Origin: Magnetococcales bacterium
GTDB lineage: Bacteria; Pseudomonadota; Magnetococcia; Magnetococcales; JADFZT01
Assembly: GCA_015232395.1 (NCBI GenBank)
Contig: JADFZT010000016.1
Coordinates: 1,866 to 65,865 of the forward strand
DNA: 64,000 nucleotides
Direction of reading: 5' to 3'
Shown here piece by piece: positions 1 to 64,000 of the stretch. Below the pieces are notes generated by a model. That model saw nothing but the letters and a program-made list of their open reading frames with translations. It was not told the origin of the DNA and made no database searches. How positions within the stretch are numbered: the stretch's first letter is position 1; each line of letters starts with the position of its first letter. A program made the translations under genes and the position numbers.

Positions 1-166
1 GAGGGAGATGCATTTTTTCATAGAGTTACAATAATTTACTCTTATGTCACCATAATTAGATTGCTTTAAAAAGGGGGGTATGGTTGATTGAAGGTGCCCC
101 TCCCCGACGGGCACTTCCGATGGTCGTTTATCGGACACAACCCACTGAATGCAAAGGTGAAACGAG

Positions 167-877
167 ATGAATACGGACGTTGGTGTCAGAGGCCTGATCA
201 AATCGGCTTTTTTCAATCCCCAAAGAATCGCCGAGTGCGACAAGGAAAAAAAATGTCCGGTCGTGACCGTCTCCCGGGGATATGGTGCCAATGGCAGCCG
301 GACGGCGGAACTCCTGGCAGATCGGCTGATGGTGCCGTGCTACGGTTTTACCATGGTGGATGGTATCATCAAGGAGGCCAAGACCAATAAAAACCTCATG
401 GAGCTGATGGATGAAAAATATCCCAGCGTCATGGACGATTGGCTCCACTCCATGCTCTCCAAGGGGGATATCTCCCGGGTGGGATACCACCGCCGCTTGA
501 TCAAAACCGTCCTCACCATCGCCCGTACCGGCGGGGTGATCATTGGTCGGGGGGCGCACCTCATCCTTTCCAACCACCAAAATGTCTTTCGTACCCGGGT
601 GGAAGGCTCCCTGGAAACCTGCTCCCGGCGCATCGCCGAGCGGGATAAGATCAAGCAAAAGAAAGCCCGGGAGGTGGTGATCAAGACCAACAAGGAGCGG
701 GCCAGATTTGTTCGGGAGCTTTACAAGCGCTTTCCGCCGGATCGGGAATTTTATGATCTGGTGGTCAACTCCGATCGCATCACCCCGGAACAATCAGTGG
801 AGATCATGATCCACACCATGTCGGTGATGGGCTTTCATGTGCCGGGTGAAAAGAAGGTGATCGCATTGGCTAGTTGA
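167..877 (+). CDS. Cytidylate kinase-like family protein (Cytidylate_kin2 type)
   Basis: Motifs VVTVSRGYGANG, GGVIIGRGAH, D/N..R..F and YDLVVNS typical of the cytidylate-kinase-like family; no Walker A lysine. Confidence 0.85.
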   Translation: MNTDVGVRGLIKSAFFNPQRIAECDKEKKCPVVTVSRGYGANGSRTAELLADRLMVPCYGFTMVDGIIKEAKTNKNLMELMDEKYPSVMDDWLHSMLSKGDISRVGYHRRLIKTVLTIARTGGVIIGRGAHLILSNHQNVFRTRVEGSLETCSRRIAERDKIKQKKAREVVIKTNKERARFVRELYKRFPPDREFYDLVVNSDRITPEQSVEIMIHTMSVMGFHVPGEKKVIALAS

Positions 878-968
878 TGCGAATCAAACCCAAAGTGAAT
901 CAGGTGGGGGGTTGACCGATTTTTGGTGGCCTGCCGATCATTTTGGGGGAGTCACTGGAGCAAGAGAT

Positions 969-1010
969 AAAAAGGGGAGGCGGATGGCGTGATATCCGTC
1001 TCCCCTTTTT
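969..1010. terminator. Bidirectional intrinsic terminator
   Basis: AAAAAGGGGAGGCGGAT-N8-ATCCGTCTCCCCTTTTT hairpin with A and T tails, between two convergent genes. Confidence 0.85.
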
Positions 1011-1069
1011 CGTTGTTTCTGTTGCGTTTATCAGCCAAACATGGTTATCCCTGACAGGCAGCCAGGGCT

Positions 1070-1771
1070 TTATTGCGTCGGGTTGGGGACGTTAAACCCA
1101 AGCTGTTTCATGGAATAGTTGATGATATCGACCATCTGCTCCGTGGTCATCAGATCGGAGCTTAACAGCATGTCGTAATAGGTGGACTCTTTGCCGGGAA
1201 ATTTTTTATAGATCTTTTTGACAAAAGAGACCCGTTCTTCGTCCACTTGTTTGATCAGCTTCAGCGCTTTCTTTTCATCCAGATTTTCCTGGGCGGCAAT
1301 GCGTGCGGTTCGTCGGGAGAGGGAGCCGTCGATACGTACCCGAAACACCTGTTTGCCCATATGGGCCAGAATCAGATGTGCCCCACGTCCCACGATCACC
1401 CCGCCGGTGTGACCGACCCCTTCCAGAACATTGACCAGGGCGTGGATATAATCGTCCTGGGAGGATTTGCCTTTGGCGAAAAGGGAGACCACCCAATCAT
1501 CCAGGGCGGAGATGGTTCTTTCATCCACCCGTTTGGTCAGCTGTTTGTCGGCACTGGTCAGCTTGATGATCTGATCGATCAGTTGCGTATCAAAACATTC
1601 GACGCCGAGTTGATCGGCCAGAAGATGGGCTACTTCGCCCCCCCCCGCACCAAAATCCCGGGAAATGGTGACAACGGGACATCCGCCTTTGGCACATCTT
1701 TCCAGTTGCTCCACGTCGAAAAACATCGACTTGACAAGGCCTTTGACTGCTTTGATGTTTTTGGTCGGCAT
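1070..1771 (-). CDS. Cytidylate kinase-like family protein, paralog 2
   Basis: VVTISRDFGAGG, GGVIVGRGAH, YYDMLLSS; GAGGAG SD upstream of ATG 1771; collinear with the 167..877 protein. Confidence 0.85.
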   Translation of the reverse strand: MPTKNIKAVKGLVKSMFFDVEQLERCAKGGCPVVTISRDFGAGGGEVAHLLADQLGVECFDTQLIDQIIKLTSADKQLTKRVDERTISALDDWVVSLFAKGKSSQDDYIHALVNVLEGVGHTGGVIVGRGAHLILAHMGKQVFRVRIDGSLSRRTARIAAQENLDEKKALKLIKQVDEERVSFVKKIYKKFPGKESTYYDMLLSSDLMTTEQMVDIINYSMKQLGFNVPNPTQ

Positions 1772-2127
1772 GGTTATTTCTCTCCTCATTAAAAAAGAAT
1801 CCGAGCGGATATCTTCCCGGACCATGAATAAAAAAGGAATAGATCGTTACGGGTTAAAAGGATGAGCAGTTGGTAGGTTTTTCTCTATCTACTTCAGGCA
1901 CTCTTTTTAACCATCATGCTTATAAGCTATACCTCAAATCAAACGGTATGACAATTCAATCGTCATGGTGAATGCCTTGAAAAATGCGATGGTTTTACCC
2001 CGTTCGAGCCATCACGGCCTTGCTATATTTCCTGATAAGAGCCCGGATGTTCCCCATGGGGGTCTGTGTTGCAGTGGGCAGGCCGGAGAGGCTTCGTCGC
2101 TGGTAGCCTTTAATCGGTGGAAGCCAG

Positions 2128-3210
2128 TCACAGAATCGAGGTGATCGCCTTTTGCCACACCTCGGTCTGGTGCTTGAGCGACCAGGCTTGGCGATATTGG
2201 TGCTGGATTTTTTGGGCTCCGGCAGTCAACACCTCCAGGCGGTGGGGGTTTTGGCTGAGATCCACCATCGCCTGGGCAAACCCGGCCACCGTGGGAGGAT
2301 CCACCAGCAGCGCATTTTCCCCATCCACCGCCACCTCCCGTATATCGGCATCGTCCGGCACAATGGCGGGCAGGCCACAACTCATCGCCTCCAACATCGC
2401 CTGGGGCAATCCTTCTCCCTGGGACGTCATGAGAAATATCCGGGCGGAGTGGAGAAGGTCGGGGAGATCCTTCAGAGCACGGTTACCGGCAAAGTGGACC
2501 GCATCATCCAGTTTAAGCTTTTTGACCTTTTTGGTGAGAGCGGCGGCTTTCGGGCCATCCCCCACCAGTAGCAGCTTGAGACCGGGGAGGGATTTGCGGG
2601 CTAGCGCCAAGGCATCCAACATCACATCAATGCGTTTGTAGCCTGACAGCAGCCCTACATAGACAAAATCAAAAATCGCCTCAGGATCCCCCGGCCCCTT
2701 GGCCCGAAAATGGTAAAAATCGTGGACATTCTGGGGGATGAATATGTTTTCCTCTGGAATTCCGCGCTCTACCAGCCACTCTTTCATCGATTCCCCCCGC
2801 ACCGCCACCAATCGGCCCCGCTTGACCGCTTTGAGGGTAACGTTGCGCCCTTGCTGGTGGCGAAAGGTCAAGCGCAGGTCGTTTTTGCCCATCACATGCT
2901 GAATCACCCGAATCCGCAACAGCCACCCCACCCAACCGGCATAAACCCCATGGGGTACGATGCCAAAGGCGATGATCACCTTGGGTCGGGGAAAGAGAGC
3001 CATACGCAGCAGGGTCAAAAACCGCCACGCCTCGGCCAAAGGTAAAAAACGGCGGATGCGCTCCGGGGGGGAGTGGCAGATGATTTTATCCCCGGCATAG
3101 GGCTGCCTGCGGATCAAGTGAATCTGAGTGATCTCTTTCATGTTTTGCAGGGGGGCGATTTTGGCGTGGAGCTTGTCGTCGATCATCCCGGCGATAACGC
3201 AGATTCGCAT
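2128..3210 (-). CDS. Glycosyltransferase family 4 (GT-B fold)
   Basis: YVGLLSGYKRID, LLLVGDGP and EGLPQAMLEAMSCGLPAI (EX7E) motifs. Confidence 0.9.
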   Translation of the reverse strand: MRICVIAGMIDDKLHAKIAPLQNMKEITQIHLIRRQPYAGDKIICHSPPERIRRFLPLAEAWRFLTLLRMALFPRPKVIIAFGIVPHGVYAGWVGWLLRIRVIQHVMGKNDLRLTFRHQQGRNVTLKAVKRGRLVAVRGESMKEWLVERGIPEENIFIPQNVHDFYHFRAKGPGDPEAIFDFVYVGLLSGYKRIDVMLDALALARKSLPGLKLLLVGDGPKAAALTKKVKKLKLDDAVHFAGNRALKDLPDLLHSARIFLMTSQGEGLPQAMLEAMSCGLPAIVPDDADIREVAVDGENALLVDPPTVAGFAQAMVDLSQNPHRLEVLTAGAQKIQHQYRQAWSLKHQTEVWQKAITSIL

Positions 3211-3272
3211 GGGGCAGGGCCTTCTTGAGTGATTGTTGATTGAAGTCGATGGGGAGGCTTGGCGTGCTTGAT

Positions 3273-3986
3273 CTAGCTTTTCTTCCGGGCTTTGATTTTA
3301 ATCCCGGCGGTAAAGCGAAATCGCTCCTCTTCGAGAAACTCCCGGGCGCGGATGCGGCGGGGGCCTTCCGGCAGACGGTCGATCAGCAGACGAATGACCC
3401 GCTGTCTCAGCCACAAGGCCGGACGGGTCATGGCGGCGGCGATCCAGCGGGCCGGAGCCAGCTGAAAGAGGGCCTGAAAGGTCGCTTCCGGGCCGCTCCA
3501 CTCAAAGGGCTCCACCACCTCCACCTCAAGCCCCACCCCTTCGAACAATACCCGGGCGCCCAGATGGCTCATGTGAAAGTGGGAGCGGGCGTGGTAGGGC
3601 TCCAAAAACGACAGACTCGCCACCAGACAGCCTCCCGGTTTCAGAATGCGTGCCACCTCTCTGGCTGCCGCCCAGGGGTCGCTGAAATGTTCAAAACTGG
3701 AAGCCGCCACCACCAGATGGAAGCTGCCATCCGCCAGGGGGATCGCCTCGGCTTGCCCCAAGAGATCCGCTCCAGGCACCGCAAAGCGATCGATCCCCAC
3801 ATAGCGGAATCCCAGTTCAGTAAGATCCCGCCTGGCACCAGGTCCACACCCCAGATCGAGACAGCGCTCAGCCACACCCGGTGGATCGATCAGATGGGTC
3901 AAGGCAAAGGTGTCCCAGGAGCTGGGGTCAGCGCCGGTGATGCGGGCGGGCTTGGTAGGCTCGGTGGTTTGGTCCGGTGGGCTCAT
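3273..3986 (-). CDS. Class I SAM-dependent methyltransferase (type 11)
   Basis: CLDLGCGPG motif I, AEAIPLADGSFHLV, FEHFSDP, RILKPGG. Confidence 0.85.
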   Translation of the reverse strand: MSPPDQTTEPTKPARITGADPSSWDTFALTHLIDPPGVAERCLDLGCGPGARRDLTELGFRYVGIDRFAVPGADLLGQAEAIPLADGSFHLVVAASSFEHFSDPWAAAREVARILKPGGCLVASLSFLEPYHARSHFHMSHLGARVLFEGVGLEVEVVEPFEWSGPEATFQALFQLAPARWIAAAMTRPALWLRQRVIRLLIDRLPEGPRRIRAREFLEEERFRFTAGIKIKARKKS

Positions 3987-4076
3987 GGAGTTTTCCGTCG
4001 GTCGTGGTGCATCAGAGGCTGCCTGGATAGCACCCCAGGGGGCATGATATGGCTGACGCCATGGTAAAGCCCCCAC

Positions 4077-5930
4077 TCATGCCGGGGAACCCCTGTTCCA
4101 GGCGAAAAGGATCAAGAGGTTGAGCAGTCGCTCGCCGTGGTTTTGTCGATTGGAGCGGTGCGCCTGCCATACATTTTGGATGCCGGCGGGGTCCAGAAAT
4201 TCGCCATAAGATTGAGCCCCCTGGCTGAGGAGCGCTTCCACCTGCTCCCGGTTTTCCCGCAGCCAGCGATCCACCGGCACCCCGAATCCATGTTTGGGAC
4301 GCTGGGCCAGGTGGGGGGGGAGGATCTCTTCGGCGGCTTGGCGCAGTACGTTTTTGATGTTTTTTTTTCCCCAGTGGAGCTTGGGGGGAATCCTCTGGGC
4401 CAGCTCCACCACCTCCCGATCCAAAAACGGCAGGCGCGCTTCCAGGGAGTGGGCCATGGTCGCCCGGTCGGTTTTGACGAGCATCTGATCCGGCAGCCAC
4501 CCTTGAAGATCCCGGGTGAGCAGGGCCGCCAGAAGACCGGCGGGATGGTTTTGGTCGATGGGGGGCGCTGGGAGCTGGGCCGGATGGGGCATGATGGCCG
4601 CCAGGGTTTCATCATCAAAGGAATAAAACTGGCGCTGATACTCCTGGTCGAGATCCGGCTCCACCAGCTTCAGGCGGCGGGCTACGGCATCGAGATAGCG
4701 ACGGCTGGGGCTGGCGGCGGATAGCAGGGGGGTGAGTGCTGAGAGCACCCCTGCTGCTCCTTGGCGAATCGGTCCGGGGATGGCCAGAAGTTGGCGACCC
4801 AGTACTGTGGAGCGGTATCTCTGATAACCGGCAAACAGCTCATCCGCTCCATCTCCAGTCAAGGCGACGGTCACCTGGCGGCGGGTCTCCTGGGCGAGCA
4901 TCAGGGTGGGGAAGAGGGCTGGATCCGAAAAGGGCTGATCATAGGCCGCCCCCCACCCGGAGAGGAGTTGGGAGAGGGTGGCGGATTCAAAGTGAAACAC
5001 TTCATGATCCGTCCCGAACAGCTGGGCCACCTCCCGGGCATGGTTGGTTTCGTCGAAAGCCTGCTCTTTGAAGGCGATGGAAAAGGTTTTGAACTGCGCG
5101 GTTTTTTGGGCTGCTTGTGCCACCACCAGGCTGGAGTCGATGCCGCCACTCAAAAAAGCCCCCAGGGGGACATCCGAGATCAGATGACGCTCGATCACTC
5201 GGGGCCAGAGCTCTTTAAATTGCGCCACCGCTGCGGCCAGATCCATGGTGTGGTCAGGTTGGAAGCGGGGCTGCCAGTAGGCCTCTTGCCGGATTGAGCC
5301 ATCCTGGTTTCGGATCAGCAGATGCCCCGGCGGCAACACCCGCACCCCTTTATAGAGGGTCCGGGGGGCGGGGACGTGGCGCAGCAGGAGATAGCCGGTC
5401 AGGGCTTCGGGGTCGAGATCCTCGGGAAAGTGGGGGTGGGCGGCCAGGGCGCGCAAATCCGAACCAAAAACAAAATGCTCCCCATCGTGCCAATAGTAGA
5501 GAGGCTTCTGTCCCAGGTGATCCCGGAGGAGGATCAATTGATTTTCCCGGGGATCCCAGATGGCGGCGGCAAACATGCCGTTGAGATGATCCACACAGCC
5601 CAGGCCATATTCCATATAGCAGCTGAGGAGCACTTCGGTATCGCTCTGGCTGTGGAATTGGTGGCCTTTTTTTTGGAGTTGATCCCGCAGCTCGGTGTGG
5701 TTGTATAGCTCGCCGTTATAGACCAGAGTTACGCCGGTAGCGCCATGGCGGACCGGCTGCTGCCCCCCTGCCACATCAATCACCGATAGGCGGCGCATGC
5801 CGAGGCTTACCCCGGGAATCTGAAACCGGCCCTCTTCATCCGGCCCCCTGGGAATGAGGGGGGCCAACATCCGGGTGAGGCATTCCGGGTCGTTGGGGGT
5901 TGGCCCGGCATATCCGGCAATACCACACAT
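4077..5930 (-). CDS. asnB: Asparagine synthase (glutamine-hydrolysing)-type amidotransferase, probably glycan-modifying
   Basis: N-terminal MCGIAG, RGPD, RRLSVID, NGELYN, FLSGGIDSS, GDGADELFAGY, HSLEARLPFLD. Confidence 0.92.
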   Translation of the reverse strand: MCGIAGYAGPTPNDPECLTRMLAPLIPRGPDEEGRFQIPGVSLGMRRLSVIDVAGGQQPVRHGATGVTLVYNGELYNHTELRDQLQKKGHQFHSQSDTEVLLSCYMEYGLGCVDHLNGMFAAAIWDPRENQLILLRDHLGQKPLYYWHDGEHFVFGSDLRALAAHPHFPEDLDPEALTGYLLLRHVPAPRTLYKGVRVLPPGHLLIRNQDGSIRQEAYWQPRFQPDHTMDLAAAVAQFKELWPRVIERHLISDVPLGAFLSGGIDSSLVVAQAAQKTAQFKTFSIAFKEQAFDETNHAREVAQLFGTDHEVFHFESATLSQLLSGWGAAYDQPFSDPALFPTLMLAQETRRQVTVALTGDGADELFAGYQRYRSTVLGRQLLAIPGPIRQGAAGVLSALTPLLSAASPSRRYLDAVARRLKLVEPDLDQEYQRQFYSFDDETLAAIMPHPAQLPAPPIDQNHPAGLLAALLTRDLQGWLPDQMLVKTDRATMAHSLEARLPFLDREVVELAQRIPPKLHWGKKNIKNVLRQAAEEILPPHLAQRPKHGFGVPVDRWLRENREQVEALLSQGAQSYGEFLDPAGIQNVWQAHRSNRQNHGERLLNLLILFAWNRGSPA

Positions 5931-6017
5931 GTCAGCACAGCCCCGGAGGAGGGGGGAGGGGGTGGTTTCCAGGGTATGGGGGATGGTCTGGAGAGGCTGA
6001 AGAGAGGGGGTGGGGGC

Positions 6018-7079
6018 TCATCTTTTTTCAATCCCCTCCTGATAGCCACACCAGTCGGCACAGTAGGCGCTATAGTTTTGTTTCAGCATATCCTGGCGCC
6101 AGGCGCGCATTTTGGGGCCGTTCCACACTTGCTGGAACCCTTCAGATACCACATCTCCCAGATCCATGGTGCCGTAGGAGCAGCAGGGGTTGAGTTTGCC
6201 GTGGACGTTGATGGCGACCAGCTGGGTAAAAGGGGCCTTGCAGATCCCTTGGGCCTGGCGGCTGTGGAACCCTTCCGGATAAAAAGGCAGGTGGCCGATG
6301 TTGGTCTCAAGTCCCAGGATTTGGCACTGCTTGAGCACCTGGTCGCGGAGTTGATCAAAGCTTTCCCGGCTTTTTAAAGGGGGCAGTCCCGTGGCCTCTA
6401 CCGTGTGGACCCCGTTTTGGAGTTGAAACTGGAGGCTTTTGATGGCGGGAAAGCGGGCGGCCCATTGGGGAAGATCCATGAGGGAGCGGTGGTTGCTTTC
6501 GCTGATGACGCTCCAGACCTGTACCGGCACCTGGCAGCTCTCCCCAAAGGTGGTGAGATTTTTTTCGATTTTTCCCAGATCCGCCCCCCGAATGCGCTCC
6601 ATGATTTCGGGCAGGGGAGAGTCGATGCTGACGTTGAGCTGGGTGAGTCCGGCCTCCGAGAGCAAACGGGCCTTTTTTTCGGTCAGGAGCAAACCGTTGG
6701 TGGTGATACGGACAGTAGGGATAGTGCGTTTGGCGAGCGCAATCGCTTCTGGAATGCGCTTGTAGAGAAGAGGCTCGCCGATATTGTAGAGCAGCAAAAC
6801 CTGGCTGCCTTTGAGCTGGGGGATGATCTTTTCCAGCTTTTCGAAGGGCATCTCCAGGTTGCCAAATTTTTCCCGCCAGTCGGGATCGTTCTGGTTGCAC
6901 CACTTGCAGCGCAGGTTGCAGCGGGTGGTCAGCTCGATCAACACATGGGAGGGGTGGTGGAAGCAGCGGCTGGAGGCGTGGCTTCCCAGAAGCTCGATCT
7001 CCAAAAACTTGGCGATCTCCAGAAGGTTGCGACCCCGAGCCCGATCAAGCGTCCGCTTAACCCCTTGCAGCGGATTCAT
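6018..7079 (-). CDS. Radical SAM protein with SPASM/twitch domain
   Basis: CNLRCKWC (CX3CX2C), GEPLL, ITTNG; C-terminal CKAPF..NPCC..YCADWC. Confidence 0.9.
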   Translation of the reverse strand: MNPLQGVKRTLDRARGRNLLEIAKFLEIELLGSHASSRCFHHPSHVLIELTTRCNLRCKWCNQNDPDWREKFGNLEMPFEKLEKIIPQLKGSQVLLLYNIGEPLLYKRIPEAIALAKRTIPTVRITTNGLLLTEKKARLLSEAGLTQLNVSIDSPLPEIMERIRGADLGKIEKNLTTFGESCQVPVQVWSVISESNHRSLMDLPQWAARFPAIKSLQFQLQNGVHTVEATGLPPLKSRESFDQLRDQVLKQCQILGLETNIGHLPFYPEGFHSRQAQGICKAPFTQLVAINVHGKLNPCCSYGTMDLGDVVSEGFQQVWNGPKMRAWRQDMLKQNYSAYCADWCGYQEGIEKR

Positions 7080-8083
7080 GCGATGATATCCGGGGGTGGG
7101 GGCTTGGTCTCCGGTGCTGTTTCTTCCTCATTGGAGGGGATGCCGTCGGACCATCTTCCCCCCAGATCATCGATGGCTCCATCCCCCCGGGCTAAAGAGA
7201 CTCCCAGGTGGAGGGAGGTGATCTGCTCCGACACCAGACCGATCAGGAAGGTGAGCATGGAGGCGACGAAAAGCAGCACCGGCATGTTGGTCAGGCGGGC
7301 GCTCTCCAGATAGACATAGAGATAGCGCACAGCCCCCATGGTGAAGAGGAGAATGCTGGCCGGGAGAAACACCCGCATGGGGGAAAAGAGGGTGATCACC
7401 TTGAGAATGGTGACGAAAAACCGAAAGCCGTCCCGGATGAGGTTGATTTTGGAGGTGCCGATGCGCTTGCCCGCCACAATCGGCACAAAGCCGACCGGCA
7501 ATCCCGAACGCATAAAGGCCATGGTGCTGGTGGTCGGATAGGAAAAGCCGTTGGGCAGGAGATAGACAAACCCCTGGAAGGCCCGGGTGCGGGCAGCGCG
7601 AAAACCGGAGGTCAAATCCGGAATGTGGCGACCGGTCAAAAGCGACGCAAAGCGGTTGAGCAGGGCATTGCCCACCCCCCGGACCCGGTTGGCTTGAGAA
7701 CCCTTGGTGCGCGCCCCAACCGCCAAGGCATAGCCCTGGTCCAGGAGGGTGAGGAGCTTGGGGACATCATCGGCATCGTGTTGACCGTCGGCATCCATAA
7801 ACACTACATAGCGGCCCCTGGCGTTGCGGGCGCAGGTTTTAATCGCCGCGCCATTGCCCATATTGTGGGGGTGGCGAATCACCCGGGCACCGGCTTTGGC
7901 GGCGGCCTCTCCCGTACCATCCCCGGAGCCGTCATCCACCACCAGGATATCGGCATCGGGAAAGTGCTGGCGCAGTTTGGCCACCGTCGCCCCCACCGCC
8001 CCCACTTCATAGTAGGCGGGCAGTGCGATAGTGATGCCAGCCCCTGTGGCCCAACTGGCCGGAGAGGGGGGGGAGTCGGTCAT
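7076..8083 (-). CDS. Glycosyltransferase family 2 (polyprenol-phosphate glycosyltransferase-like) with two C-terminal TM helices
   Basis: VVDDGSGD, FMDADGQHD, DLTSGFRA; ATGA overlap with the upstream ORF. Confidence 0.9.
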   Translation of the reverse strand: MTDSPPSPASWATGAGITIALPAYYEVGAVGATVAKLRQHFPDADILVVDDGSGDGTGEAAAKAGARVIRHPHNMGNGAAIKTCARNARGRYVVFMDADGQHDADDVPKLLTLLDQGYALAVGARTKGSQANRVRGVGNALLNRFASLLTGRHIPDLTSGFRAARTRAFQGFVYLLPNGFSYPTTSTMAFMRSGLPVGFVPIVAGKRIGTSKINLIRDGFRFFVTILKVITLFSPMRVFLPASILLFTMGAVRYLYVYLESARLTNMPVLLFVASMLTFLIGLVSEQITSLHLGVSLARGDGAIDDLGGRWSDGIPSNEEETAPETKPPPPDIIA

Positions 8084-8328
8084 GAATCGGCTCCGGTATC
8101 GCTGTCGGAAGGCTTCCAGCAGCCGGGTTGACCACAGGATGGGCCATCCCCCTGCATGACGGCGCTGTTGCGGGGAACCCAGGTGCCGCACCCTTTGCAC
8201 TGCACCAGGGTGGGATCCTCTTCCGGGGCTTTGGGTGCTGGGGGAGGGGGGGGCATCATCAGGCGTTGCAGCAGACGATAGGCCATCACCCCCAGGGCGA
8301 TAAAAATCAGGATGCGAATAAGACCCAT
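8080..8328 (-). CDS. PP0621-like small membrane protein with Cys motif
   Basis: N-terminal TM segment then LVQCKGCGTWVP...CGQPGC; GGAGG SD. Confidence 0.75.
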   Translation of the reverse strand: MGLIRILIFIALGVMAYRLLQRLMMPPPPPAPKAPEEDPTLVQCKGCGTWVPRNSAVMQGDGPSCGQPGCWKPSDSDTGADS

Positions 8329-8619
8329 GGGATGCCTCCCTGGCTGAATGGTGATTTGTTAAAAAAAAAGAGACCTCAAGTGTGCCAGAAAGCCCCCTTT
8401 TTGGACAGTGCTTTATGCGCCCTCAGAGGGGCAGGTTGAAGCTTGGCTGGCAGAGTTGATTTCCGGGGATGACTCCTCGATTGATTCCGAGCTTTGCTTG
8501 CTGATTGATTCCGGGCTTGCCAAACTGCTAAGATCTTTTCATTGATGGGGGCGCTGAAGTGGCCGCCATCGATTGGGGAGTGGATCTTAAAAGAACCAGA
8601 TCAAAATGGAGAGCTTGCC

Positions 8620-8976
8620 ATGAGCGGAATCAGCGGTGCTGCATTTAACGAATCAGCCAGGCTTCAGCTTGCTTACTCCAATCAGCGGACCGAAAACCGG
8701 GACGAAGGGCAAGACCGCAAAGAGGGGTATTCCACCCTGGCCAAGGAGCTGAAGGCCACCAACGCCAACACCAATGTCTTGGCAGATATGGCCCGCACGG
8801 ATCGCGTGGAGCTGAGTGAACGGGTTGCCGAAAAAGGGGCCTCCCGCCGGGCTGAATCCGCCCGCGCACCAGAACAAAACACCCCTCGCCCCCAAGAGTC
8901 CGAACGGGCTTTGGAAGCCATGCCCGAGCCCCCTCCGGAGCGGGATCAGGTGCGCACCATCGATATCATGGCGTGA
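8620..8976 (+). CDS. Hypothetical, probably disordered protein
   Basis: GGAGAG SD; contains DRVELS and C-terminal RTIDIMA, motifs seen in flagellar-associated small proteins. Confidence 0.6.
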   Translation: MSGISGAAFNESARLQLAYSNQRTENRDEGQDRKEGYSTLAKELKATNANTNVLADMARTDRVELSERVAEKGASRRAESARAPEQNTPRPQESERALEAMPEPPPERDQVRTIDIMA

Positions 8977-9227
8977 GCTGGAAGTGTTCCTGCCAGGCGG
9001 CCTGATTGGTTTGTGCTGCCTGACCCCCCGATTTATGCTCCCCTTGTTTGACTGGCTTCGCCTGCCTGACCTCTCAAAGAGCCCTCTTCAAGCAAGCCCC
9101 AAGGCCCCAGTAAAATTCCATGGTTGTTCCAGTTTAAAACGACACATCCGCTTTGATTGATGTGGTTCGCGTAGCTCACCGCATCCTACGCGTTTTTTTT
9201 CAGTCAAGCATCAAAGTGTTGATAATG

Positions 9228-9641
9228 CTACCATTTATCCGCCGGGGTTTTGTTGCCGGTGGAGTCGAGACCCAGGTTGCCGTCATCCGCCTGGGTTCCC
9301 TGGGCCAGTGCTGTCAGCTCCACACAGCTGGCGATCCCTGTGCCGCAAGCGGTCGCCTGGATCTTATAATAGCCCTCATCGGTATCCACATAGCCGCTGC
9401 CATCCACCGTCAAGCCCAATCCCCCCGTGCCCAGATTGAGGGTGTAGCTGTTGTTTTGGGTGTTGAACCGCTCCTGCAGATTCATGATGTTGAGCAGGGA
9501 GGCCTTGCCGTCGTTGCGGCGTACCCCCTGGGAACTTTGCTGATAGGCTGGGATACCCCAGGCCATCAGGATCCCCAGGATGGACATCACCACCAGCAAC
9601 TCCACCAGGCTAAATCCCCACTCACGACGATTCATGCTCAT
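9228..9641 (-). CDS. pilE: Type IV minor pilin PilE
   Basis: Prepilin motif GFSLVELLVV, IPAYQ, RRNDGKASLL..QERF; last gene of the minor-pilin operon. Confidence 0.88.
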   Translation of the reverse strand: MSMNRREWGFSLVELLVVMSILGILMAWGIPAYQQSSQGVRRNDGKASLLNIMNLQERFNTQNNSYTLNLGTGGLGLTVDGSGYVDTDEGYYKIQATACGTGIASCVELTALAQGTQADDGNLGLDSTGNKTPADKW

Positions 9642-9674
9642 TTTCAGCTTCCTTTCAGGTGATGACAGACAATA

Positions 9675-12600
9675 TCAGTAGGAGCACATGGGATCGTTGA
9701 CGCACACCTGCCAGTCGGTCCGGGTCACCTTGTTGGAGAAGGGGACATCGTCGATGGGTTGCTCTGGTCCCACCAACACCACCGGGTCTTCGCTCTCTTC
9801 GGGCAACATGAGGGTAGGCTCCGGGGGAATGCCGCCGCGATCCAGCTCTGTGGAGCGATCTTCAGCCACCAGTTGATCCTCAGCCCCTTCCAGGGGATCG
9901 AGATCGGCTCCGGGGGTGGCGTCGCAGATATTCACCAGATAGTAGTTGCCCACCCCCTGCTCCACGCTACAGTTGCGGTTGTCGCTGGCTCCGGGAATAT
10001 AGGTGGTAAATTGCAGCCAGTTGTCGAAGGTGATGGCGGTGGAAAGAACCTTTTCGCCCACATGGGAGCCGCTGGAGTCCTGCATCATCAATATCCAGCC
10101 GCTGGCGCTGTTGAGGCTGGTGAGGGCGGCGGTGATCTCCCCTTGATTGCCTTCGCCGATGACATTATCAGTGACATCAAAGAGATTGGCCTCGGTGATG
10201 GGGGTGTAGGTGCCCACCACGCCGGTATCCTTGATCATGTAAAATCGATCTTCGATGGTGGTGTTCAAGGGGTGGGCGCGATAACCGGAGCCGATGGCCA
10301 CTGAAAAAAAGCGGGATTCGCTGCTGCACTCCACATAGGCCACATCCGGAGCGTTGTAAAAGCGCCGGTTGCCCGCTGGGGTGTCGTCACTGAACTCGGC
10401 GATGACGCCACCGGTCACCAGGGAGGCGGCCCCGGTGTTGTCGATGTTGTCGATATCAAAGCGCCACACCTGGCCCCCCATATCCCCCACATACATCCGG
10501 TCGGCCAGACCATCGGCATCGATATCCACCACCTTGACCGTGGAGGGGATGGAATAGTCCATATCCGGCAATACCAGGGAGGCGGTGGGGTTGTCGCTGT
10601 GGGAGGCCCACCACAGGAGGGAGCCGTCGTTGGCATCCACCATAAAGATCCCCCGCCCCTGATCATCCGCCTGGCGTGTGGTGTTGTCGTCCTGATCCCA
10701 GTCATACCCCCCGCCAAAAATCACCACATCCTTGGTTTCACCGGCGATTTTGACCTGGGTGGCGATGGGTTTGGACCAAGTCTGTCCCAGTTCGGCAAAG
10801 TTGCCCGAGGTGCCGTCGATCATCCACTTGAGTTTGGGGGCGCTACGGTCGGTAACATCCAAAGCGTAATAATATTGTCCCCCCCGACGCATACCCACGT
10901 AGATGTAGACGAAGTCGCCGTCAGCAGGCTCAATGATACCGTCCTGATCTTCATCGTTTTGCCAATAACCGATCTCCCCATCCAGACCATAGGGGTGATC
11001 GTCTGCGGCGCTATTCTTGTAGAAGGTGGCGAGGTTTTCCAAAAGCTCTTTGGGGATGAAGGCAAACAGCTCCTCACCGGCCTGGGTGGTATCGAGATCG
11101 TGGACGTTGATGGCGTGGAGGAACCCTTCGTTGGTGCTGAAAAAGACCGTCATATCCCCCACACCATAGGTGATGAGGACCGGTTTGGAGTGGAGGGGGT
11201 CTCCTATGTGGCTGCGGGCGTCGGTAAAATCTTCATCGCCATCCTCATCCAGAACATCCACCCCCCGGGCCCATTTCAGCAGCTGGGTACGATAGGGTTC
11301 GGCGCTGCCGTGGGGGTCGGAACCGGAGATATCCAGCATGGCCAGGGTGATGTTGGCGTTATCCTCGTCAAATTCATGGGCACCCTGGGTGAGATCCACC
11401 TCATCAGGAGCTGTGCCACTGGTGTAGGTATAGACCTTGCGGGTCACCAGGTGGGTATCACTCAACATGCCGGCTGCTCCCCCCAGCCCCACTTCGTTGC
11501 CGTCGTCCGCTGCGGACCAGATGGAGCGGGCGTCATCCAAAAAGAGCCCGGTTTCGCTATCCACCGCCGCCAGATCATCGGCATCCACCAACACCGAATC
11601 AGCCCCAGAGAGGCGGTATTGCTTGAGGTTGCCCACCCAGCGGGGAGAGTCGTTGGGGGTAAAGAGGGAGAGGAAAATTTCATCCTCGTGGGTCAGGCGG
11701 TTGAACTGATTGACGGTGATGCCGGGAGAGACAAAGGTGGTGGAGGCCTGCATGATGTTTTCAAAGGCGGCCCGGAGCACTTCAGCCAGCTCATAGCCGT
11801 TGTTGGCGGCATAAAAGTTGTCCGGGTTGCAATCTTCGTCGGCATCCCATTCGTTGAGCTGGCAGTTGCCGTCGTTGATATAGTCGACAAAATTGGCCGG
11901 ATGAGCCGGATCCGGGGAGAGGTCGCCATCTTGATCGACAAAGCCACCGTTGACGGCAGACTCCCGCATTTTCCGGGCTTCACTGTTATTTTGCTCCCCT
12001 TCCCCCAACGCCGCATAGACGTAGTAGGTGATGATCTCCTGGTTGTTGTCGATATCGCTGCGGCAGTCGTTCTGACGCAGATAGAGGGCCACATCGTCGA
12101 GCATTTCGGTTTTGTTGCCGGAGCCGTCGTGGCTGGGGCCCGGGTTGCTGTCGTTGTCATAGTCGCCGATCCCCGATGGGGGGGAACCCCAGGTGGCCAG
12201 GGTATCCCAATCCTTGTAGGGGGCGCCGTCATTCAGGTGCAATACATAGTTGCGGGCACAGGCCACCTTGACCCCGTCCGGATCGCTGACCACATCCAAT
12301 TCCGGATAGCGGTAGGGATCCCAGGAGGGATCCACCTCATAGGAATTCTGGGTGGAGCCGTTGTCGAAAAATTGGGTATGGCCGTTGATGTTGTTGTCCC
12401 GCTGAGCCACATACCCTTCAATTTCATAGAGGGTTTCGGCGATGGGGGTGGTGCCCCACACCAGGGGATGCTCTTCGATCACCCGGATGATGTTCTCCAG
12501 GGGGGCGCGCACATGGGTGGGCAGGCAGATGTCATAGTTGGTGCGGCTGTCCGCATCCAGGGAGACATCGGGATAGCAGGGGTGGAGATTGCCACCGTGG

Positions 12601-14564
12601 ACCTTGTTGCCGGTATAGATGGAGGTGACATTTTTGGTGTGGTCGAAGTTGTAGACCGCAAGACCAAAGCGGATTCCTTCGGAGATTTCCTGAATGAGCC
12701 CTGTGGGTTCGGAATGGACCCCTACTTTGATATTGAAGGCGGGTGCGCCATTCACCACCAGATAGCCGATCTCCTCATTGGCGTGGCCGGTTTCGGTATC
12801 ACTGGATTTTTCTTCATCCACCTGTACATCGATGGCGTTGGCGGTCTGCACTGATTTGGCCACCCGGACATTGGCCGGGTCGATGCCGTTGGTGGTCTGC
12901 ATATCCATCAACACCAGGGGGACGCCGCCCCAGTAGGTTCGGGAAAAATGGACCGTGTCCCAGTTTTCATCAACGCTGTTGCCGGTGTTGCCCACCTCAA
13001 ACAGCTGGCCGGTGTTGGTAGACATACCCGAAACCCGACTCAAGCCGATCCAGTGGACATCCTCACTGGCATGGGTCTGGGCGTTATCCTCTTCCTCCTG
13101 CATGGTAAATTTAAAGCTGGAATTGCTGACATCCTTGTTGCGGACAGTGACATAGTCCACTTCGTTCAAGGTGCCGACACTGGTAAACACCACCGGGGTA
13201 TTCATGAAATAGTTCCCGCCGGAGGGTTGGAAGTTTTGCGAGACCCAGGAGTTGGTCCCGGTATTGTTGGTGGTGTTGATGCCCGCTGCCACCTGTAGAA
13301 CGTTACCGCTGGTCATGGGCACGGTATAGTTGCCCGCTTCGGCAACGATATAGATGATGTTTTCCGAAGAGTGGTCGCCACTGCCCGCCGCCACCAGATC
13401 GTCCCACTCCTGGAGGCGCACATGAAAGCCGGTGTTGGTAATGTTGGTGATGCGCACCCCCACCGGGCTTGAGCCGTTATAGGTGAGGGATTTGGCCACC
13501 ACCACCGGGTTGGTGTAGGTGCCTTCAAAGTTGACCGCGAGCCAGGTGGTGTCCCAAACGACGCCGCCATCGTTGGTGGCGGTACCGTCGGTGTTCCAGG
13601 CGGGTTCACTCCCTCCGGAGTCGGCAATGGTGGAGGTGACCTCATAGACGTGGCCGTTGGGGGTGGTGGGAATCACCAGATCTCCCACGGCATAGGTGGT
13701 GTTGGCGGACCAGGTGGTCAGGGTGTCGTCCCAGTCCATGGAAATTTGCCCCACCTCCACCATCTCCCCAGGGGTGTCGTTCAGCTGGGTGATGACCGTG
13801 TCCCCCCCTCCCAGGGTGGGGACGATCTGCCCTTCGATCATCTGGAAGGTGGTGTTGTCGCCATAGGGGGTATAGTCGTCGCTGTTATCGTAGACCTTGG
13901 TAAATTGATAGTCGTAGGGCTCGTGCTGACCCAATAGCACATACCACTTCAGATCCGAGAAGGCCTCCCACACCATGGTGCCATCTTCGGTCTCACCGGT
14001 GGTGTTCCAGGTGGGGTTGCCAGAGCCGGAGATGCCATCCCGAACGCCGCGATAATAAAAGCCGTTGGGGGTGGCGGGTTGGACCACATCCCCCACGACA
14101 TAGTTGCTGCTGGCCTGCCAGGTTTCCACCCAGGTGCCGCCAGTGATCGCCTCTCCAGCGCGATCCTGCACCTTGCCGCCCACCAGCACCTTGCGGGCCA
14201 CATCGATGCGGCGCATGGCGAGCCAGTTTAAAAAATTACCGTCCCAGGGACCGCTGGAATTTTCCACGAAAAAGCCGTAACTGTTGTCGTAGCTGTAGTT
14301 TCGATCCCCGGCAAAATAGCCGTAATAGTCATAGTCGGGATCGAAGTCATCATGGGTACCGGTTTTCCAGTTGCCCGCTCCCGTATCCCGATAGGCCAGG
14401 GCCTTCATGGAGCCGGAAATATCCAGCGCCAGGATGACGTTGTCCTTGGCGACCTGATATTGAAAAATTTCGGTATCGTCGGCTTTGGCCATGCCCCAGA
14501 ACAAGGCGGTCAGACAGAGCACCAAAAGGCTCGGAACGATGATGTTTTTGTAAGATTTATTCAT
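9675..14564 (-). CDS. pilY1: Type IV pilus tip adhesin PilY1/PilC (1629 aa)
   Basis: Signal peptide, vWA MIDAS-like DISGSM, PilC beta-propeller motifs (GDPLHSKP, NEGFLHA, YGLDG, GMRRGG, LGQTWSKP, Ca-loop DIDADGLADRMYVGDMGG). Confidence 0.92.
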   Translation of the reverse strand: MNKSYKNIIVPSLLVLCLTALFWGMAKADDTEIFQYQVAKDNVILALDISGSMKALAYRDTGAGNWKTGTHDDFDPDYDYYGYFAGDRNYSYDNSYGFFVENSSGPWDGNFLNWLAMRRIDVARKVLVGGKVQDRAGEAITGGTWVETWQASSNYVVGDVVQPATPNGFYYRGVRDGISGSGNPTWNTTGETEDGTMVWEAFSDLKWYVLLGQHEPYDYQFTKVYDNSDDYTPYGDNTTFQMIEGQIVPTLGGGDTVITQLNDTPGEMVEVGQISMDWDDTLTTWSANTTYAVGDLVIPTTPNGHVYEVTSTIADSGGSEPAWNTDGTATNDGGVVWDTTWLAVNFEGTYTNPVVVAKSLTYNGSSPVGVRITNITNTGFHVRLQEWDDLVAAGSGDHSSENIIYIVAEAGNYTVPMTSGNVLQVAAGINTTNNTGTNSWVSQNFQPSGGNYFMNTPVVFTSVGTLNEVDYVTVRNKDVSNSSFKFTMQEEEDNAQTHASEDVHWIGLSRVSGMSTNTGQLFEVGNTGNSVDENWDTVHFSRTYWGGVPLVLMDMQTTNGIDPANVRVAKSVQTANAIDVQVDEEKSSDTETGHANEEIGYLVVNGAPAFNIKVGVHSEPTGLIQEISEGIRFGLAVYNFDHTKNVTSIYTGNKVHGGNLHPCYPDVSLDADSRTNYDICLPTHVRAPLENIIRVIEEHPLVWGTTPIAETLYEIEGYVAQRDNNINGHTQFFDNGSTQNSYEVDPSWDPYRYPELDVVSDPDGVKVACARNYVLHLNDGAPYKDWDTLATWGSPPSGIGDYDNDSNPGPSHDGSGNKTEMLDDVALYLRQNDCRSDIDNNQEIITYYVYAALGEGEQNNSEARKMRESAVNGGFVDQDGDLSPDPAHPANFVDYINDGNCQLNEWDADEDCNPDNFYAANNGYELAEVLRAAFENIMQASTTFVSPGITVNQFNRLTHEDEIFLSLFTPNDSPRWVGNLKQYRLSGADSVLVDADDLAAVDSETGLFLDDARSIWSAADDGNEVGLGGAAGMLSDTHLVTRKVYTYTSGTAPDEVDLTQGAHEFDEDNANITLAMLDISGSDPHGSAEPYRTQLLKWARGVDVLDEDGDEDFTDARSHIGDPLHSKPVLITYGVGDMTVFFSTNEGFLHAINVHDLDTTQAGEELFAFIPKELLENLATFYKNSAADDHPYGLDGEIGYWQNDEDQDGIIEPADGDFVYIYVGMRRGGQYYYALDVTDRSAPKLKWMIDGTSGNFAELGQTWSKPIATQVKIAGETKDVVIFGGGYDWDQDDNTTRQADDQGRGIFMVDANDGSLLWWASHSDNPTASLVLPDMDYSIPSTVKVVDIDADGLADRMYVGDMGGQVWRFDIDNIDNTGAASLVTGGVIAEFSDDTPAGNRRFYNAPDVAYVECSSESRFFSVAIGSGYRAHPLNTTIEDRFYMIKDTGVVGTYTPITEANLFDVTDNVIGEGNQGEITAALTSLNSASGWILMMQDSSGSHVGEKVLSTAITFDNWLQFTTYIPGASDNRNCSVEQGVGNYYLVNICDATPGADLDPLEGAEDQLVAEDRSTELDRGGIPPEPTLMLPEESEDPVVLVGPEQPIDDVPFSNKVTRTDWQVCVNDPMCSY

Positions 14565-14593
14565 GACCTGTTTTCCTCACCAGAAAGAGCGGA

Positions 14594-14757
14594 AAATCGC
14601 TTCCCCCGGGGGCGTTTGCCCATGGGTTGACATCACTTCCTTACAGGAGCGGCCAGCTCCTTGGATGGACATCACTTCCTCCAGGGTAGCTGCCCCATGG
14701 AGGGAGATCTCTTCTCCTAGAGGCAGTTGCCCGACGGAGAGGAGTCACTTCCCGGGC
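14594..14757. repeat. Degenerate ~36-39 bp tandem repeat (about 4.5 units) overlapping the pilX 3' end
   Basis: A core like ATCACTTCC recurs at ~14595, 14633, 14672, 14708 and 14745 with similar downstream sequence. Confidence 0.6.
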
Positions 14758-15232
14758 CGATGATCCGAGCCCCCTGCAGGTTGGTGGAGCGGGAGTTGAT
14801 GTCGGGAATCTCTCCCCGTCCCCGGAATTTAAATCGATGTGCGGTAAAGTTTTGCGTCCCTTCCCCCAAGCTGAAACCGGGAGCGATCCCTTCGCCGTCA
14901 TAACAGATAATTCCCCGGCTCTCCACATGGGCATCGGCCATATCGTAGCTGCTGCCATCAGCCGGGCGCTGGGTGATGGCCATCATCGATTGGGCCAGGA
15001 CGTTGTTGATATCCAGATTGCCGTTACCCTCCTCGATGATCGATTCGATGGCGGACTCGGCGGCCTGGAAGGTGATGTTGATGCGGTGGCTGTTGGCAGA
15101 GACCCGCTCATCCAGGCCGCTCATGCGGGAAGCGGTGATGGCCAGAGCGCTCACCACCAGCAGAAACAGCAGGCCGATGAGCAACACCGAGCCCCTTTCG
15201 TCAGGGGAGAGCGTGGTTCGAATGGTCGGCAT
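14717..15232 (-). CDS. pilX: Type IV minor pilin PilX
   Basis: ERGSVLLIGLLFLLVV (no Glu5), N...TFQAAESA motif. Confidence 0.85.
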   Translation of the reverse strand: MPTIRTTLSPDERGSVLLIGLLFLLVVSALAITASRMSGLDERVSANSHRINITFQAAESAIESIIEEGNGNLDINNVLAQSMMAITQRPADGSSYDMADAHVESRGIICYDGEGIAPGFSLGEGTQNFTAHRFKFRGRGEIPDINSRSTNLQGARIIGPGSDSSPSGNCL

Positions 15233-15245
15233 GGATCGTTCCCCC

Positions 15246-15983
15246 TCAAAAGGGCATGCGGTTGCGCAGGGCGATGGTGGTGACAAAAGAGCGCCGCAGC
15301 AGGCCGTCGGAATAGGGGCCGATGGGGCTCTCATTCACCAGTTTATAGGTATCATCCTGCTGGGCATTGACATAGTCAGCGGTGCGCAGCAACACGGCAA
15401 TGCGAACGGAAAGGACATCGTTCCAGTCGGCGACGTTGGTGGCGATGCGGTAGAGATTGATCTCGCCGTTGCCGTTGGTATCCTCTCCGTAGAGAATTTG
15501 CAGACTTTCCACCCCTGCCACGAGGGTATAGGTGGCGGTGGCCCCTGGTGCGCCGGCGATGGAGCCGATGCATTGCAGTTCGGGTACGCCGTTGGCGTTG
15601 TTTTGCACCAGATATTGATTTTGGGTGAGGGTGCCGTTGGTGGCATCCCCAAAGCAGTTGGTGGCGGATTCGTATTGGATGGTGACTGAATCATTGGCCG
15701 CATTTCCGCCATCGATACCGATGATGGGGGCAGTGACGATGGTGGACTCCCGGGGAAAACCGGTCATGCGCATGTCCTGAGCCAGAAAGTCCAGCACGAA
15801 ACGGCCATTTTCCTGGATTTCACCCACTCCTTCCTGGAGCTGGTAGGTATCCTGGTTGGATTGCAAAATCCGGATGATACCCGTGAGCAGAACCAGGCCC
15901 AGGGTCATGGCCACCATCAGCTCCACCAGGGTAAATCCCGCTGCCGGTGAAAGCCTCCATTGGGTGTTGGTCTGTTTCATCAT
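15246..15983 (-). CDS. pilW: Type IV minor pilin PilW
   Basis: GFTLVELMVAM, QENGRF..DMRMTG, GVESLQILYGED, VLSVRIAVLLR, TTIALRN. Confidence 0.9.
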   Translation of the reverse strand: MMKQTNTQWRLSPAAGFTLVELMVAMTLGLVLLTGIIRILQSNQDTYQLQEGVGEIQENGRFVLDFLAQDMRMTGFPRESTIVTAPIIGIDGGNAANDSVTIQYESATNCFGDATNGTLTQNQYLVQNNANGVPELQCIGSIAGAPGATATYTLVAGVESLQILYGEDTNGNGEINLYRIATNVADWNDVLSVRIAVLLRTADYVNAQQDDTYKLVNESPIGPYSDGLLRRSFVTTIALRNRMPF

Positions 15984-16714
15984 GGCACCACGTTCAAGGT
16001 GACGCACTCCTTGCCAGCCGGGCAGGCGGCATTGGATGCCACGGTGTTCCATTCCGGTTTGCGCCAGGAGACGGTGATGGTGTGGGTTGTCCCGATGATG
16101 CAGGGGGTGGCGTTGCAGGTGGTGGAAACATCCAACCCCGGCAAGGTTTCCCCGGAGCCTCCAGCTGCGTTGCCCCAGCCATAGGAGTGACACCAGAGTT
16201 GGAAGGCATCAAACTCGGCGATCTGGAGGGGGGTGCAGGTGGTGTCGGCAGCCAAGTCCACCCCCGTGGAGCTGGTTTCATCGCTGCACAGGGCCGATGG
16301 AAAGCCGGTGCCGTCGATATCCTCCATGTTGACGGTGCAATCGATGGCGTCATAAGTTTGGGGAGCGACAGTGCGTTGGGTCAGATCGTAGCCGGAAAAA
16401 CCGGTCGTGGTGCCGCTGGAAGCGCCGGTGGGATTGGCATGCATCCGTTCGGAAAGCTCCAGGGCCAGGGCCGCGGCCTGGCTGCGCAGATAGGCTTCGT
16501 TGCTCCCCTGCAAGGCCGCCAGTTGCAACAAGCCCATGCCTAAAAAACCGATGGCGAGGATGAACGAGGCGATGAGAATTTCCAGCAGGGAAAAACCGGC
16601 CTGGCTTGAATCCACGGGGGGCTGGTTCATCGGCCTGCGGGGTGTAGGTGGAGCCTCTCTCATGGCGGCATCCTGTGGCAGGACTGGATAGGGTTTCATG
16701 GCCGTCTCCATCAC
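15980..16714 (-). CDS. pilV: Type IV minor pilin PilV (start may lie further downstream)
   Basis: GFSLLEILIA, GMGLLQ, RSQAAALA.ELSERMHAN, ITVSW. Confidence 0.88.
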   Translation of the reverse strand: MMETAMKPYPVLPQDAAMREAPPTPRRPMNQPPVDSSQAGFSLLEILIASFILAIGFLGMGLLQLAALQGSNEAYLRSQAAALALELSERMHANPTGASSGTTTGFSGYDLTQRTVAPQTYDAIDCTVNMEDIDGTGFPSALCSDETSSTGVDLAADTTCTPLQIAEFDAFQLWCHSYGWGNAAGGSGETLPGLDVSTTCNATPCIIGTTHTITVSWRKPEWNTVASNAACPAGKECVTLNVVP

Positions 16715-17277
16715 GGGCTACAGCTGGATTGGGAGGTGTCGGTGGCCGTTACGGATTCCATGCGTCCCGTGGCACTCAGAGTCAGCGCCTTGGCATGATC
16801 GGACCAGCCCCGGGAATCACAGAGAATCAGGTCGCCGGTCTGCACCGCGCCGTTGGCCAGTTGCGCCGTCCCCTGAACCGAAAATGAGAGATAGTTGTTC
16901 ACGTTGGCTGAGCCTCTCAAGGTGTCGCCATGTTCATTAAAAGATTCATAGACCTGGACGATCTCTTCGGTAGCCGGATCCCGGTCACCGGAATTGTCCA
17001 TATCCTCAAACACCAAAATACCGAGCTCCCATCCTCCTTCAGCACCGGTGTCGCACTCTTCAAGATCCGTGCTGCGGCAGGCGGTCACCCGGTTGCCTCT
17101 TCGGATCGCCTCGCTGCGGGCCATCTGAAAAACGCCCAGAATACCGTTGGTGCGGGAGGTCATGCGGCTGTTTTGAATCATGCTCTCCACCAGGGGCGCG
17201 GTCTGGCTGGCCAGGATCGAAAAAAGCACCAGGGTGATCAGCAGTTCAATCAGCGTGAATCCATTTTTTTCTGACAT
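16711..17277 (-). CDS. fimT: FimT/FimU (GspH-like) minor pilin
   Basis: GFTLIELLITL, ARSEAIRRGNRVTAC, WELGILVFED. Confidence 0.85.
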   Translation of the reverse strand: MSEKNGFTLIELLITLVLFSILASQTAPLVESMIQNSRMTSRTNGILGVFQMARSEAIRRGNRVTACRSTDLEECDTGAEGGWELGILVFEDMDNSGDRDPATEEIVQVYESFNEHGDTLRGSANVNNYLSFSVQGTAQLANGAVQTGDLILCDSRGWSDHAKALTLSATGRMESVTATDTSQSSCSP

Positions 17278-17356
17278 GAATGACTCCAATCCACGAGCAA
17301 ACAGATCCTTGATGAGACTCTCTTGGGATCTTGTTTGGCATCCCTGGTCCATTGAA

Positions 17357-17519
17357 CCTAAATCCGGCAGTTGGGCGTACGCACATGCCCCAGCCTATTG
17401 ATCCACCAAGCAAATCGGGAGAAAATCTTGTGACCAATCAGGAGACGGCGATTTCTCCCAATTCACTATGCGAACCAATATCCTGCACCAGCCACACACG
17501 CCCAACTGCCGGATTTAGG
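17357..17519. mobile_element. 163 bp MITE with perfect 22 bp terminal inverted repeats and 5 bp target duplication (IS1380-like ends)
   Basis: CCTAAATCCGGCAGTTGGGCGT ... ACGCCCAACTGCCGGATTTAGG, flanked on both sides by TTGAA (17352-56, 17520-24). Confidence 0.85.
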
Positions 17520-17914
17520 TTGAATCCAATGCATTCCGCTTCAGCTGGGGAATCAATGGATAGACGATGTTTCCACCAACCAGAGTTACAAGGGACGTAC
17601 CAAAGGTGATCTGTGATATTTTTTTCCGCACTTCTAAATAGTTACGGATAACTATACGGAGGCGGGAGGGGGAAGGGAAGGCGGGGAATTGTAAAAAAAT
17701 ATGTCAATAGTCGCTATTCGTTTACTGTTCGTCAGGTTTTTTTACTGGTTTCGGTTGGGTGGTCCGTTGATGGGGGCTGGGAGGGTGAGGGCAAAGGGTG
17801 GGTGTTGGGGGTTGAGAGGCAAGAGAGGGCGCAGCCTGACGCCCCCCTTGCCTGGGGATGGATTGCGATAATGCTCGGGCAAGGGGGGCAGAAGCGATTA
17901 TTAAGGGTGCCCCC

Positions 17915-20494
17915 TCACCCCTCCAGTTGGGCGAGTTCTTTCATGTGGGCCTGGGCGGCTTTGTTGTGGGGATCTGCCTGGAGGATGGCTGAAAAAGTTT
18001 CCCGGGCTTGGTCCATGTGGCCCAACTCCATATGCAGCCGACCCAACTTTTGCCGGGTGACAAAATCCTCTTCGGCTATCTCTACATACCCCCTGTAAAT
18101 TTCAAGGGCCTGCTCCTTGTCACCGGTCAAGCGCAGGAGGTCTCCATAAAACGGGGTGAAGAGCTGAGACATGCGGGAGAGTTTTTCAGCCGCCTCCCGG
18201 GCGGTAACGAGATCCTTCTGCCTGAGGGAGAGGGAGAGAATGCTTCTCAGGCTATCCATCTGGATCAACTCATGATCCACCTCCTGAAAGTGACGGATGG
18301 CGTTTTTCCTCTCTCCATCCAGCTCTGCCAGATAGCCTCGGATTAACGCCAAAAACTGGTTTTTATCGTCTATTTCGCACGCCTGTACGCCCGCCAGGAA
18401 GGCGTTCAGGCGATCTCTCTCCTTGCGGCGAAAGAAGGTTTTGGCCTTGGCGGCGATGGAGCGGGGGCTGGCAATGTGGTCCCGGATATAGTCGGCATAG
18501 TTGGTGTTGGTGGCGGCCAGTTTATCCTGGAAGCGCTCTTCCAGCTGGGCCAACTTGGCAGCCAGGTGTTGTGGCTGGTCGGCGATGGTCTCTCCCCGCT
18601 GATCGAAAAAGCGCCGGAGCCGCCCTGGCTGATCATCCTTTTCCCATTGGCTTAGAAGGAGCTTCAGGTTGGGCTTGGGTTTTTCCTCCTCCATGCGGGC
18701 ACGGATGCGCTGTCGGGCGCTGTCGATGTGTTTCAACATGTCCAAGGTGCTTTTTTGATAGACCTGATAATAAAATGCTCCAGCCGCCTTGATCTCTTCG
18801 TCAGACCACTCCTTCTCCTTGTCCGGGCGGCTTAATTTTAAAAAAGCATTGAGATACCAATTTTTAACCTGGGTACTGATGGCGGCATGTTTTTGGTTCA
18901 GGGTCTCCTCGATTTTATCCATGCGCAGTTTAAACTTATAGTTGGGAGCGCGGCCCTTGGAGCCGAACATCTTGGCATTGCAGGAGAGGGCTTCATCGGT
19001 GAGCTTTTTGATGCTGGTCAGCTGTTTGCGGATATTGTTCAGCTCCTGCTCCACCGCCTGATAGTGGCCCAGGCGACTTTCAGAGCTATCCTCGGGGATG
19101 TGCTGTTGCAGGATGTGCCACACCGAGGGGGTGATCGGCTCCAGGGCGATTTCATCCAGGGGAATGTAGGCGACATGGTCCGCCTTGGCTGCGCCAGGAG
19201 CCGGGTTGATCACCTGACAGCCCACCTCCTCGCCTTTTTTGCCCAGCTTGGCCAGAGAGGGGAGGGCGTTGAGAAAGGCCGGGGTGGTCTCCGCCTTGCC
19301 GCCGTCATTGGTTTCCACCCAGATGTCGGTTTGCAGGGAGTAGGGCCCGAGGGCCATTTCGGCACTTCCCTTGGAGTGGGTAAATCCCTCCTTGCTGAAA
19401 CAGAGATCAAGACCTGCCACAATCAATTGGGAAAAGCCCATGTCCAAGGCCGTACCAATGGCTTGATGGGCCACGGTGATACCGGGAATATCCCGGTCTT
19501 CCGGGTTGAGGGGATTGGCCCAGGGAAAGATCAGACCCATAAAAAGATTGCGCCCCCGCCACTGTCCCAGCAGGGTGGGATTGAGATGATATTTATTGAC
19601 CAGCAGCGTGTGTTCATAAAAATCCAGCATCTGCTTGGATTGATGAAAAATCACATCGTGGGGATCGATGGCGAACATCATGTCCGGCACGATGCCTTTT
19701 TTCTGTAGCTGCGCCGCAATTCGGGAGACCGCCATCACTACCAGATTTTCCCGGTTGGCCAGGATCCAGGGATAAAAAAGATCCAGGGAGGGGCCTCCGG
19801 CCATGATGATGGCTGTTTTGCCTTTGAAAACATTATCCAGGCACTGCACCGAGGTGCGGTTTTCCCCCAGGTTTTCGATGGCTTTCAGCATGAAGATGCG
19901 ATTATTGGTCTCAAACCCCATGGCCATCTTCATCTGTCCCAGGAGCTGCTCAAAGCTTGCCAGGAGCGGGGCATAGCCCGGGTGGGTGCGGTCGAGAACC
20001 GCCAGGGATTTGATGGCCCGCACCCCCTCGGTATAGTAATAATCCTTGAAATTAAATTTTTGCGCCCTTTCCAGCCAACTGGTGGATGTCTCCAGGGCGA
20101 CGTTGTCCGGCAGGGGATCGGGCAGGAGGCGATCTTTTTTCAGGCGCTCAATGATCTCCGGCAGTTCGATAAATATATATTTGGAGCTTTCTGCCGTGCC
20201 TTTTTTCAGCAACCAGTGGATCAAAAGTCCTCCGTCGGTGCCCGGCACCAGATAGAGGCGGCTTTTTTCCTGCATCCGCTCCCCCATGTGGCGCTGATAA
20301 AAGCTGTCGGTTCCGGCCAGGGAAAAAATTTCACCGTTTACCCCGGGCAGATATCGCTCACCAAAGCGATTGGTCAGGGTGGGGCCGATATCAAACGCTT
20401 CCCCATTCCTGTTTTGCAGGCCCGCCTGATTGAGATGCTGTTGCTGATTGAGCTCTTGATAATAGTCGGCTTCTTCTGTGTTTGCTTGGATCAT
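17915..20494 (-). CDS. maf: Motility-associated factor (Maf/DUF115) flagellin glycosyltransferase with C-terminal TPR repeats
   Basis: KGKTAIIMAGGPSLD, PDMMFAIDPH, TVAHQAIGTA..GFSQLIVAGLDLCF...HSKG; TPR-like C-terminus. Confidence 0.8.
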   Translation of the reverse strand: MIQANTEEADYYQELNQQQHLNQAGLQNRNGEAFDIGPTLTNRFGERYLPGVNGEIFSLAGTDSFYQRHMGERMQEKSRLYLVPGTDGGLLIHWLLKKGTAESSKYIFIELPEIIERLKKDRLLPDPLPDNVALETSTSWLERAQKFNFKDYYYTEGVRAIKSLAVLDRTHPGYAPLLASFEQLLGQMKMAMGFETNNRIFMLKAIENLGENRTSVQCLDNVFKGKTAIIMAGGPSLDLFYPWILANRENLVVMAVSRIAAQLQKKGIVPDMMFAIDPHDVIFHQSKQMLDFYEHTLLVNKYHLNPTLLGQWRGRNLFMGLIFPWANPLNPEDRDIPGITVAHQAIGTALDMGFSQLIVAGLDLCFSKEGFTHSKGSAEMALGPYSLQTDIWVETNDGGKAETTPAFLNALPSLAKLGKKGEEVGCQVINPAPGAAKADHVAYIPLDEIALEPITPSVWHILQQHIPEDSSESRLGHYQAVEQELNNIRKQLTSIKKLTDEALSCNAKMFGSKGRAPNYKFKLRMDKIEETLNQKHAAISTQVKNWYLNAFLKLSRPDKEKEWSDEEIKAAGAFYYQVYQKSTLDMLKHIDSARQRIRARMEEEKPKPNLKLLLSQWEKDDQPGRLRRFFDQRGETIADQPQHLAAKLAQLEERFQDKLAATNTNYADYIRDHIASPRSIAAKAKTFFRRKERDRLNAFLAGVQACEIDDKNQFLALIRGYLAELDGERKNAIRHFQEVDHELIQMDSLRSILSLSLRQKDLVTAREAAEKLSRMSQLFTPFYGDLLRLTGDKEQALEIYRGYVEIAEEDFVTRQKLGRLHMELGHMDQARETFSAILQADPHNKAAQAHMKELAQLEG

Positions 20495-20793
20495 GGGGCG
20501 TGTTCCCGTTTGGCCCGGTCAGGCGTGCTCTTTGGGCGAAAATGGTGGATGAATCGATGGCAGGGGCGTGATCCTGAAAGTGGCCTCTCAAGCTTTCAGG
20601 GCCAGGGTGATGGAGCCTCCCCTTCTTGCAGGATCTACGCGTTAAGGGTATCAGCCATTTTTTTGCAATATTCTTTAGCATTTTTTTAGCAATTTTTGGG
20701 CCGTGCGTGGCAGCCAAGAGGGGGCGTTGGCTCCGGGTGTGCGACCCCGCTACAATACCCCCCATTTCAAGCTACCTGAAAAAGGAGTCATCC

Positions 20794-22209
20794 TTGGCCG
20801 TGTCAGGAAAAGGGACCATCCTCATTTTTTCTGCCAACCATGAGGAAAACCAGCAGACCGATTGGATCCTCTACGGGCCGCTGATCGTCTATACCCTGCT
20901 CAAGGAGGCGGGGTTCAAGGTGATCTATATTCAGGAGTTCATGACCCCCGACTATGAACCGATCATTCGGGAGCATGCCCGGGATCTGCTCTTTTTCGGG
21001 GTTTCCGCCACCACCGACCAGATTCCCCTGTCGCTCAAGGGCATCCAGGTGCTGAAAAAAATCGCCCCGGATGTGCCGGTGGTGTGGGGGGGGTGTCACG
21101 CGACCCTGCTGCCCCAAGAGACCCTCCAAAGCCCTTATGCCGACTATGTGATTCCCGGCAAGGTGAAAGACAATCTGGTCCGCTTTGCCAAAGCCCTGCA
21201 AGCCGGGGATAGGGCTGAAATCAATACCATTCCCAATGTGCTCACCTCATCCAGCCCGGCTGCCAATGATCCCGGGGCGGGGATCGTCGATTATCGCAGT
21301 GACGAGTTGGTCTATCCCCGGATTCCCTTTGAGGATTTCGATTTTTCAAGCCTGCTCACCCAAAACCGGGTGCTCAACTATATGCCTTCCCTGGGATGTC
21401 CCGGCTCCTGTGGATTTTGCCCCTGGGGAGAAAAACACGCCTGGAACCGGGTTTCTCTGGAACGCACCCTGGCGGATATCGACTATCTGATCCGCACCTA
21501 TGACCTCTCCCAGCTCTGGTTCAGCGATGCCACCCTGGCGCCGGAAAAAGAGTTTTTACTGGGGATTGCCGAGGGGATTTTGGCCCGCAAGCTCAATGTC
21601 ACCTGGCGCTGCTTTGCCCGCATTCCGGAGTTCGACAAGCTCACCGCCCAAGAGTATGCCGATCTGGATCGCTCCGGGCTCGATGCGGTCTTTTTCGGGG
21701 TGGAGTCCATGAACCGGACCTGCCAAAAAATTCTCCGGAAAAAAAACAGCCCCAAACGCATGGAAAAGGTGATTTCCATGATGGGGGCAACCCGGATCAA
21801 GCCCTATGTGAGCTTTCTTTTTGCCATTCCCGACGCCCCTTTGGCACATCTGGAAGAGGATCGACAACATCTCGACCTCTGGCAATCCTTAAATCCAGGC
21901 GTGATCTATCAGGTGGGGTTTTATGTCTACTATCCCGGCTCCCATCTGGCGGAGCTGGTGGCGGCCCGGGGATTTGATGTGCCCCGAAGCCTGGAGGCGT
22001 GGGGGGCACGCTACGGCAAAAACCGCTTCAAGCCCACCCGGGATCACCACATTCCCTGGTTTGAGGCAGATTACAATCGGGCCTATGTGGAGCGATTTTT
22101 CGAGATTTTTCCGGATGTCCACGAAGATCGCAAGGAGACCTCCTGGAACAAGAGCCTGAAGCGGTATGAGCAGAATCCCCCCCTGCCAGCAGGCGCGGAG
22201 GGGCTTTAG
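20794..22209 (+). CDS. B12-binding domain radical SAM enzyme
   Basis: VPVVWGGCHATL B12-binding domain, SLGCPGSCGFC, GVES; AAGGAG SD. Confidence 0.88.
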   Translation: MAVSGKGTILIFSANHEENQQTDWILYGPLIVYTLLKEAGFKVIYIQEFMTPDYEPIIREHARDLLFFGVSATTDQIPLSLKGIQVLKKIAPDVPVVWGGCHATLLPQETLQSPYADYVIPGKVKDNLVRFAKALQAGDRAEINTIPNVLTSSSPAANDPGAGIVDYRSDELVYPRIPFEDFDFSSLLTQNRVLNYMPSLGCPGSCGFCPWGEKHAWNRVSLERTLADIDYLIRTYDLSQLWFSDATLAPEKEFLLGIAEGILARKLNVTWRCFARIPEFDKLTAQEYADLDRSGLDAVFFGVESMNRTCQKILRKKNSPKRMEKVISMMGATRIKPYVSFLFAIPDAPLAHLEEDRQHLDLWQSLNPGVIYQVGFYVYYPGSHLAELVAARGFDVPRSLEAWGARYGKNRFKPTRDHHIPWFEADYNRAYVERFFEIFPDVHEDRKETSWNKSLKRYEQNPPLPAGAEGL

Positions 22210-22348
22210 TGGGTGGGGAGGGGTTTTGGTAGGAACGGGGGGACGATTTGGCGGTGGGGCTGTCTCTTGTGGGTCTCTTTGGCGATACCACGCTTAACAA
22301 CCCCACCGCTGCAAATCAGGATGCCAGGAAGGAGGGGAATGGCTTGGA

Positions 22349-22876
22349 TCAATGGCTGGCAAAGAGGCTCATCTGGCCATCTTCGGTAAAGGTGACCACA
22401 TCATACTTGTCCGGCTCTTCACCAGGAACCTCCATGCCGGGTGAGCCGATGGGCATGCCCGGGGCGGCGATGCCGGTGACCGGGGGCTTTTGGGCCAGCA
22501 GCTTGCGGATATCCTCAATGGGAACGTGTCCTTCGATCACATAGCCACCGATCTTGGCGGTGTGGCAGGAGGCGGCCTGGAAGGGAACCCCCAGGCGGCG
22601 CTTGACCGAATCCATCTCATCGACATCTTGTACCGAGACCGTCATGCCGTTGGCCTTCAGATACTCCACCCAACCGCCACAGCAGCCGCAAGAGGGGGAT
22701 TTAAAGACGATCATCTCAGCCGCTTCGGGTTGTTTGGTGGAAAAGAGCCAGCCACCGACGATGAGCGCCGCGAGCCCCGCCATACCGGCGATGAGGAGAC
22801 CGGATTTTTTCTTGGCGGCTGGGGGTGTTGCCTGATTGGTTTTTTGGGGTGATTTTGCTGATTTTTTCTGGCCCAT
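22349..22876 (-). CDS. DUF411/CopG-like metal-binding periplasmic protein
   Basis: KSPSCGCCGGW, SCHTA, GYVIEGHVP, GIAAPGMPIGSPGME. Confidence 0.9.
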   Translation of the reverse strand: MGQKKSAKSPQKTNQATPPAAKKKSGLLIAGMAGLAALIVGGWLFSTKQPEAAEMIVFKSPSCGCCGGWVEYLKANGMTVSVQDVDEMDSVKRRLGVPFQAASCHTAKIGGYVIEGHVPIEDIRKLLAQKPPVTGIAAPGMPIGSPGMEVPGEEPDKYDVVTFTEDGQMSLFASH

Positions 22877-22994
22877 CTCTTTATCTCCTGACGTAGAGGC
22901 GGATCCCTTCCGGGAGATCCGGCTTGTTATCCTGTAAAATTTATCCTGTAAAATCCGGCTTCCCCATCTAGGTTTCATGGGGGAAGGGGATTGA

Positions 22995-23459
22995 TCAGTG
23001 TTTTATCTCTGCCGGTTCCAGCTGACCCAGTGCCTGCTGCCATTCAAACTGTTCGGGCTTCCAGAGGGTGTGTAGGTAGCGGATGATGGCCTGAATTTCC
23101 CGACCGCTCAAGCGCTCCTTGAATGACGGCATCCGGCCATCCTCTCCCCCCTGGGCGATGATTTCAGCCAGCTGGCTGTCAGGGTGGTGCCAGGCGTGGG
23201 CGGAGTGGTCCAGGGGTGGGGGGGGATATTTCAAGTCCGGACCCGGCAGAGGCTCCTGCCAATCCCCTTCCAACCCTTCCCCATCCAGTCCGTGGCACTC
23301 CTGACACTGTTCCACATAAAGGCTCTTGCCATCCGCCAGATCGAGTCCGTTGGCCCATGCTTGTGGCCACGCTAGCAAAAGCACGCCCACCATCAGGCCC
23401 ATGATGCCTGTCACGATCCGGGTGACGGTTCCCCTCCGGGATTTCTGACGATCAGACAT
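22995..23459 (-). CDS. Monoheme cytochrome c
   Basis: Signal peptide, CQECHG, PPPLDHSAHAWHHPD, MPSF; a type often found in copper-resistance loci. Confidence 0.88.
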   Translation of the reverse strand: MSDRQKSRRGTVTRIVTGIMGLMVGVLLLAWPQAWANGLDLADGKSLYVEQCQECHGLDGEGLEGDWQEPLPGPDLKYPPPPLDHSAHAWHHPDSQLAEIIAQGGEDGRMPSFKERLSGREIQAIIRYLHTLWKPEQFEWQQALGQLEPAEIKH

Positions 23460-23926
23460 CAGGAGATCCCGTTTTGTTGTTGCCACCAGCGGAGAAAGGG
23501 GACCACCTGTTCCATCATCTCCCGGGTGACATCCGGGACCGGGGGCATATCCCCAAAGGACCAATGGTGCGCCCGAACCCCGGACTCTACCGCCCGATAA
23601 AAGCTGAAATCGGCATGGTGGGTGGGTTTATAGTAGGCGTGGATCAGCGGTGGACCCTGATCTGTTCCTTCTGCCCACAGGCCATGGCACTGGAGGCAGT
23701 TTTTCTGAAAAATCCCTGCGCCCGCTTCATGTTCTGCCGGGAGCTGGGCCGGGGGTGTCACCACCACGGGGCTTTGATTGGATGGGGGCTGGTTTTTTCC
23801 CTGATGTGACCTCATGGCCAAATAGCCTCCCACCAACACGACAGCCACGATTCCCAGAAGGAGCGCCTTGGGGCTGGACCGTTGTTCTGTTGGGTCGGGT
23901 TGATTTTGTCTGTTTTTATTCTCCAT
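23459..23926 (-). CDS. Membrane-anchored monoheme cytochrome c
   Basis: TM segment, CLQCHG, GPPLIH..Y.PTHHAD, HHWSFGDMPP. Confidence 0.88.
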   Translation of the reverse strand: MENKNRQNQPDPTEQRSSPKALLLGIVAVVLVGGYLAMRSHQGKNQPPSNQSPVVVTPPAQLPAEHEAGAGIFQKNCLQCHGLWAEGTDQGPPLIHAYYKPTHHADFSFYRAVESGVRAHHWSFGDMPPVPDVTREMMEQVVPFLRWWQQQNGIS

Positions 23927-24142
23927 ATGTTTTTTATGCTGAGTTTGTCCTTTGGCACTGGTTTGTCCGATGGTTATCCATGATCCAATCTTGGGTTGGA
24001 TCATGGGCATCATACACCATTAGTGCCCTCTTTGTTGAATTCGTTCTCAAAAAAGTATGTTTCTACACGTTTTTCGTGATGGTCTCCTTGCCAGAGAAGC
24101 CTTTCTGAAGCACCTGTTGGCTACGTTCTCCAACTGGATCGA

Positions 24143-25354
24143 TCAGGGGAGTTGCATCCGTCCCGTACGCAGTTTCCAGATCAGATATTTTTCCAAAACT
24201 ATTTTGAGCCAATGGGACCAGGGGCCGGGGATGAGCAGCTGGATTTTTCGCGGTGCGAAAATCCGGTCGGTCACCATGAGCACGCCCTGATTACCGGCAT
24301 CCATCACGCAGACTGCAGCGGTCTTGGGAAAGGGGACCTCTTTTGGGGGGCCACCGAGAATGTCGGCTGCGATATTGTGGGCAGCCACCGCCGCCATCTG
24401 TTCGGACATGTGGGCGGTTTTCGGCACTCCACAGGGCACCGGGGTGGGGGCGGGGGGGGAGACCGCCACCGAGATGCCAGCGGCATAGATGTTGGGGACT
24501 TCCAGATGCTGGTAGCGGTCATTGACCGGGACAAAGCCCATGGCGTTACCGATCCCCAGGGACTCTTTTACCGCCCCGACCCCTTGGAAAGGGGGAATCA
24601 GAATCGAATAGTTGAAGGGCAGCACGCCGTTATCCCGGGTGTGGATTTCACCGGGGGTAACCTTTTCCACCACGTTGCTGGTGAGCCAGTTGATGCCCGC
24701 CCGTTGGAAAAATTTTTCGATTATGGGTTGGGCCGAGCCAAAGCCGTTGATGCCGAAGTGGGTCAAAAAAGGCTCAGCGGTGATGAAGGTGAGGGGGGAA
24801 CGATTCCGAACACCGGCGACTTTCAAGGCCCGATTGAGGTTGAGGAGAATTTCGTAGGAGGCCCCAAAGCAGCTCGCTCCCTGGACCGCCCCCACCACCA
24901 CCGGGCCGGGATTTTTAAGAAAATCCTGCCACGCTTTGGCCGCTTCGATGGCGTGGGGCAGGGTGCAGGCAGAGAGGGTATGCCCCCCATGGGGTCCCAA
25001 ACCGGGTACGGCTTCCCACGCCATGCGGGGGCCGGTGGCGACCACCAGATAGTCATAGGCCATCTCACCGTTATGGGTGAGCACCCGGTTTTTTTCAGCG
25101 TCGATTTTTTTGGCTATACCTTGAACGAAGCGAATATCGTGGCGGGTCAAGGCAGGCTCCAGGTCGAATACAATTTCCTCGGGCTGTCGCCATCCCGGGA
25201 CCAACCAGATCAGGGAGGGGATGAAGACGAACTGGGGATCTTTGGAAAGGACGGTGATTTCGGCGCGATCCTTTAGCTTGTGTTTCAGCTCAAAGGCTGC
25301 GGCGAGTCCGGCAAAACTGCCACCCAGAACGAGGATTTTTGGTTTGGTGTTCAT
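24143..25354 (-). CDS. sqr: Sulfide:quinone oxidoreductase (three-Cys, SqrA/SqrD-like)
   Basis: GGSFAG FAD motif, FVFIPSLIW, SACT, SCFGASYE, PKTAHMSEQM, AVCVMDAG. Confidence 0.85.
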   Translation of the reverse strand: MNTKPKILVLGGSFAGLAAAFELKHKLKDRAEITVLSKDPQFVFIPSLIWLVPGWRQPEEIVFDLEPALTRHDIRFVQGIAKKIDAEKNRVLTHNGEMAYDYLVVATGPRMAWEAVPGLGPHGGHTLSACTLPHAIEAAKAWQDFLKNPGPVVVGAVQGASCFGASYEILLNLNRALKVAGVRNRSPLTFITAEPFLTHFGINGFGSAQPIIEKFFQRAGINWLTSNVVEKVTPGEIHTRDNGVLPFNYSILIPPFQGVGAVKESLGIGNAMGFVPVNDRYQHLEVPNIYAAGISVAVSPPAPTPVPCGVPKTAHMSEQMAAVAAHNIAADILGGPPKEVPFPKTAAVCVMDAGNQGVLMVTDRIFAPRKIQLLIPGPWSHWLKIVLEKYLIWKLRTGRMQLP

Positions 25355-25455
25355 TGTTTTCTCCGACCTGCCTGTCCACTGATATAACGGAAAATCGACT
25401 GCATCTCTTGGTTGAAAAAGCCCTGGCATCCGAGCCTGGCGGGTGTTGCAAATCC

Positions 25456-25608
25456 TTATTTACCCTTGTCGAACAGAACCTCCAGAGCCCAGAGAATCAG
25501 TACAATGGGCAGTAGCCAGATGAATACCATCCACACCCCGCCAAAGAGGCCGTGCCCAAACCCGAACCCCATGCCAAAGCCTGTTGCAGCGCCACCCATC
25601 ATGACCAT
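25456..25608 (-). CDS. Small Met/Gly-rich membrane protein (50 aa), absent from the ORF track
   Basis: GAGGAG SD; MVMMGGAATGFGMGFGFGHGLFGGVWMVFIWLLPIVLILWALEVLFDKGK. Confidence 0.75.
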   Translation of the reverse strand: MVMMGGAATGFGMGFGFGHGLFGGVWMVFIWLLPIVLILWALEVLFDKGK

Positions 25609-25674
25609 TCTCCTCAAATAAGGGTTTGCCGGTTAACGAACAGATCCAGATTTTCCACATCCCACTGCCGACCA

Positions 25675-26016
25675 TCAGGCCCCAGTCGGCGGTTTGCTAC
25701 AGCAGGGGGCCTTGTGGTTCAGATTATCCAACTCGTTTTTTTCGGTATAGCGGATCCAGTCCCGTTTTTTGCGCTGTATGAATCCATCTGCCGGGGGATA
25801 GCTGATTTCAGTCAAAAAGTGCTCTACTTCCCCAAAGTGGGTTTCAAACAGATCGTAGGTGACCGTTACCTGGTTATCACCAAAGCAGGCTTTAACCTCC
25901 TGGACTCCGGATAAGGCTCCGAGACCTTCAGTGATGATCTCTTCACACTCGGGGCAGACCATTTCGGTGACCGTCAAGCTCCGGGTGACCAGATGTCTCT
26001 TTGTGGAGGGTGTCAT
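25675..26016 (-). CDS. Heavy-metal-associated (HMA, CopZ-like) protein with C-terminal CC extension
   Basis: EMVCPECEE metal motif, ferredoxin-like pattern, C-terminal APCCSKPP. Confidence 0.85.
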   Translation of the reverse strand: MTPSTKRHLVTRSLTVTEMVCPECEEIITEGLGALSGVQEVKACFGDNQVTVTYDLFETHFGEVEHFLTEISYPPADGFIQRKKRDWIRYTEKNELDNLNHKAPCCSKPPTGA

Positions 26017-26369
26017 CTTTTATCTCCCGTTGAACGCGATAGCCCGCATCAGAGCGGTTTTCTTTATTTGATTCGATTCCATTTTTTCAGAAAATTCGGG
26101 TCATTTGAATTAATATATTGTAATAGTTTTCCCCAAAACTCTTGCCGCCAGTCACATTTCATTCGCAATTGGTCATATTGGGTGGGAGGGAGTCAAAAAT
26201 GGGTCGCAGGGGTGGGAATCGGGTCATTTTTTGAGTGATTGGCTGACAATCTATCCCGTGGCCGTTTGGTATTGATCCCTGACCTGGTGAGTCCGGTCCC
26301 TTTTTTTTACGTTAATGAGAGCCACATTCGTTCCCCTCGGGGAGAGGATGGGTTGAACGGAAGGTTGAT

Positions 26370-27122
26370 ATGACCCTCAGTGTCACCGATCAGGAGCAGA
26401 TGGCGGCCCACATCCGGGCTTGTGGGGTAGAGGTGGGGGCAGACATCATCGTCCACTCCACCCTGCTGGGGTTTGGGGTGCTCCAGGGGGGGGTGGAGAT
26501 GGTCTACCGGGCGCTGCGTAGCGTCGTGGGGGAGGGGGGCACCATCGCCGTGCCGACCTATCTTTTGGGGGCCGACCCCAACCTGATCTACGATGCGGCG
26601 ACCACCCCTTCCCTGGCGGTGGGCAGCTTTTCGGAATATCTCCGGCAGCTGGATGGTGCGGTCCGCAGTCCATGTCCTCTCCACTCCCATGCGGCTGTTG
26701 GACCTAAAGCGGCACTTCTCAACGAGGTGGATGGGGGGATTTCCCTGGGGCGGGGGTCCGATTTTGACATTCTCCACGATGCCGGATTTGCCACCCTGAT
26801 GCTGGGATGTCCCTTCAAGGATGGGGCCACCTTCGTGATGCATCTGGAAGCGGTGGCTGGGGTTCATTTTCGGGAGTGGCTTGATTTGAGGCGGAAAATA
26901 CGGGATCCAGACGGCTCGGTGAGATCCATTCGCTGTCGCTATTATGCCCGCAAGCGGGGCTTTGATGAGGATTTGCAGCCCATATTGGATCTATTGCAGG
27001 CCAGCGGGACGATTCGAACGGTCCCTTTTCGTCGAACGACAAGTCTATATATCCCGGTTGTGGGCTATGGGGTGGCGCTGGAGGGGCTTTTGAAAAATCC
27101 GGAGATGACGTTGATTAAATAA
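26370..27122 (+). CDS. AAC(3)/YokD family acyltransferase
   Basis: IIVHSTL, GTIAVPTY, GSFSEYLR, RSPCPLHSHAAVG, TFVMHLEA. Confidence 0.85.
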   Translation: MTLSVTDQEQMAAHIRACGVEVGADIIVHSTLLGFGVLQGGVEMVYRALRSVVGEGGTIAVPTYLLGADPNLIYDAATTPSLAVGSFSEYLRQLDGAVRSPCPLHSHAAVGPKAALLNEVDGGISLGRGSDFDILHDAGFATLMLGCPFKDGATFVMHLEAVAGVHFREWLDLRRKIRDPDGSVRSIRCRYYARKRGFDEDLQPILDLLQASGTIRTVPFRRTTSLYIPVVGYGVALEGLLKNPEMTLIK

Positions 27123-27169
27123 AATAAAGAGGAGGATGCTTGGGAGAGAGAGAATCCAGCAGCTGACCG

Positions 27170-27432
27170 CTATGCATCCTGGGAAAGAGTGCCCTGGAGG
27201 AACTTCATGGAGGCCTCTGTACCCAGATAGCCTTGCTTTTCCGCTGCCAGAGCACCTTCTGCCCACAGTCGATCTTCCAGGCCAGGGCTTGCAGCTCCTG
27301 ATATCTTTCATGGGAGAGGAGCACGGCCGATTCCTGCCCACCTTGGGTGATGATAACCGGCGTGCGTGTGGCTTTGTTGAGGTAGAGGGCCAATCGCTGC
27401 TTCAGTTCAGTGGCCGTCACATGGCTGGTCAT
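27170..27432 (-). pseudogene. Frameshifted Phd/YefM antitoxin (orphan)
   Basis: VTATELKQRL...PVIITQGGQESAVLLSHERYQEL; removing a duplicated CCTGG (~27276-27286) restores LEDRLWAEGALAAEKQGYLGTEASMKFL. Confidence 0.75.
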
Positions 27433-27532
27433 GGCGTCGATTCCCTTTCTGAATGTTTCATCCTGAGCATCTGATTTGCCTGATTTGTTTCCTCCCCTTC
27501 TCTGCTGAAGGAGGGGAGGGAGCAGGAGGGTC

Positions 27533-28219
27533 TTATTCCTTCTTTTCCCCATACACCACCATGTGTTCGCTGTGCTTTCCTCCCAGGGTGACGCTGTATT
27601 GCCCCTGATCGATGATCTCCAGACCATCGCACCAGGAGATAAACTGTTCCAGGGATTCGGGGACGGTGACGATCATCCCTTTTTGGCCGGAGGTTTCTTG
27701 AATCACCCGGCGACCATGATTGTCTGCCAGGGGTTCGGTGATGGTCATGAGAATATCGTTGGGGGTGGGCATGGCGGCGATGAAGGCTCCCCCGGAGGGT
27801 AATCCCTGGATCAGCTCCTGGATATCTTGCTGGACCCGTTGTGGCGGGTTGTAGAGCAGGGAGCACCAGGCGACGACCTGATCATAAATCGGCAGCTGGC
27901 CCCGGAGTGCGCGCCGGGGGTCGATGGGGTTCATGGGGGGGATGGGGAGATCCCGATATTTCAGCCGCTGGCTGAGGGTGGTGAGGGCTTGCCGGGAAAC
28001 ATCGGTGCAGTGGATGCGATGACCCCGGCGCAGAAGAAATTCGCTGTTTACCCCCGAGCCGCAGCCGTGATCGAGAATGATCCCCACACCGCCTGAGGTC
28101 GCTGCCCGACGTTCGAAGCTTAAGGCCAGGCGAATGAAAGCCTCGGTGGGGTGGGCCATAAAGTTGCCGTTTTGGTAGATCTCATCCCAGATCCCCACAT
28201 TGTTGCTCGGTTGTGTCAC
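27533..28219 (-). CDS. Class I SAM-dependent methyltransferase
   Basis: WDEIY..HPTE.FIR N-terminus, ILDHGCGSG, CTDVS. Confidence 0.85.
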   Translation of the reverse strand: MTQPSNNVGIWDEIYQNGNFMAHPTEAFIRLALSFERRAATSGGVGIILDHGCGSGVNSEFLLRRGHRIHCTDVSRQALTTLSQRLKYRDLPIPPMNPIDPRRALRGQLPIYDQVVAWCSLLYNPPQRVQQDIQELIQGLPSGGAFIAAMPTPNDILMTITEPLADNHGRRVIQETSGQKGMIVTVPESLEQFISWCDGLEIIDQGQYSVTLGGKHSEHMVVYGEKKE

Positions 28220-28250
28220 GCTGGCTCCCCTCTGGCCGATTTATCCACGT

Positions 28251-28508
28251 TTAATTCCCCTGCCTGGCATCGATCAGAGAGGCCAGCCCGGCGATGGTGG
28301 TGATGGCGGGATTCATCATATCGTCATCTTCAAAAGCCACCCCGAAGGTTTCCCCCGCTTGCAGCAGCAGGGTGACCAGGGCCATGGAGTCGAGCACCCC
28401 TTTTTTCAGCAAATCGCTCTCAACCCCACAGCCGGTATCCTGGAAGGGCACGCCGCAGGCTTGCTCCACCAGGGTGATGAGGCGGGCCTCCAGTTCGGTG
28501 GGTTCCAT
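28251..28508 (-). CDS. Acyl/aminoacyl carrier protein (DltC-like)
   Basis: DLLKKGVLDSMALV phosphopantetheine site; acidic, 85 aa. Confidence 0.88.
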   Translation of the reverse strand: MEPTELEARLITLVEQACGVPFQDTGCGVESDLLKKGVLDSMALVTLLLQAGETFGVAFEDDDMMNPAITTIAGLASLIDARQGN

Positions 28509-28517
28509 GGCGCTCCC

Positions 28518-30023
28518 TTATCCTTGTTTTGTTCTGCCCGCTGGGGTTAACTCCCCCAACAGCTTTTCGCTGAAACGCTCCCGCACCGCTTTGCGATCCT
28601 TCTTGCCGTTGGCATTTTCCGGGAAGGTGTCGATGGGATAAATCCGATCCGGCAGCATGTGCAGGGGAAGTTGATCGCCCATGGTCTGTTTCAGCTGGAT
28701 GGGGTTGATGGTTTCACCAGGGGGCATCTGCACCACTGCCACCAGCAATGAGCGCCCATGGTGCTGGAACTGAAAGCAGATCACATCCCGGATTTGGCTG
28801 TGGCGCTTGAGGTTGACCTCCACATCCATCAACTCTATCCGATAGCCCCGGTGCTTGATTTGGCTGTCGATGCGCCCTTTGCAGAAGGTGAGCCCTTCGT
28901 GGTGGGCGATGAGATCCCCGGTGCGAAACCATCTTTTGCCATCCCGCTCAAAAAATCGATCCGCCCCCACCCCATCGAGATAGCCGGGGGTCAGCTGGCA
29001 GCCGGAGAGCAGCAACTCCCCTTCCTCGCTCACATCCACCTCATTGCCGGGAAGCGGGGTGCCGATGGGGACAAAACCGAACGCTTCGAACCGCTCCACA
29101 TCCCCCGGTTGGCACCGGTAATGGAAGTTTTCCACGCCACTCTCGGTGAGTCCATAAAAATTATAGATATGGGGCACCTTCATCCCCTCCTGGCAATAGT
29201 TCAATACCGGCAGGGCAAAGGGCTCGCCACAGAGAAAGTGAATGCGGATGGAGGTGTTGAGGGAAGGGTGCAGCTTGCGTACGCGATCGATCACCGAAGG
29301 CACCGAGGCCCAGACCGTGATGTCGTTTTGCTGCATGAACCCCGCTGGCATCACCCGCTCCCGGGGGGTCATGACCGGAGCAATGGCGCCTTGAACCAGG
29401 GGAAAGCAGAAGAGATAAAAAATTGAAATATCAAAAGCAAAATCGTGATAGTCAGCGAAAACATCGCCACTCTGGAAGGGGAGGATGTTTAAACAATTTT
29501 CAATAAAATGGATATAGTTCAGATGGCTCATGGGTACCCCTTTGGGGGTTCCGGTGGAGCCGGAGGTGAACATGATATAGGCGATCCCGTCGGGATCGAA
29601 TCGGGGTGGGGGGATCTCCCGGGGGGGGATGGGGGATTGTGCCAGTTGGCCGAGATTCCACACCGGGATGTTTTGCTCCTGGAGATGGTCGGCTATTTGG
29701 GAAGGGAGGTCACAATCCATCAGCACCAGCGCCGGTGGCACCATCTTGAGGATATCCAGATTGCGGTTGACCGCCAGATCCGGGCTTAAGGGCACCCAGA
29801 TATTGCCGGAGAGGATGGTGGCAAAAATGGCCCCGTAGGCTTCGAAGGATTTTTGGCTGTAGATCACCACCGGGCGTTGATTGAAATCTGCCAAAAGTCC
29901 TTTCACCTGACAGATCACCCGGTGCATCTCCCCATAATCCCGCTGATCCTCCCCATAGCGGTAGCAGATGCGTGGGGAGGGGGTGAGGGCTTGGTGGAGC
30001 TTCTGATAATAACGGTCGATCAC
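28518..30023 (-). CDS. Stand-alone amino-acid adenylation enzyme (DltA-like)
   Basis: YIMFTSGSTGTPKGV, FDISI, NFYGLTE, FRTGD, GRIDSQIKHRGYRIEL, NGKKDRK. Confidence 0.9.
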   Translation of the reverse strand: MIDRYYQKLHQALTPSPRICYRYGEDQRDYGEMHRVICQVKGLLADFNQRPVVIYSQKSFEAYGAIFATILSGNIWVPLSPDLAVNRNLDILKMVPPALVLMDCDLPSQIADHLQEQNIPVWNLGQLAQSPIPPREIPPPRFDPDGIAYIMFTSGSTGTPKGVPMSHLNYIHFIENCLNILPFQSGDVFADYHDFAFDISIFYLFCFPLVQGAIAPVMTPRERVMPAGFMQQNDITVWASVPSVIDRVRKLHPSLNTSIRIHFLCGEPFALPVLNYCQEGMKVPHIYNFYGLTESGVENFHYRCQPGDVERFEAFGFVPIGTPLPGNEVDVSEEGELLLSGCQLTPGYLDGVGADRFFERDGKRWFRTGDLIAHHEGLTFCKGRIDSQIKHRGYRIELMDVEVNLKRHSQIRDVICFQFQHHGRSLLVAVVQMPPGETINPIQLKQTMGDQLPLHMLPDRIYPIDTFPENANGKKDRKAVRERFSEKLLGELTPAGRTKQG

Positions 30024-30100
30024 GATAGAACCATGGCGTTGATGGCAGAGGGCAGAGGGGGCGCTTCCTTGGATCCGGATGGTTCCCCATGAATCGGGGA

Positions 30101-30841
30101 TTAGCCGGGCAAGGGGATTTTATCAAAGGGTTCTCCCGGCCCAAAGGTACGGTACAGGCAGAGGGCTTTGAGGTCCACCACTGTGCTGGAGATGGTCTGA
30201 AAAGTATCTTGACGCCAGATCCGCTCACGATCCTGGGGTGAGGCCGGGGCGATGGCCTGGAACAACCCTTCCTGGCTGGTGATTCCCTGGATTTTTTCCC
30301 CGGCATAGTCAAAGCGCTCCCAGCTGTTGGGATAGTCGGGCCGGTGTCGGGGCCCCCAGCTGAGATGGCGAAAATGGTTGGTGACGATGTAGCGCTCCCC
30401 CATGGGGGAGGGATGATGGTCAGCAGCATGCACCTCCACATGCACCCCCCGGTTGCGATCCACCAGAATGGCATTATAGCCCCGCCAGGGTGTTTTGGTT
30501 TTTTCGATGGCTGCCAACCAATCATCGATGGAGCGGACCTGGGGCAGGAGTCGGGAGAGGAGGTGTGAAATGCCGGATTTGCCCTGGATATCCCGGGCCA
30601 TCAGCTCCCGGGCTTTTGGCAACTCACCAGCCTCCACAGCGGCGGTCCAGGTGGGGGAGTTGACGGCGGTGGTGACAAAGGCACAGCCGTGGCGATTCAA
30701 CCCCAGGCTCAAATAGTCCGCGCCAACGGTTCGAACCCCCAACATTTCCGGGGTGGCCACAATCTCTTCGGTTTCCGGCTGCTCCTTGTCGCGGTTTTTG
30801 GAGAGCAGTCCCTGATTCTTTAAATAAAACACGGTGCACAT
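30101..30841 (-). CDS. N-terminal nucleophile (Cys) hydrolase/acyltransferase (NRDE/C45/choloylglycine hydrolase-like)
   Basis: MCT start, KNRD, LGLNRHG, VTNH, SWER, TISSTV. Confidence 0.75.
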   Translation of the reverse strand: MCTVFYLKNQGLLSKNRDKEQPETEEIVATPEMLGVRTVGADYLSLGLNRHGCAFVTTAVNSPTWTAAVEAGELPKARELMARDIQGKSGISHLLSRLLPQVRSIDDWLAAIEKTKTPWRGYNAILVDRNRGVHVEVHAADHHPSPMGERYIVTNHFRHLSWGPRHRPDYPNSWERFDYAGEKIQGITSQEGLFQAIAPASPQDRERIWRQDTFQTISSTVVDLKALCLYRTFGPGEPFDKIPLPG

Positions 30842-30958
30842 GAAAGATCGACCCGATGGTTGGTGAATGAGAGTGGCTTGGAGCTGGCTTGAAAAAACCA
30901 AACAGGCTGATGGTGCGCCATTGGTCCGGGGGATTCAATCCTTAAGGTGGTGTCTGTT

Positions 30959-32158
30959 TTATCTCAAGCGGTCGGTGAGTTCCCGGTGGAGGTTCAGGGG
31001 AACGGTCTCTGTGAGCTGCTTGTGGAGTTTGGGTAGCAGGTAACAAAATTCCAGCCAAGGGGAGATATCCCCCCGGTAGCGCAGCAGGCTTAAACGATCC
31101 AGATCCAGCAAAATTTCCGCATCCCGCTCCACCAGCACCCCGAAAAAGACAAAGGGCATGAAACGCCGCTCCACCTCGGAATAGAGGGAGCCTTTGACGA
31201 TTTTTTGGGAGATCAGGCCACAGCGATAGATATAGAGCCAGCGGAAGGCGTCGCAGCTGCCGCTGGAGCCAAGCAGGGTCAAGCCTGGCAGCACCGGGGC
31301 CTGGGGATGGCCAAAATAGCCCGCCACCTGATGATAGCTGTAGGGGGTGTCGGTGTCGTAGATCATCACCAGGAGGGAGCGGGGGTGGATGCGGCCTTGG
31401 GTTTTTTCCCGAATACGCGTGACCAGGCGGCGGGAGATCAGAGTGGCGATTTCGTTGCAGCGCACCGGCCCCAGCATCAGCCGCCCCCGGTAGCGGTCGA
31501 TCCGGGGCTTGGAGATATCCCCCAGCACCAGGCTTTTTTCCAGATCAGTACGGGTCAGCTCCAGCTCCCCGAACGCCTCGACCCGCTCCCGACACGCTTC
31601 GAAATAGGCCTGCCGAATCTCCATGGGCTGGGCGGTGATCTGGTGGGGATCCACCTCCACCCCGTTTACGTCAAAGAGCACCGCCTCGGCAGGCACCGTG
31701 AGATCAAACGCCTGGGTGATCATTTTGGCGCCCAACGCCACCCCAAAAAAGATTCCCTCACCGATCCACTTGTCCACCGGTTCCAGATTGGCCCGGATCA
31801 CCGCCTCCTGGTGGCGATCGTGATGCTGGATGTAGCTTTCCGCCAGGGACTCCTCCAGGGCTTCGATGCCGCCATCAAGATCCAGAGGGCGCTCCATCTC
31901 GTGGGGGATGGTCAGGGAGGAGACCGACGTCCCCTGGAAAAGCGCCCCCCGCTCCGGCTCCCCATACCACGCCTTCAGCTCCTCGGTGCGCACCCATTGG
32001 TTGAAGAGGGTGTGATAGAGGGCCTGCTGTTGGGGCGAGCTGCTTTCAAAGAGCCCACGCCCCTGGGTCACCTTGGCTTCCAGCTGAGCATACCAGGCTT
32101 GTTGTTGGGGATCTGCCGGTTGGTCGTCCAGTTGGGCCAGATAATCTTTCAGATTCAC
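30959..32158 (-). CDS. Hypothetical protein (399 aa), possible remote CofE-like amide ligase
   Basis: Long ORF co-oriented in the cluster; GAKMITQA and LLVMIYDTDT resemble CofE motifs (SKxxSKA, VIIxDT). The function is speculative. Confidence 0.7.
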   Translation of the reverse strand: MNLKDYLAQLDDQPADPQQQAWYAQLEAKVTQGRGLFESSSPQQQALYHTLFNQWVRTEELKAWYGEPERGALFQGTSVSSLTIPHEMERPLDLDGGIEALEESLAESYIQHHDRHQEAVIRANLEPVDKWIGEGIFFGVALGAKMITQAFDLTVPAEAVLFDVNGVEVDPHQITAQPMEIRQAYFEACRERVEAFGELELTRTDLEKSLVLGDISKPRIDRYRGRLMLGPVRCNEIATLISRRLVTRIREKTQGRIHPRSLLVMIYDTDTPYSYHQVAGYFGHPQAPVLPGLTLLGSSGSCDAFRWLYIYRCGLISQKIVKGSLYSEVERRFMPFVFFGVLVERDAEILLDLDRLSLLRYRGDISPWLEFCYLLPKLHKQLTETVPLNLHRELTDRLR

Positions 32159-32230
32159 GATGGCGCTCTTTTGTCGCTGAAAAACATGGTTAACCCACTC
32201 CTGGGTCCAAGGTTTATGATCCCTGAAGGT

Positions 32231-32469
32231 TATATGGCCTGCCTAAGAATTGGACACTCTTTTCTGACTCGTCATCCCCGCGAAGGCGGGGGTCCAGGGA
32301 TATTATGGTGTCCTCAAGGAAAAACCAAATCTTCAGCAAGGCTGGTGTTATGCTGGAAGTGAAGCAAGATTTGGAAAGGTTCGTGCTAGACACTCTGGAT
32401 TCCCGCCTTCGCGGGAATGACGACAAAAATACAAAGGCCTATGTCCAATTCTTGATTCGAATGGCTATA
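32231..32469 (+). mobile_element. ~240 bp TA-flanked MITE, copy 1
   Basis: Ends ...AGAATTGGACA / TGTCCAATTCTTGATTCGAATGGCTATA; internal GTCATCCCCGCGAAGGCGGGG and ATTCCCGCCTTCGCGGGAATGAC palindromes; similar along its length to copies 2 and 3. Confidence 0.85.
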
Positions 32470-34405
32470 CCTGCTCCAGCCGGACCCGCTCATATTTTTT
32501 GCGCTGTAAAACCGCCCGGGTGAGCAGCTCCAGATCTTCCCGGGTGCGGAAATGTTCTCTTCTAAGGGGCTCCGGCAGGGCGGCGGGGTCGATCTCCTGG
32601 CCTTCCCGATAGGCTTTGGCATAGCGTTCGGTGTTTTGGAACATTTCCTGGACATTTTCGGTGCCGTAGCGCTGGACGAAGGTAGAGCCCCAGTCGTTGC
32701 CAAACCAGTCACACAGCATCCCCCGCACCTGATCCGGGAAGAGGGTGACGAGGCCAATGTCGGGGCGGGCCTTGACGATATCAGCCATCATGGTGTGCCC
32801 GGCTGAAACCACCTCCCGCTTCCAGTTTTGGCCATCCACCAGATAGGGCAGACGCACCTGGAACTCTTCAGCAGGCATCCGGGAGAGGCCCAAGGCGTTC
32901 TCCTCATCAAAATCCCGCTCCATGGGGGAGCCCCGGGTGAGGTCGAAGGTGGCCAGGGTCAGGGTGTGGATGTGGCGATTTTGGATAATGTAGTCGGTGA
33001 GGGCTTTTCTCTGGGCTGCTGTTTCTCCGGGAAAGCCGATCAAAACAAAGCAAAAATTCATAATGCCCGCCTCCCCCGAGAGCCGTAGGACATCGTCGGT
33101 GTGGGAGGGACGGGTTTTTTTGTTCATCTCCTTCAAAATCCCCGGATCGTTGGTCTCCAATCCCCAGTGAATCTTGCGGCAGCCCCCGGCATAAAGGCGC
33201 TTGAGAACCCCCTCCCGGGTGAAGGATTTTTCCAGCCGGGCAAAGGTTTCCCAACGAACATGGAGGTTCTTTTCAGCGATCTCATCGGCGATTTCCAGAA
33301 GCAGGCTGGGCGAAGAGGTGTCTTCCATCAATTTGAAATAGACCGCTTGCCGACCGTGCTTTTCCTGAATTTCCCCCTGGATGCGTTGGAGTTCCGCCAC
33401 CACCCGTGGGGCTTCCCGCAGCCGATATTTGTTGGAGCCGAAGGGGATGGCGCAAAAAGCACACTCCCCATAGCACCCCCGGGTGGTCTGCACCGGGATG
33501 AGATATTCGGGGAGGAGATAGCGCTCAAAATCAAAACCGCTGAAATCCACCTCGGGAATCGCCTCACCGCTCAGGGCCGCCCCGGTGCGCTGGATGAGGG
33601 GGGGGGTTGGGGAGGGGGAGGCGTCCGGGGCCTGATCTGGTGCATGATTTGGCGTGTGGCAGGGGATCAGGTTGGTCATCTCGACCTCTTCCCCCCGAAT
33701 CAGCTGGCGGTGGAGATTGACCAGGGGAATCTCCCCATCCCAGAGAATCAGATAATCCGCCAGCCCCCGAATGCCCGGATGGTTCAGCATTGACTCCTGG
33801 CAGCGGGTGATCATCTGGCCACCGAAAACGATGCGGCACGTTGGCATCTCCCGGCGAATCACCCGGGCTAACGTGTGGGCCGGAATCAGCTGATCCTGAA
33901 AGGTGATGGCGATACCGATGATTTTGGGTTTGAGGGGGATAAAATCAGCGCGCACCCGTTTTTCATAATAGGCGATAAAGGGGTTGCTCTCTCGATCCCG
34001 GGTGGCGGCCAGCACCGAATCAAACTGGAGTCGGTCGTGGGCCATGGCCAGAGAGCGCATGCCCACATGGAGCTTGGGCCATCCCTTGGAACGCTCCCAG
34101 AGACGGGCCTCCAGATCGTTATAATACGAAAGGATCGAGAGGGGGTTTTGGCGAAATTCGGTCTGGCTGGGGGGTGGGGGGAGGGGGCTTAAAAAATCAT
34201 GAAAAAAATCGATATTGTCATCGACAATCCGACAGTTGAAACCGGCCGTGGTCAAGGCCCCCTGCAACAGGGGCAGATTCAGTTGGGCATGGAGCGGACT
34301 GGAAATGGGGGTGTTGATCAGGATGGAATCCACCTCTGCCACAGGGAGGGGTGGGGAGGGGGGTTGGCCGGGATGGCTGGGGGAAGGGGAGTGGGTGGCT
34401 GCCAT
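32465..34405 (-). CDS. Large B12-binding radical SAM enzyme (putative class B methyltransferase)
   Basis: IGIAITFQDQL..IVFGG B12 domain, QTTRGCYGECAFC, WGLET, IGFPGET; start uncertain (could extend to 34501). Confidence 0.88.
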   Translation of the reverse strand: MAATHSPSPSHPGQPPSPPLPVAEVDSILINTPISSPLHAQLNLPLLQGALTTAGFNCRIVDDNIDFFHDFLSPLPPPPSQTEFRQNPLSILSYYNDLEARLWERSKGWPKLHVGMRSLAMAHDRLQFDSVLAATRDRESNPFIAYYEKRVRADFIPLKPKIIGIAITFQDQLIPAHTLARVIRREMPTCRIVFGGQMITRCQESMLNHPGIRGLADYLILWDGEIPLVNLHRQLIRGEEVEMTNLIPCHTPNHAPDQAPDASPSPTPPLIQRTGAALSGEAIPEVDFSGFDFERYLLPEYLIPVQTTRGCYGECAFCAIPFGSNKYRLREAPRVVAELQRIQGEIQEKHGRQAVYFKLMEDTSSPSLLLEIADEIAEKNLHVRWETFARLEKSFTREGVLKRLYAGGCRKIHWGLETNDPGILKEMNKKTRPSHTDDVLRLSGEAGIMNFCFVLIGFPGETAAQRKALTDYIIQNRHIHTLTLATFDLTRGSPMERDFDEENALGLSRMPAEEFQVRLPYLVDGQNWKREVVSAGHTMMADIVKARPDIGLVTLFPDQVRGMLCDWFGNDWGSTFVQRYGTENVQEMFQNTERYAKAYREGQEIDPAALPEPLRREHFRTREDLELLTRAVLQRKKYERVRLEQV

Positions 34406-34415
34406 GGAGCTGTTG

Positions 34416-35168
34416 TCAGAGCGCCCGATAGGCATAGACGAAGACCCCGCCGACATCTCCGGGTTGATTGGGACCGATCTTGATTTTTTCCACCAGCTCA
34501 AAGGGGGCTGCCTGCATTTCCGCTTCGAACATCTCCTCGTGGCGCTTAAAATCGCCGATCATCTGCAAGCCTGATTTTAAGGCGTTGATTTCGATCTGGG
34601 CCAGCTCAAAGGACTCTTCCCTCAGGGCCTGGTTGATGATGAAGGTGTGATAGCGATAGAGGGCCTCCCGCCGTTCTTCCGGTGTTTCATAGGGGGGGAG
34701 CAGCTCGCCACCCATGAGATAGAGCCCGCCGGGTTTTAAATTTTGGTGGATGTTGTGGATGAACGCCTCGGCTTCATCGTGATGGATGTGGTCGTGGGCA
34801 AAGACCGAGAGGGTGAGATCAAAAGCGCCTGGTTCACACCAGCCCACCGCATCCCCCTGACTGGTGATGACCCGGGGGTGTAGACGCTCTTCCAAAATCC
34901 GGCAGCACTCTTCATCGATGTCGATGGCGGTGATTTCCAGATGATCAAAGCCGAGAAAAGCTTCGGTCGCCAAACCCGTCCCTGCTCCCAACTCCAGCAG
35001 TCGGCTCTCCCCCCGATCCTGTAGAAAATCCCCACAGCGGGCCACCAGGGCTTCGATCATCTCCCCATAGAAGGGGTGGGAGCGCTCCACCGCATGGTAG
35101 ATCTCCAGATCGATATAGCGGGACATCTCCAGGGTTTTGGAGCCCGGGGCTTTGGCGGTCATGAGCAT
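34416..35168 (-). CDS. Class I SAM-dependent methyltransferase
   Basis: LLELGAGTG, AIDID, FAHDHI, NLKPGG. Confidence 0.88.
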   Translation of the reverse strand: MLMTAKAPGSKTLEMSRYIDLEIYHAVERSHPFYGEMIEALVARCGDFLQDRGESRLLELGAGTGLATEAFLGFDHLEITAIDIDEECCRILEERLHPRVITSQGDAVGWCEPGAFDLTLSVFAHDHIHHDEAEAFIHNIHQNLKPGGLYLMGGELLPPYETPEERREALYRYHTFIINQALREESFELAQIEINALKSGLQMIGDFKRHEEMFEAEMQAAPFELVEKIKIGPNQPGDVGGVFVYAYRAL

Positions 35169-35304
35169 TTTGGATTCCGATTCATTTTTTGGCTCTATCG
35201 GCTCTTATCGGTCAATCACCTGGTTGGACCTTACCGAAATTTCTTTTTTTTTGGGATTTTAATCAATTGAGACCCATGCAGGGGGCCTCCCTCAGGTTTT
35301 GCTC

Positions 35305-35514
35305 TCACGGCTTTAAAATCCGCCCACGCAAAATTTGCAGCAAAAACCGCAGGGAAGCCACGATCCCGGCAAAAATTTGCAATGAATTGAAGATTCGAAA
35401 GAAAAATCGCTCAAACCGCACCAGCCTGGGCAGCGCCCTCCAGGGCCTCAAGAGCAGGAGTATGGGCCACCAGCGACGCAAAAAGAGGCTCAACCTTCCC
35501 CAAAAACGATTCAT
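35305..35514 (-). CDS. Small Arg/Leu/Phe/Trp-rich cationic hydrophobic protein (69 aa)
   Basis: AAGGAG SD 6 nt before the ATG; ATGA overlap with the deacetylase stop codon. Confidence 0.65.
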   Translation of the reverse strand: MNRFWGRLSLFLRRWWPILLLLRPWRALPRLVRFERFFFRIFNSLQIFAGIVASLRFLLQILRGRILKP

Positions 35515-36485
35515 GATCCGCTCCTTGTGTTCGACTTGTTCTGGTCATTTGGCCTGGATTTTGGCTTTTTCATCTGTCGAATGACCTCAATATGGTCCAT
35601 CCGGGGCAGCTCCAGGAGGCTTTTGGGGGTGTCGAACAGATCGGTACGAAAACCGACCCGCACTCCGATGGAGGATAAAAACCGCAACGTTTCGGCATCA
35701 TAGGCGTTGCAGGGGTAGGAGACCGTGATGGGATCCTCTCCGGTGATCGCCTTCAGATGACGGGCGTTGGTGGTATATTCGGCTTCCTGGCGGGCCTGGG
35801 GGAGATCGATGATGCGGTTGTGGTGGCTGTGGCTGTGGAGGCCGATCACGAAGCCGGCATCATGAAGCTCTTTGAGTTGTTCGGGCTTCATCCAGAGCTG
35901 ATCGCTGATTTTATCGGCATCAAAACCGTTGCCGCTGATCATGGTGTCCATGACGGTCTCATAGCGTTCCGCCCCCAAAATCGTATTGCGCACATAGCGA
36001 AAGGTGCGGTCGTTGTTGGAATAAAAACGGTGGGGGGCGAGATAGCCCGCCGGGTCGAACCCCTCAAGCCCCTGGGTGATCTGATCCCAGAGGTCGAGCT
36101 TGCGGCAGGTTTGATAAAAAGCCCCGTAAAAGGCATCCACATGGTCAAACTGCACCGTGCGAAAATAGCGATAGATCTCCAATGTATCCTTTTCACCGCT
36201 CATGGGGCCGGTATAGGCGAACCAAAAGGCGGTCAATCCCAGCTCCCGCATCACCGGCACCGCGATATCATACTGGCAGCGGAGGCCGTCGTCGAAGGAG
36301 AGGCAGAGGTCGTTCTCACCCAGGGTGCCCGCCTGCACCCGATCCAGCCACTCATGAGCCGGAAGCAGGCGATCCATGCCGACATGCTCCAGCAGCTCCC
36401 GAAACTCCCCACCACTGATCGCCCCCTGCCCACGGGGGTGCTGCTGGTTATGGAAATGATGAAACATGATGGCGTAGGGGCTCAT
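35511..36485 (-). CDS. Polysaccharide deacetylase (CE4/NodB-like)
   Basis: IMFHHF, LSFDDGL, IGLHSHSH, SYPCN, LPRMD. Confidence 0.88.
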   Translation of the reverse strand: MSPYAIMFHHFHNQQHPRGQGAISGGEFRELLEHVGMDRLLPAHEWLDRVQAGTLGENDLCLSFDDGLRCQYDIAVPVMRELGLTAFWFAYTGPMSGEKDTLEIYRYFRTVQFDHVDAFYGAFYQTCRKLDLWDQITQGLEGFDPAGYLAPHRFYSNNDRTFRYVRNTILGAERYETVMDTMISGNGFDADKISDQLWMKPEQLKELHDAGFVIGLHSHSHHNRIIDLPQARQEAEYTTNARHLKAITGEDPITVSYPCNAYDAETLRFLSSIGVRVGFRTDLFDTPKSLLELPRMDHIEVIRQMKKPKSRPNDQNKSNTRSGS

Positions 36486-36919
36486 GGATCTCTTTCAGAG
36501 GCTGAGGCGTAAAAAAAATTCCGGGATGGGGGAGCGATTGCCGGAATCAGCCACCTCTGGCCGAATGGGGTGATGGAATGGATCTTTTCCCGTGGGAATT
36601 CACTCGGTTTGGCTGAGCACGATGGTTTTGATGGGGTGATGTGGGGTGTTTTCCGTTCACCCTTCTGATTCAGAGGGTACTCGGGGGTTTGGGGTGTTGG
36701 AAAGGTATCTTCACATACAGGGGTGGGCTTGAGGGGTTGGATGAAGGGAAAAAGGTGGGCTGGCACTAGGGATGGCGTCTGTTCAGATGCACCATGACAG
36801 TTGCTGAAAACGGCCTTCAGGGGAGAGGTTTTGGCTATAAGCGAGTGGCAAATAGCGGCTGGAACTGGCAGGATGATTCCTTCAGTTTCCGAAATCGACC
36901 ACCCTTCATGAGGATCCCC

Positions 36920-37801
36920 ATGAAACATCCCCGAATCATCGTTTTTGCGCTGCTTTTGGCCTGTATCGTCACCCTGGATTTTGCCAAGGCCGGGTCAACC
37001 CCCCAAACCGCCACCATCGAGCTGCCCCCCGCTTCTCTGGCCGCCTGGTACAAACCCCAAAACAAACGGCAGGTGTGGCTGCACACCATGTTTCGTCTGG
37101 GGCAATCATTCCAGGCGGTGCGCGATAGTGCCGAAGGGGGGGATGGTGAGGCCCTCAACCGCTGGGCGGGGATTTTTACCGAGACCTATGGAAAGCTCAC
37201 CCAAATGGTCCCCGAATGGGCCGAAGAGGTGGATGGGGAAGCCGCGACGGCTTTGAGTGCTGCGGCCAGCCAGGGAGATGTCAAAGGGGTCAAAAGCGCT
37301 CTGAGAAAACTGGGACACACCTGCCGCTCCTGTCACGGGCAATACAAACTCGGTGTGGTGGCCCTGCTGCGGGCGCCGGATTTCAGCGGTGTGGAGATTC
37401 CAGGAAGCCCGGGAGAAATGGCAGAGGATTATCACGGCAGCATGAAAATCCTGCGCCGGGATCTGGCCCGCTTGAAAACAGCCCGGGAGGATGGCCAGAT
37501 GGCAGCAGCCCGCACCCATGTGGATCAACTGAAAGAGCGCCTGATGCGAATGGCCAAGAGCTGTTCGGCCTGCCACCGGGGGGAGGAGCCCCAGGCACGG
37601 ATTTTGGGGGAGCACACCTTCCAGGTGATGGATCAACTGAAAGCCGCCCTGGTAGCACCCCACGATCCCACAAAGAGCGGTCGGCTGTTGGGTGAATTTG
37701 GCTATACCGTCTGTGGCCGCTGTCACAGCATCCATCGCAGCGCCTCAGCCATTCGCCATCTGCTCCAGGAAGCTGCCGGGGAAGGTCAGCACACTCACTG
37801 A
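36920..37801 (+). CDS. Periplasmic triheme cytochrome c (tandem cytochrome c'-like helical bundles)
   Basis: Signal peptide; CRSCH, CSACH and CGRCH at the ends of helical segments. Confidence 0.82.
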   Translation: MKHPRIIVFALLLACIVTLDFAKAGSTPQTATIELPPASLAAWYKPQNKRQVWLHTMFRLGQSFQAVRDSAEGGDGEALNRWAGIFTETYGKLTQMVPEWAEEVDGEAATALSAAASQGDVKGVKSALRKLGHTCRSCHGQYKLGVVALLRAPDFSGVEIPGSPGEMAEDYHGSMKILRRDLARLKTAREDGQMAAARTHVDQLKERLMRMAKSCSACHRGEEPQARILGEHTFQVMDQLKAALVAPHDPTKSGRLLGEFGYTVCGRCHSIHRSASAIRHLLQEAAGEGQHTH

Positions 37802-37866
37802 GGCTGAATTCGGATAAGAGGGGGGCAGATAAAAAACGAGACTGTTTTTTTACGGCCACACTTTTA

Positions 37867-38106
37867 ATAGTAGGTCTACTTCAGAATTGGACACCCTTCT
37901 CTGACTCGTCATCCCCGCGAAGGCGGGGATCCAGAGGGATAATCATGGCTCTCAAGGAAAAACCAAATCTTCAGAAAGTCCGGTGTTTTGCTGAAAGTGA
38001 AGCAAGATTTGGAAAGGTTTGTGCCAGACTCCCTGGATTCCCGCATTCGCGGAAATGACGAAAAAGGGCAACGGCATATGTCTAATTCTTGATTCGAATG
38101 GCTATA
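37867..38106 (+). mobile_element. ~240 bp TA-flanked MITE, copy 2
   Basis: Same architecture and sequence as the element at 32231..32469. Confidence 0.85.
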
Positions 38107-38293
38107 AGCACCGAAAAGCATTCCCCTGGATGGGGGGTGGTTTTCGGTGTTGCTGGGTGGATTTTGTTATCAAAATTTGATTGTTGTTAATAAAATGTTA
38201 CGGCGTGTTGACTTGCTTTTCCCTTCTGTTGGATATTGCTTATGATTTGATATTGATAACTTGTGGGAGTTGGGCGTCAACTGGGGGTGTATT

Positions 38294-38587
38294 GTGAATG
38301 TTGAGAGAGATGAAACGGGTGCGTTGGTCGTTCGCCTGGAAAAAGAGTTTACCTTCAATTTTCGCGAGAAGTTTCGCAAGGCTTATATCGATAACCCCGC
38401 AGGAACCCGCTATGTTCTGGATTTTGGTCGGGTCACCTATATCGACAGTAGCGCTTTGGGGATGCTGCTATTGATGCATGAGCACAACGGCGGGGGAAAC
38501 ACGGAAATAAAATTGACCAACATTCAGGATAGGGTCCGAAAAATTTTGCAGGTAGCCAATTTTGATCGGCTTTTTGCCATATCCTGA
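38294..38587 (+). CDS. STAS-domain anti-sigma factor antagonist
   Basis: LDFGRVTYIDSSALGMLL, VRKILQVANFDRLF. Confidence 0.9.
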   Translation: MNVERDETGALVVRLEKEFTFNFREKFRKAYIDNPAGTRYVLDFGRVTYIDSSALGMLLLMHEHNGGGNTEIKLTNIQDRVRKILQVANFDRLFAIS

Positions 38588-38674
38588 GGGCGGTTGTCCA
38601 CCCTTCTATTGGCACCAGTGATTAATCCCAAACAATTATATAAAGAAGAGGGGGTTTGGGGGAGATTTTCTCCC

Positions 38675-39772
38675 TCAAGATTTTTTTCTTGATCTGGATG
38701 CTGCCCTTCCCTTAACCCCCCGCCAAACCCGAAACCCTTCGGTATCCGCGACCACCTCAACCTGATCCAGACAATCAGCCATCATCCACCCCAAATCCCA
38801 AAAGCGGTTGCCCACCAGCCACATCCCGCCACCGGGTTGCAGCCGCTTGGCTGCCGCCGGAATGAACTGTTGGGTGGCGCTCTGGTCCGGGGCTTCACCG
38901 CGATGGCGGGGAGGGTTGGCGAGAATATGGGAAAATGTCATGCCTTCGAGGAGGTGACCCACCCCATCTTCGGCGATCACCCGACACGATCTCTCCAGGC
39001 CATTGAGCTGGATGCCCCGCTCACAAGAACGCACAGCCGATATTTGATCGTCGCTCATCACCACCTGGAGGCCGGGATGGCGGCGGGCCAGGCTCAAACC
39101 CAGCACCCCCGAACCACACCCCCAATCAAGAAGCTGACCAGTGAGATTTTCCGGCAGGCTCTCAAGCAGCAAACGGGAGGCTGGATCCAGCTCCTGCCAG
39201 GAAAAAACGCCGGGACGGCTGGCAAGCTCCACCCCTGCCGCCTGAATCCGGTGGAATCCTTCATCATCCAGAGCCGGTGCTGAGACAGGCTTGCCCGGGG
39301 CTGGGGTGAAAACGCTCTCTCGACCCAGGGAAAGCAGGCGCACATGTCCCCGATAGGTTTCAGTCGCCGCTTCGGAAAAGCGTTTGCCAATCCCCTCGAT
39401 CCCGCTTTCACGACTGCCGAAAATCCATAAGCGACCCGTCTGCCCCAGGGATGCCAAGGCGGATTCCACCAGGCTGCGGGCGGCTTCCCGTCCGGGGGGC
39501 AGCTCCAGAAGGATATGATTGGCTGGGGTGTGGGCGGTGGGATGGTCGTGGAGTTGGATCGTGAGACTGGGATATTGCTGACGAAATCGTTTGGTGATGG
39601 AGACCCGCCCCGCCACCACCGTGCCGTTAAATCCGGAGGGGATCAGGTGATCCAGGGGGCTTGGAAAATCAGCGGGCCAGTGGCTGAGATAGAGATGGGA
39701 GAGCTGCCCGATGGGACAATCATCGGCCAGTCTGCGCAAAAACCGCTCCATCCCCCGGACATTGGGCCGCAT
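38675..39772 (-). CDS. RsmC-like (MTS family) methyltransferase
   Basis: PGVFSWQELDPASRLL, LDWGCGSG, NPPRH. Confidence 0.75.
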   Translation of the reverse strand: MRPNVRGMERFLRRLADDCPIGQLSHLYLSHWPADFPSPLDHLIPSGFNGTVVAGRVSITKRFRQQYPSLTIQLHDHPTAHTPANHILLELPPGREAARSLVESALASLGQTGRLWIFGSRESGIEGIGKRFSEAATETYRGHVRLLSLGRESVFTPAPGKPVSAPALDDEGFHRIQAAGVELASRPGVFSWQELDPASRLLLESLPENLTGQLLDWGCGSGVLGLSLARRHPGLQVVMSDDQISAVRSCERGIQLNGLERSCRVIAEDGVGHLLEGMTFSHILANPPRHRGEAPDQSATQQFIPAAAKRLQPGGGMWLVGNRFWDLGWMMADCLDQVEVVADTEGFRVWRGVKGRAASRSRKKS

Positions 39773-39779
39773 GGCGGCA

Positions 39780-40892
39780 TCAGGCCGGGCGGTTTGGGGA
39801 GGGCTGTCCGGTCAGCTCTTCAAAAATTTCCCAGATGTGCCGGAGTTCGGTGTGGCGAACGGCGTTGGTGCCGGTAAAAACCAGCCCTTTTTCGATATCC
39901 CCCTGCTGGGCCTGATGGAGCGCCTCGGCGATGCAGAAGGTCTCTTCCTCTTCCCGGCAGATGCAGGCATCCAGACAGGTGGCAAAACATTTTTTCGCCA
40001 CCTCACCCCCGCTGAAGAGGGTTTTGGTGAAGGGGGTTTGCAGGGCACGGCCTGGAAGGCCTGCCGGGGAATCGACAATCACCACGTCTTCAGGGGTGGC
40101 GTCGATGAAGGCTTGCTTGTAGACCGGATCAGCGTCGCATTCGTGGGTACAGATAAAACGGCTGGCCATCTGCACCCCTTTGGCCCCCAGTGAAAAGGCC
40201 CAGTCGATATCCTTGCGATCCCAGATGCCCCCGGCGGTGATGATGGGGATTTCGTCGCCATACTCCTTGCGGGACCATTCCGCCAGCTCGGGAATGACCC
40301 GGGCGGTGGAATATTCTTCGCTGCCCAAAAGTTCCCGTTTGATACCCAGATGTCCCCCGGCTTCGTTGGGATCTTCAAAAACAATGGCGTCGGGCAGGCG
40401 CTTATAGAGTTTGAACCAGCGCTTGGCCATGAGTCTGGCCGCCCGCAGGGAGGAGACGATGGGAACCAGAGCGGTATCGGGATGGCTTGCGGCGAATTCC
40501 GGCAGGCGCAGGGGCAGTCCGGCGCCCGCGACGATCACCTGAGCGCCATTTTCCACCGAGGTGCGCACCATGGATTCGAAATCCCGGATGGCCACCATGC
40601 AGTTGGTGCCGATAATGCCTGTGGGGCTCATCTCCCGGGCGAGGTGCAGCTCGTCCACCAGGGCCTTGGCGTTGGCCCGGTAGTAGTCTTTGCCTTTTTT
40701 ATAATATTTCGAGGCCAGGGAGAGGGCCACCGTGGCGATGAGACCCAAGCCTCCTTCGTTGCCGACGGCCGCAGCCAGGCCGTGGGCTGAAACCCGCACA
40801 CCCATGCCTCCCTGAATGATGGGCACGGGTAGGGTGTATACGCCGATTTTGAGTGGCGGTAACGGTGGCAATGGGGTCTGGGAGGTGGTCAT
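39780..40892 (-). CDS. Nitronate monooxygenase-family flavoprotein, FabX/UfaA-like
   Basis: PIIQGGMG, GAGLP, AGGHLG, AGGIW, SPAGLPGRA, C-terminal CxxxCxxxC..FCI. Confidence 0.8.
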   Translation of the reverse strand: MTTSQTPLPPLPPLKIGVYTLPVPIIQGGMGVRVSAHGLAAAVGNEGGLGLIATVALSLASKYYKKGKDYYRANAKALVDELHLAREMSPTGIIGTNCMVAIRDFESMVRTSVENGAQVIVAGAGLPLRLPEFAASHPDTALVPIVSSLRAARLMAKRWFKLYKRLPDAIVFEDPNEAGGHLGIKRELLGSEEYSTARVIPELAEWSRKEYGDEIPIITAGGIWDRKDIDWAFSLGAKGVQMASRFICTHECDADPVYKQAFIDATPEDVVIVDSPAGLPGRALQTPFTKTLFSGGEVAKKCFATCLDACICREEEETFCIAEALHQAQQGDIEKGLVFTGTNAVRHTELRHIWEIFEELTGQPSPNRPA

Positions 40893-40951
40893 GGCTGGTT
40901 CTTATACTGGAAATTGTCGGGCAAGCCAACGTTTGTCGGCGAAAGGGGAGG

Positions 40952-42001
40952 TCAGGTCCATGTGGCCCAAGGGGGTTTGTGGGCGGTAACCGGTCGGCCC
41001 AAGGCGGTGAGGGGCTTGCCACTCGCCACATCGGACAGGCGCAGAATCGCCAGACCCAGGCAGTTACCGTTATCTTTCGAGAGGCTGGTGAGAATGCCCG
41101 CTTCCTTGTCATCCGCAATCAGGATGGGTGTCCCCACAGGGAGTGCCTCTCCACCTTCCAGAGTGATGGCATGGAGACGTTTTTTCAAGGTGCCGCGATG
41201 ATGGGTCCGGGCAATGGTCTCCTGACCGACATAACAGCCCTTGGTAAAATCGACCCCATTCATCTCCACAAGCCCCGTTTCCGTGGGGATGGTGGTATCC
41301 GGAATCATCTCGTTGCCTCCCCGGGGCAGGCTGTTTTTAATGCGGGCGTGCTCCCAGGATTCGAATCCCGCCGGGGGGAGCTGCTCTGTCAGGCGCTGCC
41401 ACCAGTCGGGGATAAGGTCCGCCGCCATCAACAACCGATAACCGAAAGCGCCGTGTCGGGGATCCTGCCAGAGACGAACACCCGCCTCCGGGGTGAAGGT
41501 AGCCCCCAGGGGAATTTCATCCGGGAGCAGCTCCGGAAAAATCGTGCCGAAAAATTTTTCCGTTTGGGGGCCGATCACCCCCAGCACGCCGAATTGATCG
41601 CTGACATCTTCAACTTGCGCCTTGGTGCGTAAAAGATACATCCTGAATTTATTGAGGAGTGCCGGGAGTCGATCCGGATCGGTGATCAGCAAATAGCGGT
41701 CTTCGTGCTCGACAACGGTAAAATCCCAGAGATAACGCCCCTGGGGAGAGAGCATGGCGGTGTGGATCGATTCGCCTTCGGTCACTTTTTTGATCTGGTT
41801 GGTGATGATGCCGGATAAAAATTTTTCCCGCTCCTCACCCGAAACCGCTACGACTCCCAGGTGGGAAAAATCCACCACAGCGGCATTTTCAAGCAGGGCG
41901 TTACGTTCAGTTTGGGCATCGGAAAAGAGCCCAGGGGTCTTTTTTTCCCGATCCTCGGTCCATGAAAAGCTCCCTGAAAGGTGTCCGTCAAGATGGCTCA
42001 A
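40952..42001 (-). CDS. ygfZ: Folate-binding Fe-S cluster repair protein YgfZ
   Basis: KGCYVGQE signature, GcvT-like fold motifs. Confidence 0.9.
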   Translation of the reverse strand: MSHLDGHLSGSFSWTEDREKKTPGLFSDAQTERNALLENAAVVDFSHLGVVAVSGEEREKFLSGIITNQIKKVTEGESIHTAMLSPQGRYLWDFTVVEHEDRYLLITDPDRLPALLNKFRMYLLRTKAQVEDVSDQFGVLGVIGPQTEKFFGTIFPELLPDEIPLGATFTPEAGVRLWQDPRHGAFGYRLLMAADLIPDWWQRLTEQLPPAGFESWEHARIKNSLPRGGNEMIPDTTIPTETGLVEMNGVDFTKGCYVGQETIARTHHRGTLKKRLHAITLEGGEALPVGTPILIADDKEAGILTSLSKDNGNCLGLAILRLSDVASGKPLTALGRPVTAHKPPWATWT

Positions 42002-42146
42002 TGCAAAAACCCCTTGTCAATGTTGGTGGCTGGTCCCCAGAATGGACGACGAGTTGCGAAATTTTTGAATTAAAGAGTGTGATCCCAAAACGACCGGATC
42101 TTCAGTGACGACCGGACTGTTTCTACATTTACCCTGACGGAGTTAG

Positions 42147-43568
<1,422 letters not shown>

Positions 43569-43588
43569 AGCCGGGGAGCCGGGGTCTG

Positions 43589-44629
43589 ATGACAGCGGTC
43601 CCTGTCCCTGCCAACGCCACACCCCCCTCTGATTCCCCCGGGTCGATTCCCTTATATCGACTGGAGTTGACCCGGGGGGACGAAGCCCGAGTTTTGCAGC
43701 AGTTGGCCCGGGAGCCCTTTGTGGATCGGGCTTTGGTGGAAGCGTGGGAAGGGGCGTGGTCCGATCTTTGGTGGCGTCCGGCGTGCGCCTTTGCCGACAG
43801 CGTTGATCTCATCGCCACCCTGAAAAAAATTTACGGCTGGCGCTCCGGGGATGTGGTGGTGGCTGATCCCCTGGTGAATCCCATCTGGCGGGAGGGCTTG
43901 GCTGCGGCCTGGCTCCACACCGCCCCGGTGGATATCGATCCCCTCACCGGCTTGGCCACCGAACAATCTCCCCTCTATCCCCCTGAAGGGGGTACCCCCC
44001 AAGCCCGAATCGTGCAACATACATTGGGTCATCCCCACCGCATATTTCGCTGGGAAACCACTGTTCTGGAAGATGTTTCCGCCATCCTGAAGCCCCTTCC
44101 GGGGTGTGGTGGAGGGGATCTTCAGATGTTGAGCCTGGATCCCAACCGCATGGTGCGTGCAGGTGAGGGCGTGGTGGCGCTCTCTGAGGATAAAAACCTC
44201 ATCCAAACCCTGAAAAAACATCGTCCCCGCCTCCCCGCAGCGGGTGCTGTGGCCCTGGGGCTCTCCCAGCTTTCCCGGATCGACCGGATTCTTGAAGGGC
44301 GTGAACACCTGGCAAAAAATTATTTGGCCCTGCGGGATCGGGGCCTGTTCCATAAACCATCCAACCCCCAAAGGGGCCGGGCCTGGGACGGTTTTTTTTT
44401 GGTGATGAGATCCCCCGAAGCCCGGGAATCCCTGAAAGCATTTTTAAATAAATCCAATATTTTGGCCGATTCTCCCCTCTGGTTTAAGTCTCAAGTTCTG
44501 GATCAACTGCCTGGTTTGGAGGGGTTTTTGGCAACCTCCCTGGCTCTCCCCCTCTATCTTCCCCTCACCCCCCGGGAGCAGAAGCGGGTCATTAATCGAG
44601 TGCATCGCTGGGTGGAAAAGCGCTTTTAA
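43589..44629 (+). CDS. Degenerate DegT/DnrJ/EryC1/StrS aminotransferase-like protein
   Basis: VDIDP, VLED, SLDPNRMVRAGEG (Arg in place of the PLP lysine), LGLSQLSRID, SLALPLY. Confidence 0.7.
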   Translation: MTAVPVPANATPPSDSPGSIPLYRLELTRGDEARVLQQLAREPFVDRALVEAWEGAWSDLWWRPACAFADSVDLIATLKKIYGWRSGDVVVADPLVNPIWREGLAAAWLHTAPVDIDPLTGLATEQSPLYPPEGGTPQARIVQHTLGHPHRIFRWETTVLEDVSAILKPLPGCGGGDLQMLSLDPNRMVRAGEGVVALSEDKNLIQTLKKHRPRLPAAGAVALGLSQLSRIDRILEGREHLAKNYLALRDRGLFHKPSNPQRGRAWDGFFLVMRSPEARESLKAFLNKSNILADSPLWFKSQVLDQLPGLEGFLATSLALPLYLPLTPREQKRVINRVHRWVEKRF

Positions 44630-44691
44630 TGATTTTCGTTGGCTGATATCTTGTCTGTTTTGAACAAGACAACCAATGGAAAGGGGGAAAC

Positions 44692-45660
44692 ATGGATTCC
44701 GAATTTCATTACTATGTCACCGGATTGATTGCCCAAAGGGCTGGCTTTTCCGACAGGGATGCCAAAATTATCGCCTGCTCATCGGAGTATGTGGATGAAA
44801 ACGATCTCTGTTTTAAGATCGAAGATGCACAAACGGGCGATATATATGAAAATTTTATCAGTCAAACGATGAACATTCTCCTGCCCAAGCAGGAGCTTAT
44901 GCGGATTTATCCCATTTTCCATTTTGTGCCGGGAGATCCCACTGCCAAAAGCGCACGCAGAAAAGATGGCAAGATGCACATCCTCAACACCACGCCGGAC
45001 AATGACAGAGCCAAAGCGCTTTTGGCCGATGCTTTCGGGGCGACCGGCTCCCTGCTGCCTTACCGTATCGGTATCGCCTCCCACGCCTATGTGGATACCT
45101 GGGCACATCAAAATTTTGTCGGGTGGTACAGTGACTTTAACCAGATTGGCAGCAACATCATCCCCAACATCGGTCACGCCGATGCCATACACCATCCGGA
45201 CTGGATTGGTCACCAATGGGTCGATCCCCGCCTGGTGAAGTCGGAGGTCAACAATCAGGTTCGCTTTCTGGAAGCTGCCGAGGCGCTTCTTCGTCAATAT
45301 TGCACCCACCTGAATAAAACCGATGCAGATGCCCGATGGCGTGCCCTTGAAACGGATCTGGAGGGGGTGTTCAATCCCACCTTTACCGGCCCTGCGATCA
45401 AATATAAGGAGGAGCGTCTCAAGGCATTAACCACGTTGACCGGCTTTGCAGAGTTTGATGAGTGGAGATGGTACAAAGAGGCCATCAAAAAGCATTGGCC
45501 ACCAGTGGATGATTCGGATGGTTATTGGCGAGACGATATAGACAAGGCCGATACCGATTGGTGGCGGTTTCAGGAGTCGGTCAAGGCCCATGAAAAAACA
45601 GGGATTCAAGTTCTGAGCGATCTGTTTGAAGAGATGGATGTCAAAATCGATCAAGCCTAG
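44692..45660 (+). CDS. DUF6765-like protein (Zn phospholipase C/S1-P1-like His motifs)
   Basis: MDSEFHYY, SEYVD, FHFVPG, GIASHAYVDTWAHQNF, IGHADA. Confidence 0.7.
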   Translation: MDSEFHYYVTGLIAQRAGFSDRDAKIIACSSEYVDENDLCFKIEDAQTGDIYENFISQTMNILLPKQELMRIYPIFHFVPGDPTAKSARRKDGKMHILNTTPDNDRAKALLADAFGATGSLLPYRIGIASHAYVDTWAHQNFVGWYSDFNQIGSNIIPNIGHADAIHHPDWIGHQWVDPRLVKSEVNNQVRFLEAAEALLRQYCTHLNKTDADARWRALETDLEGVFNPTFTGPAIKYKEERLKALTTLTGFAEFDEWRWYKEAIKKHWPPVDDSDGYWRDDIDKADTDWWRFQESVKAHEKTGIQVLSDLFEEMDVKIDQA

Positions 45661-45751
45661 ATCGGTTGCATATATTGGCTTTGCAAACTGCCGGGGATCT
45701 TCGTGATCTTCGGCAGTTCCTTTTTGGAGGGGGATTTTTGTGGAAAAATAG

Positions 45752-47800
<2,049 letters not shown>

Positions 47801-47831
47801 AAGTAGGCGTTTTTCTTTTGATTCTATTAAT

Positions 47832-47954
47832 AGGGGTGCAGGGGGATTATCTCCCTGCCGGGTTTGGGCAGAGCCCAAGGTTTTGATTTTGCTTTATCTT
47901 TTGAATTTTTTCCATATCCAACGGGTTTGGCCAGAGCCCAAGGTTTTGCTTTTG
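47832..47954. repeat. REP-like hairpin element with a duplicated GGGTTTGGSCAGAGCCCAAGGTTTTGMTTTTG unit
   Basis: GCAGGGGGATTATCTCCCTGC hairpin followed by ~33 bp direct repeats at ~47860 and ~47922, between convergent genes. Confidence 0.6.
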
Positions 47955-47968
47955 TTCTCACCTTCTTC

Positions 47969-48430
47969 TCAATAGCAGCACTCTTCCAGCACATCCCGAA
48001 ACGAAATCACCTTCCAGCTCTGTTCAGCCCACACCAGTTTAACCCATTGGCGGTGGAGCTGTGGGGGTTGCAGCATTCCGGCGGGGGTGTCTTCCTGGAT
48101 CACCTGCACCCCCTGAATCTCTGCCTGTTTTCCGCTGAGGGAGAGTTTTTTATCCACAATCATAAACATCGGCGTGCTGATAGGGGGGATTTTCAGCCCT
48201 TCCAGCACTTTGGCTTCTTTAAGCTGAACCAGCTCCAGGGCCTGTTCCCGGGAGTGGGCTCGGGCCTCATCGAAGCGGCCAGCCATCAAGGCATTGGCAA
48301 ATTGTTGATAGGCCGCGATCGCCTCTTTTTCCTGGGTGGTTGGATCCACTTCCCCTCCCCAGGCTGGTAGAGCTGGCAGCCAGAGGAGGATGAACAGGGC
48401 CAATCGGGGTGAGAGTCCGCACTGTTTCAT
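47969..48430 (-). CDS. Hypothetical exported protein
   Basis: Signal peptide (LALFILLWLPALPAWG); NTF2-like secondary-structure pattern. Confidence 0.65.
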   Translation of the reverse strand: MKQCGLSPRLALFILLWLPALPAWGGEVDPTTQEKEAIAAYQQFANALMAGRFDEARAHSREQALELVQLKEAKVLEGLKIPPISTPMFMIVDKKLSLSGKQAEIQGVQVIQEDTPAGMLQPPQLHRQWVKLVWAEQSWKVISFRDVLEECCY

Positions 48431-48840
48431 AAGAGTCGTTCCAAGTCCTGTTTGATTTTGGCCGGTATTCCCCAGACCATTTTTCCTGATTGGATGAAAT
48501 GGAATCCCGGGTGGTTTGGTTGGGGGGGAAGCCTGTTTGGGTTTTGCTGGCTATTTTCCAGTCTTTGTTCGAGGGAATCAAACAGGTCATTTCACCCGGT
48601 CATGGAGGTCAATGAGCATGAAAAAGCCTGTTGTGTGGTGATTTTTGAGGGTGTTTGGGCGGGGGTGTGGCAAATGACTCAAAAGAATGGATAAAGTTGA
48701 GTGATTTCACCTGTTTTATGGTGGGGCTCTTGGGTGTTTTCCTTAAAAATCAACATCATGAAACTTGGTCCGAATATTGACTCTCTACCCTATTCAGTCT
48801 AATCAGCCCCCTCTTGGGGTTGTGGGGCTTGGGTCTTCCC

Positions 48841-48857
48841 TTGGCATCTAAGGTGCA
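48841..48857 (+). promoter_or_regulatory. Putative sigma54 (-24/-12) promoter of the Csp1 gene
   Basis: TTGGCATCTAAGGTGCA gives exact GG-N10-GC spacing, ~105 nt upstream of the ATG. Confidence 0.6.
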
Positions 48858-48962
48858 AATCCAGTTCTGCAACCCTTTTTTTTGGGCATAAAGCACCCTT
48901 ATTCATCAGACCTGCACCTTGGAATAGTCCGCCACCAATCATTGAATCCAGGAGAGAGTACC

Positions 48963-49460
48963 ATGCAAAAATCATCAGATGAGTCCCAAACCGCTGCCGG
49001 CAACCCCCTCAACCGCCGGGATCTGCTGGTGGGGGCTTCCACCGTCGGAGCGGGCCTTCTCGCCGCCACCCTGACCCCGGGCAGCGCCCTGGCTGAGATG
49101 GATCACGCCCACCATCATGGGGGTGGAACAGCCAATGAAGCGGTGATTGATGCCGCCCTTGATTGCGTCAAGACAGGTTCAATCTGCCTGGATCACTGCA
49201 TCACCCTCTTGGGGAGTGGGGATGTTGCCATGAAAGAGTGCATGGACTCCGTTTCGGAAATGCTCCCCGCCTGTTCCGCTTTGGCGCGTTTGGCCGCCCT
49301 CGATTCAGCCCACCTGAAACAGTTCGCCCAGGTGTGCATCACCATCTGCATCGCTTGTGAAAAAGCCTGTGCCCAGCACAAGGACAAGCATGCCCAATGC
49401 CGGGCCTGCATGGAGTCGTGCCAGAAGTGCATCGCGGCCTGCAAAAAGTTGATCGGTTAA
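48963..49460 (+). CDS. Tat-exported four-helix-bundle copper storage protein (Csp1 family)
   Basis: NRRDLL Tat signal, MDHAHHH, 14 Cys in CXXC/CXXXC helical spacing. Confidence 0.9.
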   Translation: MQKSSDESQTAAGNPLNRRDLLVGASTVGAGLLAATLTPGSALAEMDHAHHHGGGTANEAVIDAALDCVKTGSICLDHCITLLGSGDVAMKECMDSVSEMLPACSALARLAALDSAHLKQFAQVCITICIACEKACAQHKDKHAQCRACMESCQKCIAACKKLIG

Positions 49461-49506
49461 TCAAATCCGGGTGGCCGGTTCGGCGGAGGCAGCCTTCCCG
49501 TTCCGG

Positions 49507-49779
49507 CTACAACCCGATCATCTGGGTGTGCAATCCCCCATGGGGCAGGCCAAGAGGCCGGAAGAGGGTGAAATCATAGTGCTGCACCAGCCGGTTGATA
49601 TCGGTGGCGCTCACCCGCTTTGGATCGTAGCGGACATTCATCAGATGGGGATTGTGGGTCTGAAACTGGACTGAATGAACCCCCTCCCGCAGAATCAGGG
49701 TGTGGGTCAGGCGCACTCTTTGGTCATCGTCCAGGGTTTCGTCGATGTGAATGGTGATGTCGGCGGGATAGTTTTCCAT
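49507..49779 (-). CDS. Small HMA-fold-like protein lacking CXXC
   Basis: ADITIHIDETL...GVHSV...PHLMNVRYDP...GLHTQMIGL; GAGGAG SD. Confidence 0.7.
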   Translation of the reverse strand: MENYPADITIHIDETLDDDQRVRLTHTLILREGVHSVQFQTHNPHLMNVRYDPKRVSATDINRLVQHYDFTLFRPLGLPHGGLHTQMIGL

Positions 49780-49937
49780 GGGGGGTCTCCTCAAGCTCGG
49801 ATGGCGACCGTTATTCGAGGAATTGGGACTTAGCCCTTTGAGTGGCCAAAAAGCCTTTTGGTTCCGATTTTCGGTGGAAAAACAGGCTTTCCAGTCAAAG
49901 GTGCCGCCAGTGGGGAAGAGAGGATAAGAGCGTTGGT

Positions 49938-50666
49938 TTATCCCCCGGCTGAAATATGCAGGATGGCCCGCAGAACAAGCAGCAGTCCCGCAGTGCCGGA
50001 GAGGAGCAGCACAGCGGGTTTGGTACGTCCCCGATCCACATAGGGGGTGAAGCGTTTGGAGAGGATAAATCCCACGATGATGCCGGGGGTCAGAATCAAC
50101 CCCGCCCGGATCTCCCCGGGACCAAATCGATCCACCCCCCACAAAACCGGCAGGGTTATCAGAATCCCCAGGGTAAAATAAGCGGCCAGTGAGCCCCGGA
50201 GTCTGGGGCCGGAGACGTTTTGGTAGACCAGCGCCATGGCAGGGCCTCCCAGGCTTGCGGTGGTGCCCATGAAGCCGGAGACCGCTCCTGCCCAGATGAG
50301 GTTGGGGGTGGTGGGGTGCAGGTGAATCCCCCGAATGCCAGGGAGGGTCGCCACGATCACGATCACCCCCAGGGTCAGCTCCATCCATCCCCCCGAGAGC
50401 ATGGTCAAGGTCCAAGCCCCTATCCCGATTCCCCCCAAACGCCCCAAAAAAGCCCACTGGACATCCGCAAACACCACGGCATGGCGTTCCCGATGCCACG
50501 TCAGAGCGGTGAGAAAAAAAGCGGCCAGCATCATCGGACCCGGTACCAGAGCCGGGTTGAGCAGAGCCAGAATGGGAATGGCCACCACCGCCGCCCCAAA
50601 CCCCAAGGCCCCTTGAAGGGCGGCTCCCAAGGTGACGGCAGAGGTGGCGATGATCCACTCCATCAA
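49938..50666 (-). CDS. TauE/SafE family sulfite exporter
   Basis: QGALGFG, SGFMGT..GGP, multiple TM segments. Confidence 0.88.
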   Translation of the reverse strand: MMEWIIATSAVTLGAALQGALGFGAAVVAIPILALLNPALVPGPMMLAAFFLTALTWHRERHAVVFADVQWAFLGRLGGIGIGAWTLTMLSGGWMELTLGVIVIVATLPGIRGIHLHPTTPNLIWAGAVSGFMGTTASLGGPAMALVYQNVSGPRLRGSLAAYFTLGILITLPVLWGVDRFGPGEIRAGLILTPGIIVGFILSKRFTPYVDRGRTKPAVLLLSGTAGLLLVLRAILHISAGG

Positions 50667-50752
50667 GGTGAGTTGGATCTCTATGGGTGGGTGCTCACAG
50701 AGGGGGAGGCGGCGATTAATTTTGGCATTATGTCCCAGGATGTAGAGGTCAA

Positions 50753-50994
50753 TATAGCAACTCCAATCCAGAATTGGGCATATGCCGTTACTCTTTTGCT
50801 GTCATTCCCGCGAATGCGGGAATCCAGAGTGTCTGGCACGAACCTTTCCAAATCTTGCTCCACTTTCAGCAAAACACCGGCCTTTCTTGAAAATTTGGTT
50901 TTTCCTTAAGGGCAATCATCACTCCCTGGATCCCCGCCTTCGCGGGGATGACGAGTCAGGGAAGAGTGTCCAATTTTGAGATAGAACTGCTATA
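50753..50994 (-). mobile_element. ~240 bp TA-flanked MITE, copy 3 (inverted orientation)
   Basis: TATAGCAACTCCAATCCAGAATTGGGCA ... TGTCCAATTTTGAGATAGAACTGCTATA; reverse complement of copies 1 and 2. Confidence 0.88.
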
Positions 50995-50998
50995 GCAT

Positions 50999-52090
50999 CT
51001 ATCCTGTTTGATTGTTTTCAAGAAGTTGATCCACGACCCCAAGGAATCGATCCATCTCTTCGGGGGTGCCGATGGTGATGCGAAGTTTGTCGGCCAGGTT
51101 GGGGTCACTGCCGAAATAGCGCACCAAAAAGCCGTGGGTCTTGAGGTCCGCCAGCCATCCTTCGCCATCCCGTTTTCCCGTGGGGATGGTGGTGAGGATA
51201 AAGTTGGCCTGACTTGGAATGACCTGAAAGCCGCGCTCCTGGAGATTTTGGGTGAGTCGCTGCCGTTCTTGACGAATGATCCTGGTGTTTTTTTCGCAGG
51301 TTGAGAGGTTTTCCAGAGCCGCCGTAGCCGCTGCCTGGGCCACGGCATCCAGATTGTAGGAATCCCGGACCTTGTGCATTTGGGTGGCGATTTCCCGGGA
51401 CATGAAGCCCAGACCAATACGCAAGCCTGCCAAGGACAAAGATTTGGAAAAGCTGCGGGTGATGATCAGGTTGTCGTGATCCGGTAGCAGGGGAAGGCCA
51501 TTATCCATGGCAAAATCCCCGTAGGCCTCATCCAGGACCACCACCCCCGGAGCAGCCTGGCAGAGTCGGGCCACCTCCTCCAGGGAGTTGACATGCCCGG
51601 TGGGGGCGTTGGGGCGGGGCAAAAAAATCACTTTGGCGCCGGTATCGGCCAAGGCTGATATGGGTAGTTCGAATCGCTCTCCACCCGCCCAGGGGACCGG
51701 AATGAATCGCCCTCCCTGGAGTTGGGTGAGGGGGGCGTAGAGGGTATAGGTGGGGTCTGGGGCTGCCACCCCTTCTCCGGGATCGACGAAGGTGCGCAAA
51801 ATCATGGTGAGCAGATCGTCGGAGCCGTTGCCCACCACTATCTCTTCAGGAGAAAGCCCATAGGCTGCTGCGGCGGCTTCTCGAACCAGTCTGGCGGATG
51901 GCTCCGGGTAGAGGCGCAGACGATCACCCCGGGAGGTTTCCCGAATGGCCGTCAAAACCGCTTCCGGGGGGGGGAAGGGGTTTTCGTTGGTGTTGAGTTT
52001 GATCAGGGTTTGCCGGGGGCTGGGCTGCTCTCCGGGAACATATCCGGCCAAGGCGAGTACGTTGGGTCGTACCCACTTGTGAAGGCTCAT
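50999..52090 (-). CDS. hisC: Histidinol-phosphate aminotransferase
   Basis: YVPGEQP, KLNTNENPFPP, GNGSDD, PNAPTG, DEAY, RSFSKSLSLAGLRIG. Confidence 0.95.
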   Translation of the reverse strand: MSLHKWVRPNVLALAGYVPGEQPSPRQTLIKLNTNENPFPPPEAVLTAIRETSRGDRLRLYPEPSARLVREAAAAAYGLSPEEIVVGNGSDDLLTMILRTFVDPGEGVAAPDPTYTLYAPLTQLQGGRFIPVPWAGGERFELPISALADTGAKVIFLPRPNAPTGHVNSLEEVARLCQAAPGVVVLDEAYGDFAMDNGLPLLPDHDNLIITRSFSKSLSLAGLRIGLGFMSREIATQMHKVRDSYNLDAVAQAAATAALENLSTCEKNTRIIRQERQRLTQNLQERGFQVIPSQANFILTTIPTGKRDGEGWLADLKTHGFLVRYFGSDPNLADKLRITIGTPEEMDRFLGVVDQLLENNQTG

Positions 52091-52526
52091 CTCTTTCTCC
52101 CTGTGGCGTCGTGACCTTGGTGGGGAATGATTCTTCTGGCTGTGGGGCTTGGGTTTTATCACGGCTATCCCTGGCTTTTCCCACTTCTGGAAGGCGCAAT
52201 TTTTAGCTTATTTGGATGGATTAAACAATATGTCACACTGGGCACACTCTGATTTCTGGCCCAGCTGCCATTGTAGTGGTGAGGGTTGCCGGAATGGTTT
52301 TTAAAGCGAGGGCAGCTGTCGATGGGGAGGTTATGGTTGGTATCTATAAAATGATTAAAATTCGGCATTTGTTTTGCTGATCGGTGTCATCTATCCTGCT
52401 TCTATAATAATGATAGAGCTGTTTTTGTTAACCAGTCTTGACTTTTGTTAACCAAACATTATCCGTTTGCATCTAAAATCAAGCAAGATTTTCTTGCAGA
52501 GTTGAGCCGTATTGGATGTTGTTTGA

Positions 52527-52540
52527 TTGATTTTCATCAA
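52527..52540. promoter_or_regulatory. Perfect FNR/Dnr box
   Basis: TTGATTTTCATCAA matches TTGAT-N4-ATCAA, ~35 nt upstream of the Crp/Fnr gene. Confidence 0.7.
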
Positions 52541-52574
52541 AACCAGTCAATTATTTTGTCAAATGGGGGGTGTC

Positions 52575-53321
52575 GTGACTTTTAACGAAATGGCCAGTAG
52601 CTTAAAAAAAACAAAGCTATTTGCCAGCTGCACGGTTGCTCAATTGAAACAGCTCCACCAGATGGCCGAACCGATCACCCTGGAGGAGGGCGATATCTTG
52701 GTTCAACAGGACGATGTGGCAGAGTGGTTTTACTGGTTGAAGGGGGGGTGTGTTCAGCTGTTTCGAACCTCTCTCATGGGCAGCCGGAAGATTTATACCC
52801 GGCTGGAAAAGGGAGAGTTCGTCGGAGCCGCACTGCTCTTTCAGGAGGATACCCGCCATCCGGTGACGGTGCAGGCGGTGGAGCCAAGCAAGCTTATGGC
52901 ATTTCGCAAGCAGCCCTTCCGGGAATTTCTCTGGCACTCTCCCGCTACCTGTTTTCGCATGATGGGACTGCTCTCAAGCCGTTTGCAGACCCACATTCAG
53001 GATATTTCCGAATTGAGCCTGTGCAGCCCCTCCAGTCGCCTGGCCAATTTTTTGTTGAACCAGATTCCCCCTCCCCTTCAAGAGCGCGCGGTGATTGAGT
53101 TGGCGCTCTCCCGGACAGAATTGGCCCAGGAGCTTTCCGTCAAACCGGAGACCCTTTCCCGTCTGCTGGGGCGCTTGCAAAAACAGGGTGTCATTGAGGT
53201 GCAAAACCGCATCATTCGGGTTCCCGATGTGGCACAGCTCCAAAAGGAGGCAGGAGGGGAACTGGCGGTTTCCTGTCGGACCGGCCTACCCCAGATGGCC
53301 TTTATGCAGGAGATGCGTTAA
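52575..53321 (+). CDS. Crp/Fnr family regulator, Dnr-like
   Basis: cNMP-like domain, RLANFLL, HTH with KPETLSR; no N-terminal FNR Cys cluster. Confidence 0.88.
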   Translation: MTFNEMASSLKKTKLFASCTVAQLKQLHQMAEPITLEEGDILVQQDDVAEWFYWLKGGCVQLFRTSLMGSRKIYTRLEKGEFVGAALLFQEDTRHPVTVQAVEPSKLMAFRKQPFREFLWHSPATCFRMMGLLSSRLQTHIQDISELSLCSPSSRLANFLLNQIPPPLQERAVIELALSRTELAQELSVKPETLSRLLGRLQKQGVIEVQNRIIRVPDVAQLQKEAGGELAVSCRTGLPQMAFMQEMR

Positions 53322-53514
53322 CAGAGGCCTGTTCCAGACCAAACAGCCTGCCATCACGACCATCTCCTGGCGTCATGGCCGATGGTCTGGAGGATGTCCA
53401 GCCATGGCCACTCCTGATTTTTGTCAGAGGATCCGCCTGCCATCGATTTTTCCAAGCTTACCCTGATATAGTATCGGATTTTCCTGAGAGCGATTTGGCC
53501 GGGGTGAGGGGGGC

Positions 53515-56500
53515 ATGGAAAAACTGCGATTCAGGTTTGGCTTGATGCTGCTGTTTCCCTTGGCTGGGCTCATCTGGTTCAGCGTTCAGGGGGTAGTGGC
53601 CAAATATGACATCCTGGAACGCATGGCTGCTCTGGCGGAGCTTGCCGAGCTTGCGGTGGAGAGCAGCGCTCTGGTCCACGAAACCCAGAAGGAGCGGGGC
53701 TATACCGCTGGGTTTTTGGGGAGCAGCGGTGAGCAGTTTCGCTCCGAGTTGTCCAGCCAGCGGCAGCGGACCAACCGAAACCTCCTGACCTTTCAAAAAA
53801 AAATCAAAGACTTCGATGTCGAGAAAGTTGGCGCTATGGAAGGCATCGGCGCTGATTTTCAGGGGGCACTGGCCCATGCGCTGAGTTATCTTGACGCTAT
53901 GGCGGCATTTCGTCTGCAGGTGGATCAGCAGAAGATTTCGGTGCAGGAGGCCATCACCCACTATTCCGAAATGAACGCTGCTTTTCTTGAGATGATTGGC
54001 GTTCTCTCCAGATTGACCACCAATCCCCAAATGATGTCCCTCATTGCCGGGTATGAATATTTCCTGTTGAGCAAGGAGCGGGCAGGCATCGAGCGGGCGT
54101 TGATAACCGGAACCCTGGCCCAGGACCAATTTGCACCGGGTAATCTGCATCAATTTCATACCCTGGTGGCGGAGCAGGAGACCTATACCCGGGTTTTTCT
54201 CTCCTTTATGACCGCCAAACAGTCTGCCTTCTATCACAACATGTTGAGCCATGAAGTGGTCTCCCGGGTGGGTCGGTTGCGCCAGATTATCCTGGCCAAA
54301 GGGGAGAGGGGATCGTTCGGTATTGATGCCAACGATTGGTTTTATGCCATTACCAAAAAAATCGACCTGCTCAAAGAGGTGGAAAACCGACTTTCCGAGG
54401 AGATCCAATATCAGGGGGGGGTGCTGGAGTTGGATGCCGAGTGGGCTTTTCGGGGCTATCTGGTGTTGAACCTCCTGGTGGTGCTGTTGGCCGCCCAGAT
54501 GGTCCGTTTGGTTCACGAATATATCGGCCGGCTCAGAGGGGCGGAACGGGGGCTTTCCCTGCACCGGGATCATCTGCAGGAGCTGGTCTCCGCGCGTACC
54601 GGAGAGCTTTCCACCGCCAATGCCCGCTTGCAGGAGGCGTTGCGGGTGGCGGAGTCGGCCAACGTCGCCAAAGGCCAGTTTGTGGCCACCATGAGCCACG
54701 AAATCCGCACCCCTCTCAATGTGGTGCTGGGGATGCTTGAACTTCTCCGGGACGCAAAACTTGACCGGGAAGCCCGGGAGCATGTCAAACTCGCTTCCAG
54801 CTCTGGAGAAAATCTCCTCTCCCTGGTCAACAATATTCTCGATTATTCCAAAATCGAAGCGGGGCAGTTTATCTTCGATCAGGTGGATTTTGATCTGCGG
54901 GAGTTGATGGAGGAGACTGCGCTGGCCCTCTCCCCCCTGGCCCAGGCCAAGGGGATTGAGCTGACGGTATTCTATCCCAGCGAGCTGCCAGCCCGGGTGA
55001 TGGGAGATGCCAATCGCCTGCGGCAGGTGTTTACCAACCTCATTGCCAACGCCGTCAAGTTTACCCCGGCTGGGGGGCTGGTGGAGTTTCATGGGGGGCC
55101 GGTGGGGCGAAGTGACAAGGGGATTGAATTTCTCTTTGAAGTGCGGGATACCGGCATCGGCGTGGATGAGGCACTACGGGAAAAAATATTTGACCGCTTC
55201 ACCCAGGCCGACAGTTCCACCACCCGTCTTTATGGGGGCAGCGGTCTGGGCTTGGCCATTTGCAAACATCTGGTAGCCGGGATGGATGGGGAGATCGGGG
55301 TGGAGGCCAATGCTTTTGCTGATTCCGGCTCCACCTTCCATTTTACCATTGAGCTGGGGGAGCAGCCCCACCAACCCCGGTTGGCCGAACCCTCCGGCCT
55401 GGAGGGTATGCGTGCCCTGGTGGTGGCGGGGGAGGGGATGCAGCTGAGCCGGATTCGCAATATTTTGGATGCCTGGGGGGTGCGCTGTGGTCATGTAACC
55501 GCCATCAGCAAGGCGGTGGAGTTGCTGCGTAACTCGGCGGTGGCCAAACATCCCTTTGATCTGGTGATCATCAACGATCGACCCGACGACCACCATCGCC
55601 GGGATTTGCCCCTTCTGGAGACCGCCAATACCCCGTCTGCCTTTATTCTCCTCACCGACCATCTGGATTCGGGGTTCGATCAGACCTCCTTTTTGCCGGG
55701 GCCAGCCCTCTGCCTGAAAAAAACCTTCACCACCGAACAGCTGCAAAACACCATCCGCTGGTTGATGAAAACACCCTTGGACCCGGGGAGTTCCGTCACA
55801 CTCTTGCCCAGGGAGCCGGAACGCACCTTTCGTTCGGACGTGCGGATTTTGCTGGTGGACGATCATGAGGCCAATTTGGCTGTGACCCGGGGGATGTTGG
55901 CCAAGCTGGGGATTGCCAGCGGGAATATCGTCTCCACCACCCAGGGAGAGGAAGCTTTTGCTGCCTGCCGGGAGGAGGCGTTTGACCTGGTTTTTATGGA
56001 TTGTCAGATGCCGATCATGGATGGCTACCAAGCGACCCGGGCCATTCGGCAGTGGGCATTGGAAGAGGGGCTGCCTCGGATACCCATTATCGCCTTTACC
56101 GCTGATATCACCGGGGAAAATCAGCAGTCTGCCCGGGAAGCGGGTATGGACGATCTGCTGGAAAAGCCGGTCGCCTTGGACGCTTTGCGGGAAAAACTCA
56201 GCCGGTTTATCCCCCTGGCGGATTCCCCTCAGCCTGCCACCTCTGAGATATCGTCGGAGGCCACCCTCCCCAAGCCCGCCCTCGCCCAGGTGACCGCCGC
56301 TCTGGAGGCCATCGGCCTCACCCAAGAGGATATGGTGGAGGTGGCTGGATTGCTGACGACCCAGATGGAGGAGCTGCTGGGAAATTTGGTGAGGGATCTC
56401 AAACGGCGAAATCCCGGCTCGGCCAGGGCCACCTCCCATGTCTTGAAGGGGAGCATCGTCGGCGTCATTTTTCCCGATCTGCGTATTCCCCTGCAAAAGC

Positions 56501-56622
56501 TGCATAAACAGATCTGTGAAGGACAATGGCAGGCGGCCACAGGTGAGCTTGAAGGGGTTCGGGAGGCTTTCAGTGCGCTTCAGGAGGTGCTGGGGGAGCT
56601 TTCGAAAGGGGGCAGTGGTTAA
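53515..56622 (+). CDS. Hybrid sensor histidine kinase with NIT (nitrate/nitrite-sensing) domain, two REC-like domains and Hpt
   Basis: LVHETQKERG and KERAGIERA NIT motifs; MSHEIRTP, NAVKFT, DTGIG, GSGLGL; FMDCQMP; SHVLKG. Confidence 0.92.
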   Translation: MEKLRFRFGLMLLFPLAGLIWFSVQGVVAKYDILERMAALAELAELAVESSALVHETQKERGYTAGFLGSSGEQFRSELSSQRQRTNRNLLTFQKKIKDFDVEKVGAMEGIGADFQGALAHALSYLDAMAAFRLQVDQQKISVQEAITHYSEMNAAFLEMIGVLSRLTTNPQMMSLIAGYEYFLLSKERAGIERALITGTLAQDQFAPGNLHQFHTLVAEQETYTRVFLSFMTAKQSAFYHNMLSHEVVSRVGRLRQIILAKGERGSFGIDANDWFYAITKKIDLLKEVENRLSEEIQYQGGVLELDAEWAFRGYLVLNLLVVLLAAQMVRLVHEYIGRLRGAERGLSLHRDHLQELVSARTGELSTANARLQEALRVAESANVAKGQFVATMSHEIRTPLNVVLGMLELLRDAKLDREAREHVKLASSSGENLLSLVNNILDYSKIEAGQFIFDQVDFDLRELMEETALALSPLAQAKGIELTVFYPSELPARVMGDANRLRQVFTNLIANAVKFTPAGGLVEFHGGPVGRSDKGIEFLFEVRDTGIGVDEALREKIFDRFTQADSSTTRLYGGSGLGLAICKHLVAGMDGEIGVEANAFADSGSTFHFTIELGEQPHQPRLAEPSGLEGMRALVVAGEGMQLSRIRNILDAWGVRCGHVTAISKAVELLRNSAVAKHPFDLVIINDRPDDHHRRDLPLLETANTPSAFILLTDHLDSGFDQTSFLPGPALCLKKTFTTEQLQNTIRWLMKTPLDPGSSVTLLPREPERTFRSDVRILLVDDHEANLAVTRGMLAKLGIASGNIVSTTQGEEAFAACREEAFDLVFMDCQMPIMDGYQATRAIRQWALEEGLPRIPIIAFTADITGENQQSAREAGMDDLLEKPVALDALREKLSRFIPLADSPQPATSEISSEATLPKPALAQVTAALEAIGLTQEDMVEVAGLLTTQMEELLGNLVRDLKRRNPGSARATSHVLKGSIVGVIFPDLRIPLQKLHKQICEGQWQAATGELEGVREAFSALQEVLGELSKGGSG

Positions 56623-56825
56623 AGCCCAAGACCCTTTCCTGGAGTAGGCGTATCCCCTTTTCGGTGGGTGGCGTTTTCTTCTTCCAGCCGATGGCATCCA
56701 TCCCATTGGCAACCTGAAGGGGAATCCCGTAATATGTAGAGTTCTGATATTTTGAGGTGCCATGGTTCTCTTTTTGGAATCTGGCCTGACTCTCTCCGGT
56801 ATTCAGTCTGGAATCTTTCGACCCT

Positions 56826-58526
56826 ATGGAATTTACCCTGGCCATGATCCAGGTGGACCCCCACGTTGGGGCCCTGGAAAAAAACAGCCGTGCACTCCTG
56901 GAACACGTCCGCAAGGCCAAGGAGGCCGGGGCTGACCTGGCGGTTTTTCCGGAGTTGGCCCTCACCGGCTATCCCCCGGAAGATCTTCTCCACAAGCCCC
57001 TGTTTCTGGAAAGATTGGGGCAGGTGGAGGAGGAGCTGCACCGTGGGGCGGCTGAAATAGGCATCGATATTCTCTACGGTTCCATCCGTTCTGGCCCGGA
57101 GGGGCTTTGGAATGTGGGCCTATTGATCCAGAATGGGGTGGAAACCGGGATGGCGGTCAAATGGCGTCTGCCCAACTATGGGGTTTTTGACGAACGGCGC
57201 TATTTTCAACCCGGAACATCCACCCGCCCTTTCGACTACCGGGGTATCGCCATCGGTGTGACCGTCTGTGAGGATATCTGGCATACCGACGGCCCTTTGC
57301 CGGAGTTGGCCCGGGGGGGCGCCGAGCTGATCCTGAATCTCAACGCCTCTCCTTTTCATATGGATAAGCGGACCCAACGGCTGAAAACCGTCACCAGCCG
57401 GGTCCAGGAGCACGGCCTGCCCATTGTTTATGTCAATCTGGTAGGGGGGCAGGACGAACTGGTTTTTGATGGGGACTCCTTTGCCATGGATCGCCATGGA
57501 GAGATCATCGCCCGCTCCGCTTTTTGTCGGGAGGATCTCAACCTGATCCGAGTGCGCCAGGAGCCCCGGGAACGGTCGGAGCCCCAGGGGGAAGGGGCGC
57601 CGGTTGGAGAGAGGGCCAAGAGAGGCGTAACTCTCGTGCCGGGGCGGATGGAACCCCTGGCCGATGCTACCCGGGAGCTCTACCAGGTGTTGTGTACGGG
57701 GCTTGCGGGGTATGTGCGTAAAAATGGTTTTGATGGGGTGGTGTTGGGGCTTTCGGGGGGGATCGACTCGGCGCTGACCGCGGTCATCTGTGCCGATGCC
57801 TTGGGGCCCCAGCGGGTGGAGGTGGTGATGATGCCCTCTCCATACACCTCTCCGGAAAGCCTGGAGGATGCCGCTGACGGGGCCAGGCGATTGGGTATTC
57901 GACTGGGAGAGATTCCCATCGGGCCGCTGTTTGATCTTTTTCAGGCGAGCCTGAAGGACGAATTTGCGGGTTATGGGGCCGATGTCACCGAGGAAAACAT
58001 CCAGCCCCGCATTCGGGCAACGCTGCTGATGGCCATCTCCAATAAAAAGCGCCTGCTTCTGGTGACCACCGGCAATAAAAGCGAGATCAGTGTCGGTTAT
58101 GCCACCCTCTATGGCGATATGGCCGGGGGGTTTTCGGTTTTGAAGGATCTCCTGAAAGAGGGGGTCTATCGACTGGCCCGGGCGCGCAACCAATGGGCCC
58201 AAGAGGCGGGAGAGCCCCCGCCGGTGCCGGAAAGAATTATCGACAAGCCCCCGTCGGCGGAGCTTAAACCCGACCAGAAAGATACCGATTCCTTGCCCCC
58301 TTATCCCGTTCTCGATCAAATTTTGCAATATTATGTGGAACAGGAACTGGGGCTTATGGAGATCGTCAATAAAGGGATCGACCGGGCCACCGCAGCCCGG
58401 ATCATTCGGCTGGTGGACCAAAATGAATATAAACGGCGTCAAGCCTCCCCCGGTGTGCGGGTTACCCGGCGGGCCTTCGGCAAGGACAGGCGCTATCCCA
58501 TCACCAACGGTTTTCGGGTATCCTGA
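56826..58526 (+). CDS. nadE: Glutamine-dependent NAD+ synthetase
   Basis: FPEL, LPNYGVFDE, CEDIW nitrilase domain; SGGIDSA, TGNKSE, GYATLYGD. Confidence 0.97.
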   Translation: MEFTLAMIQVDPHVGALEKNSRALLEHVRKAKEAGADLAVFPELALTGYPPEDLLHKPLFLERLGQVEEELHRGAAEIGIDILYGSIRSGPEGLWNVGLLIQNGVETGMAVKWRLPNYGVFDERRYFQPGTSTRPFDYRGIAIGVTVCEDIWHTDGPLPELARGGAELILNLNASPFHMDKRTQRLKTVTSRVQEHGLPIVYVNLVGGQDELVFDGDSFAMDRHGEIIARSAFCREDLNLIRVRQEPRERSEPQGEGAPVGERAKRGVTLVPGRMEPLADATRELYQVLCTGLAGYVRKNGFDGVVLGLSGGIDSALTAVICADALGPQRVEVVMMPSPYTSPESLEDAADGARRLGIRLGEIPIGPLFDLFQASLKDEFAGYGADVTEENIQPRIRATLLMAISNKKRLLLVTTGNKSEISVGYATLYGDMAGGFSVLKDLLKEGVYRLARARNQWAQEAGEPPPVPERIIDKPPSAELKPDQKDTDSLPPYPVLDQILQYYVEQELGLMEIVNKGIDRATAARIIRLVDQNEYKRRQASPGVRVTRRAFGKDRRYPITNGFRVS

Positions 58527-58531
58527 TCCAG

Positions 58532-59380
58532 ATGATGAAACGATCCATGCCAGCCAAGGGACAAAACAGCCTCGGGAAAAACCTTCCGGCAAGCCGGGGG
58601 AGCTTGGGTGTTATCTGGCGCATGGGGGCTGTGGTACTCACTCTGGGGAGCGGTTTGCTCTTTTCAGCCTGTGGCGGGGATTCAAAACCAAATGTTTCCG
58701 CTGAGGATCTGACGGTTTATCTGGACAAGGGGCAGGCTTATCTCAATCGGGGCAATGCGGTGATGGCGCTACCCGCTCTGCAAGAGGCCCAGGCCATCGA
58801 CCCGGACAACCTGGAGGTGCTGGTGGCGCTGGGGTTGGCCTACGATGGGGTGGGGCGTTCCCAGCAGGCGTTGGCGGTGTTGGAAAAGGCTCACGAAATA
58901 GAGCCCCATAGCGGCCAGATCAGCAACAACCTGGGGGTGGCGCACATGCGCCTGGGGCAGCTGGAGGAAGCTGAAAAAGCTTTTGGTGAGGCGTTACAGG
59001 ATCTTACCTACGCTACACCTGAGGATGCCCAGTTCAATTTGGCCCTGCTTTATAAACGCCGGGGCGAAACAGAAAAGATGATGACGGCCCTGACCCGAAC
59101 CATCGATTACAATCCGGGTCATCTGGGGGGACGTCTGGAACTTGCCGACCACTACCGGGATGTGGGAAAACCCTCTCTGGAGAAGCAACAGCTGCAAATG
59201 GGTTTGGCGGAACATCCCGATCATCTGGTTTTGATGGAGCGTCTGGCTAAGGCGTATGTGGCAGCAGGTGAGCAGGAGGGGGCCCGGGCTGTGTATGGAC
59301 GGATTGCCAGGCTGGCACCGCAATCCGAATCGGGTAAACGGGCGATCCATTGGCTTTCAGCAGTGGGAACGGAAGAATGA
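58532..59380 (+). CDS. TPR lipoprotein, type IV pilus biogenesis PilF/PilW-like
   Basis: LFSAC lipobox, TPR repeats, SNNLG, Y.TPE.A; position before rodZ-ispG-hisS. Confidence 0.75.
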   Translation: MMKRSMPAKGQNSLGKNLPASRGSLGVIWRMGAVVLTLGSGLLFSACGGDSKPNVSAEDLTVYLDKGQAYLNRGNAVMALPALQEAQAIDPDNLEVLVALGLAYDGVGRSQQALAVLEKAHEIEPHSGQISNNLGVAHMRLGQLEEAEKAFGEALQDLTYATPEDAQFNLALLYKRRGETEKMMTALTRTIDYNPGHLGGRLELADHYRDVGKPSLEKQQLQMGLAEHPDHLVLMERLAKAYVAAGEQEGARAVYGRIARLAPQSESGKRAIHWLSAVGTEE

Positions 59381-60750
59381 AGTCAAACCGATCGGGACCC
59401 ATGGCGGTCCCCAAAAAGAAACCGCTGCGTGGCAAGGAGCCCTCTCTGGGGGAGCCTGACGGACAGGGTGAAGAGCAGCAGCCCCCAACAGAAGCCCCCA
59501 ACCAGGCGCCTCCTGCTAACAGCGGTGGGGCAGCTTTGGCGGTGGGACAGACCCTGCGGGAGGCTCGGGAAGCCAAGGGGCTCACCCTCCGGGAGCTTTC
59601 CCGCACCACCCGCATCCGGGATTTTCACCTCAACGCCCTGGAAAATGGTGAGCTGGACAAGCTGCCCGGCAATACCTTTGTCGTGGGTTTTTTAAAGATC
59701 TATGCCAAGGCCCTGGATCTGCCGGAGAAAGAACTGGTGGCCCAGTTCAGTGCCAGCCTGGATGGCCGCACCCGCAAACCCATGCGACCGGAACCGCCCC
59801 CAGCCCCCACCGGGGATACCAAAACCGGTCCTCGTCCGGGCAAATGGCTGGTGCTGGGGGGGATTGTCCTCCTGGTGGTCATATTTGTCCTGTTTGAAAA
59901 ATATCAGACTGAACTGGTGCCCGACGGCCCCACACCCAAACCGGAGCCTCCCCAGGCGATGATGGAAGAGCCTCTGGTGAGCGATACGCCGCCGGTGGTG
60001 GTGTCCGAGACCGACTCCGGCCTCTCTATTGATGCCGATTTGATTCCCCAGTCCGAAGAAGACCGGGAGGCCAGGCGTGTGGAGACCCCAGCCACGGAAG
60101 CGGCTGCCACTCCTGCTCTGAAACTGGCCGTGGATGCCCCTCTGGTTCGGGCTTCCGGCAGCATCTCGACCCCATCCGGGGAGGGGGGGGAAGCCGATAC
60201 AGAGCAGCTGGCTGAACCTGGCGCACCGGAAACGGTTGAGAATCCTGAAACACCGGCTACCCATCCCCGTTTGCGGGTGGCTACCCAGGTGGCCCAGGAG
60301 AGCCCGACCGCTGCCCAGGCTCCGGCCACCGAGGCTCCGGCCCAGCCGGTTTCGGATCGACTGGCCGACCGTATCGTGGAGGTGGCTCAAGATGCCCCAC
60401 AAGTCACCCGACGCGATCAGCCCATCGAGGAGCGTTATCCCGAATCGGGTGAGGGGGATGTGCCGCCGGGAATCACCCCAAATACCGTCTATCTGGAGGC
60501 CCAGGAGAGTGTCTGGGTGCAGATTTTCGATCAGGCTGGTGAGGAAAAGAAGGATATGGTGCTTCGCTCCGGACAGCGTTTTGTGATGCCGGAAGAGGGG
60601 CGTTATCTGGCCACCATCGGCCACGGGGGTGGGATCGCCATCTTTGTGGGTGAGGAGCGTATTCTCCTCAAGGGAGATCCGGCGGAACCCATCAACAATC
60701 TGGAGTTGACCGCGACTTCCCTGCGGAAAAAGGCTGCTGGAAACCCGTGA
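59377..60750 (+). CDS. rodZ: Cytoskeleton protein RodZ
   Basis: HTH_25 ([19 protein letters not shown]), TM segment, long linker, DUF4115-like C-terminus. Confidence 0.88.
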
Positions 60751-61841
60751 GCAGGGTCTCCTTTTTGACCCCCCGCAAGCCGACCCGACCGATTTCGGTG
60801 GGGGGGGTGCAGGTGGGAGGGGATGGGGTTATTTCCGTCCAATCCATGACCAACACCGATACCCGGGATGTGGCGGCCACTTCGGCCCAGATTCGGGCGT
60901 TGGCGGAGGCGGGGGCGGATCTGGTTCGGGTCTCCTGTCCCGACGAGGAGGCAGCCCGTGCGGTTGGCCCCCTGGTGGCGCAATCTCCGGTGCCCCTGAT
61001 CGCCGACATCCATTTTGATCATCGCCTGGCATTGACCGCCCTGGAAAATGGCATCGCCTGTCTGCGGATCAATCCCGGCAACATCGGCTCCCGGGAGCGG
61101 GTGGGGGAGGTGGTGCGGGCAGCACGGGAGCGCCAGGTGCCCATCCGGATCGGGGTCAATGCCGGCTCCCTGGAGCGCGCTCTTCTGGAACGTTACGGCG
61201 AACCCTGCCCGGAAGCGATGGTGGCGTCGGCCCTTGAGCACATCCGCATTCTGGAGGATCTCAACTATCAAGAGATCAAGGTCAGCCTCAAAGCCAGTCA
61301 GGTAGGGCTGACGGTGGCGGCTTATCGTCAGCTTTCGGGGCAGGTGGATTATCCCCTGCACCTGGGCATCACCGAGGCGGGGGGGCTCCTGCCGGGATCG
61401 GTCAAATCGGCGGTGGGGCTCGCACTGTTGCTCTCAGAGGGCATTGGCGATACCCTGCGGGTTTCCCTCTCCACCGATCCAGTGGAAGAGGTCCGGGTAG
61501 GGTTTGAAATTCTCAAGGCCCTGGGGCTTCGGACCCGGGGAGTCGATATCATCTCCTGCCCCACCTGCTCCCGGCAGACCTTCGCGGTGATCGATGTGGT
61601 GGCGCAACTGGAAAAACGTCTCGCCCACATTCGGGAGCCGGTGACGGTTTCGGTGATCGGCTGCGTGGTCAACGGTCCCGGGGAAGCCAAGGAGAGCTTG
61701 GCCGGGGTGGTGGGGGGTGAGGGTAAAAATCTCCTCTATCGAGGGGGAGAGCCCCTGGAAAAAATTACCGACGAAGAGTTGGTGGAGCGACTGGTGGCCG
61801 AGGCCGAGGCCGCTGCACTGAAAATGCGTGAGGCAACATGA
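60747..61841 (+). CDS. ispG: HMBPP synthase
   Basis: [41 protein letters not shown]. Confidence 0.98.
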
Positions 61842-61860
61842 GCAAGAGGTCAGACAAGGC

Positions 61861-63300
61861 ATGACTGATGGGGCCGAAAAATCGGCGCTTCCGGGTGACA
61901 GCGATCCATCCGCCGGCAGTGTAATATCCGGAGGCCGCGATCAATCCGGAGGTGGCGGTAAGTCCAGAGGTGGTGGAAAGTCCGGTGGTGGTAAAAAATC
62001 TGCCAGCAGTGGTAAAGAGCGTTTTGCCACGGTGCGGGGAACCAAGGATATCCTGCCGGAAGAAGCGGCCCGACGCCACTATCTGGAAGGGGTCGCCCGA
62101 CGGGTTTTTGATCTCTACGGCTATGGCGAGTTGCGTACCCCGATTTTTGAGCGGACGGAACTCTTTGCCCGGGCGGTGGGGGCGACCAGCGATATCGTCG
62201 AAAAGGAGATGTACACCTTTGCCGACCGCAATGGGGACTCCCTGAGCCTGCGCCCCGAGGGAACCGCTTCGGTGGTGCGCAGCTTTATCGACAACAGCCT
62301 CCATCGGCAGCTTCCCTGGCGGGTTTTTTACATGGGGCCCATGTTTCGCCACGAGCGCCCCCAAAAAGGCCGTTACCGGCAGTTCCACCAGATCGGCTGT
62401 GAGCTGTTCGGTCCGGATGGCCCGTTGGCTGATGTGGAGATGATGGCGATTGTCCTGCGGATTTTGCGGGAGATCGGCCTGGATCGCTCCCTGACGCTGG
62501 AGATCAACTCCCTGGGGTGTCCCGAATGCCGGGATCCCTACCGGCAGGAGCTGATCGTCTTTTTTCAGGAGGTGCGGGAGAAACTCTGCCCCAACTGCCA
62601 AAACCGTCTGGAACAAAACCCCCTGCGGGTGCTCGACTGCAAGCGTCCCAGTTGCCGGGAACTGGTGGTGGATGCGCCCAAGATGATCGACCATCTGTGT
62701 GGGGGGTGTCAGGACCATTTCCAGGGGGTGTTGGGACATCTGGAGCGCATGGGTTTATCCTATCAGGTCAATCCCCTGATGGTGCGGGGGTTGGACTACT
62801 ACACCCGTACCGCCTTTGAGGTGATTACGGGAGATCTGGGAACCCAAAATGCCGTGGCGGCTGGGGGGCGTTATGACGGCCTGGTGGGGGAGATGGGGGG
62901 GGTTGCGACCCCTGCCATCGGTTTTGCCATGGGGGTGGAGCGCCTGGCACTGCTGCTGGGTGAGGAGGCCCGGTTTCAAAAGCCTCCGGGAGTCTATCTG
63001 GTGGCGGTGGGAGAAAAAGCCAGGCCCCAGGGGATTCTCCTGGCGGAGGCGATGCGGGATGAGGGAATTGGGGTGGCGTTTGATCTCGGGGATGGCTCCA
63101 TGAAGAGCCAGATGAAAAAAGCCGGTCGTTCCGGGGCCGATTTTGCCGTGATCATTGGTGAACGTGAAGTGGCTGAGGAGACTGCCCAGGTGAAAAATAT
63201 GGGGCAGGGTGAACAAAAATGTATGGCCTGGGGAGAGGTGGTGTCCTATCTCAGCACCCTCCTCAACCGGTCCGAGGGGATGATCCATGGCTCAAATTGA
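61861..63300 (+). CDS. hisS: Histidyl-tRNA synthetase with Gly-rich N-terminal extension
   Basis: RGTKD, LRPEGTA, FRHERPQKGRYRQF, RGLDYY, GGRYD. Confidence 0.98.
   Translation: MTDGAEKSALPGDSDPSAGSVISGGRDQSGGGGKSRGGGKSGGGKKSASSGKERFATVRGTKDILPEEAARRHYLEGVARRVFDLYGYGELRTPIFERTELFARAVGATSDIVEKEMYTFADRNGDSLSLRPEGTASVVRSFIDNSLHRQLPWRVFYMGPMFRHERPQKGRYRQFHQIGCELFGPDGPLADVEMMAIVLRILREIGLDRSLTLEINSLGCPECRDPYRQELIVFFQEVREKLCPNCQNRLEQNPLRVLDCKRPSCRELVVDAPKMIDHLCGGCQDHFQGVLGHLERMGLSYQVNPLMVRGLDYYTRTAFEVITGDLGTQNAVAAGGRYDGLVGEMGGVATPAIGFAMGVERLALLLGEEARFQKPPGVYLVAVGEKARPQGILLAEAMRDEGIGVAFDLGDGSMKSQMKKAGRSGADFAVIIGEREVAEETAQVKNMGQGEQKCMAWGEVVSYLSTLLNRSEGMIHGSN
61927..62016 (+). repeat. Five degenerate 18 bp in-frame tandem repeats in the hisS 5' end
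   Basis: SGGRDQ/SGGGGK/SRGGGK/SGGGKK/SASSGK. Confidence 0.75.
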
Positions 63301-63946
63301 TGAAATTTTTGAACAGGTAGACGAACAGCTCGAAGCGGACCGCTACGAAAAATTTTGGAAGGAAAACAGCGGTCGGATTATCGGCACGCTGGTGGCCTTC
63401 TTTCTGGTTTTGTTCGCTTATGTGGGATGGAAAGAGTATCGCACGGGGCAGGAGGAGAGTGCTTCTGAGCTTTATCTGGCCGCCATTGGTCGTATCGAGC
63501 AGGGGGATTTGGCGGTTGCCGGAAAATATCTGGACAATCTCCAGGACGGCTACGGCAGCATGGATTATGCTGTTTTGGGGCAGCTCATCAAAGCCCGGGT
63601 GTTGCACGACGGTGGGGATGATCCGGGCGCGATTCGTCTGTTGGAAGGGGTGGCCGGGAGTCCTGGCAGCTCGGAAACTTTGGCAGATCTGGCCCGCCTC
63701 AACGCCGCCTATCTGGTGGCTGGTAAGGATGAGGCCGGGGCTCTGGGTTATCTGGCCAAAATTCCCGCTCAATCTCCCTTCAAGGCCCACGCGCTGGAGT
63801 TGCAGGGGTTGATTTCCGAACAGAAAGGCGAAGGGGGCAAGGCTTTGGCTTATCTCAAGGAGGCCAAACTTTTGCAACCTGGCGGGGCTCTGGGAGGGCG
63901 CATCGACCGCATGGCGGAACGTTTGGAGGCGGGAGAAAAAAAATGA
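63287..63946 (+). CDS. yfgM: YfgM-like TPR membrane protein
   Basis: FWKEN + TM + TPR; conserved hisS-yfgM-bamB synteny. Confidence 0.85.
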   Translation: MAQIDEIFEQVDEQLEADRYEKFWKENSGRIIGTLVAFFLVLFAYVGWKEYRTGQEESASELYLAAIGRIEQGDLAVAGKYLDNLQDGYGSMDYAVLGQLIKARVLHDGGDDPGAIRLLEGVAGSPGSSETLADLARLNAAYLVAGKDEAGALGYLAKIPAQSPFKAHALELQGLISEQKGEGGKALAYLKEAKLLQPGGALGGRIDRMAERLEAGEKK

Positions 63947-64000
63947 GCAGGCTCTGGTTTTCCTTCGGCCTGATGTTGCTGGCCGGTTGCTCCTCCATGC
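63943..64000 (+). CDS. bamB: Lipoprotein N-terminus, probably BamB (truncated by window edge)
   Basis: MSRLWFSFGLMLLAGCSSM with LAGC lipobox; ATGA overlap; synteny. Confidence 0.6.
   Translation, partial: MSRLWFSFGLMLLAGCSSM

Follow-up and report, generated by a model that had tools for sequence, protein, structure and literature searches.

What does a run of genes for a B12-binding radical SAM (rSAM) enzyme, an orphan protein and a stand-alone adenylation enzyme make, and where does its product go? The question is raised by a locus of a Magnetococcales bacterium (GCA_015232395.1, contig JADFZT010000016.1). Positions refer to the window, i.e., the whole 64,000-nt stretch of DNA that was analysed, and the cassette lies within 26370..36485. 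An earlier note described a gene run converging on an oppositely oriented AAC(3) gene. The families, order and convergence stand, but a Phd-type antitoxin gene had been overlooked and one member of the run, an Arg-rich ORF, is doubtful. The features are as follows.

17915..20494, minus strand: Maf-like flagellin glycosyltransferase gene (PF01973, weak NF050051), context only
26370..27122, plus strand: AAC(3)/FrbF-family N-acyltransferase (PF02522), swappable transfer step
27205..27432, minus strand: Phd/YefM antitoxin gene (PF02604, E 1e-9), a passenger between MT2 and AAC(3)
27533..28219, minus strand: methyltransferase MT2, accessory
28251..28508, minus strand: carrier protein (ACP/PCP; PF00550, LDS motif), varies between loci
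28518..30023, minus strand: stand-alone amino-acid adenylation enzyme (A domain), core (TIGR01733/DltA-like, below cut-off)
30101..30841, minus strand: Cys-nucleophile Ntn hydrolase/acyltransferase, C45/AAT-like, core (PF03417)
30959..32158, minus strand: 399-aa orphan, predicted CofE-fold amide ligase, core (structure model)
32271..32421, no strand: genome-wide inverted repeat between the rSAM and orphan genes (167 blastn matches of at least 22 nt across the genome)
32465..~34333, minus strand: B12-binding rSAM enzyme, core (Pfam B12-binding and Radical_SAM)
~32468..32575, minus strand: rSAM C-terminal helix, invariant end position
34416..35168, minus strand: class I SAM methyltransferase MT1, core (Pfam Methyltransf_25)
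35305..35514, minus strand: 69-aa Arg/Leu/Phe-rich ORF, doubtful (ORF call)
35511..36485, minus strand: polysaccharide deacetylase, neighbour, not core

A cassette conserved in unrelated microbes

The neighbourhood search that the earlier note proposed found the co-localisation conserved in unrelated microbes, at 14 independent long loci. The core consists of the rSAM enzyme, the orphan, the Ntn hydrolase, MT1 and the stand-alone A domain; the rSAM enzyme, the A domain and a carrier protein with a DS motif are each found at all 14 of these loci, MT1 at 13 and the Ntn hydrolase at 12. The rSAM gene lies at most 450 nt from the orphan gene in 28 of 32 groups. The orphan and the rSAM subfamily co-occur exactly, in an identical set of 4 of 401 genomes, so the clustering of these genes is far beyond chance. 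The combination had not been recognised in the earlier note, and we likewise found no description of the cassette, or of its front end (ligase, rSAM, MT1, Ntn), in the literature searched.

Three neighbours in the window fall outside the core. MT2 is present in 1 of 38 groups (its only orthologue, at 58% identity, is in L004), the deacetylase in 0 of 38, and the Arg-rich ORF had no match in any of the 5 relatives tried or in 58 loci. This ORF has a ribosome-binding site, overlaps the deacetylase stop and has the lowest codon adaptation (0.50 vs 0.67 to 0.78). The earlier note had counted all three as pathway members, with the deacetylase stripping the N-acetyl group of a sugar so that AAC(3) could re-acylate it. 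The genes are co-oriented, a similar swap has been hypothesised for Campylobacter jejuni Cj1295 (in the consulted part of PMC3068675), and DUF4910/Cj1295-like genes occur at 4 of the 14 long loci, each time with AAC(3). The group counts speak against this version, as does the finding that 8 of the 55 other genomes of this class encode a deacetylase homologue and that all 8 lack the ligase; in L111, a deacetylase homologue adjoins a Maf gene. Since none of the three genes belongs to the core, the de-N-acetylation and re-acylation step has no comparative support, and we regard this version as the least probable of those considered here.

The modifying enzymes and a proposed pathway

We favour, with slightly better than even confidence, a pathway in which the five-enzyme cassette builds an unusual, methylated amino acid through ligation, modification and release, and the A domain, carrier and an exchangeable acyltransferase attach it to a surface-glycan sugar amine. 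The reactions that we infer, with their order, substrate and acceptor, would run as follows. With GTP and a divalent metal, the predicted CofE-fold ligase would turn a carboxylate into an acyl phosphate and couple this to an amino acid through the amine of the latter; the carboxylate that we favour is that of the invariant rSAM C terminus, a small acid being the alternative. While held in the amide, the residue would be methylated by the rSAM enzyme and MT1; it would then be freed by the Ntn hydrolase, which is often fused to MT1. The A domain would then load the freed amino acid onto the carrier, from which AAC(3) (elsewhere a PglD/NeuD-like or GNAT enzyme) would pass it to an amino sugar that is linked to a nucleotide and belongs to the nonulosonate or the 4-amino-6-deoxyhexose route.

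The orphan has 170 homologues (50 to 67% identity among the 120 matches listed), and Pfam gave no match for it or for 10 relatives. Its predicted model (pLDDT 93) matches CofE at Z 11.2 (rmsd 3.7, 186 residues aligned), the sole chain above Z 5 among 48,161 compared, with the runner-up at Z 4.4. Three CofE entries gave Z 11.3 to 11.8, with 186 to 189 residues aligned overall, and the top five Foldseek matches were all CofE (best E 0.014). Thus, the label “ligase”, already used in the earlier note, now rests on a fold, and the protein is a predicted CofE-fold ligase. CofE itself makes amides via an acyl phosphate (consulted sections of PMC10861534), in line with the first step proposed above. 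The link is structural only, with identities of 14 to 17% and profile comparisons (hhalign) that are not significant (E 0.25 and 0.065). In these non-significant alignments, the invariant K145, D214, S216, P231 and D268/D270 lie opposite the CofE invariants K36, D105, S107, P119 and D147, and the C-terminal Glu motif of CofE stayed unaligned. We take the CofE positions that match K145, D214, S216 and D268/D270 to be metal ligands. The genome itself has no match to canonical CofE (PF01996). Distant relatives of the orphan ligase also exist, e.g., in Nanoarchaeota.

The rSAM protein belongs to class B, with a radical SAM domain carrying an invariant CxxxCxxC motif and a B12-binding domain, whose Pfam score of 24 is below the cut-off of 32 and which is backed by the TsrM fold match. 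Homologues begin at residue 57 of the long ORF, and together they form a distinct subfamily of 607 to 622 aa with an invariant C-terminal helix; the best family match reaches 104 bits, vs a cut-off of 282. The nearest solved folds to the model (pLDDT 85; tail helix 588-621 at 58 to 72) are TsrM, OxsB, CysS and TokK, at 10 to 18% identity, of which OxsB is not known to be a methylase. The end residue is identical in 32 of 32 independent groups, despite identities of 42 to 64%, and the same-end fraction of the other four core proteins is 26 to 48%. The conserved C-terminal residues sit on one helix face. It is tempting to see the rSAM protein as its own carrier peptide, to whose C terminus the ligase appends an amino acid that the rSAM enzyme and MT1 methylate and the Ntn hydrolase clips off. 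We hold this idea only tentatively, as the more doubtful part of our proposal; a docking helix or an active-site plug could give an invariant terminus as well. Among 884 small intergenic ORFs from 21 loci, carrier proteins alone recur in more than two loci, and no other recurrent scaffold peptide was found.

The true start of the Ntn hydrolase is the MCT at 30841. M1-C2-T3, R17, D18 and N155-H156 are invariant, C2 and the PF03417 match each occur in 31 of 31 members, and the N-terminal Cys nucleophile together with the family match places the protein in the C45/AAT family. The enzyme is fused to MT1 (44 to 66% identity over 30 members) in 10 of 23 groups. L008, on a long contig, lacks an Ntn gene within 10 kb, and L001 lacks both Ntn and MT1, at the locus and in its draft genome, so the release step may not be obligatory.

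Loading, transfer and the glycan context

The best named NCBIfam matches of the A domain are DltA, at 196 to 199 bits against cut-offs of 476 and 560. The Asp of the FDIS motif, to which the earlier note had pointed, is Asp198 and is kept in 22 of 22 homologues. The pocket, D-I-F-A/S-F-C-F-V-E-K (counted on A4 from motif offsets in GrsA numbering), is aromatic with an invariant Glu; judged from sequence, it fits a free amino acid that is basic or bulky. None of the condensation, KS, thioesterase, DltB and DltD families occurs among the 31 ORFs scanned, as had been noted earlier, and DltB and DltD are absent from the recurrent neighbours of the loci as well.

The Asp for alpha-amine binding and the aromatic pocket argue against a rather improbable scheme without release, as does the separate transferase in every long locus. 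In that scheme the ligase would build a dipeptide-like or cyclic acyl group kept in the product (e.g., methylated glutamyl or 5-oxoprolyl), with the Ntn protein as an acyltransferase or cyclase. Its AAT acyltransferase family and its absence from 2 of the 14 long loci would fit. So would the addition of glutamate by CofE (PMC10861534) and the methylated 5-oxoprolyl and pyroglutamoyl N-acyl groups that O-antigen amino sugars carry (excerpted text of PMC10609480).

The carriers bear on where the modification takes place. In a butirosin/vicenistatin-type order, a plain amino acid would be put on the carrier first, the ligase would cap its amine, the rSAM enzyme and MT1 would modify it and the Ntn hydrolase would uncap it, again with a glycan acceptor. 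The A domain and carrier at all long loci favour this order, as do CysS and TokK among the rSAM fold neighbours, both with pantetheinylated substrates in their structures. However, the carriers have a mean identity of 23%, vs 41 to 58% for the core enzymes (56 to 58% for rSAM and ligase), and are unrelated types that follow the transferase rather than the ligase or rSAM. The butirosin-like protection suggested earlier is thus weakened in its on-carrier form, which also leaves the invariant rSAM end unexplained; we consider it unlikely. The identity-distance correlation is strongest for rSAM and ligase (rho 0.78), carrier identity tracks rSAM (rho 0.21) and ligase (rho 0.23) least, and Ntn distances follow the carrier (rho 0.61), the last in favour of on-carrier tailoring, but all of these are weak evidence because carriers generally vary more than enzymes and kin share distances.

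Each of the 14 long loci has an acyltransferase next to the A domain or the carrier: AAC(3) at 5, a PglD/NeuD-like (LbH) enzyme at 7 and GNAT at 2. The transfer role that the earlier note gave AAC(3) agrees with its place next to the carrier and its fusion to the carrier in L011/L012, but the family is not a defining part of the cassette. L004 shares the convergent MT2/AAC(3) arrangement (AAC(3) at 54%). Could AAC(3) instead be an acetyl-CoA self-protection or resistance enzyme, and the product a free antimetabolite or cofactor? The fold, with FrbF as best PDB match (E 1.4e-15), and the B12-rSAM relatives that work in antibiotic pathways are compatible with this. Replacement of AAC(3) at 9 of the 14 long loci, the carrier fusion, a score far under the resistance-family cut-off (NF033082, 72 bits vs 270), the glycan genes around the loci and the lack of a recurrent exporter or thioesterase among the neighbour gene clusters make it very unlikely.

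Nonulosonate or amino-sugar genes (NeuB, cytidylyltransferase, NeuC or DegT) adjoin 11 of the 14 long loci, 3 have none of these four markers, and Maf genes lie on both flanks of L001. This upholds the earlier view that the acceptor is likely a surface glycan. In this genome it is probably flagellin: there are 3 NeuB, NeuC, CMP-synthetase, 2 Maf and 11 flagellin-domain matches. The Maf gene cited in the earlier note as about 6 kb away is indeed present, at 5.9 kb, but unrelated genes (cytochrome c, DUF411, oxidoreductase and HMA genes) lie in between; the second Maf copy is on C99.

Comparison with known systems

DltA/DltC D-alanylation resembles the cassette in its stand-alone A domain and carrier; the pocket differs, the scores are far below cut-off, and DltB and DltD are lacking. 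Butirosin AHBA and vicenistatin synthesis likewise combine a ligase and a hydrolase with a stand-alone carrier and with a transferase for acylating an amino sugar. In butirosin, BtrJ is an ATP-grasp enzyme and BtrG a cyclotransferase, and the gene set includes BtrH, a decarboxylase and a monooxygenase. The cassette core lacks all of these families and has a B12-rSAM enzyme and MT1.

The pearlins follow a related logic. As far as the consulted sections of PMC9303977 describe it, the tmo cluster makes 3-thiahomoleucine with a ligase, which adds an amino acid to a C-terminal carboxylate after phosphorylating it, a methyltransferase, the B12-rSAM enzyme TmoD (a tight binder of the carrier peptide) and a releasing hydrolase. 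All four activities would have counterparts in the cassette. Unlike the pearlins so described, the cassette has no PEARL (LanB-like) Pfam/NCBIfam match, DUF692 or separate scaffold peptide; its ligase is CofE-fold by prediction and its hydrolase Ntn-type, and it continues with an A domain, a carrier and an acyltransferase. The rSAM-tail reading would amount to a pearlin-like logic that arose from unrelated folds, needs neither tRNA nor a separate scaffold and supplies glycan decoration in several phyla.

For the glycan end, the excerpted sources describe Cj1295, the N-acetyltransferase Cj1296/7 and 5-N-dimethylglyceroyl pseudaminic acid in Campylobacter flagellin glycan (PMC3068675), and an ACP with an AMP-dependent synthetase in Aeromonas islands (PMC7874193). 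As proposed for the cassette, these systems use acyltransferase or carrier modules to add an unusual acyl group to a flagellin nonulosonate. The excerpts mention no rSAM enzyme, CofE-fold ligase or Ntn hydrolase, and the known acyl group is glycerate-derived.

The class B radical SAM methylases TsrM, CysS, TokK and MgmA, and TIGR03975, share the B12-binding domain, the CxxxCxxC motif and the overall fold with our rSAM enzyme. CofE and the FbiB N-terminal domain (F420-0:gamma-glutamyl ligase, PF01996; PDB 2phn, 7uld) share the predicted fold of orphan residues 77-372; in the non-significant profile alignments, the order of the invariant Lys, Asp-x-Ser and Asp-Thr/Ser motifs also agrees. Unlike CofE, which serves F420 synthesis, the orphan sits in a putative glycan-tailoring cassette, is longer by about 150 residues, among them a helical extension at the N terminus, and has no Pfam/HMM match.

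In all, the back end of the cassette (A domain, carrier and amino-sugar acyltransferase) is a known glycan-decoration route, and the front end is a tightly conserved four-enzyme unit that appears undescribed, with a ligase family unrecognised by the profile libraries used. If our reading is true, the CofE fold, characterised in F420 synthesis, would also serve to make building blocks, one subfamily among the many B12-radical SAM genes that lie unassigned in glycan loci would gain a substrate context, and a new N-acyl group would be expected on flagellin or envelope sugars in microbes from marine, sediment and groundwater habitats.

Layout of the cluster

ORF calling and a family search of the window recovered, each in its place, all of the genes named in an earlier note. 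On the minus strand, from right to left, lie a polysaccharide deacetylase gene, a doubtful 69-aa ORF, a methyltransferase (MT1), a B12-radical SAM enzyme, a 399-aa orphan protein (30959-32158), a Cys-Ntn hydrolase, an adenylation enzyme (A domain), a carrier protein, and a second methyltransferase (MT2); an AAC(3)-family acyltransferase gene (26370-27122, plus strand) faces this run. The starts of the hydrolase (30841) and the radical SAM enzyme (approximately 34333) were set from homologs. Two features had been overlooked:

27205-27432, minus strand: Phd/YefM antitoxin gene, between MT2 and AAC(3)
32271-32421: inverted repeat between the radical SAM and orphan genes, with 167 matches genome-wide, several within the window

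No toxin gene was seen adjoining the antitoxin gene, and the MT2/AAC(3) junction is also present in one foreign locus (L004), where the antitoxin gene is missing. The Arg-rich 69-aa ORF has the worst codon fit of the cluster, and it had no homologs in the relatives and loci searched. Neither predicted promoters (5 versus 4.6 in shuffles) nor predicted terminators (12 versus 13.0) were in excess.

Conservation and distribution of the core

The orphan protein has 170 homologs (50-67% identity among the 120 matches listed), with named sources including Magnetovibrio, Magnetospirillum, Omnitrophota, Nitrospirae, Deltaproteobacteria, and Scalindua. Sixty foreign loci were collected and dereplicated at 90% nucleotide identity into 38 groups, 14 of which have at least 5 kb on both sides (long loci). 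Because a single-protein scan of genome contigs yielded just one locus, most of these loci are metagenomic. Viral contigs and plasmids were both searched, and no cassette loci were found on either.

The earlier note had suggested searching for a conserved neighborhood, and the core does recur together in other genomes: the radical SAM enzyme, A domain, and carrier are present in all 14 long loci, MT1 in 13, and the hydrolase in 12. Of the 38 groups, 32 include the radical SAM gene, at no more than 450 nt from the orphan in 28 of them, and the other 6 have at most 1.3 kb of upstream sequence. The deacetylase and MT2, also counted as pathway members, fall away, as they occur in 0/38 and 1/38 groups, respectively. 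The same absence makes a deacetylase-swap version of the pathway highly improbable. Deacetylase homologs do occur in eight other genomes of the class, all of which lack the cassette; one sits beside Maf, DegT, and NeuD genes.

The cassette has a patchy distribution. Among 56 genomes of the class, only the present one encodes the orphan, and likewise the A-domain subfamily; among 401 genomes from another order, four encode the orphan, and the same four carry the radical SAM subfamily. Codon usage of the cassette is like that of host genes, so there is no sign of recent arrival, despite its absence from all 55 other class genomes. No description of the gene set was found in a literature search that covered mainly open-access papers. 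Phosphonate or arsenic chemistry was considered on account of PhpK and ArsL matches and rejected, as the scores fall far under the cut-offs and the annotated neighbor clusters contain no recurring partner genes of either kind.

Loading, transfer, and the likely acceptor

The A domain has Asp198 in 22/22 members and the catalytic Lys in 20/20 full-length members. Its pocket, on a position mapping based on GrsA numbering, reads D-I-F-A/S-F-C-F-V-E-K, with F289, V297, and E298 invariant among members. These sequence features imply a single, conserved, non-standard substrate.

An acyltransferase gene adjoins the A domain or carrier in 14/14 long loci, and its family varies: AAC(3) in 5, PglD/NeuD-like in 7, and GNAT in 2. 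(The raw family count gives 9 PglD/NeuD-like, as the two GNAT loci carry an extra NeuD among sugar genes; gene maps give 7.) The AAC(3) protein in the window scores 72 bits against a resistance-enzyme cut-off of 270, and a carrier-AAC(3) fusion protein occurs in L011 and L012. Within the class, the three nearest AAC(3) relatives have a carrier (L106) or an unrelated A domain (L107 and L108) in their vicinity, all without the core; AAC(3) with a carrier or A domain is thus a loading module of general use. The window's own genome has a further AAC(3)-family gene next to an AMP-binding enzyme (contig C163, 117-2609), together with what we take to be glycosyltransferase-like and asparagine-synthase-like ORFs, presumably another acyl-transfer module. 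Cj1295-like DUF4910/DUF2172 genes accompany the AAC(3)-type transferase in L001, L025, L026, L037, L106, and L108; all four long loci with DUF4910 also have AAC(3), and none of the PglD/NeuD-like or GNAT type has it.

Eleven of the 14 long loci have genes for NeuB, cytidylyltransferase, NeuC, or DegT, with NeuB itself present in six. The other three have Maf genes on either side (L001), a WbqC gene (L008), or a sulfotransferase (L006). With these neighbors, we consider it quite improbable that the cassette makes a free metabolite. The Magnetococcales genome itself encodes three NeuB, NeuC, CMP-synthetase, two Maf proteins, and 11 flagellin-domain matches. Given this context, flagellin is a fair guess for the acceptor here, with another envelope glycan elsewhere. 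Amino sugars of such glycans are known to bear N-linked amino acids and methylated oxoprolines (PMC10609480). Nine of the flagellin-domain genes form an array on contig C82 (156238-171673). In the window, a DegT/PseC-like aminotransferase fragment match neighbors thiC at a distance of 7 kb from the cluster (43589-44629, plus strand), and glycosyltransferase-like, asparagine-synthase-like, and radical SAM ORFs, read by eye near the left end (2128-8200), are a possible second glycan-tailoring group.

The predicted ligase, the radical SAM tail, and the proposed order of reactions

By sequence, the orphan family had no match in Pfam, NCBIfam, the PDB (phmmer and hmmsearch), or the ESM Atlas, where its model is of low confidence. 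Its predicted structure (pLDDT 93, pTM 0.93) aligns with CofE (Z 11.2, rmsd 3.7, 186 residues), the sole chain above Z 5 among 48,161. The best five Foldseek rows were all CofE as well (E 0.014-0.11; realigned Z 11.3-11.8). The invariant residues K145, D214, S216, P231, and D268/D270 correspond to positions that do not vary across 12 CofE sequences, in a profile comparison that was not significant, and are mostly retained in relatives at 21-27% identity. According to PMC10861534, CofE uses GTP to convert a carboxylate into an acyl phosphate and couples it to the glutamate amine. The orphan is not a CofE member as judged by sequence; its model predicts that it works like one. A "NurA domain" label on one homolog in UniRef (P0032), which one source assigns to Magnetospirillum moscoviense, found no support in fold searches. 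The distant relatives (P0128-P0152 and P0177-P0185; 288-403 aa) keep catalytic-type motifs, and one tight group of them is from Nanoarchaeota/Pacearchaeota. MT1 matches only generic methyltransferase clusters in the ESM Atlas, the nearest of which is also rich in Nanobdellota.

The radical SAM enzyme has a B12 domain and a CxxxCxxC motif. Its nearest folds are TsrM, OxsB, CysS, and TokK (10-18% identity), its best PDB HMM match is the glutamine methylase MgmA, and its best named family is TIGR03975 (104 of 282 bits). Elsewhere in the window (20626-22209, plus strand) is another B12-radical SAM gene, unrelated to this one and divergent from the Maf gene; a 40% relative of it sits between the A domain and carrier in L025. 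Further B12- and SPASM-radical SAM genes, often several, occur among the glycan genes of L006, L008, L020, L025, L029, L033, L039, L044, and L054.

Our preferred reading, held with slightly better than even confidence, is ligation, modification, and release ahead of the carrier, followed by loading and transfer to an amino sugar. The ligase would cap the amine of an amino acid with a carboxylate, the radical SAM enzyme and MT1 would methylate the capped amino acid, and the hydrolase would release it. The A domain would then load it on the carrier, and the transferase would acylate a nucleotide amino sugar. Against this, 2 of the 14 long loci lack the hydrolase, the link to CofE is purely structural, and every reaction is predicted. 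Tailoring could instead take place on the carrier, which we consider unlikely; correlations of pairwise distances are highest for radical SAM and ligase (0.78) and lowest for either versus the carrier (0.21-0.23), among kin that are not independent. Less probable still, a glutamyl or oxoprolyl unit could be retained, with the hydrolase acting as a transferase or cyclase.

Within the ligate-modify-release model, what supplies the carboxylate may be read from the radical SAM C-terminus. All 49 stop-closed homologs end at exactly the same residue (32/32 when dereplicated, at 42-64% identity), mostly with Gln-Val last, while the modal end is shared by 26-48% for the ligase, A domain, MT1, and hydrolase and by 25-38% for NeuB and DegT. 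The last 35 residues are predicted as one helix, at lower confidence (58-72 versus 85 overall), with invariant residues on one face. No recurrent scaffold peptide was found in 21 loci. Slightly less than half of the model's probability falls on the enzyme's own tail as the capping carboxylate, in which case the radical SAM enzyme would carry its own substrate; the remainder goes to a small acid as the carboxylate, with the tail merely a docking helix. Fusions of hydrolase and MT1 into a single protein are common (10/23 groups), in contrast to the ligase, for which a screen of 8000 candidates for longer, fused forms came up empty, a result that the search tool itself rates as weak evidence.

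The loading and transfer logic is already known, whereas neither the front end nor the ligase family appears to have been described. Pearlin synthesis (PMC9303977) begins with a ligase that phosphorylates the C-terminus of a carrier peptide; a methyltransferase and a B12-radical SAM enzyme then act, and a protease releases the product. This parallels the ligate-modify-release order proposed for the cassette.
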